Source: Escherichia coli (GTDB lineage: Bacteria > Pseudomonadota > Gammaproteobacteria > Enterobacterales > Enterobacteriaceae). Taken from it: DNA of 64,000 nucleotides. Position numbers and translations under genes: made by a program. Location: the NCBI RefSeq assembly GCF_044324785.1, contig NZ_CP172127.1. One strand, given 5' to 3'. Shown in pieces: positions 1 through 64,000 of the stretch. A model generated the notes under the pieces. That model did not search any database, was not told the DNA's origin, and worked only from the letters and a program-made list of their open reading frames with translations. How positions within the stretch are numbered: the first letter of the stretch is position 1; every line of letters begins with the position of its first letter.

Positions 1-221
1 TGCGCCTTTCCGGCATCATCCACTCGCCATACGGGAATACGCTCAATTCCGCGATAAGGACGCAGCAGTGCATATCGCGTTGCCCGTGCTTTACCAAAGC
101 GAATCACCCGATCTTCTCTGGCAACAAGGCGTGAGAACGTCGCCTGACTGATTGCCAGACGCTGGCGCAATTCCGGGGCAGAACGCGGCCCTTGCAGTAA
201 AAGATCGGTCAGTTCGCTCAT
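1..221 (-). CDS. yjjJ: HipA-like family protein YjjJ, N-terminal part (partial, continues beyond window start)
   Basis: Minus-strand ORF starting with ATG at 221..219 and translating MSELTDLLLQGPRSAPELRQRLAISQ... (HTH-like N-terminus); position downstream of deoD matches K-12 synteny as recalled. Confidence 0.55.
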   Translation of the reverse strand, partial: MSELTDLLLQGPRSAPELRQRLAISQATFSRLVAREDRVIRFGKARATRYALLRPYRGIERIPVWRVDDAGKA

Positions 222-323
222 TAATGAATAGATTCGTGAATAGATACTTGAATAGATTTATTAACACATTTCACTGAAAAGTATAGCGAAAATATTCAAG
301 CTGGAGAGAAAAATGAATAAATG

Positions 324-354
324 CTAAAAAGCCGGAGCAGTCTCCCGCTCCGGC
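324..354 (-). terminator. Rho-independent terminator downstream of deoD
   Basis: GC-rich hairpin gccggagc-agtctccc-gctccggc (331..354) followed on the minus strand by a T-run (plus-strand aaaaa 326..330). Confidence 0.7.
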
Positions 355-387
355 TTCACAAGGCAATCGCCTTTCAGCGAAACACAA

Positions 388-1107
388 TTACTCTTTATCA
401 CCCAACAGAACGGATTCCAGTGCGATTTTGATCATGTCGTTGAAGGTGGTCTGACGCTCAGCGGCAGTGGTCTGCTCGTGAGTGCGGATGTGGTCAGATA
501 CGGTGCAGATGGTCAGGGCTTTCGCGCCAAACTCTGCAGCCACGCCGTAGATGCCAGCGGCTTCCATTTCCACGCCGAGGATGCCGTATTTTTCCATCAC
601 GTCGAACATTTCGCCGTCCGGAGAGTAGAACAGGTCAGCGGAGAACAGGTTACCCACGCGAGCATCAACGCCCAGTGCTTTAGCCGCGTCTACCGCGTTA
701 CGCACCATGTCAAAGTCAGCGATAGCGGCAAAGTCATGATCTTTAAAACGGATGCGGTTAACTTTGGAATCGGTGCAGGCACCCATACCGATAACGACGT
801 CGCGCAGTTTTACGTGCGGCAGAACTGCGCCACAGGAACCCACGCGGATAATTTTCTTCACGCCGAAATCGGTGATCAGTTCTTTGGTGTAGATGGAGCA
901 GGACGGGATACCCATACCGTGACCCATTACGGAAATTTTGCGGCCTTTGTAAGTACCGGTGAAGCCCAGCATACCGCGAACGTTGTTCACTTCACGGGCA
1001 TCTTCAAGGAAAGTTTCAGCAATATACTTCGCACGCAGCGGGTCGCCTGGCATCAAAACTACGTCAGCGAAATCGCCCATTTCTGCATTAATGTGTGGGG
1101 TAGCCAT
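388..1107 (-). CDS. deoD: Purine nucleoside phosphorylase DeoD (239 aa)
   Basis: ORF-track protein contains [33 protein letters not shown]...; start chosen at the internal ATG (1107..1105) with AGGA Shine-Dalgarno; the 19-aa N-terminal extension in the track is rejected. Confidence 0.95.
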
Positions 1108-1163
1108 TGTTTTATCCTTTTTGTGACATAACAAAGGCGGAGTCAACGCTCCGCCCAAATCCA

Positions 1164-2408
<1,245 letters not shown>

Positions 2409-2438
2409 TCAAATTTAAATGATCAGATCAGTATACCG

Positions 2439-3761
2439 TTATTCACTGATACGACGATAGACAGTTGGTGTGCTTTCCGGTGCTTTATCGGCAAGTTTAA
2501 TTGCCGCTTTCACCGCTTTAGCCGCTTCCTGCCAGCTGTTTTCGTCTTTCGCGTGGATAACCGCCAGCGGACGCTGACCGTCTACCTGGTCGCCCAGACG
2601 CGCCATATCAGTAAAGCCGACGCTGTAATCGATGGTGTCAGATGCCTGACGGCGTCCGCCGCCCATTGCAACCACTGCCATCCCCAGCGCACGGGTATCC
2701 ATTTCACTGACAAAACCTTCGGTATCAGCATAGACTGCTTTCGTCAGCATCGCTGTCGGCAGATACTTCGCGTAGTTCTCAACGAAGTCGGTCGGGCCTT
2801 TTTGTGCCGCTACCATACGACCAAAGACTTCTGCCGCTTTACCGTTGTCCAGCACCGCCTGCAATTTCGCGCGCGCTTCGGCGTCATCTTTCGCCAGTTT
2901 GCCGGAGATCAGCATCTCCACGCACAGCGCCATCGTGACATCAAACAGACGCGGGTTACGATACTCACCCGTCAGGAACTGCACCGCTTCACGAACTTCA
3001 ACCGCGTTACCTGCACTGGAGGCCAGTACCTGATTCATATCGGTGAGCAGCGCGGTGGTGCGCACGCCCGCGCCGTTAGCTACGCCAACAATCGCTTCGG
3101 CAAGGGCTTCAGAGAGTTCGTAGTTCGGCATAAATGCACCACTACCCACTTTCACGTCCATCACCAGCGCATCCAGACCTTCCGCCAGTTTCTTCGCCAG
3201 GATCGAGGCAGTGATCAGCGGGATGGAGTCCACGGTTGCGGTAATATCACGGGTCGCGTAGAAACGTTTATCCGCCGGAGCCAGTGAGCTGGTCTGGCCG
3301 ATAATCGCCACGCCGACGTCTTTAATAATTTCGCGGAAACGGTTGTCATCCGGGAAAATGTCGAAGCCAGGGATGGATTCCAGTTTGTCGAGCGTACCGC
3401 CAGTATGACCGAGGCCGCGACCAGAGATCATCGGAATATAGCCGCCGCAGGCTGCGACCATCGGCCCCAACATCAGCGAAGTCACATCGCCGACGCCACC
3501 GGTGGAGTGTTTATCAACAATCGGGCCATTCAGATGCAGGCTTTTCCAGTCGAGAACGGTTCCTGAATCTCGCATCGCCATGGTCAGCGAGACACGCTCA
3601 GGCATTGTCATATCGTGGAAGAAAATGGTCATCGCGAGGGCGGCAATCTGCCCTTCGGAGATAGTGTTGTCGCGAATACCGTTGATAAAGAAACGAATTT
3701 CTTCATCGCTCAGCGCATGACCATCACGTTTTTTACGAATAATTTCTTGTGCGAGAAACAA
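2439..3761 (-). CDS. deoA: Thymidine phosphorylase DeoA (440 aa)
   Basis: [35 protein letters not shown]...; apparent TTG start codon preceded by GGGAGG Shine-Dalgarno. Confidence 0.95.
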
Positions 3762-3798
3762 GGTAACCTCCCGTGGAAAAGAGTATGAGGCGGCTTTT

Positions 3799-3874
3799 GC
3801 CGGATGCGTCTACGCCTTATCCGGCCTACGGGTAGATACGTCTCGTAGGCCTGATAAGCGCAGCGCATCAGGCG
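3799..3874. repeat. REP (repetitive extragenic palindromic) element pair between deoC and deoA
   Basis: gccggatgcg...cgccttatccggcctac and gtaggcctgataagcgcagcgcatcaggcg motifs in inverted orientation, typical REP/BIME sequence. Confidence 0.8.
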
Positions 3875-3887
3875 TAAAGCATCTTAC

Positions 3888-4667
3888 TTAGTAGCTGCTG
3901 GCGCTCTTACCGTCGCCGTGACCCAGCGCTTTCAGCAGGCTTGCCAGCAGGCTGGAAGCACCAAAGCGGTAGTGACGCGCATCAGCCCAGTCAGCACCGA
4001 ACAGTTCATCTGCGATGGCGAGATATTTCTGCGCATCTTCCGCAGTACGCACGCCGCCCGCCGGTTTGAAACCAACGGTTTTTTCTACGCCCATATCACG
4101 GATCACTTCCATCATGATGCGCGCGCTTTCCGGCGTCGCGTTCACAGCCACTTTACCGGTAGAGGTTTTGATGAAGTCCGCACCCGCTTTGATGGAGATT
4201 TCAGACGCTTTACGGATCAGCGCTTCGTCTTTCAGTTCGCCGGTTTCGATGATCACTTTCAGCAGTACATTCGCTGCCGCGCAAGCCTCTTTACAGGCTT
4301 TCACAAGGTCAAAACCAACCTGCTCGTTACCCGCCATCAGCGCGCGGTACGGGAACACAACGTCAACTTCATCAGCACCGTAGGCGATTGCCGCACGGGT
4401 TTCTGCCAGCGCGATTTCGATGTCGTCGTTACCGTGTGGGAAGTTGGTTACCGTAGCAATACGGATTTCCGGGGTGCCCTGCTCTTTCAGCGTTTTGCGA
4501 GCAATTGGGATAAAGCGAGGATAGATACAGATAGCGGCGGTATTGCCGACCGGGGTTTTGGCCTGATGACACAGAGCAATTACTTTCTCGTCGGTGTCGT
4601 CGTCATTCAGGGTGGTCAGGTCCATCAATTTCAGTGCACGCAGGCTGCTTGCTTTCAGATCAGTCAT
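3888..4667 (-). CDS. deoC: Deoxyribose-phosphate aldolase DeoC (259 aa)
   Basis: Protein [52 protein letters not shown]...; start at internal ATG 4667..4665 with AGGAG Shine-Dalgarno. Confidence 0.95.
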
Positions 4668-4711
4668 TTCATTCTCCTGGCTTGTCGCCAATAAAATTCA
4701 CCTTGCGAGTT

Positions 4712-4727
4712 TGTTAGTATTCTAACA
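4712..4727. promoter_or_regulatory. DeoR operator (O2-type) at the proximal deo promoter
   Basis: 16-bp palindrome TGTTAGTATTCTAACA (15/16 match to the DeoR operator consensus TGTTAGAATTCTAACA as I recall it), 45 bp upstream of the deoC start codon. Confidence 0.75.
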
Positions 4728-4740
4728 TCTACTCCGCAAC

Positions 4741-4760
4741 ACACTTCGATATACATCACA
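4741..4760. promoter_or_regulatory. Probable CRP/CytR binding site of deoP2
   Basis: Minus-strand sequence TGTGATGTATATCGAAGTGT contains a CRP-like TGTGA half-site just upstream of the O2 operator; the deo P2 promoter is known to be CRP/CytR controlled. Confidence 0.5.
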
Positions 4761-4924
4761 ATTAAGGAAATCTACTTACAAGTTTGCATCACTGTAATGC
4801 GATCTGGTTCAAATAATTCACTTTCAAATGAATGCGTCAGTGGTGGCAAACGCATCAGGATCAAAGTGAACATCACGAAACTTCTTACAATGGCGCATCA
4901 CCTTCGGCATAAAAGGAAAAGAAG

Positions 4925-6475
4925 ATGCCCACTTCTCATGAAAATGCACTGCAACAACGTTGCCAGCAAATTGTCACCAGCCCAGTGCTTAGCCCGGAGC
5001 AGAAGCGCCATTTTCTGGCACTGGAAGCAGAAAACAATCTGCCTTACCCACAGCTTCCTGCCGAAGCCCGCCGCGCGCTGGATGAAGGTGTAATCTGCGA
5101 TATGTTTGAAGGTCATGCGCCGTACAAACCGCGCTATGTCTTACCCGATTACGCCCGTTTTCTGGCGAACGGTTCCGAATGGCTGGAGCTGGAAGGCGCG
5201 AAAGATCTTGATGACGCCCTCTCTCTGCTGACCATTCTTTACCACCACGTACCGTCGGTCACATCGATGCCGGTCTACCTGGGGCAACTGGATGCGTTGT
5301 TGCAACCGTATGTTAGAATTCTAACACAAGACGAGATCGATGTTCGAATAAAACGTTTCTGGCGTTACCTCGACAGAACCCTGCCAGACGCCTTTATGCA
5401 CGCCAATATCGGCCCGTCTGATTCGCCCATTACCCGCGCGATCTTACGTGCAGACGCAGAGTTGAAGCAGGTTTCACCGAACCTGACCTTTATCTACGAT
5501 CCTGAAATCACCCCTGATGACCTGCTGCTGGAAGTGGCGAAGAACATCTGTGAATGTAGCAAACCGCACATCGCCAACGGTCCGGTGCATGATAAAATTT
5601 TCACAAAAGGGGGCTACGGGATTGTGAGCTGTTACAACTCACTGCCGCTGGCGGGTGGTGGCAGCACGCTGGTACGCCTTAACCTGAAAGCCATTGCCGA
5701 GCGCAGCGAATCGCTGGATGACTTCTTTACGCGCACTCTACCGCACTACTGCCAGCAGCAGATCGCCATCATCGATGCGCGGTGTGAATTCCTCTATCAA
5801 CAATCACACTTCTTTGAGAATAGCTTCCTGGTGAAAGAAGGGCTGATTAACCCTGAACGTTTTGTGCCAATGTTTGGCATGTATGGGCTGGCGGAAGCGG
5901 TTAACTTGCTGTGTGAGAAAGAAGGGATTGCCGCGCGCTACGGTAAAGAAGCCGCCGCAAATGAAGTGGGTTATCGCATCAGCGCGCAACTGGCGGAGTT
6001 TGTCGCCAATACCCCCGTGAAATATGGCTGGCAAAAACGCGCCATGTTACACGCACAGTCGGGGATCAGTTCCGATATCGGCACCACGCCGGGCGCGCGT
6101 TTGCCGTATGGCGATGAGCCAGATCCGATCACCCATCTGCAAACTGTCGCCCCGCATCATGCTTATTATTATTCCGGCATCAGCGACATTCTGACGCTCG
6201 ACGAAACCATCAAACGTAACCCGCAGGCACTGGTACAGCTTTGCCTCGGTGCCTTTAAAGCCGGAATGCGTGAATTTACCGCCAATGTCAGCGGTAACGA
6301 TCTGGTTCGCGTTACCGGTTATATGGTGCGTTTGTCGGATTTAGAAAAATATCGCGCCGAAGGTTCACGCACCAACACCACCTGGCTGGGCGAAGAAGCC
6401 GCACGCAACACTCGTATTCTGGAACGCCAGCCGCGCGTGATAAGCCATGAACAGCAGATGCGCTTTAGTCAGTAA
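4925..6475 (+). CDS. yjjI: DUF3029 glycyl-radical-enzyme-like protein YjjI (516 aa)
   Basis: [33 protein letters not shown]...; divergent from deoC, followed by the radical-SAM activase yjjW. Confidence 0.85.
5311..5326. promoter_or_regulatory. DeoR operator (O1-type) at the distal deo promoter
   Basis: Perfect 16-bp palindrome TGTTAGAATTCTAACA; centre-to-centre distance to the 4712..4727 site is 599 bp, matching the reported P1-P2 spacing. It lies inside the annotated yjjI reading frame. Confidence 0.75.
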
Positions 6476-7310
6476 GATTATCCCCTTCTCCTGCGTTGAC
6501 GGGCCAGGCAGTCGTCTGGCTCTGTTTTTGCAGGGCTGCAATCTGCGCTGCAAAAACTGTCACAATCCGTGGACGATGGGACGTTGCAATGACTGTGGGG
6601 AGTGCGTGCCACAGTGTCCGCATCAGGCGTTGCAGATTGTTGACGGCAAAGTGGTGTGGAACGCTGTGGTCTGCGAGCAATGTGATACCTGCCTGAAGAG
6701 GTGTCCGCAACATGCCACGCCAATGGCGCAATCCATGAGCGTGGATGAGGTGCTTAGCCATATCCGCAAAGCGGTGCTGTTTATTGAAGGGATAACGGTA
6801 AGCGGCGGCGAAGCCACGACCCAACTGCCGTTTGTAGTGGCGCTGTTTACTGCTATCAAAAACGATCCGCAACTGCGCCACCTCACCTGCCTGGTAGACA
6901 GTAACGGTATGTTGAGCGAAACCGGCTGGGAAAAATTGCTCCCGGTGTGCGACGGCGCAATGCTCGATCTCAAAGCGTGGGGGAGCGAATGTCATCAACA
7001 ACTCACCGGACGCGATAATCAGCAGATTAAGCGCAGCATCTGTTTGCTGGCAGAGCGCGGCAAGCTGGCGGAACTGCGTTTGCTGGTAATCCCTGGCCAG
7101 GTGGATTATTTGCAACACATCGAAGAACTGGCGGTGTTTATCAAGGGACTTGGCGATGTTCCGGTACGCCTGAACGCGTTTCATGCCCACGGCGTGTATG
7201 GCGAGGCGCAAAGCTGGGCGAGCGCCACGCCGGAAGACGTTGAGCCGTTGGCTGATGCGTTAAAGGTGCGCGGGGTGAGCCGCTTAATATTCCCGGCGCT
7301 GTATTTGTGA
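6447..7310 (+). CDS. yjjW: Glycyl-radical enzyme activating (radical SAM) protein YjjW (287 aa)
   Basis: ORF with CxxxCxxC and additional Cys-rich ferredoxin-like motifs (...[13 protein letters not shown]...[12 protein letters not shown]...); overlaps yjjI end by 29 nt. Confidence 0.85.
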
Positions 7311-7312
7311 CA

Positions 7313-7432
7313 TGCCGGATGCGGCCTACAGTTCGGCACAGACTTGTAGGCATGATAAGACGCGTCAAGCGTCGCATCAGGCATTGTGCGCCAACTGCCG
7401 GATGCGGCGTGAACGCCTTATCCGGCCTACGG
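7313..7432. repeat. REP/BIME cluster between yjjW and yjjV
   Basis: Several gccggatgcggc...cgccttatccggcctac REP units in alternating orientation. Confidence 0.8.
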
Positions 7433-8206
7433 CACGTTAAACAACGTATACGTGTTATTAAGCAACACTTCGGCAATTTCATCTGCGGGTTCCAGGCGTA
7501 ACTCACAAAGCACAGCAAACACCCGCGCGGCCTGTTCCGGGCGGTTAGGCTGCCCCTGAAAACCGTTGAGCGGCATATCCGGCGCGTCGGTTTCCAGCAA
7601 CAACGATGCCAGCGGTAATTTTGCGATGACATCGCGGGTTTTACTGGCGCGTGGATAGGTGATAGTACCGCCTACGCCGATTTTGTAGCCCAGCTGTACA
7701 AACCGCTCGGCCTGTTGGAGGCTGCCGGAAAAACCGTGAACCACGCCAGTGCGCGATAAATCGTGGCGTTTAAGATGCATCGCCAGTTTGTCGTGCGTGC
7801 GTCGTGAATGCAGGATCACCGGCAGATCGTAGCGTTTCGCCAGTTTCAGTTGTTCGTCGAGTAACCACTGCTGCCTCTCAAATTGCGGATCGTCGCCGAA
7901 GAGATCCAGACCGATCTCCCCCACCGCCACCACCTTCGCCGGACGCCTTTCCAGCGCCTGCTGTAGCTGATCAAGAGACACATCGCTATGTTTTTCCAAC
8001 ATACCAGGATGCAAGCCCAATGCGGCATACAGCGGTTGATATTTTTCCGCTAATGCCAACACACGGGCAAAATTTGCCGCCTCGGTTGCCGGAACAATGA
8101 TCTTGCCTACGCCCGCTTGTGCCGCGCGTTGCAGGCTGGCCTCTTCATCACCACTAAAAGGCGGGAAATCAAAATGGCAGTGGGTGTCGATAAAACGGCA
8201 AATCAA
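7427..8206 (-). CDS. yjjV: TatD-family metal-dependent DNase/hydrolase YjjV (259 aa)
   Basis: ORF MICRFIDTHCHFDFPPF... with the HxH start typical of the TatD family. Confidence 0.85.
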   Translation of the reverse strand: MICRFIDTHCHFDFPPFSGDEEASLQRAAQAGVGKIIVPATEAANFARVLALAEKYQPLYAALGLHPGMLEKHSDVSLDQLQQALERRPAKVVAVGEIGLDLFGDDPQFERQQWLLDEQLKLAKRYDLPVILHSRRTHDKLAMHLKRHDLSRTGVVHGFSGSLQQAERFVQLGYKIGVGGTITYPRASKTRDVIAKLPLASLLLETDAPDMPLNGFQGQPNRPEQAARVFAVLCELRLEPADEIAEVLLNNTYTLFNVP

Positions 8207-9276
8207 GCCAGATCCTCATTGTTAAATGTCGGGTCGTTCGCCTGCGGAGCGTCGATCACTTCGGCAACCAGCGTATCGTTGGCGACTGGCGCAGGCGGAA
8301 TAACGATCGACTCCGGCGTCACCACCGGCACCAGATGGCGGGTAAGCGGCGCTTTTTCAGTTAATAGCTTGCCAACCGTGGCGAGGAAATATCGCCCGCA
8401 TAAACGCCCAAGTTTATAGTCTTCACGCAGCGCCGGAATCCGACTGCCAAGCGCGATACTATGTAATGGCTTCGGTGGATAAATTTCGAATATTCGCAGC
8501 TTGCCCGGTGGTTTCTCAATAAATTGCTGGATGTCACGATAGCTGGTTTCATGATGCTGCACCAGATTGACCAGCGGCTGCAGGCTACTGTCACCCAGCC
8601 AGCGTTCCATGCGTTTGAACCACTGCGGCGTGTAGTACATTTGCGACGGCACGGTGCGAATGACGACCAACGTTTTTGCCCCTTGCCTTGCCGCCTCTTT
8701 AACCGGAATCGCATCACTGATCCCACCATCCAGGTAGTTAATGCCTTCCAGCGACACTCCGCTACGATAAAAGCCAGGTATCGCACTGGAGGCGCGAATC
8801 ACATCCAGCCAGTTTTGTTTGGTTGGTAAAAAGTAATTCGGCGCGTAGTCATCCTGACGACAGGCGCACATATAAAACGATTTGCCGCTGTCAAACAACC
8901 GCGCGGCGGTGTCCATTTGCAACGGCATCTGGCTTGCGGTGGCCTCCACCAGCCAGTCGAGATCGATAAGATTTCCTCCACGGACAAAGCGCAATGGATC
9001 GAAAAATTCGCGTTTTGTGGTATAGCGCATGATGACTTTGCGCGCGTAACCGGGCTGATTACAGATATACGCCGAGAGGTTCTGCGCCCCGGCAGATGTG
9101 CCGAGATAAAGATCGAAAGGATTAAACTGCGCGCGCATAAACTCATCCAGCACGCCTGCCGTGAAAATTCCACGCTGCCCGCCGCCTTCGCACACCAGAG
9201 CTATTCGTCCAGGCTGGAACGGCCTTAGCGACAACGGCGCAATATTACCAAGCGTTACAGGTATTCGCTGCCCCAC
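8203..9276 (-). CDS. yjjU: Patatin-like phospholipase YjjU
   Basis: ORF contains GGGQRGIFTAGVLDEF and GTSAGA (patatin G-x-S-x-G). ORF-track start 9312 is a TTG; I place the start about 12 codons downstream (uncertain). Confidence 0.75.
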   Translation of the reverse strand: MGQRIPVTLGNIAPLSLRPFQPGRIALVCEGGGQRGIFTAGVLDEFMRAQFNPFDLYLGTSAGAQNLSAYICNQPGYARKVIMRYTTKREFFDPLRFVRGGNLIDLDWLVEATASQMPLQMDTAARLFDSGKSFYMCACRQDDYAPNYFLPTKQNWLDVIRASSAIPGFYRSGVSLEGINYLDGGISDAIPVKEAARQGAKTLVVIRTVPSQMYYTPQWFKRMERWLGDSSLQPLVNLVQHHETSYRDIQQFIEKPPGKLRIFEIYPPKPLHSIALGSRIPALREDYKLGRLCGRYFLATVGKLLTEKAPLTRHLVPVVTPESIVIPPAPVANDTLVAEVIDAPQANDPTFNNEDLA

Positions 9277-9344
9277 CTCTGCCTTCCTGTTTTTGTTGTG
9301 AAAGAATGACAAAGTAACGCAATTTATTATTCGCTAAAACCGCA

Positions 9345-9369
9345 AAAGCCAGTCCGCTGGACTGGCTTT
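9345..9369 (-). terminator. Rho-independent terminator downstream of ytjA
   Basis: 11-bp stem aaagccagtcc / ggactggcttt with 3-nt loop, U-rich flank on the minus strand. Confidence 0.6.
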
Positions 9370-9397
9370 GGATAAAATTTTCTTAATGGTCTGAAAT

Positions 9398-9559
9398 CTA
9401 GGGTCGTTTTCGGCCCATGAACAAACTCACCAGGAACAGAATAATCCCGACGACAAAGACAATTTTAGCTGCGCCCGCAGCGGTACCGGCCAGACCACCA
9501 AACCCAAGTGCGGCGGCGATTAACGCGATAACCAGAAATATGATGCCCCAACGAAACAT
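9398..9559 (-). CDS. ytjA: DUF1328 small membrane protein YtjA (53 aa)
   Basis: Protein [53 protein letters not shown]; internal start chosen over the 63-aa track ORF. Confidence 0.8.
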
Positions 9560-9685
9560 AAGCGTCTCCTTTACCATAGTTAATGTCACCGCTTGATATG
9601 AGCGTGAAAATCACTCAATGCGATATTTTTAGTGTGGTGCACATCGCGCCTCCCGACAAAGTTCGGGAGGACGAATTACGACGAA

Positions 9686-10291
9686 TTACTTAGTTTTCAG
9701 ATCATTTTTAACGCTTTTCACACCATCTACCGCTTTGGCGATACTTTCAGCACGGTCACTTTGTGCCTGAGAATCTACGGTACCGGAGAGCTGAACCACG
9801 CCATCGGTGGTTTCAACTTTCACATGACGGGAAGGGACGATATCGTCCGCCAGCAGTTTGGCTTTGATTTCACTGGTGGTGGCGGTGTCACCCGCGTAGC
9901 CCTTCACAGAGCCTTCTTTAGCGTCGCGAACGTGCAGTTTGTCGCTGACAGAGGTCACGCCTTCAACGCCTTTGGCCACTTTCACTGCCTCTTCGGCCTG
10001 GGCCTGGCTTTCAACGAAACCGCTCAGGGTCACGACTTTTTGATCGGTTTTGACAGAGATATCGGTGCTCTTGATGTTGTCATGATCCACCAGGGCCGCC
10101 TTCACTTTCGCTGTGATGGCGCTGTCATCCATGAAATTACCGACTTTATTCATAGAGCTATCGACTTTTTGCCCTGCGCTTTCATTGGTAGTCTGTGCGT
10201 TGTTTTCCGCGTAGGCAGAGCCGGTCGCGACGGCAGAGGTCAACATTACAGCCAGCAGAGTTTTCGAAATCTTCAGTCTTGTCATAGTCAT
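9686..10291 (-). CDS. osmY: Osmotically inducible periplasmic protein OsmY (201 aa, two BON domains)
   Basis: Protein [50 protein letters not shown]... with signal peptide; internal start chosen. Confidence 0.95.
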
Positions 10292-10647
10292 CGATTTATT
10301 CCTGTATGTTTGCTCGTAATTTGAGCCTGGCAACACGAGGTTGCATTGCTGAATAGGGAGAGACTTCACCCTCTACAGAAGTCAATGGTCGCCATCACAA
10401 AAGCGATGGGTGATGAATAACGACCATTACAGCCTCTGAATCAGTTATTAATATCGGTAGAATGACAATCGACGGCTTTAGATACTGATATCTACGCATT
10501 GAACGGTATTTAACGCCGTCAGAAATGTCATTACTTTGTTAAATATAGATCACAATTTTGAAACCGCTCGGGATATCAGCTAAAACATAAGCAAAAGTGA
10601 ATGTTTTAAGAACATTCCGTAAGCGGCTAATAAGGAAGGGAAATTGA

Positions 10648-10673
10648 CAGGGCGCAGCGGCTACCGCGCCCTG
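10648..10673 (-). terminator. Probable terminator downstream of prfC
   Basis: Hairpin cagggcgc-(loop)-gcgccctg immediately after the prfC stop codon. Confidence 0.5.
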
Positions 10674-10683
10674 GAGGCAAGAA

Positions 10684-12273
10684 TTAATGCTCGCGGGTCT
10701 GGTGGAACTGAACGTCCGGATAACGTTCCTGCGCCAGGCGCAGATTGACCATGCTGGTAGCGATGTAAGCGAGGTTATCGCCGCCATCAAGCGCCAGTTG
10801 GCTTTCGTTCTTACGCTTGAACTCTTCGAATTTCTTCGCGTCCGCACATTCTACCCAGCGTGCAGTGGCAACGTTGACTGACTCATACACTGCTTCAACG
10901 TTGTATTCGCTCTTCAGGCGCGCTACCACCACATCAAACTGCAGCACACCAACCGCACCAACGATCAGGTCGTTGTTGGAGATCGGACGGAACACCTGCA
11001 CTGCGCCCTCTTCGGAAAGCTGTACCAGCCCTTTGAGCAGCTGTTTTTGCTTCAGTGGATCTTTCAGGCGGATACGACGGAACAGTTCTGGCGCGAAGTT
11101 CGGAATACCGGTGAACTTCATCATCTCACCCTGGGTAAAGGTGTCGCCGATCTGAATGGTGCCGTGGTTGTGCAGACCAAGGATATCGCCAGGATATGCT
11201 TCTTCAACGTGCGAACGGTCACCCGCCATAAAGGTCAGCGCGTCGGAGATCACCACATCTTTCGCAGTACGCACCTGGCGCAGCTTCATGCCTTTTTCAT
11301 ATTTACCGGACACCACACGCATAAACGCCACGCGGTCGCGGTGTTTCGGGTCCATGTTGGCCTGAATTTTAAATACGAAGCCGGTAAATTTGTCTTCGCT
11401 CGCTTCTACGGTACGGGTATCAGTCTGACGCGGCATCGGCGCAGGTGCCCACTCCACCAGGCCATCCAGCATATGATCGACACCGAAGTTACCCAGCGCA
11501 GTACCGAAGAATACCGGAGTGATTTCGCCCGCAAGGAACAATTCTTTGTCGAACTCGTTAGACGCGCCTTTCACCAGTTCCAGTTCATCACGCAGCTGCT
11601 GTGCCAGATCTTCACCAACCGCAGCATCGAGATCCGGGTTATTCAGCCCTTTAACAATGCGGACTTCCTGAATGGTGTGGCCTTTACCGCTCTGATAGAG
11701 ATAGGTTTCGTCTTTATAAAGGTGGTAAACGCCTTTAAACAGCTTGCCGCAGCCAATCGGCCAGGTGATCGGCGCACAGCCGATTTTCAGCTCGTTCTCA
11801 ACTTCATCGAGCAGCTCCATCGGGTCGCGGATATCACGGTCAAGTTTGTTCATAAAGGTGAGGATCGGCGTGTCGCGCAGACGGGTAACTTCCATCAGCT
11901 TACGGGTACGATCTTCAACACCTTTTGCAGCGTCGATAACCATCAGGCAGCAGTCCACCGCCGTCAGAGTACGATAGGTATCTTCCGAGAAGTCTTCGTG
12001 CCCCGGGGTGTCGAGCAGGTTAACCAGGCAGTCGTGATACGGAAACTGCATCACAGACGTGGTAATGGAGATCCCACGCTGCTTTTCCATCTCCATCCAG
12101 TCCGACTTAGCGTGCTGGTTAGAGCCACGGCCTTTTACTGTACCGGCGGTCTGAATGGCCTGTCCGAACAGCAGCACCTTCTCGGTGATGGTTGTTTTAC
12201 CGGCGTCCGGGTGAGAAATAATGGCAAAAGTGCGGCGCTTCGCCACCTCTTGCAAATAAGGAGACAACGTCAT
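10684..12273 (-). CDS. prfC: Peptide chain release factor 3 (RF3, 529 aa)
   Basis: Protein [41 protein letters not shown]... (GTPase P-loop AHPDAGKT); internal start chosen. Confidence 0.95.
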
Positions 12274-12363
12274 AATTCTTTCTTCTTGAGTAAGCGGCAT
12301 CGCGCCGCGCTTGTTGAAAACGAAAAATTGCGGCTATTTTACCCATCAACGGGGGGGAGGCAA

Positions 12364-13041
12364 TCAGTGTTTACACAGGAGCTGCTCCAGTTCGTGCAAC
12401 GAAGAAACGGTCCAGGTGGGCGCGATGCCTTCTGGTTGCTCGCGATTGTGCGTATTCAGCCAGCAGGTCGCAAGCCCGGCGTTGATGCCACCGAGAATAT
12501 CGGACTCGGCAGTGTCGCCAACCATCAGCACGCGTGAACGGTCAGGATTGCCCGCCTGTTCCAGCGCATAATCGAAAATTTTCTTATTCGGTTTGGCAAC
12601 GCCAACTTCTTCGGAAATCACCAGCAAATCGAAGTAATCACGCAGGCCCGTGCGTTCCAGACGCACTTGCTGCAAGGCGCTAAAGCCGTTGGTGATGATG
12701 CCAATTTTAGCATTGCCACGAATGGCGTTAAGCAGAGAAACCGCGCCCGGCAGCGGCGTACAGATTTCCGCCATCGCATTAATAAAGGCTTCGTTGAGTT
12801 TACCCGGCTCGACGTTCAGCCGTTCGGCCCAGCTCTCAAACCGCCCGTGCTGAAGCTGTAATGAAGTGATCGCGCCGTTTTGATAATCCACCCACAGTGG
12901 CTTGTTAACGGCCTGATAGTCCTGAAAATCTTCAGCGGTAAAGGTGACGCTGTAATCAAGAAACATCCGCTGCAGGCCGGTGAATGAGTCAAAGGTAAAC
13001 AGCGTTTCATCGGCATCAAAGAAAATCCAGTCCCACTTCAT
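12364..13041 (-). CDS. yjjG: HAD-family pyrimidine 5'-nucleotidase YjjG (225 aa)
   Basis: [23 protein letters not shown]... (HAD DxDxT motif). Confidence 0.9.
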
Positions 13042-13055
13042 TATTCCACCTTGTC

Positions 13056-13502
13056 TTACATACTGATTGGCAACGCCATGATGATGGCGTCTTCGCGACC
13101 GTCCGTGGTGGGGTAGTAATTGCGGCGAATCGTCGCCTCGTTAAAGCCTAAACTTTCGTACAGGGCAATGGCGGCAGCGTTTGAAGCACGGACTTCCAGC
13201 CATAGTGTCGCCACGCCGCGTTTTTCCAGTTCGTCGATCAGATGTTCCAGCAGCGCCCTTCCCAATCCCTGACGCTGATAGTCAGGATCGACCGCAATAT
13301 TGAACAATGTAGCTTCATCCAGCACCACTTGCGTAATCGCAAACGCCGCCATTTTGCCGTTTTGCGTTAACTGAAAGTTGAGATAACGCTCGCCCTGGTT
13401 GCTGGCAAAGGTTTTTTCACTCCACGGAAAGGCGTGGGCGCGTTGTTCAATGTGGTAAGCCGCTGGTAAATCAGTCGTTTCGAGGGAAGAAATCGTGTTC
13501 AT
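13056..13502 (-). CDS. rimI: Ribosomal protein S18-alanine N-acetyltransferase RimI (148 aa)
   Basis: GNAT-fold [35 protein letters not shown]... Confidence 0.9.
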
Positions 13503-13884
13503 ATGTGCAAATTTGTTGCCATAACGCGGCGCGTGCCGTTGGGTTTGCCCGTAATTCGGTGAGCGCCGGTGATGCCACCTGAGCGCCTTCCAATGATAGC
13601 GGTTCGTCAGTACCCAACCGCCAGCTGTTGCAGCGACTGCCTTGCGGCAGCATCGCGATTTTTTCTGGCGTCAGTTGCAGCACTTGATCGGGGCTGACGG
13701 TTAATGCGCGCAGAACATCGCTCACTAAAGGATCAGTCAGGGCGGGAAGATCGTTTGCCACCATCACCAGACGGACGTGTGCCGGGATCGCAATGGCAAT
13801 CTCCCCCTGCAACGCGCCAGGGCGACGCAGCGACCACTGGGTAATGCCCAGTTGCTGTAACTGCCAGTCTCGTCGGGATGTCAT
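13471..13884 (-). CDS. holD: DNA polymerase III psi subunit HolD (137 aa)
   Basis: ORF MTSRRDWQLQQLGITQWSLRRPGALQGEIAIAIPAHVRLVMVANDLP...; 3' end overlaps rimI start by 32 nt. Confidence 0.9.
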   Translation of the reverse strand: MTSRRDWQLQQLGITQWSLRRPGALQGEIAIAIPAHVRLVMVANDLPALTDPLVSDVLRALTVSPDQVLQLTPEKIAMLPQGSRCNSWRLGTDEPLSLEGAQVASPALTELRANPTARAALWQQICTYEHDFFPRND

Positions 13885-13986
13885 AGCGAATCGCTCCTGT
13901 TGTCAGGGGCGCAAATATAGCAAATTCGTCGATACCGCGCCAACATATGGCTATAATCGCCGCCAGTATCAATTGAGGAGCATTCC

Positions 13987-15018
13987 ATGTCTGCATTTAC
14001 CCCGGCAAGTGAAGTCTTGCTGCGTCACAGTGATGATTTCGAACAAAGCCGTATTCTGTTTGCCGGAGACTTACAGGATGACCTGCCCGCGCGTTTAGAT
14101 ACCGCGGCCAGCCGTGCTCATACCCAGCAATTCCACCACTGGCAGGTGTTAAGCCGCCAGATGGGGGATAACGCCCGTTTTAGTCTGGTCGCCACGGCGA
14201 ATGATGTCGCAGATTGCAATACGCTGATTTACTACTGGCCGAAGAACAAACCGGAAGCCCAGTTCCAGTTGACGAATTTACTTTCTCTACTGCCGGTGGG
14301 CACGGATATTTTTGTCGTTGGCGAGAACCGCAGCGGCGTGCGCAGCGCCGAACAGATGCTGGCAGATTATGCGCCGTTGAATAAAGTCGACAGCGCCCGT
14401 CGCTGTGGCCTCTATTTTGGTCGTCTGGAAAAACAGCCGGTATTTGATGCCGATAAATTCTGGGGCGAATACAGCGTCGATGGCCTGACGGTCAAAACGC
14501 TGCCGGGCGTGTTTAGCCGCGACGGTCTGGATGTCGGTAGCCAGTTACTGCTCTCGACGTTAACTCCGCACACGAAAGGTAAAGTGCTGGATGTCGGCTG
14601 TGGCGCGGGCGTGCTTTCTGTTGCCTTTGCGCGCCATTCACCGAAAATTCGTCTCACTCTGTGCGATGTCTCTGCGCCAGCGGTAGAAGCCAGCCGCGCA
14701 ACACTTGCCGCCAACGGCGTTGAAGGTGAAGTCTTTGCCAGTAACGTCTTTTCCGAGGTGAAAGGTCGTTTTGATATGATCATCTCCAACCCGCCGTTCC
14801 ACGATGGGATGCAAACCAGCCTCGATGCGGCGCAAACGCTGATTCGCGGCGCGGTGCGTCATCTTAATAGCGGCGGCGAGCTGCGAATTGTAGCGAACGC
14901 CTTCCTGCCTTATCCGGACGTGCTGGATGAGACATTTGGCTTCCATGAAGTTATCGCGCAAACCGGGCGCTTCAAGGTGTATCGCGCCATTATGACCCGC
15001 CAGGCGAAGAAAGGTTAA
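13987..15018 (+). CDS. rsmC: 16S rRNA (guanine1207-N2)-methyltransferase RsmC (343 aa)
   Basis: [35 protein letters not shown]... with SAM-binding [12 protein letters not shown] and NPPFH motifs. Confidence 0.9.
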
Positions 15019-15032
15019 GTATCTGGCACCTG

Positions 15033-15080
15033 TCGCCGCATACCGTGTCGGATGCGGCGTACACGCCTTATCTGACCGAC
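15033..15080. repeat. REP-like palindromic unit downstream of rsmC
   Basis: gtcggatgcggcgtacacgccttatctgac resembles a single REP unit. Confidence 0.55.
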
Positions 15081-15148
15081 AAACGAATTATCCACAATTC
15101 GCTGATGGCCATTTTTCCAGCAATTACACCTCTGTCGATAATTAACTA

Positions 15149-15176
15149 TTGACGAAAAGCTGAAAACCACTAGAAT
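15149..15176 (+). promoter_or_regulatory. Sigma70 promoter for tRNA-Leu
   Basis: TTGACG (-35, 15149..15154), 16-bp spacer, TAGAAT (-10, 15171..15176), then a GC-rich discriminator gcgcctcc typical of stringently controlled stable-RNA promoters; about 40 nt upstream of the tRNA. Confidence 0.7.
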
Positions 15177-15217
15177 GCGCCTCCGTGGTAGCAATTCTTT
15201 TTAAGAATTGATGGTAT

Positions 15218-15304
15218 GCGAAGGTGGCGGAATTGGTAGACGCGCTAGCTTCAGGTGTTAGTGTCCTTACGGACGTGGGGGTTCAAGTCCCCCCCCTCGC
15301 ACCA
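15218..15304 (+). tRNA. leuQ: tRNA-Leu (anticodon CAG), 87 nt including CCA
   Basis: gcgaaggtggcggaattggtagacgcgctagcttCAGgtgttagtgtccttacggacgtgggggttcaagtcccccccctcgcacca: long-variable-arm type II tRNA with CAG anticodon and encoded CCA end. Only one copy is present. Confidence 0.95.
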
Positions 15305-15342
15305 ATTATCTTTACTTCCTTTCTTGTTGCTTCCCTGTTTTA

Positions 15343-15579
15343 TCATCCCTGCTTCAAATTCATTATCATCAGCATGATGCCAGCAATAAGCGCCAGGCAC
15401 GATGGCAGCAAAACGTAATGCCGCAACTGTTTGTGATACAGCATCACCGGCGTCAATACTAATCCCATCAGAATGATAATCCGCCATTGATCCGGCGATA
15501 AATCCGCATACATCAGCCCTGCAATCAGCAATCCCGGCAGCAACACTCCCCAGCCACTGCCCAGCGTACGTTGCAACAT
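15343..15579 (-). CDS. yjjZ: DUF1435 small membrane protein YjjZ (78 aa)
   Basis: Protein MLQRTLGSGWGVLLPGLLIAGLMYADLSPDQWRIIILMGLVLTPVMLYHKQLRHYV...; internal ATG chosen; divergent from fhuF across the Fur-box region. Confidence 0.7.
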   Translation of the reverse strand: MLQRTLGSGWGVLLPGLLIAGLMYADLSPDQWRIIILMGLVLTPVMLYHKQLRHYVLLPSCLALIAGIMLMIMNLKQG

Positions 15580-15597
15580 GGTTTCATCTCTTTCATT

Positions 15598-15713
15598 GAT
15601 AATGATAACCAATATCATATGATAATTTTTATCATTTGCAAGCCAGAGAAATCCCTTGCTATCGGGTAAACCTATCGCTAGGATTAGCAATCATTATCAT
15701 TTAGATTACTATC
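15598..15713. promoter_or_regulatory. Fur boxes in the yjjZ-fhuF divergent promoter region
   Basis: gataatgataaccaatatcatatgataatttttatcatt (15598..15636) and gcaatcattatcatttagattactatc (15687..15713) match the Fur consensus GATAATGATAATCATTATC as overlapping hexamers. Confidence 0.8.
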
Positions 15714-15719
15714 ACGATT

Positions 15720-16508
15720 ATGGCCTATCGTTCCGCACCGCTCTATGAAGATGTTATCTGGCGAACGCATCTCCAGCCGCAGGATGCTGGGCTTGCACAA
15801 GCCGTACGGGCGACGATCGCCGAACATCGTGAACATTTGCTGGAGTTTATCCGTCTGGATGAACCCGCACCGCTCCGTGCCATGACGCTGGCGCAATGGT
15901 CATCACCGAATACGCTAAGTTCTCTACTGGCGGTCTATTCCGATCATATCTACCGCAACCAACCCTTGATGATCCGCGAGAACAAACCGCTGATCTCACT
16001 ATGGGCACAATGGTATATCGGCCTGATGGTGCCACCATTAATGCTGGCGCTACTGACGCAGGAAAAAGCATTAGATGTGTCGCCGGAACATTTCCATGCT
16101 GAGTTTCACGAAACCGGACGCGCCGCCTGTTTCTGGGTCGATGTGTGTGAAGATAAAAACGCAACACCACATTCGCCGCAGCAGCGAATGGAAACGTTAA
16201 TCAGCCAGGCGCTGGTTCCGGTTGTGCAGGCACTAGAAGCGACCGGAGAGATCAACGGCAAACTTATCTGGAGTAATACCGGTTATTTGATCAACTGGTA
16301 TCTCACTGAGATGAAGCAACTGCTCGGCGAGGCGACGGTTGAATCGCTGCGCCATGCCCTATTTTTTGAGAAAACGCTCACGACCGGTGAAGATAATCCA
16401 CTCTGGCGTACCGTGGTGCTGCGCGACGGCCTACTGGTGCGCCGCACTTGCTGCCAGCGTTATCGCTTACCGGATGTGCAGCAATGTGGCGATTGTACGC
16501 TGAAATGA
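15720..16508 (+). CDS. fhuF: Ferric-siderophore reductase FhuF (262 aa, 2Fe-2S)
   Basis: ORF MAYRSAPLYEDVIWRTHLQPQDAGLAQAVRA... with C-terminal C-C-x10-C-x2-C cluster motif (RRTCCQRYRLPDVQQCGDCTLK). Confidence 0.9.
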   Translation: MAYRSAPLYEDVIWRTHLQPQDAGLAQAVRATIAEHREHLLEFIRLDEPAPLRAMTLAQWSSPNTLSSLLAVYSDHIYRNQPLMIRENKPLISLWAQWYIGLMVPPLMLALLTQEKALDVSPEHFHAEFHETGRAACFWVDVCEDKNATPHSPQQRMETLISQALVPVVQALEATGEINGKLIWSNTGYLINWYLTEMKQLLGEATVESLRHALFFEKTLTTGEDNPLWRTVVLRDGLLVRRTCCQRYRLPDVQQCGDCTLK

Positions 16509-16544
16509 AGCACTGCCGGGGAAGTAAACCCGGCATCATGTGGA

Positions 16545-17222
16545 TTAATAGGGATGCAACACATTACTTGCTTCGCAATGCCGCATACATAACAGAATAT
16601 CTGCGGCCTCCAACAACCCTGCATCAGAACTGACGCCCAGTTTCGACATCACATTAAATTTATGTGCACGGATCGTTTTGATATTGCGTTTAAGCTGCTC
16701 GGCAATTTGTGTCATTGAGTAGCCACGCGACATAAAGCGCAATATTTCTCTCTCCGTCGGGCTTAGCGTTCGGCTTTGATTAATGTACCACTGATTGTTC
16801 AGTCGGTCGGTCGCCTGACGTACACCATTTAATGACAAAAAGAGTTCCTGATGAAAAATCTCCAGCGTTGACGCTTTACTTAATACACCGTCCAGCGGTG
16901 ATGGCGACAATGAACCGATCAGCCGAGCTTCAATATCATCATCCGCAATAACTAAACGTCGGGTACGCGGAAACTTAATCGCCAGTTCAGTCAGGCAAGA
17001 TAATCCCTCTCTGCGTTCACTTCTCATGGCAGAAAAAGAAAAAATGACCGCCGCAAACGAGATCCGCGACATGGCATCCTGAAATGACTCCTGACTGGTA
17101 TAGGTATGGAGCTTATAAGGGTTACCTGCAAACTTTCTGAATAAACTCTCAATACCGATACTGCTCATGACGCATTTTTCTATGAGTGCGACATTTCTCT
17201 TCTTAATTCGGCTGTGTTCCAT
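16545..17222 (-). CDS. bglJ: LuxR-family transcriptional regulator BglJ (225 aa)
   Basis: [34 protein letters not shown]... with C-terminal LuxR-type HTH ([25 protein letters not shown]). Confidence 0.85.
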
Positions 17223-17905
17223 TCTGCGGCATCTCCATAAACAGAAGGCAAGTTAAGTTCTCTTGCACCCTGCGCGCTATTTATCCATGCATACATTTCA
17301 GCGTTGCTGTGAATTGCCAGTCGACGCATCGCACTGTTTTTTTGGGCGCTGATAGTTTTATTACTTTTCTTAAGCAATGAAGCTATCTGGTTGATGCCCC
17401 ATCCTTTACCTAATAGCCGCAGTACCTTGCGCTCTGAAAGAGTGAGAATGACGGAGCGATAGCTAAAATCATGAGTTTCAGTCATTGCCGGAGAGGTCAG
17501 CATGGCGCTGATACGCTCTGCGTGCGTATTGCCGGAACGTACGGTCTTGACCAGATTCTCAATAGGTTCAACATCAGACAATAACGTCGCCGTAGGGCAC
17601 ATGAGCAATTCTACTGCCTGGGAATACCAGGAGCGTGACACCATGAAAACCCAGTGAATTTCCCGATATTGTGAGATTAAAGAATAATAATGTTCACAAA
17701 CAGAACGTGGATCTTCACTTTCACCGGCTAAATCAGCAATAACTAATCCGGAACGACGTAATTGTAATAAGGTAAGGTCCTCCGCAGAGGCGCTGGATAT
17801 TATTTCATATTCAGGGAAGTGAGTCCTCATGACCTCTTTTAACCCTGCTTGCATAACAGGTATTTTACTGATAACAATTCCATTTTTGCAGCATCCTGGC
17901 AACAT
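17180..17905 (-). CDS. yjjQ: LuxR-family transcriptional regulator YjjQ (241 aa)
   Basis: ORF with C-terminal LuxR HTH ([23 protein letters not shown]); overlaps bglJ by 43 nt (operon). Confidence 0.85.
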
Positions 17906-18523
17906 ATTTCCTCCACATCCACTGTCTAAAAATCATGATGGTTTATTCAGGATATTCATTCCTTAAATGTTTCCAGCAAATTAATAGATTAAGCGAATAA
18001 ATTATCCTTAGCATTCACTTTCATATCAGCATACTCCTGCTGCACAACAACTCCACTGCATGTGTCAGAAGGTTAGCATCAAATGATAACCTGGTGAAAT
18101 AGCCTGGAGACATTTAAAATATCTACATTAAGTTGTTAGAAATACTTAATGAAAAACAGAATTCTCATTCATTTAATTTATAATTAACTGATATCCCTTC
18201 CCGCAGAATGCAAAATCACACAATCAATATTTATTCAATAAAATCTGATAGTTTTAACTTGTAAAAATTAAAAAACGCGCCCAGTTATCTTTTATCCTGA
18301 TTCGTAAAGGCTAAACAATAAATTCATTATAGTGATAATATTCATGCGATAATTTGTTTGCGGCGAGAGATAATTCGCTTTTTAACACCGAGCTTCTCCC
18401 GATAACCAGGATTAATCAGCGCAATTTTGATCTTAACCTACCGCAAAACAACCGTGCTTCATGATACAAATGGATTCTCATTATCTGAACAATACGCAGC
18501 ACGTCTATGACAAAGGGCGAGTT
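17906..18523. promoter_or_regulatory. AT-rich divergent regulatory region between yjjQ and yjjP
   Basis: About 600 bp of strongly AT-rich, non-coding sequence with curved-DNA-like A/T tracts; in E. coli this yjjQ-bglJ/yjjP region is known to be H-NS-silenced and LeuO-activated. Individual sites not resolved. Confidence 0.5.
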
Positions 18524-19294
18524 ATGCAAACTGAGCAACAGCGAGCCGTAACACGGCTTTGTATCCAGTGTGGATTATTTCTTTTGCAACATGGTGCGGA
18601 AAGCGCGTTGGTTGATGAGCTTTCCTCACGACTGGGTCGGGCGTTGGGAATGGACAGCGTCGAAAGTTCTATCTCTTCGAACGCCATAGTGCTGACAACC
18701 ATCAAAGATGGACAATGCCTGACATCGACACGTAAAAATCACGATCGCGGCATTAATATGCATGTGGTGACTGAAGTCCAGCACATTGTGATTCTGGCGG
18801 AGCATCATCTGCTGGATTACAAAGGTGTAGAGAAACGATTTAGCCAAATTCAGCCATTACGTTACCCGAGATGGCTGGTAGCCTTAATGGTCGGCCTTTC
18901 TTGCGCCTGTTTCTGTAAACTCAATAAAGGTGGCTGGGATGGTGCCGTCATCACCTTCTTTGCCAGTACGGTCGCGATGTATATCCGCCAGCTGCTGGCA
19001 CAACGTCATCTTCATCCACAGATCAACTTTTGCCTCACCGCTTTCGCCGCCACCACCATTTCCGGTTTGCTTTTGCAACTTCCCACTTTCAGCAATACAC
19101 CCACTATCGCGATGGCCGCCAGCGTTCTGCTGCTGGTGCCGGGTTTTCCGTTGATTAATGCCGTCGCCGATATGTTTAAAGGCCACATCAATACCGGACT
19201 GGCACGCTGGGCGATCGCCAGTCTGCTGACACTGGCTACCTGCGTCGGCGTGGTGATGGCACTGACGATTTGGGGGCTACGCGGATGGGTGTGA
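18524..19294 (+). CDS. yjjP: Inner membrane protein YjjP (putative succinate exporter subunit, 256 aa)
   Basis: Protein [42 protein letters not shown]...; internal start chosen over the 277-aa track ORF. Confidence 0.85.
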
Positions 19295-19758
19295 TCGAAT
19301 TTCTGTTCGCGTTGGCGCAGGATATGATCCTCGCCGCCATTCCAGCGGTCGGCTTTGCGATGGTGTTCAACGTTCCCGTTCGGGCGTTACGCTGGTGTGC
19401 GCTGCTTGGCGCGATTGGTCATGGTTCACGAATGATCTTAATGACCAGCGGGCTGAATATTGAGTGGTCAACCTTTATGGCCTCCATGCTGGTCGGCACC
19501 ATTGGTATTCAATGGTCGCGCTGGTATCTTGCGCATCCGAAAGTGTTTACCGTGGCGGCTGTTATCCCCATGTTCCCTGGCATATCGGCTTATACCGCAA
19601 TGATTTCGGCGGTAAAAATCAGCCAGTTAGGTTACAGCGAGTCATTGATGATTACCCTATTAACCAACTTTCTTACAGCTTCATCGATTGTTGGTGCATT
19701 ATCCATCGGTCTTTCCATTCCTGGATTATGGTTGTACCGCAAGCGCCCTCGCGTATAA
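19285..19758 (+). CDS. yjjB: Inner membrane protein YjjB (157 aa)
   Basis: Protein [31 protein letters not shown]...; start overlaps yjjP stop (translational coupling). Confidence 0.85.
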
Positions 19759-19865
19759 AATTGCCTCGCTTAAAGCACACGGATGAGAGACAGCCTCCTC
19801 TCCTCCGTGTGTTACTATAAAAGTTATCTCCCTTCTCGTTCATCGTTCCATATTTGAGAAACAGT

Positions 19866-20405
19866 ATGTCTTCCAGAGTTTTGACCCCGGACGTCGTTGG
19901 TATTGACGCCCTGGTACACGATCACCAAACCGTTCTGGCAAAAGCTGAAGGCGGTGTGGTTGCCGTATTTGCTAACAATGCCCCGGCGTTTTATGCCGTC
20001 ACGCCTGCACGCCTGGCTGAACTGCTGGCGCTGGAAGAAAAGCTGGCGCGTCCGGGAAGCGATGTCGCTCTGGACGATCAACTCTATCAGGAACCGCAAG
20101 CCGCTCCCGTTGCTGTACCCATGGGGAAATTCGCCATGTATCCGGACTGGCAACCCGATGCCGACTTTATCCGCCTGGCGGCGCTATGGGGCGTGGCGCT
20201 AAGAGAGCCGGTGACCACCGAAGAACTGGCCTCATTCATTGCCTACTGGCAGGCGGAAGGTAAAGTCTTTCACCATGTGCAGTGGCAACAAAAACTGGCG
20301 CGCAGCCTGCAAATCGGCCGTGCCAGCAACGGCGGACTGCCGAAACGAGATGTGAATACGGTCAGCGAACCTGACAGCCAAATTCCACCAGGATTCAGAG
20401 GGTAA
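19866..20405 (+). CDS. dnaT: Primosomal protein DnaT (179 aa)
   Basis: Protein [45 protein letters not shown]... Confidence 0.9.
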
Positions 20406-20407
20406 CG

Positions 20408-21145
20408 ATGAAAAACGTTGGCGACCTGATGCAACGCCTGCAAAAAATGATGCCTGCCCATATCAAACCTGCGTTCAAAACGGGTGAAGAACTACTGGCC
20501 TGGCAGAAAGAACAAGGGGCGATCCGCTCCGCCGCTCTCGAACGTGAAAATCGGGCGATGAAAATGCAGCGCACCTTTAACCGCTCCGGTATTCGTCCAC
20601 TGCATCAGAACTGCTCCTTTGAGAACTATCGCGTTGAGTGTGAAGGGCAAATGAATGCGTTAAGCAAAGCGCGCCAGTATGTCGAAGAGTTTGACGGCAA
20701 CATCGCCAGCTTCATCTTTTCTGGTAAGCCAGGAACCGGCAAAAACCATCTGGCGGCAGCAATCTGCAACGAGCTGCTGCTACGCGGTAAATCCGTATTG
20801 ATCATCACCGTGGCCGATATTATGTCGGCGATGAAAGATACCTTCAGGAATAGCGGTACCAGCGAAGAACAACTGCTTAACGATCTGAGCAACGTTGATC
20901 TGCTGGTGATCGATGAGATCGGCGTGCAGACCGAATCGAAATACGAAAAAGTGATCATCAACCAGATCGTCGATCGCCGCTCTTCTTCCAAACGCCCAAC
21001 CGGGATGCTGACCAACAGTAATATGGAAGAGATGACCAAGTTGCTGGGCGAACGCGTGATGGACCGTATGCGCCTGGGTAACAGTTTGTGGGTGATCTTC
21101 AACTGGGATAGCTACCGTAGCCGGGTAACGGGTAAAGAGTATTAA
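20408..21145 (+). CDS. dnaC: Replicative helicase loader DnaC (245 aa)
   Basis: ORF MKNVGDLMQRLQKMMPAHIKPAF... with AAA+ Walker A GKPGTGKNHLAAA and Walker B LLVIDEIG. Confidence 0.95.
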   Translation: MKNVGDLMQRLQKMMPAHIKPAFKTGEELLAWQKEQGAIRSAALERENRAMKMQRTFNRSGIRPLHQNCSFENYRVECEGQMNALSKARQYVEEFDGNIASFIFSGKPGTGKNHLAAAICNELLLRGKSVLIITVADIMSAMKDTFRNSGTSEEQLLNDLSNVDLLVIDEIGVQTESKYEKVIINQIVDRRSSSKRPTGMLTNSNMEEMTKLLGERVMDRMRLGNSLWVIFNWDSYRSRVTGKEY

Positions 21146-21190
21146 TCCCCGTTTCTGGCGGTATACTGCGACACAATTCCACCTTGAGTA

Positions 21191-21688
21191 ATGATGATGA
21201 AAACTGTTAAACATCTTCTGTGCTGTGCCATTGCCGCCAGCGCATTAATTTCCACCGGGGCACATGCTGCGTCATGGAAAGATGCGCTCTCCAGCGCCGC
21301 CAGCGAACTTGGCAACCAAAACAACACGACACAGGAAGGCGGTTGGTCGCTCGCGTCATTAACTAACTTGCTTAGCAGCGGGAACCAGGCCTTAAGCGCA
21401 GATAACATGAACAATGCCGCAGGCATTCTGCAATACTGCGCGAAGCAAAAGCTGGCTTCGGTAACCGATGCCGAAAACATCAAGAATCAGGTACTGGAAA
21501 AACTGGGCCTGAACAGTGAAGAGCAAAAAGAAGACACCAACTACCTAGATGGCATTCAGGGTTTGCTGAAAACCAAAGATGGTCAGCAACTCAATCTGGA
21601 TAACATCGGAACGACTCCGCTGGCAGAAAAGGTGAAAACCAAAGCCTGCGATCTGGTGTTAAAGCAGGGGCTGAACTTCATTTCCTGA
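21191..21688 (+). CDS. yjjA: DUF2501 secreted protein YjjA
   Basis: ORF with signal peptide MMMKTVKHLLCCAIAASALISTGAHAASW... Confidence 0.8.
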   Translation: MMMKTVKHLLCCAIAASALISTGAHAASWKDALSSAASELGNQNNTTQEGGWSLASLTNLLSSGNQALSADNMNNAAGILQYCAKQKLASVTDAENIKNQVLEKLGLNSEEQKEDTNYLDGIQGLLKTKDGQQLNLDNIGTTPLAEKVKTKACDLVLKQGLNFIS

Positions 21689-21941
21689 ACCGCGAAACGC
21701 CGCGTTTTAGCTGTTACCCGGCTGACGCGGCTCTCTCCTGCCCTTTTCCCTGCCCCTGGACGGTTTTCCCCCTGTTACACGGGAAGCGACCGTAATCAAA
21801 AAAGTCTGTTTATAAACTAATTCCTAACAACATCGCATTTTTTTGACACTAGAATTGCAGCAATATGGCGACGCCATTACATTGTGCTTCTCAAAAAGCT
21901 TAAACGTTGGCTAAACGGCCCGGTTTAGTGAGGATCGCCCG

Positions 21942-24233
21942 TTGTCAGAACTACTCTCTTTCGCCCTTTTTCTCGCCTCTGTGCTGATTTACGCATGGAA
22001 AGCGGGACGTAACACCTGGTGGTTTGCAGCCACGTTAACGGTGCTGGGGCTATTTGTCGTTTTAAATATCACCCTGTTTGCCAGCGACTATTTTACTGGT
22101 GATGGTATTAACGACGCGGTTCTCTATACCTTAACCAACAGCCTGACCGGTGCTGGCGTCAGCAAATACATTCTTCCGGGTATCGGCATTGTGCTGGGGC
22201 TGACGGCGGTGTTCGGTGCGCTGGGCTGGATCCTGCGCCGTCGTCGTCATCATCCGCACCATTTTGGTTACAGCCTGCTGGCACTCTTACTGGCGTTGGG
22301 TTCAGTGGATGCCAGCCCGGCATTTCGTCAGATAACGGAACTGGTGAAATCCCAGTCACGCGATGGCGACCCGGACTTTGCGGCTTATTATAAAGAGCCG
22401 TCGAAAACTATCCCTGACCCGAAACTCAACCTGGTTTATATCTACGGCGAAAGTCTCGAGCGGACCTATTTTGATAACGAAGCTTTCCCGGATCTCACGC
22501 CTGAACTGGGCGCGTTGAAAAATGAAGGCCTGGATTTCAGCCACACGCAGCAGCTGCCAGGAACGGATTACACGATTGCGGGCATGGTGGCTTCTCAGTG
22601 CGGCATACCGCTGTTTGCCCCCTTTGAAGGCAACGCCTCCGCCTCTGTCTCCAGCTTCTTCCCGCAGAACATCTGTCTGGGCGATATCCTGAAAAACTCG
22701 GGTTATCAGAACTATTTCGTGCAGGGCGCGAATCTGCGTTTTGCCGGTAAAGATGTGTTCCTGAAGTCGCACGGCTTCGACCACTTATACGGCTCAGAAG
22801 AGCTGAAAAGCGTGGTGGCCGACCCGCACTATCGCAACGACTGGGGATTCTACGACGATACCGTTCTCGATGAAGCGTGGAAAAAGTTTGAAGAGCTTTC
22901 CCGCTCAGGTCAGCGATTCTCACTGTTTACCCTGACAGTCGATACCCATCACCCGGATGGTTTTATCTCGCGTACCTGTAACCGCAAAAAATATGATTTT
23001 GACGGTAAGCCGAATCAGTCATTCAGCGCGGTAAGTTGCAGCCAGGAGAATATCGCGACGTTTATCAACAAAATCAAAGCGTCACCGTGGTTTAAAGATA
23101 CCGTCATCGTCGTCTCTTCTGACCATTTAGCGATGAACAACACGGCGTGGAAATACCTCAATAAACAGGATCGCAATAACCTGTTTTTTGTCATCCGTGG
23201 CGACAAGCCGCAGCAAGAGACGCTGGCGGTGAAGCGTAACACGATGGATAACGGCGCGACGGTGCTGGACATTCTCGGTGGCGATAACTATCTCGGACTT
23301 GGTCGTAGCAGTTTATCCGGGCAGTCGATGTCGGAAATCTTCCTCAATATCAAAGAGAAAACATTGGCGTGGAAGCCGGATATCATCCGCCTGTGGAAAT
23401 TCCCTAAAGAGATGAAAGAGTTCACCATCGACCAGCAGAAAAACACGATTGCCTTCTCGGGTAGCCATTTCCGTTTGCCGCTGCTGTTGCGGGTTTCAGA
23501 CAAGCGCGTAGAACCGCTGCCGGAAAGTGAATACTCAGCACCGCTGCGTTTCCAGCTGGCCGATTTCGCTCCACGCGACAATTTCGTCTGGGTTGACCGT
23601 TGCTACAAGATGGCACAACTCTGGGCTCCGGAACTGGCACTCTCCACCGACTGGTGTGTCTCGCAGGGGCAGCTTGGCGGTCAGCAAATTGTTCAGCATG
23701 TTGACAAAACAACATGGAAGGGCAAAACGGCATTTAAAGATTCGGTCATCGACATGGCGCGTTACAAAGGCAATGTCGATACGCTGAAGATTGTTGATAA
23801 CGATATCCGCTACAAAGCCGACAGTTTCATCTTTAACGTCGCCGGTGCGCCGGAAGAGGTGAAACAGTTTAGCGGGATTTCTCGTCCGGAGTCGTGGGGC
23901 CGCTGGTCCAACGCACAGCTGGGCGACGAAGTAAAAATCGAGTACAAGCATCCGCTGCCGAAGAAATTTGACCTGGTGATTACCGCCAAAGCATACGGCA
24001 ATAACGCCAGCCGTCCTATTCCGGTACGCGTAGGCAATGAAGAACAAACTCTTGTGCTGGGCAATGAAGTGACCACCACCACGCTGCATTTCGATAACCC
24101 AACCGATGCCGACACGCTGGTAATTGTGCCGCCGGAACCTGTCTCAACCAACGAAGGGAATATCCTCGGACACTCGCCGCGTAAGCTCGGGATCGGCATG
24201 GTGGAAATTAAAGTGGTAGAACGTGAAGGGTAA
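21942..24233 (+). CDS. opgB: Phosphoglycerol transferase I OpgB/MdoB (763 aa, sulfatase-like)
   Basis: [39 protein letters not shown]...; apparent TTG start. Confidence 0.9.
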
Positions 24234-24247
24234 TTCCTGACTGATGT

Positions 24248-24274
24248 GTAGGTCGCATAAGGTGCGACCTACAC
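24248..24274. repeat. Palindromic unit (REP-like hairpin) downstream of opgB
   Basis: gtaggtcgcataaggtgcgacctac perfect hairpin followed by gccttctccggc. Confidence 0.5.
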
Positions 24275-24370
24275 GCCTTCTCCGGCTTACAACACACTAT
24301 TAAGAAACAAAAAAAACAGCGCCCAACACTTCCCCGGACGCTGCATGGCAACTTTAATAATCTCGCCTTA

Positions 24371-25393
24371 TCAGAAAGTAATTACACCCTTAATCAACTC
24401 ACGATTGTTAATCACATCGCGCTCGTAGGTTTCTGCCAGCGTGGCGAACGGATAGCGATGGGTTAACATCATGTCAGCAGTGATTTTTCCTTCCGCCATC
24501 AGTCGACCGACTTTAGCAAAATCTTCCGGCGTGGCGTTGCGGCTGCCCATCATCGTCGTTTCTTTTTTATGGAATTCCGGATCGGAGAACTGCAACTCAC
24601 CTTTAAACAGGCCGACAAATACCACCGTGCCGCCGTGACGAATCAGATTCACGGTGTTATTCATCGCATGTTGATTACCTGTCGCGTCGATCACTTTCTG
24701 CGCCAGCGAACCACCAAACTGCGCCCGCAGCTGCGCGTCAAAATCTTCGGCTGACGGGTCCAGCACGGGCAACTCCAGACGCGTTGCCACATGTTCACGG
24801 CGCGCCGGACTGGTATCCGCCACCACTACCTGTGCGCCATCGGCTTTAGCGATTGCCGCCGCGCCCAGACCGATTGGCCCCGCCCCGACCACCAGCACCT
24901 GCTCGCCGGGAGCAATGGCTGCGCGACGCACCGCATGAGCGCTAATCGCGAAAGGTTCAATCAATGCTGCCGCCTGCGGGTCAATACCGTCTGCGGGCAA
25001 AATGTTCGCCACCGGCACGCTCAAATACTCACTAAAACCGCCATCCTGATGCACGCCAATGACTGAAATTTTTTCACAGCAATTGGTACGCCCGCTTTTA
25101 CACGCCGGGCATTGCTGACAAGAAATATACGGAATTACCGCAACTTGCTGTCCGATATTAAAATTGTGAATGTTTTTTCCTGATTCAATAATCTCCCCAC
25201 ATATTTCATGGCCTAAAACGCGTGGATAACTAAAAAATGGTTGATTGCCCGCCCAGGCATGAATATCTGTACCGCAAATCCCGACGGTTTTAATTTTAAT
25301 TAATGCTTCGTTATCGCCTGGCACCGGTCTTTCCCGGACTGTCCATACTAAATTCTTTATTTCCTGACAAATTAATACTTTCATTGTGGACAT
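24371..25393 (-). CDS. lgoD: Zn-dependent L-galactonate 5-dehydrogenase LgoD/YjjN (340 aa)
   Basis: MDR-family ORF MSTMKVLICQEIKNLVWTVRERPVPGDNEALIKIKTVGICGTDIHAW... Confidence 0.85.
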   Translation of the reverse strand: MSTMKVLICQEIKNLVWTVRERPVPGDNEALIKIKTVGICGTDIHAWAGNQPFFSYPRVLGHEICGEIIESGKNIHNFNIGQQVAVIPYISCQQCPACKSGRTNCCEKISVIGVHQDGGFSEYLSVPVANILPADGIDPQAAALIEPFAISAHAVRRAAIAPGEQVLVVGAGPIGLGAAAIAKADGAQVVVADTSPARREHVATRLELPVLDPSAEDFDAQLRAQFGGSLAQKVIDATGNQHAMNNTVNLIRHGGTVVFVGLFKGELQFSDPEFHKKETTMMGSRNATPEDFAKVGRLMAEGKITADMMLTHRYPFATLAETYERDVINNRELIKGVITF

Positions 25394-25531
25394 GATTCAC
25401 CGCTCCTTTTATTTTATGACTTTCAGATATCGTCGAATTTATAAGAGCGCCTGAATTTACCCATAAAATATGCGGATGATCACGCATAAAAATGTTTTAA
25501 ATCGGTTTTTAATGCCGGACTGGAGGGAAGA

Positions 25532-26437
25532 ATGAGTCGTTCGCAGAATTTACGTCATAACGTCATAAATCAGGTGATTGAAGATATGGCGAGGGGCAAT
25601 ATTCCTTCTCCGCTGCCTTCACAAAGTGGGCTGGCAGAAATGTATAACATCAGTCGCACTACGGTACGCCACATACTCCAGCATTTAAGCGCATGTGGCG
25701 TGCTCACCCTGGTGGGGAAAAATTATGTTATCGCCCGCAAACCCGAACAGAACGATGGATTTGATTGCATCACGGCCTCGCTGAAAGAGCAAAACCGTCT
25801 TTTCGAGCAGGCATTTTTCACCATGATTAACCTGCGCCAGTTACGCGCGGGAGAAAGCTTTTCCGAACTTCAGCTGGCGCGAGCGGCAGGCGTCAGTCCG
25901 GTAGTAGTACGAGAATATCTTTTGAAATTCGGTCGTTATAATCTTATTCAAAGCGAAAAGCGCGGCCAGTGGAGCATGAAGCAGTTCGATCAATCCTACG
26001 CCGAGCAACTGTTTGAGCTACGCGAAATGCTCGAAACACATTCCCTGCAACACTTTCTCAACCTTCCCGATGACGATCCCCGCTGGTTGCAGGCGAAAAC
26101 CATGCTCGAACGTCACAGGACATTGCGCGACAGCATTGGCAGCAACTTTCGGATGTTTTCTCAATTAGACCGTGATTTTCATGCCATGCTGTTATCCGCT
26201 GCTGACAACATCTTTTTTAATCAATCACTTGAAATTATCTCGGTGATCTTTCATTTTCACTATCAATGGGATGAAAGCGATCTCAAGCAGCGCAATATCA
26301 TTGCTGTTGATGAGCATATGACCATTCTCAGCGCCCTGATTTGCCGTAGCGATTTAGATGCAATAACGGCATTGCGAAACCATCTGGATACCGCCAAACA
26401 ATCAATGATTCGTTCCATCAGGCAACATCACCGATAA
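25532..26437 (+). CDS. lgoR: GntR-family transcriptional regulator LgoR/YjjM
   Basis: ORF with N-terminal GntR-type HTH (GLAEMYNISRTTVRHILQHLSACGVL). Confidence 0.8.
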   Translation: MSRSQNLRHNVINQVIEDMARGNIPSPLPSQSGLAEMYNISRTTVRHILQHLSACGVLTLVGKNYVIARKPEQNDGFDCITASLKEQNRLFEQAFFTMINLRQLRAGESFSELQLARAAGVSPVVVREYLLKFGRYNLIQSEKRGQWSMKQFDQSYAEQLFELREMLETHSLQHFLNLPDDDPRWLQAKTMLERHRTLRDSIGSNFRMFSQLDRDFHAMLLSAADNIFFNQSLEIISVIFHFHYQWDESDLKQRNIIAVDEHMTILSALICRSDLDAITALRNHLDTAKQSMIRSIRQHHR

Positions 26438-26607
26438 ATTAAGTACAGATTAAAAACATTGATTCTTGGTTTATATCACTATGTTGTATTAATGCAGTAT
26501 TAATCCAGGCGATTGTTCTGCCTATAAGGAAATACATAGGGAATAAACGATGCTGGAAGTATTACTCTCAGCCATCATTTAACTCCCTATTACTGGTAGC
26601 GATAAAA

Positions 26608-28281
26608 TTATCGGCTATCCATGATTAACGTTTCCAGCACATCTAATTCACTGACTATTTTTGCCAGTGTTTCATCACTGACTTCTTGCCGTGCACGCAT
26701 CTGGTAAATAGCCGCACGCCTGGCATTTAACGCTGCCAGATTAAATGTTCTTTCCAGCTTCGCGCGCTGCATATGTAAAGAATTATCATTTTCCGACATA
26801 TCATCTTCGCTACGCCGCATATAACCGATAACTCTGGCCCCTGTTTCCATAATCAACTCGTTGTCGAGGTTTTCTGTACTGGTGCGTAGCAAACGTTGCT
26901 CAGTCTTTTGCACACTGAGTATGGCCATTTTGGCCATAAACAGATCGGCAGCTTCCTCTTCTTTTTGCCGGTTATCGCTGAAAATGCCCACATTTTTCCC
27001 CAGTAGTAACGGCAGAATAATAATGCCGCAAACCAGCGAAAAGAGGATCACACCTGTGGCGAGAAATACCAGTAAGTAACGCCCGGGAAAAGATGTGCCA
27101 TCCGGCAGCAATAACGGGATAGAAAGCACCCCCGCAAGCGTGATGGCTCCGCGCACCCCCGCAAAGGTCGCCAGCAGCATATGACGCGTTTTATATCCAG
27201 CAAACAGCATCGGATGTTTGCCGGGTCGTTTACGGCTATACAGACGCATCAGCCAAAGCCAGCCCAAGCGCACAACCATTAACGCCAGGTAGATCCAAAT
27301 GACATCAAGGAGCAGCGATCCGGTGTCTACCAGTGGATCGTTTTCTGCACGGATCAGTGATTCCGTAATAATGCCCGGCAGTTGTAAGCCTAAAATCAGA
27401 AACACCATGCCGTTAAAGACATATTCAAGCATCGACCAGCTACTTTTAGCTTTAATTCTCAGGCGAATAGGCGCGTGGTGGACTACGCCAATGCGACTGG
27501 TTGTTAACCCCGCGGCGACAGCGGCAAGAATGCCAGATAAGCCAAAATGTTCCGCAACCAGATAAACAATAAACGGCAACAGAAGCATCAATACAATCTG
27601 AATGGAAGGTTCATCGTGAGCATATCGACTGATCAACAGCAGCCCTTTGCCATATAACCAGGTAACAGCGATCCCCACGGCAATACCGCCCAACGCAACG
27701 ACAAAAAACGCAATGGTTGCGCCATGAACGCTGAATTCCATCGTTCCCATCGTCACTGCAACAGCAAATTTCAACGCCACCAAGCCGGAAGCATCATTCA
27801 TCAACGCTTCGCCTTCGAGCACTTCCTGGATGTTTTTGCTGATACGCCCTTTCCCGACAATCCCCAGCAACGCCACGGCATCGGTAGGCGACAACACGGC
27901 GGCTAATGCGAAAGCAGCGATGAGCGGCACATTCGGTAAGAGTAAATGAATCACATAGCCGACACCAAAAATAGTGATTAGCACCAACACAAGCGCCAGG
28001 CTGACAATTTCCCGACTGTGCTTGATCAATTCTTTAGGTTGTATTTTTGAGCTTTCAGCAAACAACAAGGGGGGTATAAACAATAAGAGAAAAAGTTCAG
28101 GATTGAATTCCACATGCAGACCAAATATGGGCTGGGCCAGTATAGCGCCAGCGGCAATCTGGATTAAAGGAAGTGGTATCTGAACAGGAGACAGACGCGT
28201 AAGCACGCTGGTTAATGATACTACCAACGTAAGAATTAAAATTGTTAAAAGTATTTCCATATAATAAACAGGCTTCCTCAT
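26608..28281 (-). CDS. CPA1-family Na+/H+ (cation/proton) antiporter
   Basis: 557-aa polytopic ORF with Na_H_exchanger-like motifs (...AAVLSPTDAVALLGIV...EGEALMNDASGLVALKF...) and a soluble C-terminal domain; true start may be the internal MEILLT. Not expected at this position from K-12 synteny. Confidence 0.75.
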   Translation of the reverse strand: MRKPVYYMEILLTILILTLVVSLTSVLTRLSPVQIPLPLIQIAAGAILAQPIFGLHVEFNPELFLLLFIPPLLFAESSKIQPKELIKHSREIVSLALVLVLITIFGVGYVIHLLLPNVPLIAAFALAAVLSPTDAVALLGIVGKGRISKNIQEVLEGEALMNDASGLVALKFAVAVTMGTMEFSVHGATIAFFVVALGGIAVGIAVTWLYGKGLLLISRYAHDEPSIQIVLMLLLPFIVYLVAEHFGLSGILAAVAAGLTTSRIGVVHHAPIRLRIKAKSSWSMLEYVFNGMVFLILGLQLPGIITESLIRAENDPLVDTGSLLLDVIWIYLALMVVRLGWLWLMRLYSRKRPGKHPMLFAGYKTRHMLLATFAGVRGAITLAGVLSIPLLLPDGTSFPGRYLLVFLATGVILFSLVCGIIILPLLLGKNVGIFSDNRQKEEEAADLFMAKMAILSVQKTEQRLLRTSTENLDNELIMETGARVIGYMRRSEDDMSENDNSLHMQRAKLERTFNLAALNARRAAIYQMRARQEVSDETLAKIVSELDVLETLIMDSR

Positions 28282-28940
28282 TCATAAATAATGGATATTA
28301 TTAATTTAACTTCATAAAAAGCGCCCTGGTTAGCACTTAACGTTAATCATTAATCACAGCGTTCACTCACATGCTCAGGAGGAAACCAGTGAGATGAGTT
28401 TTCCCGTTGATAACAAATTCACCATGTGAATATTTACTACCTTTAACCGTTGTAACGAATCATCCGTTACTCTTTGATCTCCTTGCCGAACAAGTTGTTT
28501 AGTGAATGATGGCTTTCTTTTAACGTCAGCATGAATTATACGTTCAGCAAATGTATTAAATCAGCACTAAATAAATTTAATGGATACCACCATTCTGCGT
28601 CAACACTTAGTTTTTATCTGTAAAAATAGCCGCAGCCAAATTAATGCTTTTATTTTTAATAAATCATCAACCGAATAAGAGATCTTATCAGCGGTAACTA
28701 AACTCATCAGTGGGTGTTCCTTGTAACGTCATACATTACATAACTTTAAGATATACAATCAAAAAATGCATTAAAAACCGATTAAAAGCAGCAAAGTATT
28801 ACCCGGTGCACGAATTTATGACACATTTGCAGCCATTCCGCTATTCACTGACTACTTTTCAGTAATGACTGCTTTTTCATAAGGTTTCACTCCCGACAAC
28901 AATGTTGGAGTTTTATTTCCTTAGCATGGAGTAAGTAAAG

Positions 28941-29912
28941 ATGAGCAAAATAATAGCGATGCTAATTACTGTCAGTACCCTTTTTTTACCGTCAATAATC
29001 CAGGCAAAACCTATTTCGATAAAAGTTGCCTATGAAAATAACCCTGGAGAACCCCTGGATGTGGTCATGCGTTACTGGGCAGACCTATTAAATAAAAAAA
29101 GTAATGGCGAAATAACACTTGCGCTCTATCCAAGTTCCCAATTGGGCTCAAAACAGGATGTCACCGAGCAAGCCATGATGGGCATGAATGTCATAACCTT
29201 GAGTGATGTGGCCTTTCTTGCCGATTATGAACCCGATTTGGGTATTTTGTTTGGACCGTATCTGACTGACGATCCGCAAAAACTGTTCAAAATATATGAA
29301 AGCGACTGGTTTAAACAAAAAAATGAAAGTCTGAAGAAAAAGGGAATTCATGTGGTAATGAATAATTATCTCTATGGCACTCGACAGATTATTTCGAAAA
29401 AACCCATTCGCACTGTTGACGATCTCGCAGGCTTAAAAATTCGTGTTCCTAATAACGTCATGCAAATAAAAGCCATTCAGGCGATGGGGGCAACACCAAC
29501 TCCCATGCCATTAGGCGAAGTTTATCCCGCATTAACCCAGGGCGTTATTGACGGCGTAGAAAACCCAATTTCAGTGCTGCAAGGGCAAAAACTGTATGAG
29601 CAGGCAAGATATCTGACAATGGTTAACTACCTGACAAATACCTCAGTATGGATAGGTGGTGAAGCCTTCTTTAGCACCCTTTCACCAGAACAACTGGAGA
29701 TGATCCACCAGACCGGCTATGAAGCGGGTGTCTATAGCCAGAAACTCACTCTTGAACGTGATGCCGAAATGTTGAAAACCATGCAGGCAGCGGGCGTCGA
29801 AGTGATCTATCCCGATACTGGACCATTCCAGAAGAAAGCACGCGAAGTTTACTCTCAATTCCCGGAATGGACACCAGGTCTGTACGAAACCATTCAACAG
29901 CAACTGCAATAA
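28941..29912 (+). CDS. TRAP transporter solute-binding protein (DctP family)
   Basis: 323-aa ORF with signal peptide and DctP-like organisation; followed by small and large TRAP permease genes. Confidence 0.8.
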   Translation: MSKIIAMLITVSTLFLPSIIQAKPISIKVAYENNPGEPLDVVMRYWADLLNKKSNGEITLALYPSSQLGSKQDVTEQAMMGMNVITLSDVAFLADYEPDLGILFGPYLTDDPQKLFKIYESDWFKQKNESLKKKGIHVVMNNYLYGTRQIISKKPIRTVDDLAGLKIRVPNNVMQIKAIQAMGATPTPMPLGEVYPALTQGVIDGVENPISVLQGQKLYEQARYLTMVNYLTNTSVWIGGEAFFSTLSPEQLEMIHQTGYEAGVYSQKLTLERDAEMLKTMQAAGVEVIYPDTGPFQKKAREVYSQFPEWTPGLYETIQQQLQ

Positions 29913-29975
29913 GCATTAATGCTCAGCGTCCTGCCTCATCTCTCTTAGGCAGGACACGCACTAACAGGAGGTTTC

Positions 29976-30449
29976 ATGCGTCTTTTTGGCAAAGTGGCAG
30001 AATTTAGTGCTGCCTTTGCGCTATTCGTTCTGGTTGTGATGACAATTGGAGCGGTATTTATGCGTTATTTCATCGGCCAACCGCTTCAATGGACAGAAGA
30101 AATGTCGGGAATGCTGATGATTTGGGTGGTGATGTTAGGTGGAGTAGTGGCGGAACGTGACAGGGCGCACCTGACCATTCCCTTCCTGATGGAGATGCTT
30201 CCAGGCAAGCTCAGGCGTGTTATTGCAGTACTGGTCGCCGTTCTCTCCATCGCACTGCTGCTGTATATGGCCTGGCTGGGCTACCGACTAGCCGAAATGG
30301 CGCAGTTTAAAGTGACACAAATTCTGAAGGTTTCCTGGTTCTGGATCGATCTGGCGGTCCCTGTCGGTGCACTGGCAACGGCTATTTATACCCTCTACTG
30401 GTTAATACACGATATAAAACAATCCGATAGCGGAGACAAAATGCAATGA
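29976..30449 (+). CDS. TRAP transporter small permease (DctQ family)
   Basis: 157-aa four-TM ORF; stop overlaps the start of the large permease. Confidence 0.8.
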   Translation: MRLFGKVAEFSAAFALFVLVVMTIGAVFMRYFIGQPLQWTEEMSGMLMIWVVMLGGVVAERDRAHLTIPFLMEMLPGKLRRVIAVLVAVLSIALLLYMAWLGYRLAEMAQFKVTQILKVSWFWIDLAVPVGALATAIYTLYWLIHDIKQSDSGDKMQ

Positions 30450-31717
30450 GTTGGTTATTGATTATTCCGCTAATGATCGTCTGTTTGTTTCTCAACATTC
30501 GGGTCTATCTGGCGATGTTTATTGGCATCATCGCTTACTTTTTATTCTTCTCCAGCGTACCGATTGAAATTGCCGTGCAAAGACTGATCGCGCCAACGCA
30601 AAGCCCATCATTGCTGGCAATTCCGTTTTTTATCTTGCTCGGCACACTAATGAGCTACACCGGCATTGCCGAACGCATCCTGCACATTGCCAATGTTCTG
30701 GTGGGGAAAATGCGCGGCGGACTGGGCGTGGCAAACATTCTCGTCAGCACCATGATGGGCGGCGTCAGCGCCTCTAACCTTGCTGACGCGGCGATGCTGT
30801 CGCGCATGATGGTGCCGGAGATGGAGCGTAAAGGCTACAATCGCGCGTTTGCCGCCGCCATTACCGCTGGTGGCTCGTTAGTCACCCCGATCATACCGCC
30901 GGGAATAGCCCTGATTATTTACGGTCTGGTTGCCGACGTCTCTATCGGAAAAATGTTTATCGCCGGACTGGTACCTGGTTTGCTATGCGCAGTCGTATTG
31001 ATGTTTACCGTCTACCTGGTCGCCCGCAAAACTAACGCCAAACCCTCGCGTGAAAGCTGGCCTACGGGCAAAGAGGTGGTGTTCTCGCTGGGACAGGCCT
31101 GGCCTGCGCTGTTCCTCATTTTTGCTGTGGTGGGTGGTATTCGCGCTAACATTTTCACCCCAACAGAAGCAGGCGCAGCAGCGGTGTTAATCGTGCTGGC
31201 GATTGGCTTTTTTATCTATCGTGAAATGCGGATTTCTCATGTCGTCAAAGCATTGGGCGAAACGGCACGCGCTACCGCATCGGTGATGCTGGTAATCATG
31301 GCCAGCGCCGCGTTGGGATGGATTTTCTCAATGGAACATGCTGGTGTCGCAGTGGCGAATTTTGTGACTTCGCTGACCGAAAATAAATATATGTTCCTGT
31401 TGATTATCAACATATTGCTGCTGACGCTGGGGATGTTTCTTGAAGGAAACGCCATTTTGCTGATCCTGGTACCACTATTAAAACCGGTGGTCGAACACTT
31501 TGGCATCGATCCGGTGCATTTTGGCATCATCATGATCTTCAACCTGTCGATTGGCGCATTCACGCCACCGGTAGGTACCGTGATGCTGCTGGTATGTAAC
31601 ATCACGCAAGTTTCGGTGGGAAATTTCTTTAAACAATCCCTACCCCTACTGGCGGCTCTCCTGTTAATGCTAATGCTGGTGACATATATCCCGGCGATTT
31701 CACTGTTCCTGGTTTAA
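30446..31717 (+). CDS. TRAP transporter large permease (DctM family)
   Basis: 423-aa polytopic ORF typical of DctM; ATGA overlap with the DctQ gene. Confidence 0.8.
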   Translation: MSWLLIIPLMIVCLFLNIRVYLAMFIGIIAYFLFFSSVPIEIAVQRLIAPTQSPSLLAIPFFILLGTLMSYTGIAERILHIANVLVGKMRGGLGVANILVSTMMGGVSASNLADAAMLSRMMVPEMERKGYNRAFAAAITAGGSLVTPIIPPGIALIIYGLVADVSIGKMFIAGLVPGLLCAVVLMFTVYLVARKTNAKPSRESWPTGKEVVFSLGQAWPALFLIFAVVGGIRANIFTPTEAGAAAVLIVLAIGFFIYREMRISHVVKALGETARATASVMLVIMASAALGWIFSMEHAGVAVANFVTSLTENKYMFLLIINILLLTLGMFLEGNAILLILVPLLKPVVEHFGIDPVHFGIIMIFNLSIGAFTPPVGTVMLLVCNITQVSVGNFFKQSLPLLAALLLMLMLVTYIPAISLFLV

Positions 31718-31725
31718 TAATAAAA

Positions 31726-31752
31726 ACGCCGGATGAAATACTCATCCGGCGT
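31726..31752 (-). terminator. Terminator shared by tsr and the convergent TRAP operon
   Basis: 11-bp stem acgccggatga / tcatccggcgt with 5-nt loop between the convergent stop codons; U-rich flank on the minus (tsr) strand. Confidence 0.65.
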
Positions 31753-31759
31753 CATTGCG

Positions 31760-33415
31760 TTAAAACGTTTCCCAGTTCTCCTCGCTATCTGCCACAGCCA
31801 TTTTACGCGGCGTAGCTGGCGTCACGGTTTTTACCACAGCCGATGTTTCACGCTGATGTTGCTGAATCCGGAACACTGCCACAGCTTCGGTCAGGCGACT
31901 GGCCTGCTCTTCCAGCGCGGCGGCGGCGGCGGCAGATTCTTCCACCAGCGCGGCGTTCTGTTGAGTTACCCGGTCCATCTCAGCAACCGCTAAGCCAACC
32001 TGATCGATACCACGGCTCTGCTCATCAGAAGCAGAAGCAATTTCGCCCATAATGTCCGTCACGCGGGTCACTGCGCTGACAATCTCCGCCATTGTTTCCC
32101 CGGCGCTTTCGACCAGCGTAGAGCCAACATCCACTTTCCCCACCGAGTCTTCAATCAGGCTTTTAATTTCACGAGCCGCCTGGGCGCTGCGCTGGGCCAG
32201 ATTACGCACTTCTCCCGCGACCACCGCAAAACCGCGCCCTTGCTCACCCGCACGCGCAGCCTCAACCGCGGCGTTCAAAGCCAGAATATTGGTCTGGAAG
32301 GCAATGCCGTCAATTACGCTGATAATATCGGCGATTTTCTGCGAGCTGGTGGAGATATCGCGCATAGTCTGCACCACGTTATCTACCACTTTGCCGCCAC
32401 GTTGCGCCGTTTCAGAAGCACTTAACGCCAGGTGGCTGGCCTGGCGCGCATTCTCGGCGTTCTGTTTCACCGTTGCGGTCAGTTGCTCCATGCTGGCTGC
32501 CGTCTCTTCCAGCGAAGCGGCCTGTTGCTCGGTGCGCGAAGAGAGATCGTTATTGCCGGTGGCGATTTCGCTGGCACCGCTATAGATGGCATTGGCCCCG
32601 TTGCGCACATCACCGACGGTACGCATTAGCTCTCCCTGCATATGGCGCAAACTCTCTGCCAGTTGCCCCATCTCATTAGAGCCATCCACCTCAATCGGTT
32701 TCACCAGATCGCCGCCTGCAATATGACGAATGCTGTCAATCAGGCGATTCATTGGCGCTACCAACGAGGCTTTAATACCGAACCAGACGGCGAAGATGAC
32801 CGCCAGTACGACGATCATCACGCCCACCAGGATCCACATCGCCTGGCTGTAGGAGGCATTATTATCGCTGACGGCGATATCATAGAGCCGATCGTTTTGC
32901 TCCATGTAAGCCACATACTGCTTCTCGAAACCGTCCTGATATCCCTGGGTCGGCTGATCAAAGAACTCGTTGATTTTGCCTGCACCTAACAGTTGGATCA
33001 GCTCCGCCAGCGCATTGTGATAAATATCGTAATTACGTTTGATCTCTGCCGCTGCGGCGGTGCTCTGACGCGGGTCACGCGGCAACGCTTCGTAATCCGC
33101 CCAGTTTTTTTCCGCCTGTTTCAGCGAAATACTGGCACTCTGCATCAGCTCAGCAACGGTTGAACCGCTACCAATATTATTCTGATCCATCATGTAGCGG
33201 ATACCCGCGCGGTTGAGGGTGTTACGCGTCTGCAACAACGCGACCCAGCTGCCATTCAGCGTGGATTGCTGCTGGCGAATGGTTTGTAAAACAGTGAAAT
33301 TTTCTTTGTCATTCTTTAAGGCATTAAAGAACAGACCGCCTGATGTCAGTTGTAAAAGGCCAAAAACGGCCAAAACCAGCAGTAAGCTGGTCACAATTTT
33401 GATACGTTTTAACAT
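31760..33415 (-). CDS. tsr: Methyl-accepting chemotaxis protein I (serine chemoreceptor Tsr, 551 aa)
   Basis: [43 protein letters not shown]... with highly conserved MCP signalling domain and C-terminal NWETF pentapeptide. Confidence 0.95.
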
Positions 33416-33644
33416 GGTTTCTCTTTCCTGTGGACCGATGCAAGATTTTCGGCCTGGAAAGGAAAAACTTTATAGTCAACGTCATTATCACCGTCGAACA
33501 TAATTCGTTTTGTTTCATTTTTGTACAAAGCTAAGAGCGTCATGAATAAAAAAATTAATCTTGTTTATTTATTTCACGCTATTTATCGCAATTTTGCACA
33601 ATGATGCATCGTATGATGCGCGTTTTAAAGAAAGGATATCTGAT

Positions 33645-34187
33645 ATGTTAAACCGTGATTTTGATCATCTATCAACCCTGCTCCATCTTTTTTTTGAGCG
33701 TGACGATATTTGCCAAAAGCTTAATATTATTGATCAAAACGAGATCACCGGCTGGGAAGTTTGGTTCCAGGTGGAGTTTGCTAATATGCTTTGCTCAACA
33801 GACCATGAATGGTGGCGTGAACAAACACTATCCTGTGATATGCGCAAAAAGCCCGAGCGCCCCACCCTACGTACAGATTTTTTATTACGCAAAAAAGGCT
33901 GGGCACAAGATAGCTATATTGCGCTTGAAATTAAACAGAACAGAGATGCGACAAGTTGTGTTAAAAATATGATCGCAGACTTAGAGAAAAGCGCCAAAAT
34001 TAAACGTTCTGAGCTTGATTTGCGTAGTTTCTGGACTTTAGGTATTACTCCGATGATCGACAGAGAAAGACTGAACTCTCTCATCGACAGTTATTTAGAT
34101 GAGAAATTCTATCTTACTAAATCTCGTAAAAAACACGTTTTACTTAAAGAAATAAAAAATACACCATATTGCTATATTGTTATTTAA
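33645..34187 (+). CDS. Hypothetical protein, possible PD-(D/E)XK nuclease fold (180 aa)
   Basis: ORF in an AT-rich islet; start chosen at ATG 33645 with AAAGGA Shine-Dalgarno 9 nt upstream (track ORF begins 33561). Contains E...D-x14-E-x-K pattern (WEVWFQVEF ... RTDFLLRKKGWAQDSYIALEIK). No recognised K-12 counterpart. Confidence 0.5.
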   Translation: MLNRDFDHLSTLLHLFFERDDICQKLNIIDQNEITGWEVWFQVEFANMLCSTDHEWWREQTLSCDMRKKPERPTLRTDFLLRKKGWAQDSYIALEIKQNRDATSCVKNMIADLEKSAKIKRSELDLRSFWTLGITPMIDRERLNSLIDSYLDEKFYLTKSRKKHVLLKEIKNTPYCYIVI

Positions 34188-34479
34188 CATTTACGGCATG
34201 AATATAATTTTTAGATGAGTAACACAACTGAGGGCTAAAACTCGCCTTGGTTGTGATCATCATCACATAAATAGCCTTCATAAACCTTGCTCAATACCGC
34301 TCAACCGCAAAACTGACCGCTTACATCCCTAAAATAACCACTCAGTTATTTACCTTACTTTACGCGCGCGTAACTCTGGCAACATCACTGCAGGATAGCG
34401 GTCAATTTACCTCCTCAAACGCAACGCAAACCTAGAACGGCTTCGGCCAACTATTAATCAATACATGCCAGGTTTTACT

Positions 34480-36630
34480 ATGGATACTAAAAAGATATTC
34501 AAGCACATACCCTGGGTGATTCTCGGAATCATCGGTGCATTCTGCCTCGCGGTAGTTGCATTACGTCGGGGGGAGCACGTCAGCGCCCTGTGGATCGTGG
34601 TCGCCTCTGTGTCGGTGTATCTGGTGGCGTATCGCTACTACAGTCTGTACATCGCCCAGAAGGTAATGAAACTCGACCCCACGCGCGCGACGCCTGCGGT
34701 TATTAACAACGACGGTCTGAACTACGTTCCGACCAACCGTTACGTGTTGTTTGGTCACCACTTCGCCGCTATCGCCGGTGCCGGTCCGCTGGTTGGTCCG
34801 GTGCTCGCCGCGCAGATGGGCTACCTGCCTGGCACGCTGTGGCTGCTGGCGGGGGTCGTGCTGGCCGGTGCGGTACAGGACTTTATGGTGCTGTTTATCT
34901 CCTCTCGCCGTAACGGCGCATCTCTCGGTGAGATGATCAAAGAAGAGATGGGACCAGTACCGGGGACTATCGCGCTGTTTGGCTGTTTCTTAATCATGAT
35001 CATCATCCTCGCCGTCCTGGCGCTGATTGTGGTTAAAGCCCTGGCCGAAAGTCCGTGGGGTGTCTTCACCGTTTGCTCAACCGTACCGATTGCGCTGTTT
35101 ATGGGTATCTACATGCGCTTTATCCGTCCGGGGCGTGTGGGTGAAGTCTCTGTCATTGGTATCGTGCTGCTGGTTGCCTCTATCTACTTCGGTGGCGTGA
35201 TTGCACACGATCCGTACTGGGGTCCGGCACTGACCTTTAAAGACACCACCATTACCTTCGCGCTGATTGGCTATGCGTTTGTTTCCGCACTGCTGCCAGT
35301 GTGGCTGATCCTCGCACCGCGCGACTATCTGGCAACCTTCCTGAAAATCGGTGTTATCGTCGGCCTGGCGCTGGGTATCGTGGTGCTCAACCCGGAACTG
35401 AAAATGCCTGCGATGACTCAGTACATTGACGGTACTGGCCCGCTGTGGAAAGGCGCTCTGTTCCCGTTCCTGTTCATCACCATCGCCTGTGGTGCGGTAT
35501 CTGGCTTCCACGCGCTGATCTCTTCCGGTACGACGCCGAAACTGCTGGCTAATGAAACCGACGCGCGTTTCATCGGTTATGGCGCAATGCTGATGGAGTC
35601 CTTCGTGGCGATTATGGCGCTGGTTGCAGCGTCCATCATCGAACCGGGTCTTTACTTCGCGATGAACACCCCGCCTGCGGGCCTTGGCATCACCATGCCT
35701 AACCTGCATGAAATGGGTGGCGAGAACGCGCCGATCATCATGGCGCAGTTGAAAGACGTTACCGCACACGCGGCGGCGACCGTCAGCTCCTGGGGCTTCG
35801 TGATTTCGCCAGAGCAGATCCTGCAAACCGCGAAAGACATTGGTGAGCCTTCTGTCCTGAACCGTGCAGGTGGTGCGCCGACACTGGCGGTAGGTATCGC
35901 TCACGTGTTCCATAAAGTGCTGCCAATGGCTGACATGGGCTTCTGGTATCACTTCGGTATTCTGTTCGAAGCCCTGTTCATCCTGACCGCGCTGGATGCC
36001 GGTACCCGTTCTGGCCGCTTTATGCTGCAAGACCTGCTGGGTAACTTCATCCCGTTCCTGAAAAAAACCGACTCTCTGGTTGCTGGTATCATCGGTACTG
36101 CGGGTTGTGTGGGTCTGTGGGGCTACCTGCTGTATCAGGGCGTGGTCGATCCGCTGGGCGGCGTTAAGAGCCTGTGGCCGCTGTTCGGTATCTCCAACCA
36201 GATGCTGGCAGCCGTGGCGCTGGTACTGGGTACCGTTGTGCTGATTAAGATGAAGCGCACCCAATACATCTGGGTAACTGTTGTTCCGGCTGTATGGCTG
36301 CTTATCTGCACCACCTGGGCGCTGGGCCTGAAACTGTTCAGCACCAACCCGCAGATGGAAGGCTTCTTCTACATGGCAAGCCAGTACAAAGAGAAGATTG
36401 CTAACGGTACTGACCTGACGGCGCAGCAGATTGCCAACATGAACCACATCGTTGTGAACAACTACACCAACGCAGGCCTGAGTATTCTGTTCCTGATTGT
36501 GGTGTACAGCATCATCTTCTACGGTTTCAAAACCTGGCTGAAGGTGCGTAACAGCGACAAACGTACTGACAAAGAAACACCGTACGTTCCAATCCCGGAA
36601 GGCGGCGTGAAGATCTCTTCGCACCACTAA
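34480..36630 (+). CDS. btsT: CstA-family pyruvate/H+ symporter BtsT (YjiY, 716 aa)
   Basis: Protein MDTKKIFKHIPWVILGIIGAFCLAVVALRRGEHVSALWIVVASVSVYLVAYRYYSLYIAQKV...; internal start chosen. Confidence 0.9.
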   Translation: MDTKKIFKHIPWVILGIIGAFCLAVVALRRGEHVSALWIVVASVSVYLVAYRYYSLYIAQKVMKLDPTRATPAVINNDGLNYVPTNRYVLFGHHFAAIAGAGPLVGPVLAAQMGYLPGTLWLLAGVVLAGAVQDFMVLFISSRRNGASLGEMIKEEMGPVPGTIALFGCFLIMIIILAVLALIVVKALAESPWGVFTVCSTVPIALFMGIYMRFIRPGRVGEVSVIGIVLLVASIYFGGVIAHDPYWGPALTFKDTTITFALIGYAFVSALLPVWLILAPRDYLATFLKIGVIVGLALGIVVLNPELKMPAMTQYIDGTGPLWKGALFPFLFITIACGAVSGFHALISSGTTPKLLANETDARFIGYGAMLMESFVAIMALVAASIIEPGLYFAMNTPPAGLGITMPNLHEMGGENAPIIMAQLKDVTAHAAATVSSWGFVISPEQILQTAKDIGEPSVLNRAGGAPTLAVGIAHVFHKVLPMADMGFWYHFGILFEALFILTALDAGTRSGRFMLQDLLGNFIPFLKKTDSLVAGIIGTAGCVGLWGYLLYQGVVDPLGGVKSLWPLFGISNQMLAAVALVLGTVVLIKMKRTQYIWVTVVPAVWLLICTTWALGLKLFSTNPQMEGFFYMASQYKEKIANGTDLTAQQIANMNHIVVNNYTNAGLSILFLIVVYSIIFYGFKTWLKVRNSDKRTDKETPYVPIPEGGVKISSHH

Positions 36631-36679
36631 CCGTGTTTAGCCCCGCTTCGGCGGGGCTTTGTTCTTATCAGAGTGAACT

Positions 36680-36883
36680 ATGTTTGGTAACTTAGGACAG
36701 GCAAAAAAATATCTCGGCCAGGCGGCGAAGATGTTGATTGGCATTCCAGACTACGACAACTACGTCGAGCATATGAAGACCAACCATCCCGACAAGCCGT
36801 ACATGAGCTATGAAGAATTCTTCCGCGAACGCCAGAACGCGCGCTACGGCGGCGATGGTAAAGGCGGTATGCGCTGTTGTTAA
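36680..36883 (+). CDS. yjiX: DUF466 small protein YjiX (67 aa)
   Basis: [70 protein letters not shown], immediately downstream of the CstA-family transporter gene. Confidence 0.85.
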
Positions 36884-36893
36884 TGGAGAGAGC

Positions 36894-37850
36894 ATGAACC
36901 CGATTGCAGTTACCCTACTCACCGGTTTTTTAGGCGCGGGCAAAACCACCCTGCTGCGCCATATTCTTAACGAACAACACGGCTACAAGATTGCCGTGAT
37001 TGAAAACGAATTCGGCGAAGTCTCCGTTGATGATCAATTGATTGGCGACCGCGCCACGCAGATCAAAACGCTGACCAACGGCTGCATCTGCTGTTCGCGC
37101 TCCAACGAGCTGGAAGACGCACTACTCGACCTGCTGGATAATCTCGACAAGGGCAATATTCAGTTCGACCGTCTGGTCATTGAATGCACCGGCATGGCCG
37201 ATCCCGGCCCGATTATTCAGACCTTTTTCTCCCATGAGATTTTATGCCAGCGCTACCTGCTGGACGGCGTGATTGCGCTGGTGGACGCGGTACATGCCGA
37301 TGAGCAGATGAACCAGTTCACCATCGCCCAGTCACAAGTGGGCTACGCCGACCGTATTCTGCTGACTAAAACCGACGTCGTAGGCGAAGCAGAAAAACTG
37401 CGCGAACGCCTGGCGCGCATCAACGCCCGCGCACCGGTCTACACCGTCACCCACGGCGACATCGACCTGGGCCTGCTGTTCAACACCAACGGTTTTATGC
37501 TGGAAGAAAACGTCGTCAGCACCAAACCGCGTTTCCACTTTATCGCGGATAAACAAAACGATATTTCGTCGATTGTGGTGGAACTGGATTACCCGGTAGA
37601 TATCAGCGAAGTTTCCCGGGTGATGGAAAACCTGCTGCTGGAATCGGCGGATAAACTGCTGCGTTACAAAGGGATGCTGTGGATTGACGGCGAACCTAAC
37701 CGTCTGCTATTCCAGGGCGTCCAGCGCCTCTACAGCGCCGACTGGGACCGCCCGTGGGGCGATGAAAAACCGCATAGCACGATGGTGTTTATCGGGATTC
37801 AGCTGCCGGAGGATGAGATTCGGGCGGCGTTTGCGGGGTTGAGGAAGTAA
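36894..37850 (+). CDS. yjiA: COG0523-family P-loop GTPase YjiA (318 aa)
   Basis: Protein MNPIAVTLLTGFLGAGKTTLLRHILNEQHGYKIAVIENEFGEVSVDDQLIG... with GCICCS motif; internal start chosen. Confidence 0.9.
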   Translation: MNPIAVTLLTGFLGAGKTTLLRHILNEQHGYKIAVIENEFGEVSVDDQLIGDRATQIKTLTNGCICCSRSNELEDALLDLLDNLDKGNIQFDRLVIECTGMADPGPIIQTFFSHEILCQRYLLDGVIALVDAVHADEQMNQFTIAQSQVGYADRILLTKTDVVGEAEKLRERLARINARAPVYTVTHGDIDLGLLFNTNGFMLEENVVSTKPRFHFIADKQNDISSIVVELDYPVDISEVSRVMENLLLESADKLLRYKGMLWIDGEPNRLLFQGVQRLYSADWDRPWGDEKPHSTMVFIGIQLPEDEIRAAFAGLRK

Positions 37851-37861
37851 TTTTGGATGAT

Positions 37862-37892
37862 GGCCGCCATGTGGCGGCCTGAATTATTTTTT
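37862..37892 (+). terminator. Rho-independent terminator of yjiA
   Basis: ggccgcca-tg-tggcggcc hairpin followed by tgaattatttttt; its T-tract overlaps the stop codon of the convergent BrnA-like ORF. Confidence 0.8.
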
Positions 37893-38186
37893 GTTCTGAT
37901 CGCGCAGCATCGCTTCACGTAAAATTGCGTTCAGGCGAGTTTGATAGCCTTTACCTGGTCGCTTCAACCATTCCATCACATCAGCATCAATACGCACCGA
38001 AGCCTGAGTTTTCAATGGCCGATAAAACTTACCGCGTTCTGCGTTAGACCATTGCTCATCGCTGGAAGGTGGGATATCACTGTAATCAATCTCTTCGTCG
38101 GATTTATTCGCCAGAGCCTTCAGTTCGGCCTCATGCTGCACATCGAGTGTAGAGGAGGTCCCTCGTTTATGTTTAACCATGCTCAT
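37884..38186 (-). CDS. BrnA-like (DUF4415/CopG-type) putative antitoxin, about 100 aa
   Basis: C-terminal ...SVRIDADVMEWLKRPGKGYQTRLNAILREAM resembles the ribbon-helix-helix tail of BrnA-family antitoxins; start chosen at ATG 38186 with GAGAGGA Shine-Dalgarno (track ORF extends to a GTG at 38252). Confidence 0.6.
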   Translation of the reverse strand: MSMVKHKRGTSSTLDVQHEAELKALANKSDEEIDYSDIPPSSDEQWSNAERGKFYRPLKTQASVRIDADVMEWLKRPGKGYQTRLNAILREAMLRDQNKK

Positions 38187-38324
38187 AGCGATTCCTCTCT
38201 TTACGATCTGCTTTTCGTGCACTGATGATTCGAATGTTGGAAATAGCATCACGTTTTAGGAAAAGATAGGGAAGTTGATATGAAGGGGCTGGATGGCAGC
38301 ATTGGGACACCATCCAGCATTTAT

Positions 38325-39059
38325 TCAAACCTGATAGCAATCCACCAAAAATGCCATCATTTCACTGGCATCTTTGCTGTGATAAAAGCGCACCATTTTG
38401 CTGTTGAACTCCAGCGCACGAGCTGCGGGTACACTAATGGGATTGTAACCGTGGCGCATTAACCAGCCGTTCATCATATGGCGACTGGTACGCTTGTTGC
38501 CATCAAAGAAAAACTGAAAATAAGTACCAAATAAAAACATTGCCAGCGCCCCTTCGAATGGTGGCATCTCTTTTATTTGTGCCACACCTGCGGCGAATAT
38601 TCGATTCAGTTCAGGTGCACCTGCTTCAGTGGCTGGTGGAAAATGAGTGCCCAGTTCACCGAGATGAACGCGCGCATTGTAATGTAACTCTTCACCTTCG
38701 CCGCGAAAAACGCCCCACTCCAGCGCCTCATTACGCGCAATAATGCCGTTAAGTAACGTGAACGTTTTCTTATCAAGGTCAAAACGCCCGAATTGCACAA
38801 GTTCAATCAGTTTTTTTGCGCTATCTGCCAGGTTCAACACCTGCTCAGTATCACTGACCTTATGCCCGCCAACAGTGACGCCATCGAGCAACGTTTTAAC
38901 TTCAACAAAGGTATAGGGGTTATTTTCCAGTTGCGCGGCATCCCAGACAAACCCAGCCATATGCGTTTTGAAGGTAAATAAGGCTGCGCGCGTACCGACA
39001 ATTTGCATCGCCGGGATGGCATTTGCATTCCAGCTCAGGTCCAGTAGTTTGGTTGTCAT
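38325..39059 (-). CDS. Divergent Fic/Doc-family-like protein (244 aa), catalytic-motif His replaced by Gln
   Basis: Motif QFFFDGNKRTSR (aa 181-192; DNA 38484..38519) aligns with the Doc motif HIFNDANKRTA and the Fic core HPFx[DE]GNGRxxR; AAGGA Shine-Dalgarno 8 nt upstream of the ATG. Confidence 0.5.
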   Translation of the reverse strand: MTTKLLDLSWNANAIPAMQIVGTRAALFTFKTHMAGFVWDAAQLENNPYTFVEVKTLLDGVTVGGHKVSDTEQVLNLADSAKKLIELVQFGRFDLDKKTFTLLNGIIARNEALEWGVFRGEGEELHYNARVHLGELGTHFPPATEAGAPELNRIFAAGVAQIKEMPPFEGALAMFLFGTYFQFFFDGNKRTSRHMMNGWLMRHGYNPISVPAARALEFNSKMVRFYHSKDASEMMAFLVDCYQV

Positions 39060-39102
39060 TAGAGGATCCTTGATTGCATGGTAAAGAGGATATTATTCCA
39101 TA

Positions 39103-41202
39103 TTAAACCATCGCGTTATCCATCTGCTTTTCAAATGCCTGACGAATTAATCCCATCACATAAGGAAGCTCAGAAAGATCGCTGAAACCTATTTCAACAT
39201 CGCCATTGCCCCAACGGCCTATATCTGTGACATCTTTAGCCATACATTTTGGGTCAACCAGTTCATGGAATGGCATATTTAGTGATAAACGTAAGCGGCT
39301 TTTTTGCGGCACCACATCAACAAAATTCGTCTCCGCTTTGAAGGCAACATAGAGCTTCAATATTTCTCGCGTAACCCCAGCGTCCAGCGTCATAACGGCA
39401 TCAGAAAGGCTGTCAAAAAGTACGCGGATGTGCGTACCTTCTTCAAGTTGCGGGAAATCAGCAAGGACATATCCCGTTCCTCGTTCAACGACAGTGCGAT
39501 AACGAGCCAACACGTCTTCCGAAAGTTTGGGGATCGCCCAGACGTCTATTGCCAGCTCGGACAGACGTTCCGCTCTCTTTTGTATCGCTGCACGATCCCA
39601 TATTTCACATTGCCCTAACCCCGTGTTCAGGCGTAATGGACTTTCCTTAAAGCCACCTTTTATATCTCGTTTCTTCGCAAATGGACGGTCGCTGTAGCTT
39701 GAGTTATAGCCAGTTAACGTTAAATTACCCAACGTATGGAGCCACTTTTTATGGATACGCTTCCATTCCGGACCAAGGTCATCGCGCCACTTCACCGATA
39801 AATTAGGGTTCTGCGGCATGATATGTTCAATCGTATAAGTGTCAACATAGACCCGTTCTTTACGATCGTGGTTTTCAAATCTGCGTAGCCAATAGCTGCG
39901 ATTACGGAAGTTGTAGAGATCGCGAGTTTTCAGTTCACGTTGAAATTCATCATCATCCGGGAAACGACGGTAGGAAGGCAGATCCAGCAAATGCGCCGCA
40001 ATGCTCTCCAGATAACGCTCTTTATCCAGCACTTTGTAAAACGTAGCGAAGGTTTTAGTAAATGAGTTGGTGGGAATTGCACAGACTGCGCGCCGGAAGA
40101 TATACGACTCAATTAAACGCGTGGCACCTAAAAAATCCACAGCAGAAAGGATCCCCTGTTTATAGTCGTGATAAAGCACCAACAGGAACGGCCATGCAGC
40201 ATCAACTTTCAGTTCCCGCAGATCCTGAAACGCCATCTTTAAGGTTTTATCCTTTTCGCTATCCAGCGCCATCGCACAAAAATAGTCAGCAAACGTACGA
40301 ATATCCGCAACCAGCGCCTCCATCCCGCTATCTATTACACCAGGTTTTCGCGCATAGCGTTTAAAGGCTTCATAGACATCACCAATTCGCGGAATCTCAC
40401 CTGTTTTTACCGTCAGGTAATTACGCATAAAACTGTCGAAATAGTCAGTGTATCCCTTCTGACCAAACGCCAGCTCCATGGGCCGCCAGTAATCGTCGTA
40501 CAGTTGGCTTTGATGTTCTGGCTCCAGCCCCATCAGAACATAGTTGCGTACTAGATCCGCCTGACTCAGCGCTTTTCCTGTTGAGTTCATGCTTTCAAAG
40601 ATTAGTTGCGGATTATCCTGACCGCGATTCAAGGCGACATCCACAATCAGCAGTTTGGAAAGTCCCTGACATAACGCGGTGAAATTGCCGTGGAGTTTGC
40701 CTATTTGCTCATGGAAAAACTCAAAATTCTCTTTCACGCGTAGAGAGCAATTTTCTGCCAGCGGTTTTTGTCTAATCAATGCCAGCAGGCTCTCTCTGTC
40801 CGTTTGCGTAAGCAGTAACTTAAATCCACGCTTGCCCGATTCATACGGATTGAGCAGATAATAGTTTCGTAATTTCATGGCGGAGAAACCATCCATCACC
40901 TCGTCATCGCCAAGGTGTCTGGACAACGCTTCCAGCAATAACATCGCCGTTGTCAGGCGTTGCTGACCGTCAATCATCAGTAAGGGAGAGATCCCCGAAA
41001 CCTGATATAGGCCCTGTTCGATATACACCACCGAGCCGATAAAATGCGCCGGGATATCATCACGCTGCCCGGCACGTATTACATCGTCCCAGAGCTGGCG
41101 GCACTGTTCCTCTGACCATGAATAAGTACGCTGATAAATGGGAATAACGAATTGCTGAGAGCGTTTTAGAAAATCGAGTAATCGGGCTTCGGTGGCTTTC
41201 AT
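39103..41202 (-). CDS. GmrSD/SspE-like type IV restriction protein (DUF262 N-terminal NTPase domain + DUF1524 HNH-like nuclease domain), 699 aa
   Basis: N-terminal FVIPIYQRTYSW and DGQQRLTT (DUF262/ParB-like signatures); C-terminal TYTIEHIMPQN...LHTLGNLTL (His-Me/HNH-like of DUF1524); AGGAG Shine-Dalgarno; additional C-terminal extension of about 130 aa. Confidence 0.75.
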   Translation of the reverse strand: MKATEARLLDFLKRSQQFVIPIYQRTYSWSEEQCRQLWDDVIRAGQRDDIPAHFIGSVVYIEQGLYQVSGISPLLMIDGQQRLTTAMLLLEALSRHLGDDEVMDGFSAMKLRNYYLLNPYESGKRGFKLLLTQTDRESLLALIRQKPLAENCSLRVKENFEFFHEQIGKLHGNFTALCQGLSKLLIVDVALNRGQDNPQLIFESMNSTGKALSQADLVRNYVLMGLEPEHQSQLYDDYWRPMELAFGQKGYTDYFDSFMRNYLTVKTGEIPRIGDVYEAFKRYARKPGVIDSGMEALVADIRTFADYFCAMALDSEKDKTLKMAFQDLRELKVDAAWPFLLVLYHDYKQGILSAVDFLGATRLIESYIFRRAVCAIPTNSFTKTFATFYKVLDKERYLESIAAHLLDLPSYRRFPDDDEFQRELKTRDLYNFRNRSYWLRRFENHDRKERVYVDTYTIEHIMPQNPNLSVKWRDDLGPEWKRIHKKWLHTLGNLTLTGYNSSYSDRPFAKKRDIKGGFKESPLRLNTGLGQCEIWDRAAIQKRAERLSELAIDVWAIPKLSEDVLARYRTVVERGTGYVLADFPQLEEGTHIRVLFDSLSDAVMTLDAGVTREILKLYVAFKAETNFVDVVPQKSRLRLSLNMPFHELVDPKCMAKDVTDIGRWGNGDVEIGFSDLSELPYVMGLIRQAFEKQMDNAMV

Positions 41203-41486
41203 GAATGACTCCTGTCAAATTGCACTGGCAAACGGCGTCATTATGCTGCGAATAAAAAATAAAAGTTAGCGTCTTTGTTTCTGCAAAAATACCATTCTAG
41301 GATAAATCAAAATATATTAAGAAACACCTCAACACGCATTCATTAGAACAATTAATATTTCCAATTCATATTTATAACGTATTGAAAATGATCGTGTTTT
41401 TGATCATCACAGCAATAGTTTGATATAACAAAGCATTCACTTCACATTGAATATCCCCCTCTTTTTCAGGGCAAGGAATGCTTTTT

Positions 41487-43832
41487 ATGTCATCAACTAA
41501 TTTCAGCCAGATTGCAGCCTTCCTGTGGTCTGTCGCCGACCTGTTACGCGGCGATTTTAAACAATCACAATATGGACGAATTATTCTTCCTTTTACCCTT
41601 TTGCGTCGTCTGGAATGCGTACTCGAAACAACGAAAGACGCGGTCATTACCGAGGCGCAAAAAGTAAAAGCCATGAAACTGCCGGAGGAAGCCCAGGAGA
41701 AAATGATCCTGCGGGCGACTAATGGCCTCACGTTCTTCAATGCCTCAGCGATGGATCTCAGCAAAATGGGGCAAAATGGCATACAGGACAACCTGGAAAA
41801 CTACATCCAGTCGTTCTCTTCGGATGCCCGCGAAATTTTCGAACACTTCAAGTTCAGCGAGTTTGTCGGACAGCTGGCGGATGCAAACTTACTGTTCAAA
41901 GTGGTGCAAATATTCGCTAAAGCAGATTTATACCCGGAGCACGTCACCAACCACGATATGGGGCTGGTATTTGAGGAGCTGATCCGACGTTTTGCCGAGA
42001 GTTCTAACGAAACCGCCGGGGAGCACTTTACCCCGCGTGATATCGTCAATCTGACCACCTCGCTGGTGTTTTTCGATGATGATGATGCACTCAATAAAGA
42101 CGGCATCATCCGCACCATTTACGACCCAACAGCAGGAACCGGCGGCTTTCTCTCTTCCGGCATGGAGTACGTCCACAAACAAAACCCCAATGCCGTGATG
42201 CGCGCGTTTGGTCAGGAGTTAAACCCGGAATCCTACGCCATCTGCAAAGCCGACATGCTGATTAAGGGCCAGGACGTCAGCCTTATCAAACTCGGCAACA
42301 CCCTTTCCAACGATCAACTCCCCGCAGAAAAATTCGATTACATGCTCTCTAACCCACCTTTCGGCGTGGACTGGAAAAAGATCGAATGCGACATCAACGA
42401 CGAGCACAAACTCCAAGGTGCTGATGGCCGCTTTGGCCCCGGCCTGCCCCGCGTCTCCGACGGTTCGTTGCTGTTTCTGCTGCACCTGATCAGCAAAATG
42501 CGCGATGCCAAAAGCGGTGGTGGGCGGATCGGCATCATTCTTAATGGCTCTCCGTTATTCACCGGCGGCGCGGGCAGCGGTGAAAGCGAGATCCGCCGCT
42601 ACATTCTGGAAGCGGATTTGCTGGAAGGCATTATCGCCCTGCCCACCGACATGTTTTACAACACCGGTATCGCTACCTATGTGTGGATTTTGTCGAATAA
42701 AAAAGCGCCTGAGCGCAAGGGCAAAGTCCAGCTTATCGACGCTAGCAACCTGTGCGGCAAGATGCGTAAATCGCTGGGGTCAAAACGCAATATTCTCGGG
42801 GAGGAGGATATTGGTTTAATCACCCGCACGTTTGGCGATTTCGAACCCGTTGCCACCACTACGCTTGCGGCGTTAGGCCTGGAGAAAGCACCCGAACAAA
42901 AATCCAGCCGGGGACGCCAGCCCGCAACAACCAAAACCGAGGCGGCAAAAACTTTTGCCAGCAAAGTCTTTCACAGCACCGAGTTTGGCTATCGTCGCAT
43001 CACCGTTGAGCGCCCGTTGCGCCTGTCGGCTCAGATAAGTGATGACGCCATTGCCACATTGCGCTTTGCGCCGAAGCCGTTTATCGCTCCGATGGCGCAA
43101 CTGTATGACGCCTTTGCTTTCCAGTGGCAGGACGGTCATTACGGCGACTTAACAGCGGTAGAAAGTGAAGCCCGCGCCATTCTTAAAGCCGATTTTAGCG
43201 AGCTGAAAGAGAAGCAAATTAAAGATCTGCTCAACAGCAAATTATGGCTGGCCCAGCGCGGGTTAATGGAAAAAGCGCGGCGTATTCAGGCGGCGATGGG
43301 TATGCAGGCGGGCGGCAAAGACACCGTTAGCAATGACTTTAATCAGTTCCAGTTGACGCTGAAAGAGGCGTTCAAAACCGCAGGCGTGAAGCTGGATGCG
43401 AAAGAGAACAAGCAGTTTATTGATGCCATTACCTGCAAAAACCCGGATGCCGAACCAGTTATCAGCAAGGTACTGAAAGAAGCAGCCCAACCGTTGTACG
43501 GCGCGTTTGAGTACCACGGAAAGGTTGTGGAGTTTGAGCCGGATGGCGACCTGCGTGATAACGAGAATGTGCCGTTAAATCCGGCGGTATCTACCAGCGA
43601 GTTGATCGAGGGTTACTTCAAAGCAGAAGTATTGCCGCACGTCGCGGATGCGTGGATTAACGCCGATAAGCGCGATGCGAAAGATGGGGATATCGGGATT
43701 GTGGGGTATGAAATTCCGTTTAATCGCCATTTTTATGTTTATCAACCGCCAAGGCCGCTGGAGGAGATTGATGCGGATCTGGATGCGGTAAGTGCTGAAA
43801 TTATGAAACTGTTGCAGGAGGTACATTCCTGA
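41487..43832 (+). CDS. hsdM: Type I restriction-modification N6-adenine DNA methyltransferase subunit HsdM (about 781 aa, with long C-terminal extension)
   Basis: SAM-binding motif [11 protein letters not shown] and catalytic motif IV NPPFG; start placed at second ATG (41487), which has AAGGA 9 nt upstream; stop overlaps hsdS start. Confidence 0.85.
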
Positions 43833-45115
43833 TGGCTACATACAAAAACTATCAACAAACCAATTTGTTAGGATTAGAAATACTTCCATCTCATTGGGAA
43901 GTAAAAAAAATTAAGCATCTATTTTCAATTGGTCGAGGTAGAGTCATATCTCAAGCGGAATTAGAAGATGAAGGTATGTATCCAGTATACTCATCGCAAA
44001 CACATAATGATGGATGCTTAGGTTATATTAATAGCTATGACTTCAATTGTGAGCAAATTACATGGACTACGGATGGTGCAAATGCTGGAACTGTTTTTCT
44101 TCGGAAAGGCAAATATAACTGCACAAATGTATGTGGAACATTACAACCAATAAATAAAGAAAACTTTTTACAATTTCATTTATATTGCTTGCAGTACATC
44201 AATCAATTTCATAAGCGCCCTGATACTAATGGGGCGAAGATAATGAATAATGAGATGGCCGAAGTATATATTCCACTACCTTCTAACCAAGAGCAATTAC
44301 GAATCACCACCTTCCTCGACCACGAAACCGCAAAAATCGATAACCTAATCGAGAAACAACAACAATTTATTGAACTATTGAAAGAAAAACGTCAGGCCGT
44401 GATTAGCCATGCGGTGACAAAAGGGCTAAATCCTGACGTGCCGATGAAAGATTCTGGAGTTGAGTGGTTGGGAGAAATGCCTGAACATTGGCATTTTACT
44501 CGAGCTAAATTTGTTTCAAACATATTTGTTCCGCAACGAAATAAGCCAGAGTTAAATGATGACATTGGTATTTTTTGGATAACAATGGAAAACATGAGTC
44601 AACCATATATAACATCTTCCTTTCAATATGTTTCTGACGTTGCAGCACTAAAATCAGGCTCAAAGATATTACCAAAAGGAGCCGTAATAGCCAGCTGCGT
44701 TGGTAATTTTGGAATTGCTGCAATCAATGAGGTCGATGTTATTATCAATCAACAATTGCAAGCATTTCAGACCTTAAGTATAAAGGCCGATTTTCTCATG
44801 GCTTTAGTTTCTATTTCTAAAAAGTATTTTGAAATCATTGGCACCGCTGCAACCCTTGCATATGTAAATAAAGAAGGTTTTGAAAATCTTCCTGTTGTTA
44901 TTCCATCGGAAAATGAACAAATTAATATTTGTAAATACATTAGAGATAAAAATAAAAAGTTTGAAATATTGATTGAGCGTTCCATGCACCAAATTGAGTT
45001 ACTCCAGGAACGCCGCACCGCCCTTATCTCCGCCGCCGTCACCGGCAAAATAGATCTCCGCAACTGGACCGCCCCCATCGCCAAAACGGAAGCACCCACG
45101 GAGGCCAGCGCATGA
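43832..45115 (+). CDS. hsdS: Type I restriction-modification specificity subunit HsdS (427 aa)
   Basis: Two AT-rich target-recognition domains separated by a conserved helical spacer (...LIEKQQQFIELLKEKRQAVISHAVTKGL...) and a matching C-terminal repeat (...ELLQERRTALISAAVTGKIDL...); translationally coupled to hsdM and hsdR. Confidence 0.85.
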   Translation: MATYKNYQQTNLLGLEILPSHWEVKKIKHLFSIGRGRVISQAELEDEGMYPVYSSQTHNDGCLGYINSYDFNCEQITWTTDGANAGTVFLRKGKYNCTNVCGTLQPINKENFLQFHLYCLQYINQFHKRPDTNGAKIMNNEMAEVYIPLPSNQEQLRITTFLDHETAKIDNLIEKQQQFIELLKEKRQAVISHAVTKGLNPDVPMKDSGVEWLGEMPEHWHFTRAKFVSNIFVPQRNKPELNDDIGIFWITMENMSQPYITSSFQYVSDVAALKSGSKILPKGAVIASCVGNFGIAAINEVDVIINQQLQAFQTLSIKADFLMALVSISKKYFEIIGTAATLAYVNKEGFENLPVVIPSENEQINICKYIRDKNKKFEILIERSMHQIELLQERRTALISAAVTGKIDLRNWTAPIAKTEAPTEASA

Positions 45116-48100
45116 ACAACGACATTACAAAAGAGCTCAACCTGCAAAACGACATCATCGCCCAGATGGTGGAAAAAGGCTGGATTGTCGGCAAAGGTGA
45201 CGGCTACGACCGGGAACGTGCGCTATACGCACAAGACGTTCTGCACTTTGTGCAAACCACCCAACCGCAAGAGTGGGAGAAATTCGCCCGCGTTTACCCC
45301 AACGACAACGAACGCCATTTCCTCGACGCGCTGGTTGCGCAGTTAAAAAAAGCCGACAGCAACGCCACCGACATCCAGTCGCGCACCTGGGGTACGCTCG
45401 GCGTACTTCGCCACGGACTGAAAATCCGCAATGCCCGTTTTTCGCTGTGTCAGTTTAAACCGGAACATAATCTCAACCCGGAAACGCTGGCGCGCTATCA
45501 GCAAAATATCTGCCGTATCGTGCCGGAACTGGTCTACAGCCCGTATGCCTCAAATAGCGTCTTTGCAGAAACGGGCGTGAAAGCCAAAAAATGGCGTATC
45601 GATCTGGTGCTGTTTATCAACGGCCTGCCGATTGCCACGCTGGAGCTGAAATCCGAATTTAAACAGGCGGTGCAGAACGCCATTGCCCAGTACAAAAAGA
45701 CCCGCCTGCCGAAGGATCCCGCGACCAATAAACCCGAACCGCTGCTGACCTTTAAGCGCGGCGCGCTGGTGCATTTTGCCGTCAGCCAGTATGACGTCTT
45801 TATGACCACCAAACTCGCGGGTGACAGCACCTTCTTCCTGCCGTTTAACAAAGGCACCAAAGACGGCGGCGCAGGCAACGAGATCCCCGAAGATACCCAC
45901 CGCTACGCCACAGATTATCTGTGGAATGAAGTGCTGCTGCCGGACAACTTATTAAAAATCCTCGCCAGTTTTGTCCATTTGCATATTGAAGAAAAAGAGG
46001 AGTGGAACGGGCTGAAAGCGAAGAAAGAGAGCCTGATTTTCCCGCGTTATCATCAGTGGGATGTGGTCAACAAACTGCTGGAGGCCGCGACGATTGAAGG
46101 AACCGGCCATAAATACCTGATCCAGCACAGCGCCGGTTCCGGTAAATCGAACTCCATTGCCTGGACCGCCCACCAGCTTTCTCGTCTGTACGACGTGAAC
46201 GGGGAAAAACAGTTCCACTCCATTATCGTGGTGACGGACCGCACGGTGCTGGACGACCAGCTTCAGGACACCATCTGGCAGTTCGAACATGCCGACGGCG
46301 TGGTCGGGCGCATCAATAACAGAGAGGGCGACGGCTCTAAATCGGAAAAGCTCGCCAACGCGCTGGAAAACTCGCAGCCGATAATCATCGTCACCATCCA
46401 GACATTCCCGTTCGTGCTGAAAGCCATCGAAAACAGCGTCAGCCTGAAGCAGCGTAAATACGCGGTGATTGCCGACGAAGCACACTCCTCGCAGAGCGGT
46501 TCTACCGCCCGTCAGCTTAAAGAAGTGCTGATGAGCGAAGAAATGGATGATGACTTGGTACTGTCGTCAGAAGATATCCTGGATGCGACCATTGCCGCCC
46601 GGAAAGGCAGCAGTAACCTGAACTACTACGCCTTTACCGCCACGCCAAAATCCAAAACCCTCGAACTTTTTGGTCGCCGTCCACGTCCCGATGAACCGGC
46701 GTCAAAAACCAATAAACCTGAGGCCTTCCACGTCTACTCCATGCGCCAGGCAATCGAAGAAGGCTTTATCCTCGATGTGCTGAAAAACTACACCAACTAC
46801 AAAGTGGCGTATCAGTTGCTGCAAAAGCTGGTAGACAAGGACCGCGAAGTCGACAGCAAGAAGGCAAAGATAAAGCTCAACCTGTGGGTGACACTGCACG
46901 ACCACAATATTTCGCAGAAGGTGAAGGTGATTGTGGAGCACTTCCGCAAACATGTGATGCATCTGCTTGGTGGCCAGGCCAAAGCGATGGTGGTCACCAG
47001 TTCGCGTAAAGCCGCCGTGCGCTATAAGCTGGCATTTGATAAATACATTAGCGAGAACAATTACCAGAAAATCAGCGCGATGGTGGCGTTTTCCGGGGAA
47101 GTTGAATTCCGGGAAGGCGACCATAACAGCCTGGCATTGTTAAACCAGAAATTTACTGAAATAAACATGAACCCCGGCCTAAAAGGGCGGGATATGCGCA
47201 AAGCCTTCGACAGCGATGATTATCAGGTCATGCTGGTTGCCAATAAATTCCAGACCGGTTTTGACCAGCCGAAGCTGTGCGCGATGTACGTGGATAAAGC
47301 CCTCGGCGGCGTCGAGTGCGTGCAGACGCTCTCCCGCCTGAACCGCACCTATCCGGGCAAAGCGGAATCAGGCACTTTTGTCCTCGATTTTTATAACGAT
47401 CCGGGCGAGATCCTCGGCGCATTCCAGCCCTATTTCCAGACGGCGGAACTGACCGATGTCAGCGATCCGCAGCAGGTATTCGATCTGTTTGAAAAACTGC
47501 GCGCCACGCAGATTTTTCAGTGGCATGAAGTCGAGCAGTTCTGCGAGGCGTACTTCATCAAAAATAAATCGAATGCGGCGATCAGTAATATCTGTAAACC
47601 GGCGGTCGAACGCTGGAAAAAGCGTTATCTGATGGCAATAGACGCCTATTTGACCGCCAAAGAGATGTTCGAGCGCACTAAAAAAACGGGCGATACGGTG
47701 TTAATAACCAATGCGGAAAACAGTTTTAAAGCCTGTAAGCAGGAGAAAGATCGTCTGGAGATTTTCAAGAAAGATCTCGGCAGCTTTGTTCGCTTTTATG
47801 AGTTTATGTCGCAAATCGTTGAGTACGATGACAAGGATCTGGAAAAGCTAAGCCTGTTTGCGCGCCATTTACGCCCACTGCTGCATGAGCAACGTCTGGA
47901 AGAGGATGAAATTGATCTCAGTAATGTGGAGATGAGTCACTATCGTTTATCGAAAATCCATGAGCAAGATTTACGCTTACAGGAAGAAACGTCTGACTAT
48001 ACGCTGGATGCAAGTAATGATATTGGTACGGCAAAAGCGAAAGATAAAAAAGAGGAGTTTTTATCGCAGGTGCTTTCTCGGATGAATGAATTATTCATTA

Positions 48101-48375
48101 GCGACCATTTGACCGACAAAGATATGATCAGCAATGCTTTTGCGGTGTATAACAAAATAACTGAAAATGAAAATGTTATGACACAAATTAAAAACAATCC
48201 GCCAGAACAAGCGATTCTTGGTGACTTCCTCCAGGCAGTTGATAATGCTGTAATGGACAGTAATGACGCTCGGCAAGAATTTATGTTGCAATATTTATCC
48301 GATCCAGCTCGGGCAAAGGGCTTTGCTTATCTGATGTTTGATATGCTAACGGGGAAAATTGCTTTGCCAACATAA
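45112..48375 (+). CDS. hsdR: Type I restriction endonuclease subunit HsdR (1087 aa)
   Basis: N-terminal PD-(D/E)XK-like nuclease region (IDLVLFINGLPIATLELK), SF2 helicase motif I SAGSGKSNSIAW and motif II VIADEAHSS (DEAH); ATGA overlap with hsdS. Confidence 0.85.
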   Translation: MNNDITKELNLQNDIIAQMVEKGWIVGKGDGYDRERALYAQDVLHFVQTTQPQEWEKFARVYPNDNERHFLDALVAQLKKADSNATDIQSRTWGTLGVLRHGLKIRNARFSLCQFKPEHNLNPETLARYQQNICRIVPELVYSPYASNSVFAETGVKAKKWRIDLVLFINGLPIATLELKSEFKQAVQNAIAQYKKTRLPKDPATNKPEPLLTFKRGALVHFAVSQYDVFMTTKLAGDSTFFLPFNKGTKDGGAGNEIPEDTHRYATDYLWNEVLLPDNLLKILASFVHLHIEEKEEWNGLKAKKESLIFPRYHQWDVVNKLLEAATIEGTGHKYLIQHSAGSGKSNSIAWTAHQLSRLYDVNGEKQFHSIIVVTDRTVLDDQLQDTIWQFEHADGVVGRINNREGDGSKSEKLANALENSQPIIIVTIQTFPFVLKAIENSVSLKQRKYAVIADEAHSSQSGSTARQLKEVLMSEEMDDDLVLSSEDILDATIAARKGSSNLNYYAFTATPKSKTLELFGRRPRPDEPASKTNKPEAFHVYSMRQAIEEGFILDVLKNYTNYKVAYQLLQKLVDKDREVDSKKAKIKLNLWVTLHDHNISQKVKVIVEHFRKHVMHLLGGQAKAMVVTSSRKAAVRYKLAFDKYISENNYQKISAMVAFSGEVEFREGDHNSLALLNQKFTEINMNPGLKGRDMRKAFDSDDYQVMLVANKFQTGFDQPKLCAMYVDKALGGVECVQTLSRLNRTYPGKAESGTFVLDFYNDPGEILGAFQPYFQTAELTDVSDPQQVFDLFEKLRATQIFQWHEVEQFCEAYFIKNKSNAAISNICKPAVERWKKRYLMAIDAYLTAKEMFERTKKTGDTVLITNAENSFKACKQEKDRLEIFKKDLGSFVRFYEFMSQIVEYDDKDLEKLSLFARHLRPLLHEQRLEEDEIDLSNVEMSHYRLSKIHEQDLRLQEETSDYTLDASNDIGTAKAKDKKEEFLSQVLSRMNELFISDHLTDKDMISNAFAVYNKITENENVMTQIKNNPPEQAILGDFLQAVDNAVMDSNDARQEFMLQYLSDPARAKGFAYLMFDMLTGKIALPT

Positions 48376-48440
48376 AAATACGTTAATAGCCGGGGTCGTA
48401 CTTTCTACCCCGGCCATATTATTTACAATAAGGAATAGCT

Positions 48441-49154
48441 ATGCTGAAGATGATTAAAGATTTTAAATTCAAAAAATACATTAAAAAATTACGTGAAGAA
48501 GGTTTGTTATTTTATGTTTCTTTCGGGTTTATATTTACATTGTTAATGGAAGTTGATGATCGATTACCGTACTATCTTCAACAAGACTTCTTTTTTGATA
48601 CACTTATAGGATTTATGCCAATCAATATATTCTTTGTTTTGATTTGCACATATATATTTTTCAATGCCGTCCATGCGCTTATTTCACCCTATAAATTTCA
48701 AAGAATTGGTGAGAAATTCCTCTCTGAACTTGATAAAAGAACACAACAAATTGGCTTTATTATTTCATTCATATGTTTTGGCATGACTTTGTTTTGTGCA
48801 CTGGTGTGGTTGCTGTTTTTTGAGATGAATACTGAAAGTTACTACGCAAAATATACATTAATTTTTTTGGCTGTTTTTATCATTATGATTATGTTTTCTT
48901 CAGCAGTTAATCCAGTAATGAACAGAATATCACAAAAAATTAAGGAATCGGACTCACATGGAAATTCAAAAATAATTCTTATAATTATAATCATTACATT
49001 ATCGCTATTATTACCAATTGCGTGCATTATCAATAAAAATAAAACAATTGAAATCAATATCAAGAAAGAAACTTATCAGCAAATAAAAGAAAAAACAAAA
49101 ATGAAACCAGAGGATTATATCAAAAAATTGATTACTGATATTAAATTCAACTAA
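48441..49154 (+). CDS. Hypothetical multi-pass membrane protein (237 aa), strongly AT-rich
   Basis: ORF 66 bp downstream of hsdR on the same strand; several hydrophobic segments; Lys/Ile-rich composition, much lower GC than its neighbours. Confidence 0.55.
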   Translation: MLKMIKDFKFKKYIKKLREEGLLFYVSFGFIFTLLMEVDDRLPYYLQQDFFFDTLIGFMPINIFFVLICTYIFFNAVHALISPYKFQRIGEKFLSELDKRTQQIGFIISFICFGMTLFCALVWLLFFEMNTESYYAKYTLIFLAVFIIMIMFSSAVNPVMNRISQKIKESDSHGNSKIILIIIIITLSLLLPIACIINKNKTIEINIKKETYQQIKEKTKMKPEDYIKKLITDIKFN

Positions 49155-49158
49155 TATC

Positions 49159-49192
49159 TATATGTACCCTGGTTTCTTCCAGGGTACATATA
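49159..49192. repeat. Perfect 14-bp inverted repeat (hairpin) at the right edge of the variable cassette
   Basis: tatatgtaccctgg-tttctt-ccagggtacatata; lies between the convergent membrane-protein gene and yjiS. Confidence 0.7.
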
Positions 49193-49229
49193 AAAAGTTA
49201 ATATCCTGATTTATTCTCAACATCCTCTA

Positions 49230-49394
49230 TCACTCCACATCCTCCCTGCGTAACCCAATATCCCTCAACCGCTCATCACTCATCTGCTGTAACACCCGCC
49301 GGGCCTGCATTTGCCGCCGCCAACGCCTCACTGCCTGCCAGAGTTGCACAAGTCCAATAAACGGTGCTTTAGCTTTGTTTTCGTGAAATTCCAT
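49230..49394 (-). CDS. yjiS: DUF1127 small protein YjiS (54 aa)
   Basis: Hand-translated minus-strand ORF MEFHENKAKAPFIGLVQLWQAVRRWRRQMQARRVLQQMSDERLRDIGLRREDVE with the DUF1127 LSDxxLRDIGL motif; AGGAGG Shine-Dalgarno; too short for the ORF track. Confidence 0.75.
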   Translation of the reverse strand: MEFHENKAKAPFIGLVQLWQAVRRWRRQMQARRVLQQMSDERLRDIGLRREDVE

Positions 49395-49570
49395 CTGCTG
49401 CCTCCTCATCTTTCAGAGGCTTCATCATCCGCCTTCTGGCAGTTCACAATACAGATGCAAATATTAGTTTTATTTAACATACAGACAGGTTAAAACAGCA
49501 TCTGCATCCGGTTTTTTAGCCTCATCTGTACCGGTTTTTCTTTCTGTATGGTCCAAATAAGGAATACAGC

Positions 49571-50983
49571 ATGACGCGTTATCAACATCTGGCAACTCTG
49601 CTTGCCGAGCGGATTGAGCAAGGGCTGTATCGTCACGGGGAGAAATTGCCGTCGGTGCGCAGCTTAAGTCAGGAGCACGGCGTCAGCATCAGCACCGTGC
49701 AGCAGGCGTATCAGACGCTGGAGACGATGAAGCTCATCACCCCACAGCCGCGTTCGGGTTATTTTGTCGCACAACGTAAAGCCCAGCCGCCAGTACCGCC
49801 GATGACGCGTCCGGTGCAGCGCCCGGTGGAAATTACCCAGTGGGATCAGGTGCTGGATATGCTGGAGGCGCATAGCGACAGTTCCATTGTTCCGTTAAGC
49901 AAAAGCACGCCGGATGTCGAAACGCCCAGCCTGAAACCGCTCTGGCGGGAGCTAAGCCGGGTGGTACAGCATAATCTGCAAACCGTTCTCGGTTATGACT
50001 TGCTAGCCGGTCAGCGAGTGTTGCGAGAGCAGATTGCCCGCCTGATGCTCGACAGCGGCTCGGTGGTCACCGCCGATGACATCATCATTACCAGCGGCTG
50101 CCATAACTCGATGTCTCTGGCGTTAATGGCGGTGTGTAAACCGGGCGATATTGTCGCGGTCGAATCCCCCTGTTATTACGGTTCGATGCAGATGCTGCGC
50201 GGCATGGGCGTGAAAGTGATTGAAATCCCCACCGATCCAGAAACAGGCATCAGCGTTGAAGCGCTGGAACTGGCGCTGGAACAGTGGCCGATTAAAGGCA
50301 TCATTCTGGTGCCAAACTGTAATAATCCGCTGGGATTTATTATGCCGGACGCGCGCAAACGGGCCGTTCTCTCTCTCGCTCAGCGTCATGATATTGTGAT
50401 TTTTGAAGATGATGTCTACGGCGAACTGGCAACGGAGTATCCGCGCCCGCGGACCATTCATTCCTGGGATATCGACGGGCGAGTGCTGTTGTGCAGCTCG
50501 TTCAGTAAAAGTATTGCTCCAGGCCTGCGCGTGGGTTGGGTCGCACCGGGGCGTTATCACGATAAACTGATGCATATGAAATACGCCATCAGCAGCTTTA
50601 ATGTGCCGTCCACGCAAATGGCGGCGGCAACGTTTGTGCTGGAAGGTCACTATCATCGCCATATCCGGCGGATGCGGCAGATCTATCAGCGCAATTTGGC
50701 GCTTTATACCTGCTGGATACGGGAATATTTTCCCTGCGAAATCTGTATTACGCGCCCGAAAGGCGGATTTTTACTGTGGATCGAATTGCCTGAACAGGTC
50801 GATATGGTCTGCGTCGCGCGGCAGCTGTACCGCATGAAAATCCAGGTGGCGGCAGGCTCGATTTTCTCGGCTTCCGGTAAATACCGTAATTGTCTGCGCA
50901 TCAACTGCGCTTTGCCGCTCAGCGAAACCTATCGCGAAGCACTGAAGCAAATTGGCGAAGCCGTGTATCGGGCAATGGAATGA
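49571..50983 (+). CDS. yjiR: MocR-family (GntR HTH + PLP aminotransferase-like domain) transcriptional regulator YjiR (470 aa)
   Basis: N-terminal GntR-type HTH (LPSVRSLSQEHGVSISTVQQAYQTLE) fused to an aminotransferase class I/II-like domain with SFSKSIAPGLRVGW (PLP-lysine region). Confidence 0.85.
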   Translation: MTRYQHLATLLAERIEQGLYRHGEKLPSVRSLSQEHGVSISTVQQAYQTLETMKLITPQPRSGYFVAQRKAQPPVPPMTRPVQRPVEITQWDQVLDMLEAHSDSSIVPLSKSTPDVETPSLKPLWRELSRVVQHNLQTVLGYDLLAGQRVLREQIARLMLDSGSVVTADDIIITSGCHNSMSLALMAVCKPGDIVAVESPCYYGSMQMLRGMGVKVIEIPTDPETGISVEALELALEQWPIKGIILVPNCNNPLGFIMPDARKRAVLSLAQRHDIVIFEDDVYGELATEYPRPRTIHSWDIDGRVLLCSSFSKSIAPGLRVGWVAPGRYHDKLMHMKYAISSFNVPSTQMAAATFVLEGHYHRHIRRMRQIYQRNLALYTCWIREYFPCEICITRPKGGFLLWIELPEQVDMVCVARQLYRMKIQVAAGSIFSASGKYRNCLRINCALPLSETYREALKQIGEAVYRAME

Positions 50984-51080
50984 ATTCAAAATAGTGGCGA
51001 GCCCCCTGATTTCCTCTCACGAATAGCGTGTGACTCGTTTTATCTTTGCAGGGTCATCTCCACGTTCCAGCATGGCTTAG

Positions 51081-51210
51081 GCAAAATGCGCTTTGTTCAT
51101 GCCGGATGCCATGTGAACGCCTTACCAGGTCTACAAAATTTTTAAAGTTCAATATATTGAATGGGTTATGTAGACCTGATAAGCGTAGCGCATCAGGCTG
51201 CTTTGCGTTT
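51081..51210. repeat. REP element pair downstream of yjiR
   Basis: tgccggatgccatgtgaacgccttaccaggtctac and gtagacctgataagcgtagcgcatcaggc in inverted orientation. Confidence 0.75.
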
Positions 51211-51225
51211 GTCATCAGTCTCTGA

Positions 51226-52182
51226 TTAGTACTCGATCCATGGATCGCGCTTGCTTTCAGGCAAGGGCTGCTCTAATGCCTGCATTTGCTCTGCCGAAAG
51301 TCCGGTATATCGTTGTATCCATTCAGGATCCGCCCCATTCTGCAACAACAATCGGAGGAGGCTCCGTTCCCCTTCTACTTTCCCTTCTTTCCTCCCCCTC
51401 TCCCTTCCCAACAGCCATCCATCATTATGAATTCGCTCTGCAATCGTCATTATTCGCTCCCTTTGTTGTGGCATTCGACTGGTTAGTTCGCTGATAAACT
51501 CTTTAAAACGCGCTTCATCGCCAGTCAGTAAAATGTAATTTAACAGCGCAGTTATCTGGCTGTCATTAGCACACTCTGTAACCAGTAATATTACCAGTTG
51601 ATCGATAAGCCCCATCAGATCGCGCTGGCGAATATGCTTTTGGATCAACTCCAACAGGGCGACTCTGCGGTGCTGCACAATCTCGTCGTCTGGCACGACA
51701 GTGACATCCACCAGCGGGAACGCTGCAGTATAAAGCTTCCGTGCAGTAGTCGGGTCGGCAAATTCGTCCAGCCAGCACAGGGACCAGGGATAAGGACTAC
51801 GGCTACCGTGATAAAACAGCATCGGGATGACCAGCGGTAGCGGCCGGCGTTTATCATGTTCGATATGGCGCTGCATCACCGCCATGGAATATCGCATCAG
51901 GCGAAAGGCCATATGGATATCCTCGCGGCTCTGATGTTCAATCACTACGTAAATATAACCATCACCTTCACGGGTCTTTACCGACCACAGAATATCGGAG
52001 TGTAGCGCCCGCAATTTTTCATCGACGAAGCTGGCGGATTCCAGTTTTAAGCTGTCGAGATCGCACAATTCACGTAAATCTATTGGTAAGTGGATCTCCA
52101 TAAAATCCCGCGCGGTGTCAGGGTGGGTGAGAAAGGATTTAAATAATGCGTCATGCGGCGTACTGGTCGTGAAGTTTGTCAT
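51226..52182 (-). CDS. rpnD: Rpn-family recombination-promoting nuclease (PD-(D/E)XK, transposase_31-like), intact 318-aa ORF
   Basis: N-terminus [33 protein letters not shown]... is the Rpn/YhgA-like signature; the rpnD symbol is assigned from position next to mdtM, as recalled. Confidence 0.7.
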
Positions 52183-52648
52183 GGCGATCCGTCACCTGTT
52201 GATAAGATGGCCCGACTTTAGCGACTAACAAAACCATTCTCACCCGGCAATTTCCCATTCCCCGAGGTGCTTTCCAGGCTATTTTTATTCTTCTGCAAAC
52301 GTTACATTTTTCCGGAAACAGGCTCGCATTTTACATTTCCTGTACCCGGCAGATATTCCCCTTTCCACCGCACTCTTTTGATTAACCGCAAATTTTAATT
52401 ACACTTAAGGTGTATATTTTCTATGCAACCCATCAATTCAAGAGGTGTAATGTGCTGATGACTATTTGTAATCGTTATACATTCTGACCCGAAGTCAGAA
52501 GGTATTTCTCTGTCTGTGTGTTCACAGGCAGTGTGGTTGATTACATGAAATTCAGTACATTTGTCCTTCTCGCCTGCCTTTCGTCATTACCGACGGTATT
52601 GAATTTCGTTTTCCCCATTGGGGTTCTCCGGACAAGGAGTTGTTTGTT

Positions 52649-53881
52649 ATGCCACGTTTTTTTGCCCGCCATGCCGCCACGCTGTTTTTCCCGATGGCGT
52701 TGATTTTGTATGACTTTGCTGCGTATCTGTCGACGGACCTGATCCAGCCAGGGATCATTAATGTGGTCCGTGATTTTAATGCCGATGTCAGTCTGGCCCC
52801 TGCTGCCGTCAGTCTCTATCTTGCTGGCGGTATGGCGTTACAGTGGCTGCTGGGGCCGCTTTCCGACAGAATTGGCCGCAGGCCGGTGCTGATTACCGGG
52901 GCGTTAATTTTTACCCTTGCCTGCGCCGCGACAATGTTCACCACGTCAATGACACAATTTCTTATCGCGCGTGCAATTCAGGGCACCAGTATCTGTTTTA
53001 TTGCCACCGTTGGTTATGTCACGGTGCAGGAGGCGTTCGGACAGACAAAAGGGATCAGGTTGATGGCGATTATCACCTCCATCGTACTGATTGCGCCGAT
53101 TATCGGCCCGCTTTCCGGCGCAGCTCTGATGCACTTTGTACACTGGAAAGTCCTTTTTGCCATCATTGCGATTATGGGTTTTATCTCATTTGTTGGCTTA
53201 CTGCTGGCGATGCCAGAGACGGTGAAGCGCGGCGCGGTTCCATTTAGCGCCAAAAGCGTCTTGCGCGATTTTCGTAATGTCTTTTGCAATCGGCTGTTCC
53301 TCTTTGGCGCAGCAACCATTTCTTTAAGCTATATCCCGATGATGAGTTGGGTGGCTGTCTCGCCGGTGATCCTTATCGATGCAGGCGGCTTAACAACTTC
53401 GCAGTTCGCCTGGACACAGGTTCCGGTGTTCGGCGCGGTGATTGTCGCGAATGCCATCGTGGCGCGTTTCGTTAAAGATCCGACCGAACCGCGCTTTATC
53501 TGGCGTGCTGTACCCATTCAACTGGTCGGCCTCGCGCTGTTGATTATCGGCAATCTGCTGTCACCGCACGTCTGGCTGTGGTCGGTGCTGGGCACCAGTC
53601 TGTATGCTTTCGGGATTGGTTTGATCTTCCCGACCTTATTCCGCTTTACGCTGTTTTCCAATAACTTACCGAAAGGGACCGTCTCCGCATCGCTGAATAT
53701 GGTGATCCTGATGGTGATGTCTGTCTCGGTCGAAATCGGCCGCTGGCTGTGGTTTAACGGCGGTCGCTTGCCGTTTCATCTGTTAGCCGTTGTGGCAGGC
53801 GTTATCGTCGTTTTCACCCTGGCCGGATTGCTTAATCGCGTGCGCCAACATCAGGCTGCCGAGCTGGCGGAGGAGCGGTGA
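52649..53881 (+). CDS. mdtM: MFS multidrug efflux transporter MdtM (YjiO, 410 aa)
   Basis: 12-[44 protein letters not shown]... with [13 protein letters not shown] motif; internal start chosen. Confidence 0.85.
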
Positions 53882-53921
53882 TTTTTGCGCGATCCTGCCG
53901 TCAGGCTCTATTCTTAACGTT

Positions 53922-64000: not shown

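Follow-up and report, generated by a model that had tools for sequence, protein, structure and literature searches.

A fast-evolving, AT-rich gene at the yjiS edge of the Escherichia coli immigration control region encodes a small inner-membrane protein with a modelled ribbon-helix-helix-like tail

The window, a stretch of 64,000 nucleotides from Escherichia coli (contig NZ_CP172127.1), represents the immigration control region (ICR), a classic enterobacterial defence island that has been studied for decades. Genes for GmrSD and an hsdMSR set reside here, followed by an open reading frame of 237 codons and, beyond the variable part of the island, the convergently transcribed yjiS gene. Going by the GmrSD/brnAT-linked ICR haplotypes described in a review (PMC12707154), the resident hsd genes may encode a type ID system. 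The arrangement is as follows:

41478-43832, plus strand: hsdM, 784 aa (PADLOC MTase_I, 9.8e-281)
43832-45115, plus strand: hsdS, 427 aa (PADLOC Specificity_I, 5.4e-104)
45112-48375, plus strand: hsdR, 1087 aa, next gene upstream of the ORF, from which read-through transcription probably comes (PADLOC REase_I, 5.8e-36; RefSeq)
48389-48414, plus strand: GC-rich hairpin GCCGGGGT / ACCCCGGC in the gap between hsdR and the ORF (fold and allele comparison)
48430-48434, plus strand: Shine-Dalgarno-like AAGGA, 6 nt upstream of the ATG (sequence; kept in six of seven alleles)
48441-49154, plus strand: coding sequence for a 237-aa inner-membrane protein, ATG start, WP_097728008.1 ("hypothetical protein"), relative of STM4522 (ORF call and translation)
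48504-49031, plus strand: membrane core, aa 22-197, with five predicted transmembrane helices (hydropathy, AlphaFold2, family alignment)
49032-49151, plus strand: C-terminal ribbon-helix-helix (RHH)-like domain, aa 198-237, as modelled, with a strand at about 200-208 and helices at 209-219 and 223-233
49157-49194, no strand assigned: terminator-like hairpin 3' of the ORF, common to it and the convergent yjiS (16-bp stem; minus-strand scan)
49229/49230, no strand assigned: right boundary of the variable ICR cassette, where similarity to E. coli lacking the gene ends
49230-49394, minus strand: yjiS (DUF1127), first conserved gene beyond the cassette, convergent (RefSeq annotation, L001)

The ORF had initially been described as lysine- and isoleucine-rich, located 66 bp behind hsdR on the same strand and far lower in GC content than its surroundings. 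ORF call and translation bear out its coordinates and length, and its composition is indeed dominated by Ile (37 of 237 residues), Phe (26), Leu (25) and Lys (25). The GC content amounts to 26.8%, which compares with 49.4% across the window and about 50-57% within the hsdR body. The position downstream of hsdR on the same strand also holds, with the distance from the end of hsdR to the start of the ORF measuring 65 nt. In strain N3, the ORF is annotated as a CDS in RefSeq.

That an open frame without function arose by chance, or is decaying, within AT-rich spacer DNA is hardly conceivable. At the base composition of the ORF the chance of 237 stop-free codons is 7e-10, and when the sequence was shuffled 5000 times, the longest open stretch had a mean length of 51 codons and reached at most 153. 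The 714 nt are free of internal stops in all seven aligned Escherichia alleles (that of the window and six others), and with a further intact copy annotated in strain NQ3 the count reaches 8/8. Among the seven aligned alleles dN/dS ranges from 0.2 to 0.5 and pervasive positive selection, which would lift the ratio above one, is not seen; the values are nevertheless 4-5 times those of hsdR. Relatives in other genera share only 31-43% identity but keep the same motifs. Among the Escherichia alleles, the C-terminal tail is under strong constraint. Damaged copies do occur: frameshifted or truncated genes are known, e.g. in S. diarizonae, one Salmonella variant lacks the fourth transmembrane segment, and the Salmonella cluster includes many entries marked "partial". 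Taken as a spurious ORF, the sequence was rejected on the grounds of allele intactness, dN/dS and chance probability. The gene is genuine and functional, and its product is a small inner-membrane protein.

A scan of the plus strand between 48000 and 49600 did not reveal any sigma-70-like site, and a promoter of the gene's own was discarded for lack of a consensus site on this strand. The 70-nt intergenic RNA (48376-48445) that holds the upstream hairpin folds at -20.3 kcal/mol (z = -2.7), and the stem at 48389-48414 is invariant among the seven alleles while its loop varies. In Salmonella and Pseudocitrobacter, where the gene comes after symE, an equivalent hairpin lies in front of it; at locus L026, there is no such hairpin and the gap between hsdR and the gene is only 32 nt long. 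The element at 48389-48414 is probably a leaky terminator or attenuator. As a promoter-like site is missing from the scanned region and a hairpin lies upstream, expression is probably weak and due to read-through from hsdR. No Rfam family was found near the gene.

The second hairpin starts 3 nt past the stop codon, folds at -24.2 kcal/mol (z = -6.2), scores as a terminator of yjiS and carries one compensatory double change in allele L019. The initial annotation had the gene end at this structure, which is correct, and equated it with the cassette boundary, which is only roughly right since similarity breaks off at 49229/49230, 35 nt beyond the hairpin. Thousands of genomes align to a query spanning 48900-49700 only from position 330-331, that is from the yjiS stop codon. 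Of 5426 E. coli genomes, about 3700 contain yjiS itself.

The gene for the membrane protein was detected in 114 of these 5426 genomes (2%), always as a single, chromosomal copy. The hsdR gene of the window is likewise found in 114 of the 5426, once in each, and the two genes adjoin in all eight genomes whose locus was read. A scan of contigs with two peptide patterns returned two loci and is no measure of distribution. The gene is therefore not private to one strain, with 114 E. coli genomes and relatives in other genera, and within E. coli the equal counts and the adjacency fit the original idea of a gene riding behind hsdR. Elsewhere this does not hold. In a metagenomic enterobacterial ICR, a relative follows an unrelated hsdR (25% identity). 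The relatives in Salmonella (STM4522) and Pseudocitrobacter are preceded by symE, which in turn comes after hsdS of type IA. A Salmonella ICR devoid of hsd and mrr (L035) still contains an intact copy, S. diarizonae has a frameshifted copy and no hsd genes, and copies from Enterobacter, Pantoea, Vibrio and Alishewanella have no hsd neighbour. Altogether, the immediate upstream neighbour differs: hsdR genes belonging to two unrelated families, symE, a gene of the GFA family and unknown genes all occur there. In the ICR, the family holds the yjiS-proximal edge, always on the same strand and downstream of the gene that ends the cluster, be it hsdR or symE. Across genera, it is this edge that the gene tracks and not any single hsd system. 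The idea of an hsdR-specific hitchhiker was dismissed in view of the unrelated hsdR neighbours and the intact copy without hsd.

The closest named relative, STM4522 from Salmonella Typhimurium LT2 ("putative inner membrane protein"), is a full-length homologue with 37% identity (tblastn E 3e-28). Like the protein from the window, it has five hydrophobic segments and the conserved tail, and its gene is similarly poor in GC and lies on the same strand next to yjiS in the ICR, but it is situated after symE behind type IA hsdRMS instead of directly after hsdR. STM4522 and its relatives make up an AT-rich family that evolves fast, and the ORF is its E. coli allele; GC contents are 26-34% for the genes and 49-55% for the hosts. 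Three type I systems that are unrelated to one another have a member in this slot, with HsdR proteins that are 22-25% and membrane proteins that are 33-46% identical. Between Salmonella and Pseudocitrobacter, HsdR is 92% and SymE 74.5% identical whereas the membrane proteins share only 35%. Such divergence beside conserved neighbours suggests arms-race-like evolution. An obligate subunit of a type I enzyme would be in the constant company of hsd genes, but hsd-free copies exist, and it would diverge along with them, but the identities of HsdR and membrane protein are uncoupled. We infer that the protein accompanies type I restriction as a neighbour without being one of its subunits. The anticodon nuclease PrrC, encoded inside the EcoprrI cluster, offers a parallel as an extra gene transcribed together with hsd genes. 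It differs from the case described here in that our gene lies at the end of the cluster and not inside it, encodes a membrane protein and not a nuclease, and keeps to no single hsd family.

The first inspection had been unable to assign the protein to a family by eye, and searches of Pfam, NCBIfam, PADLOC and PHROG lead to the same outcome. PADLOC does not contain any family matching the window's protein even at E values up to 10, and the Alishewanella relative and its operon partners are also without match. In Pfam, the best score was obtained for DUF898 (E 0.0012), and this and other membrane matches such as MscS_TM are weak and driven by composition; the best NCBIfam model, MAG0110, reached 16.5 bits against a cut-off of 98. 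Homology to a housekeeping membrane protein, which had been named as a finding that would speak against a defence gene, was not detected among Pfam and NCBIfam families. In the PHROGs, nothing fell below E 0.9 for the window's protein. Pfam SieB was hit at E 1e-3 by one of eleven family members but not by the protein from the window. Foldseek with the full-length model against AFDB50 retrieved only uncharacterised relatives and generic look-alikes with five transmembrane helices (Yip1-like, E 0.34), and the full-length family profile yielded nothing meaningful among PDB sequences. By tblastn, the window's protein had no match in 72,556 plasmids and among phages found only a mis-filed Salmonella chromosomal contig; family members P0016 against phages and P0018 against plasmids did not give any match either. 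A literature search with STM4522, the RefSeq protein accessions and the DefensePredictor supplements turned up no mention. Judged by these comparisons, the protein belongs to no described family.

A multi-pass membrane protein had been proposed, and this agrees with our analysis. Kyte-Doolittle hydropathy delineates hydrophobic segments at about residues 22-38, 58-80, 103-127, 137-158 and 177-197, and AlphaFold2 places helices over the same stretches (2-38, 44-58, 61-80, 84-126, 134-169 and 174-196; mean pLDDT 70). By hydropathy, eleven of fourteen family members have five such segments and the remaining three have four. The family alignment highlights a conserved acidic motif in loop 1 (LPYYLQQ-FF-DTL) and a basic one in loop 2 (L-EL-KR--Q). 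The most variable segment is the fifth, in which 13 of 21 sites vary among the Escherichia alleles. Charge counts for the eleven members with five segments point at a cytoplasmic N-terminus and an external C-terminus, and loop 1 and the C-terminal tail are accordingly predicted to be periplasmic, the placement of the tail deriving from charge counting alone.

This tail, which had not been recognised in the initial annotation, is new here. The models describe the last approximately 40 residues as an RHH-like domain, and it is the most constrained part of the protein, with a single variable site out of 40 among the Escherichia alleles. Its predicted order of strand-helix-helix fits within the 40-45 residues of RHH domains. 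The full-length AlphaFold2 model has coil from 197 to 208 followed by helices 209-219 and 223-233, and in a model of two tails in tandem, a pair of helices comes after each of the strands at 3-11 and 58-66 (pLDDT about 85). The tail model is best matched structurally by TraY, AvtR, single-chain Arc, the RHH domain of PutA, CopG and omega, and NikR is also among its structural neighbours. In remote members, the tails match NikA-like (5.8e-5), RHH_7 (1.8e-3) and RHH_1 (3e-3) as well as FitA-like and CopG antitoxin families; the tail of the window's protein itself gave no significant RHH match in Pfam, and a family tail profile reached HP0222 in the PDB at E 0.077. The tail model shares with the RHH superfamily (Arc/MetJ/CopG; TraY, NikA) not only the succession of strand and helices but also the intertwined pair. 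An RHH-like tail would pair with that of a second copy and the protein is thus probably a dimer. It differs from RHH domains in forming the C-terminal end of a membrane protein with five helices and in its predicted extracytoplasmic position. Furthermore, it has Lys-Pro where the canonical RHH turn has Gly-x-Ser/Thr.

Every RHH domain known to us is cytoplasmic, which conflicts with a periplasmic tail. Alternatively, the protein could be a membrane-tethered DNA binder with its RHH tail in the cytoplasm, acting as a regulator of hsd or symE or as an anchor for DNA or the restriction complex at the site of entry. The remote tails match bona fide DNA-binding families (see NikA-like above), the structural neighbours TraY, Arc, CopG, omega and NikR are DNA binders, the E. 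coli tail has a net charge of +5, which favours the cytoplasm, and hsdR or symE is the gene's constant neighbour. Against this stand the charge counts that place the C-terminus outside in the eleven five-segment members, with tails that are about neutral in most members, and the outward-facing strand residues, which in the alignment include Glu and Asp. The gene also survives without hsd and occurs far from hsd and symE, and ICRs of the K-12 type function without it. We consider a tethered DNA binder unlikely, and the predicted periplasmic position of the tail argues against the classical, sequence-specific DNA-binding role of RHH domains.

Diverged copies at the same edge of the ICR defence island make the gene a candidate defence gene, and our tentative preference is for a factor of the defence island that acts on incoming DNA or phage. 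Such a protein would need no partner and would serve immigration control or defence from the inner membrane. Its conserved loop 1 and the RHH-like tail, both predicted to face the periplasm, could hinder the entry of DNA from phages or conjugation, or act on its delivery proteins, in the manner of exclusion systems; alternatively, the protein might damage the membrane upon infection in the manner of abortive infection. The initial proposal of a hitchhiking defence gene fares accordingly: the gene does reside inside the ICR defence island, but no PADLOC match, no sensor partner and, by tblastn with three members, no copy on a phage or plasmid was found. In favour of a defence factor are the ICR context with GmrSD and hsdMSR, the slot kept beside three unrelated type I systems and the remote relatives in defence islands. 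The Vibrio island contains ubiquitin-like Bil genes and ImmA/IrrE, and that of Alishewanella/Rheinheimera contains Mrr-like, HNH, OLD+UvrD and reverse transcriptase genes. On the other side, guilt by association at the edge of an island is weak evidence, the gene is carried by only 2% of E. coli, the dN/dS values do not indicate pervasive positive selection, and one clade (Enterobacter, Pantoea) lies outside defence islands.

The exclusion proteins TraS of F, Eex of SXT/R391, Imm of T4 and SieA/SieB of P22 are small, very hydrophobic and highly variable inner-membrane proteins that halt DNA entry at the envelope and are normally encoded by phages or plasmids. They offer a functional analogy only, as there is no real sequence match. 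In contrast to them, the family described here is chromosomal, with no phage or plasmid copy found by tblastn with three members, and possesses an RHH-like tail, which is not known from any of them. A specific version would be a chromosomal entry-exclusion device of the ICR, in which a dimer presents a TraY/NikA-like RHH domain and a loop to the periplasm and blocks phage or conjugative DNA or pilot proteins ahead of restriction. This is decidedly improbable in our view. If true, an RHH domain would for the first time be found outside the cytoplasm, and immigration control would gain a layer at the membrane beside type I and type IV restriction; a truly periplasmic tail would in any case widen the range of places where RHH domains can work. 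Abortive-infection effectors such as RexB of lambda and the transmembrane effectors of CBASS, Pycsar and retrons are similarly multi-pass and encoded in defence islands, but the family differs from them in the missing PADLOC match, in neighbours that change between genera, and in that no conserved partner gene for a sensor or signal generator was found beside its loci.

It is also conceivable, although we regard it as somewhat unlikely, that the gene is a passenger of the hypervariable ICR with a membrane role outside defence, e.g. as a transporter accessory, stress or envelope protein. The Enterobacter/Pantoea clade as a whole is located between tqsA and mmuPM/tauABCD, i.e. in ordinary metabolic surroundings, an intact copy persists in the Salmonella ICR that lost hsd and mrr, defence models do not match, and the dN/dS exceeding that of hsdR 4-5-fold can be read as relaxed selection. 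The ICR is moreover described as carrying non-defence genes (PMC12707154), which counts for a passenger. Difficult to reconcile with it are the recurrence of the same slot beside unrelated type I systems and in the Vibrio and Alishewanella islands, the extreme divergence beside well-conserved neighbours, the strong constraint on the RHH-like tail and the lack of any transporter or housekeeping family match. Should the gene prove an unrelated passenger, it would caution against inferring function from position in a defence island.

With regard to a defence factor, what is new is a protein that evolves very fast, accompanies three unrelated type I systems and has a constrained, RHH-like tail on a five-helix anchor, at an ICR edge where the gene had no name, no family and no literature that we could find. 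Its recurrence in gammaproteobacterial defence islands, its conservation and its tail make it a testable candidate for a defence or exclusion function at the level of the membrane.

Finally, the protein could be an orphan immunity protein against a membrane-acting toxin of competitors (a bacteriocin or a contact-dependent effector), kept in a variable island. Immunity proteins for pore-forming colicins are small, multi-pass, hypervariable and AT-rich, and by analogy the family might be of this kind. This is very improbable: the Escherichia and Salmonella copies are without an adjacent toxin gene except for SymE, which is no membrane toxin, and no immunity family matches. In support of an immunity role, the relative in Alishewanella and Rheinheimera closes a compact cluster of four genes, of which the first encodes a protein with a GxSxG-like motif while the second and third are paralogous. 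In Alishewanella, however, the genes upstream of the relative have no recognised toxin domain.

The membrane gene of the window is a real, selectively maintained gene for an inner-membrane protein with a constrained ribbon-helix-helix (RHH)-like tail. Its family has no name, and the gene is positionally conserved at the edge of the immigration control region (ICR), an enterobacterial defence island. Three features frame it:

45112-48375, + strand: hsdR, the upstream neighbour, 1087 aa (PADLOC REase_I, 5.8e-36)
48441-49154, + strand: membrane-protein ORF, ATG start, 237 codons
49157-49194: 16-pair hairpin beginning 3 nt past the ORF stop (-24.2 kcal/mol, z = -6.2)

The genes hsdM (784 aa) and hsdS (427 aa) precede hsdR, a divergent GmrSD-type restriction gene lies beyond (PADLOC), and the same genes are found in the RefSeq annotation of a genome identical across the ORF stretch. 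The initial annotation had described a Lys/Ile-rich, multi-pass protein of 237 aa encoded at low GC after hsdR, and this is borne out by the coordinates, by the composition (37 Ile, 26 Phe, 25 Leu and 25 Lys among 237 residues; 26.8% GC for the ORF versus 49.4% for the window) and by five hydrophobic segments. The two genes are close and on the same strand as had been noted, with a spacing of 65 nt rather than 66 bp. The hairpin does follow the gene, but it was wrongly taken for the cassette boundary: similarity to E. coli genomes without the ORF starts at position 49230, the yjiS stop codon, 35 nt further on, and the hairpin is therefore part of the cassette and not an edge marker. In strain 33F4 (L019) this ORF/yjiS terminator hairpin carries a compensatory double change from CCCTGG/CCAGGG to CCTTGG/CCAAGG; other alleles show single mismatches.

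The window is a piece of E. coli chromosome, and its ICR is arranged as brnA/Fic/GmrSD, hsdM-hsdS-hsdR, the ORF, convergent yjiS, and yjiR. The ORF occurs in 114 of 5426 complete E. coli genomes, always chromosomal and in single copy, and this hsdR is likewise present in 114 E. coli genomes, a comparison of totals only. Both genes are adjacent in all eight loci that were read, and within E. coli the ORF and this hsd haplotype are inherited together as a single block. In a divergent Escherichia lineage (strain E69; 87% identity for the allele of E. fergusonii), hsdMSR and the ORF are retained without GmrSD.

That the ORF is non-functional is hardly conceivable. At its base composition the chance of 237 stop-free codons is 7e-10, and 5000 shuffles gave a mean of 51 codons for the longest open run. 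All seven aligned Escherichia alleles have 714 nt with zero internal stops, and an eighth intact copy is present in strain NQ3, annotated as the ZH063 protein WP_000916454.1. Pairwise dN/dS among Escherichia alleles is 0.17-0.53 for the ORF versus 0.05-0.08 for adjacent hsdR, and selection is therefore purifying but relaxed. Among ten Escherichia sequences, a single variable site falls into the C-terminal 40 residues and one into the N-terminal 21, while 13 of 21 positions vary in the fifth transmembrane segment and 7 of 18 in loop 4.

HMMER, run exhaustively on 1.84 billion representative proteins, returned only 13 matches, a word-indexed search of 5.8 billion proteins returned eight, and a profile search added a few. 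None of the members found carries a name or a Pfam domain. The initial annotation could assign no family by eye, and PADLOC, Pfam, NCBIfam and PHROG give none either; in the literature we found no mention of STM4522, the Salmonella relative, or of the RefSeq accessions. Tblastn searches of plasmid and phage collections with the window's protein yielded no copy, nor did those with two remote members (P0016 against phages, P0018 against plasmids).

STM4522 (LT2 numbering) of Salmonella enterica is 37% identical and stands for a cluster of 772 sequences. Here, the membrane gene directly follows symE, itself downstream of type IA hsdR-hsdM-hsdS, with yjiS adjoining; the layout in Pseudocitrobacter faecalis (about 31-33% identity) is the same except that yjiS is absent. 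A metagenomic enterobacterium (41% identity) has an ICR with mrr and hsdM(539 aa)-hsdS-hsdR(1087 aa), in which HsdR and HsdM have only 25% and 27% identity with the window's counterparts and the membrane gene begins 32 nt past hsdR with no intervening hairpin. Three mutually unrelated type I families thus end with the membrane gene (HsdR 22-25% versus membrane proteins 33-46% identical), and the gene is not bound to one restriction system. Co-evolution with hsd is not seen either: a comparison of Salmonella with Pseudocitrobacter gives 92% identity for HsdR and 74.5% for SymE, but only 35% for the membrane protein. For YjiA and YjiN, which anchor the ICR, E. coli and Salmonella share 90-92% identity. 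Since the gene accompanies several type I families, does not co-evolve with hsd and is AT-rich throughout (26-34% GC in hosts of 49-55%), we regard it as a hypervariable occupant of the ICR edge on the yjiS side. The earlier view of a hitchhiker of hsdR is not supported, as relatives follow an unrelated hsdR or symE and an intact copy of identical sequence resides in a Salmonella ICR without hsd/mrr (GCA_016620025.1, L035 8595-9702; yjiA, AraC-type gene, LysE-type gene, symE, membrane gene, yjiS). Salmonella diarizonae shares this hsd-less layout (L016 9520-10691) with a frameshifted membrane gene. In some Salmonella ICRs the place of hsd/mrr is thus taken by an AraC-type regulator and a LysE-type exporter; symE and the membrane gene remain.

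This persistence without hsd would also fit an unrelated passenger membrane protein, as would the Enterobacter/Pantoea relatives, which lie in a non-defence setting between tqsA and mmuP-mmuM-tauABCD; we consider a passenger only slightly less likely than our preferred reading, an immigration-control factor. The Vibrio parahaemolyticus relative (about 22-24% identity; L011-L014 around 8001-8684) is located in an island that holds VspR, an HD-domain gene and an ImmA/IrrE peptidase paired with an HTH partner, in addition to Multi_ubiq/ThiF/BubE genes of Bil-like ubiquitin-type defence. In Alishewanella/Rheinheimera (L024 and L028, both 6142-9696), the relative closes a compact cluster of four uncharacterised genes, in an island with an Mrr-like nuclease, HNH, an OLD-family ATPase with UvrD helicase (Gabija-like) and a reverse transcriptase. 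The cluster opens with a gene for a 395-aa protein that contains a 'VVHSQGA' (GxSxG-like) motif, and genes for two paralogous 277-aa proteins come next; the cluster proteins have no match in PADLOC or NCBIfam. This cluster may represent an undescribed system or a set of toxin and immunity genes. That the protein of the window is an orphan immunity protein appears very improbable to us.

Of 14 family members, 11 have five transmembrane segments by hydropathy and the remaining three have four. AlphaFold2 (11-sequence alignment, mean pLDDT 70) predicts helices at residues 2-38, 44-58, 61-80, 84-126, 134-169 and 174-196, then coil and short helices at 209-219 and 223-233. Conserved motifs are LPYYLQQ-FF-DTL in acidic loop 1, L-EL-KR--Q in basic loop 2 and I-I-K--Y--IKE-T--KPE-YI in the tail. 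The tails of remote members alone match NikA-like (5.8e-5), RHH_7 (1.8e-3), RHH_1 (3e-3), FitA-like and CopG antitoxin domains in Pfam; the window protein's own tail gives no RHH match there. For the family tail profile, an end-to-end alignment with the RHH protein HP0222 (PDB 1x93) has E 0.077. An RHH-like domain pattern is thus supported, with the reservation that alignments are shallow and that pairing in the model of two tail copies is imposed by the linker.

The 11 five-segment members have a basic N-terminus, basic loops 2 (e.g. +7/-0) and 4, an acidic loop 1 and a short loop 3; the tail is about neutral in most and +11/-6 in E. coli. By the positive-inside rule, this pattern predicts a cytoplasmic N-terminus, five crossings and, probably, an outside C-terminus as far as charge counting goes, which would place the RHH-like domain and conserved loop 1 in the periplasm. 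In one Salmonella protein (P0011; PPGV01000301.1, L006 1114-1758) the whole fourth segment is absent through an 18-residue deletion relative to STM4522-like copies, so tail topology would be inverted; this allele may be decaying. Every RHH domain known to us is cytoplasmic, in conflict with the predicted periplasmic tail. A rival reading, that of a DNA binder tethered to the membrane on the cytoplasmic side, which would regulate or anchor hsd or symE, appears improbable.

The setting is indeed a defence island, with GmrSD and hsdMSR, and the initial annotation is right on the membrane protein and on a defence context; the abortive-infection effector that it suggested is a conjecture. As a new defence or exclusion gene, the ORF is a fair candidate. 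Our tentative best guess is a stand-alone immigration-control factor at the inner membrane: either an exclusion-like one, whose periplasm-facing loop and tail would block entry of phage or conjugative DNA, or one that would act in an abortive-infection-like manner. The resemblance to proteins of entry and superinfection exclusion (TraS, Eex, Imm, SieB) is limited to small size, hydrophobicity and variability; the family differs from them in being chromosomal and in having an RHH tail. From PrrC, an embedded type I passenger, it differs in position, chemistry and independence from any single hsd family. New are the RHH-like tail, the occurrence at the ICR edge across three type I families and the strong divergence beside conserved neighbours.

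No sigma-70-like site was found on the + strand between 48000 and 49600. A further structure precedes the ORF:

48389-48414: GC-rich hairpin between hsdR and the ORF (70-nt intergenic RNA folds at -20.3 kcal/mol)

Its stem is invariant and its loop variable in seven alleles, and weaker predicted downstream pairing could occlude AAGGA and the AUG of the ORF. Comparable hairpins occur between symE and the membrane gene in Salmonella and Pseudocitrobacter; the third ICR type, that of the metagenomic enterobacterium, has none before the membrane gene. Low-level read-through from the upstream gene is the most economical reading of ORF expression.

Further elements of the window are:

7349-7427, - strand: naRNA4, nucleoid-associated RNA, REP-derived (Rfam, 76.6 bits)
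15218-15304, + strand: tRNA-Leu(CAG), single gene (ARAGORN)
39103-41202, - strand: GmrSD-type restriction gene, intact 699-aa ORF
51226-52182, - strand: Rpn-family recombination-promoting nuclease gene, just past yjiR

Rfam and ARAGORN detected nothing besides naRNA4 and tRNA-Leu(CAG) over the 64 kb. The Rpn-family gene is intact, frameshifted or truncated in the related E. coli loci that were read. Only strain N3 matches 48300-49300 at 100% identity, but its GmrSD-type gene is split by an IS4 insertion, so the window stems from another, closely related strain. Candidate-defence models of PADLOC are matched by the C-terminal ends of HsdR (aa 1005-1082; PDC-S15, 4.5e-7) and GmrSD (aa 590-690; PDC-S18, 6e-23), which suggests extra modules there that other candidate systems have too.
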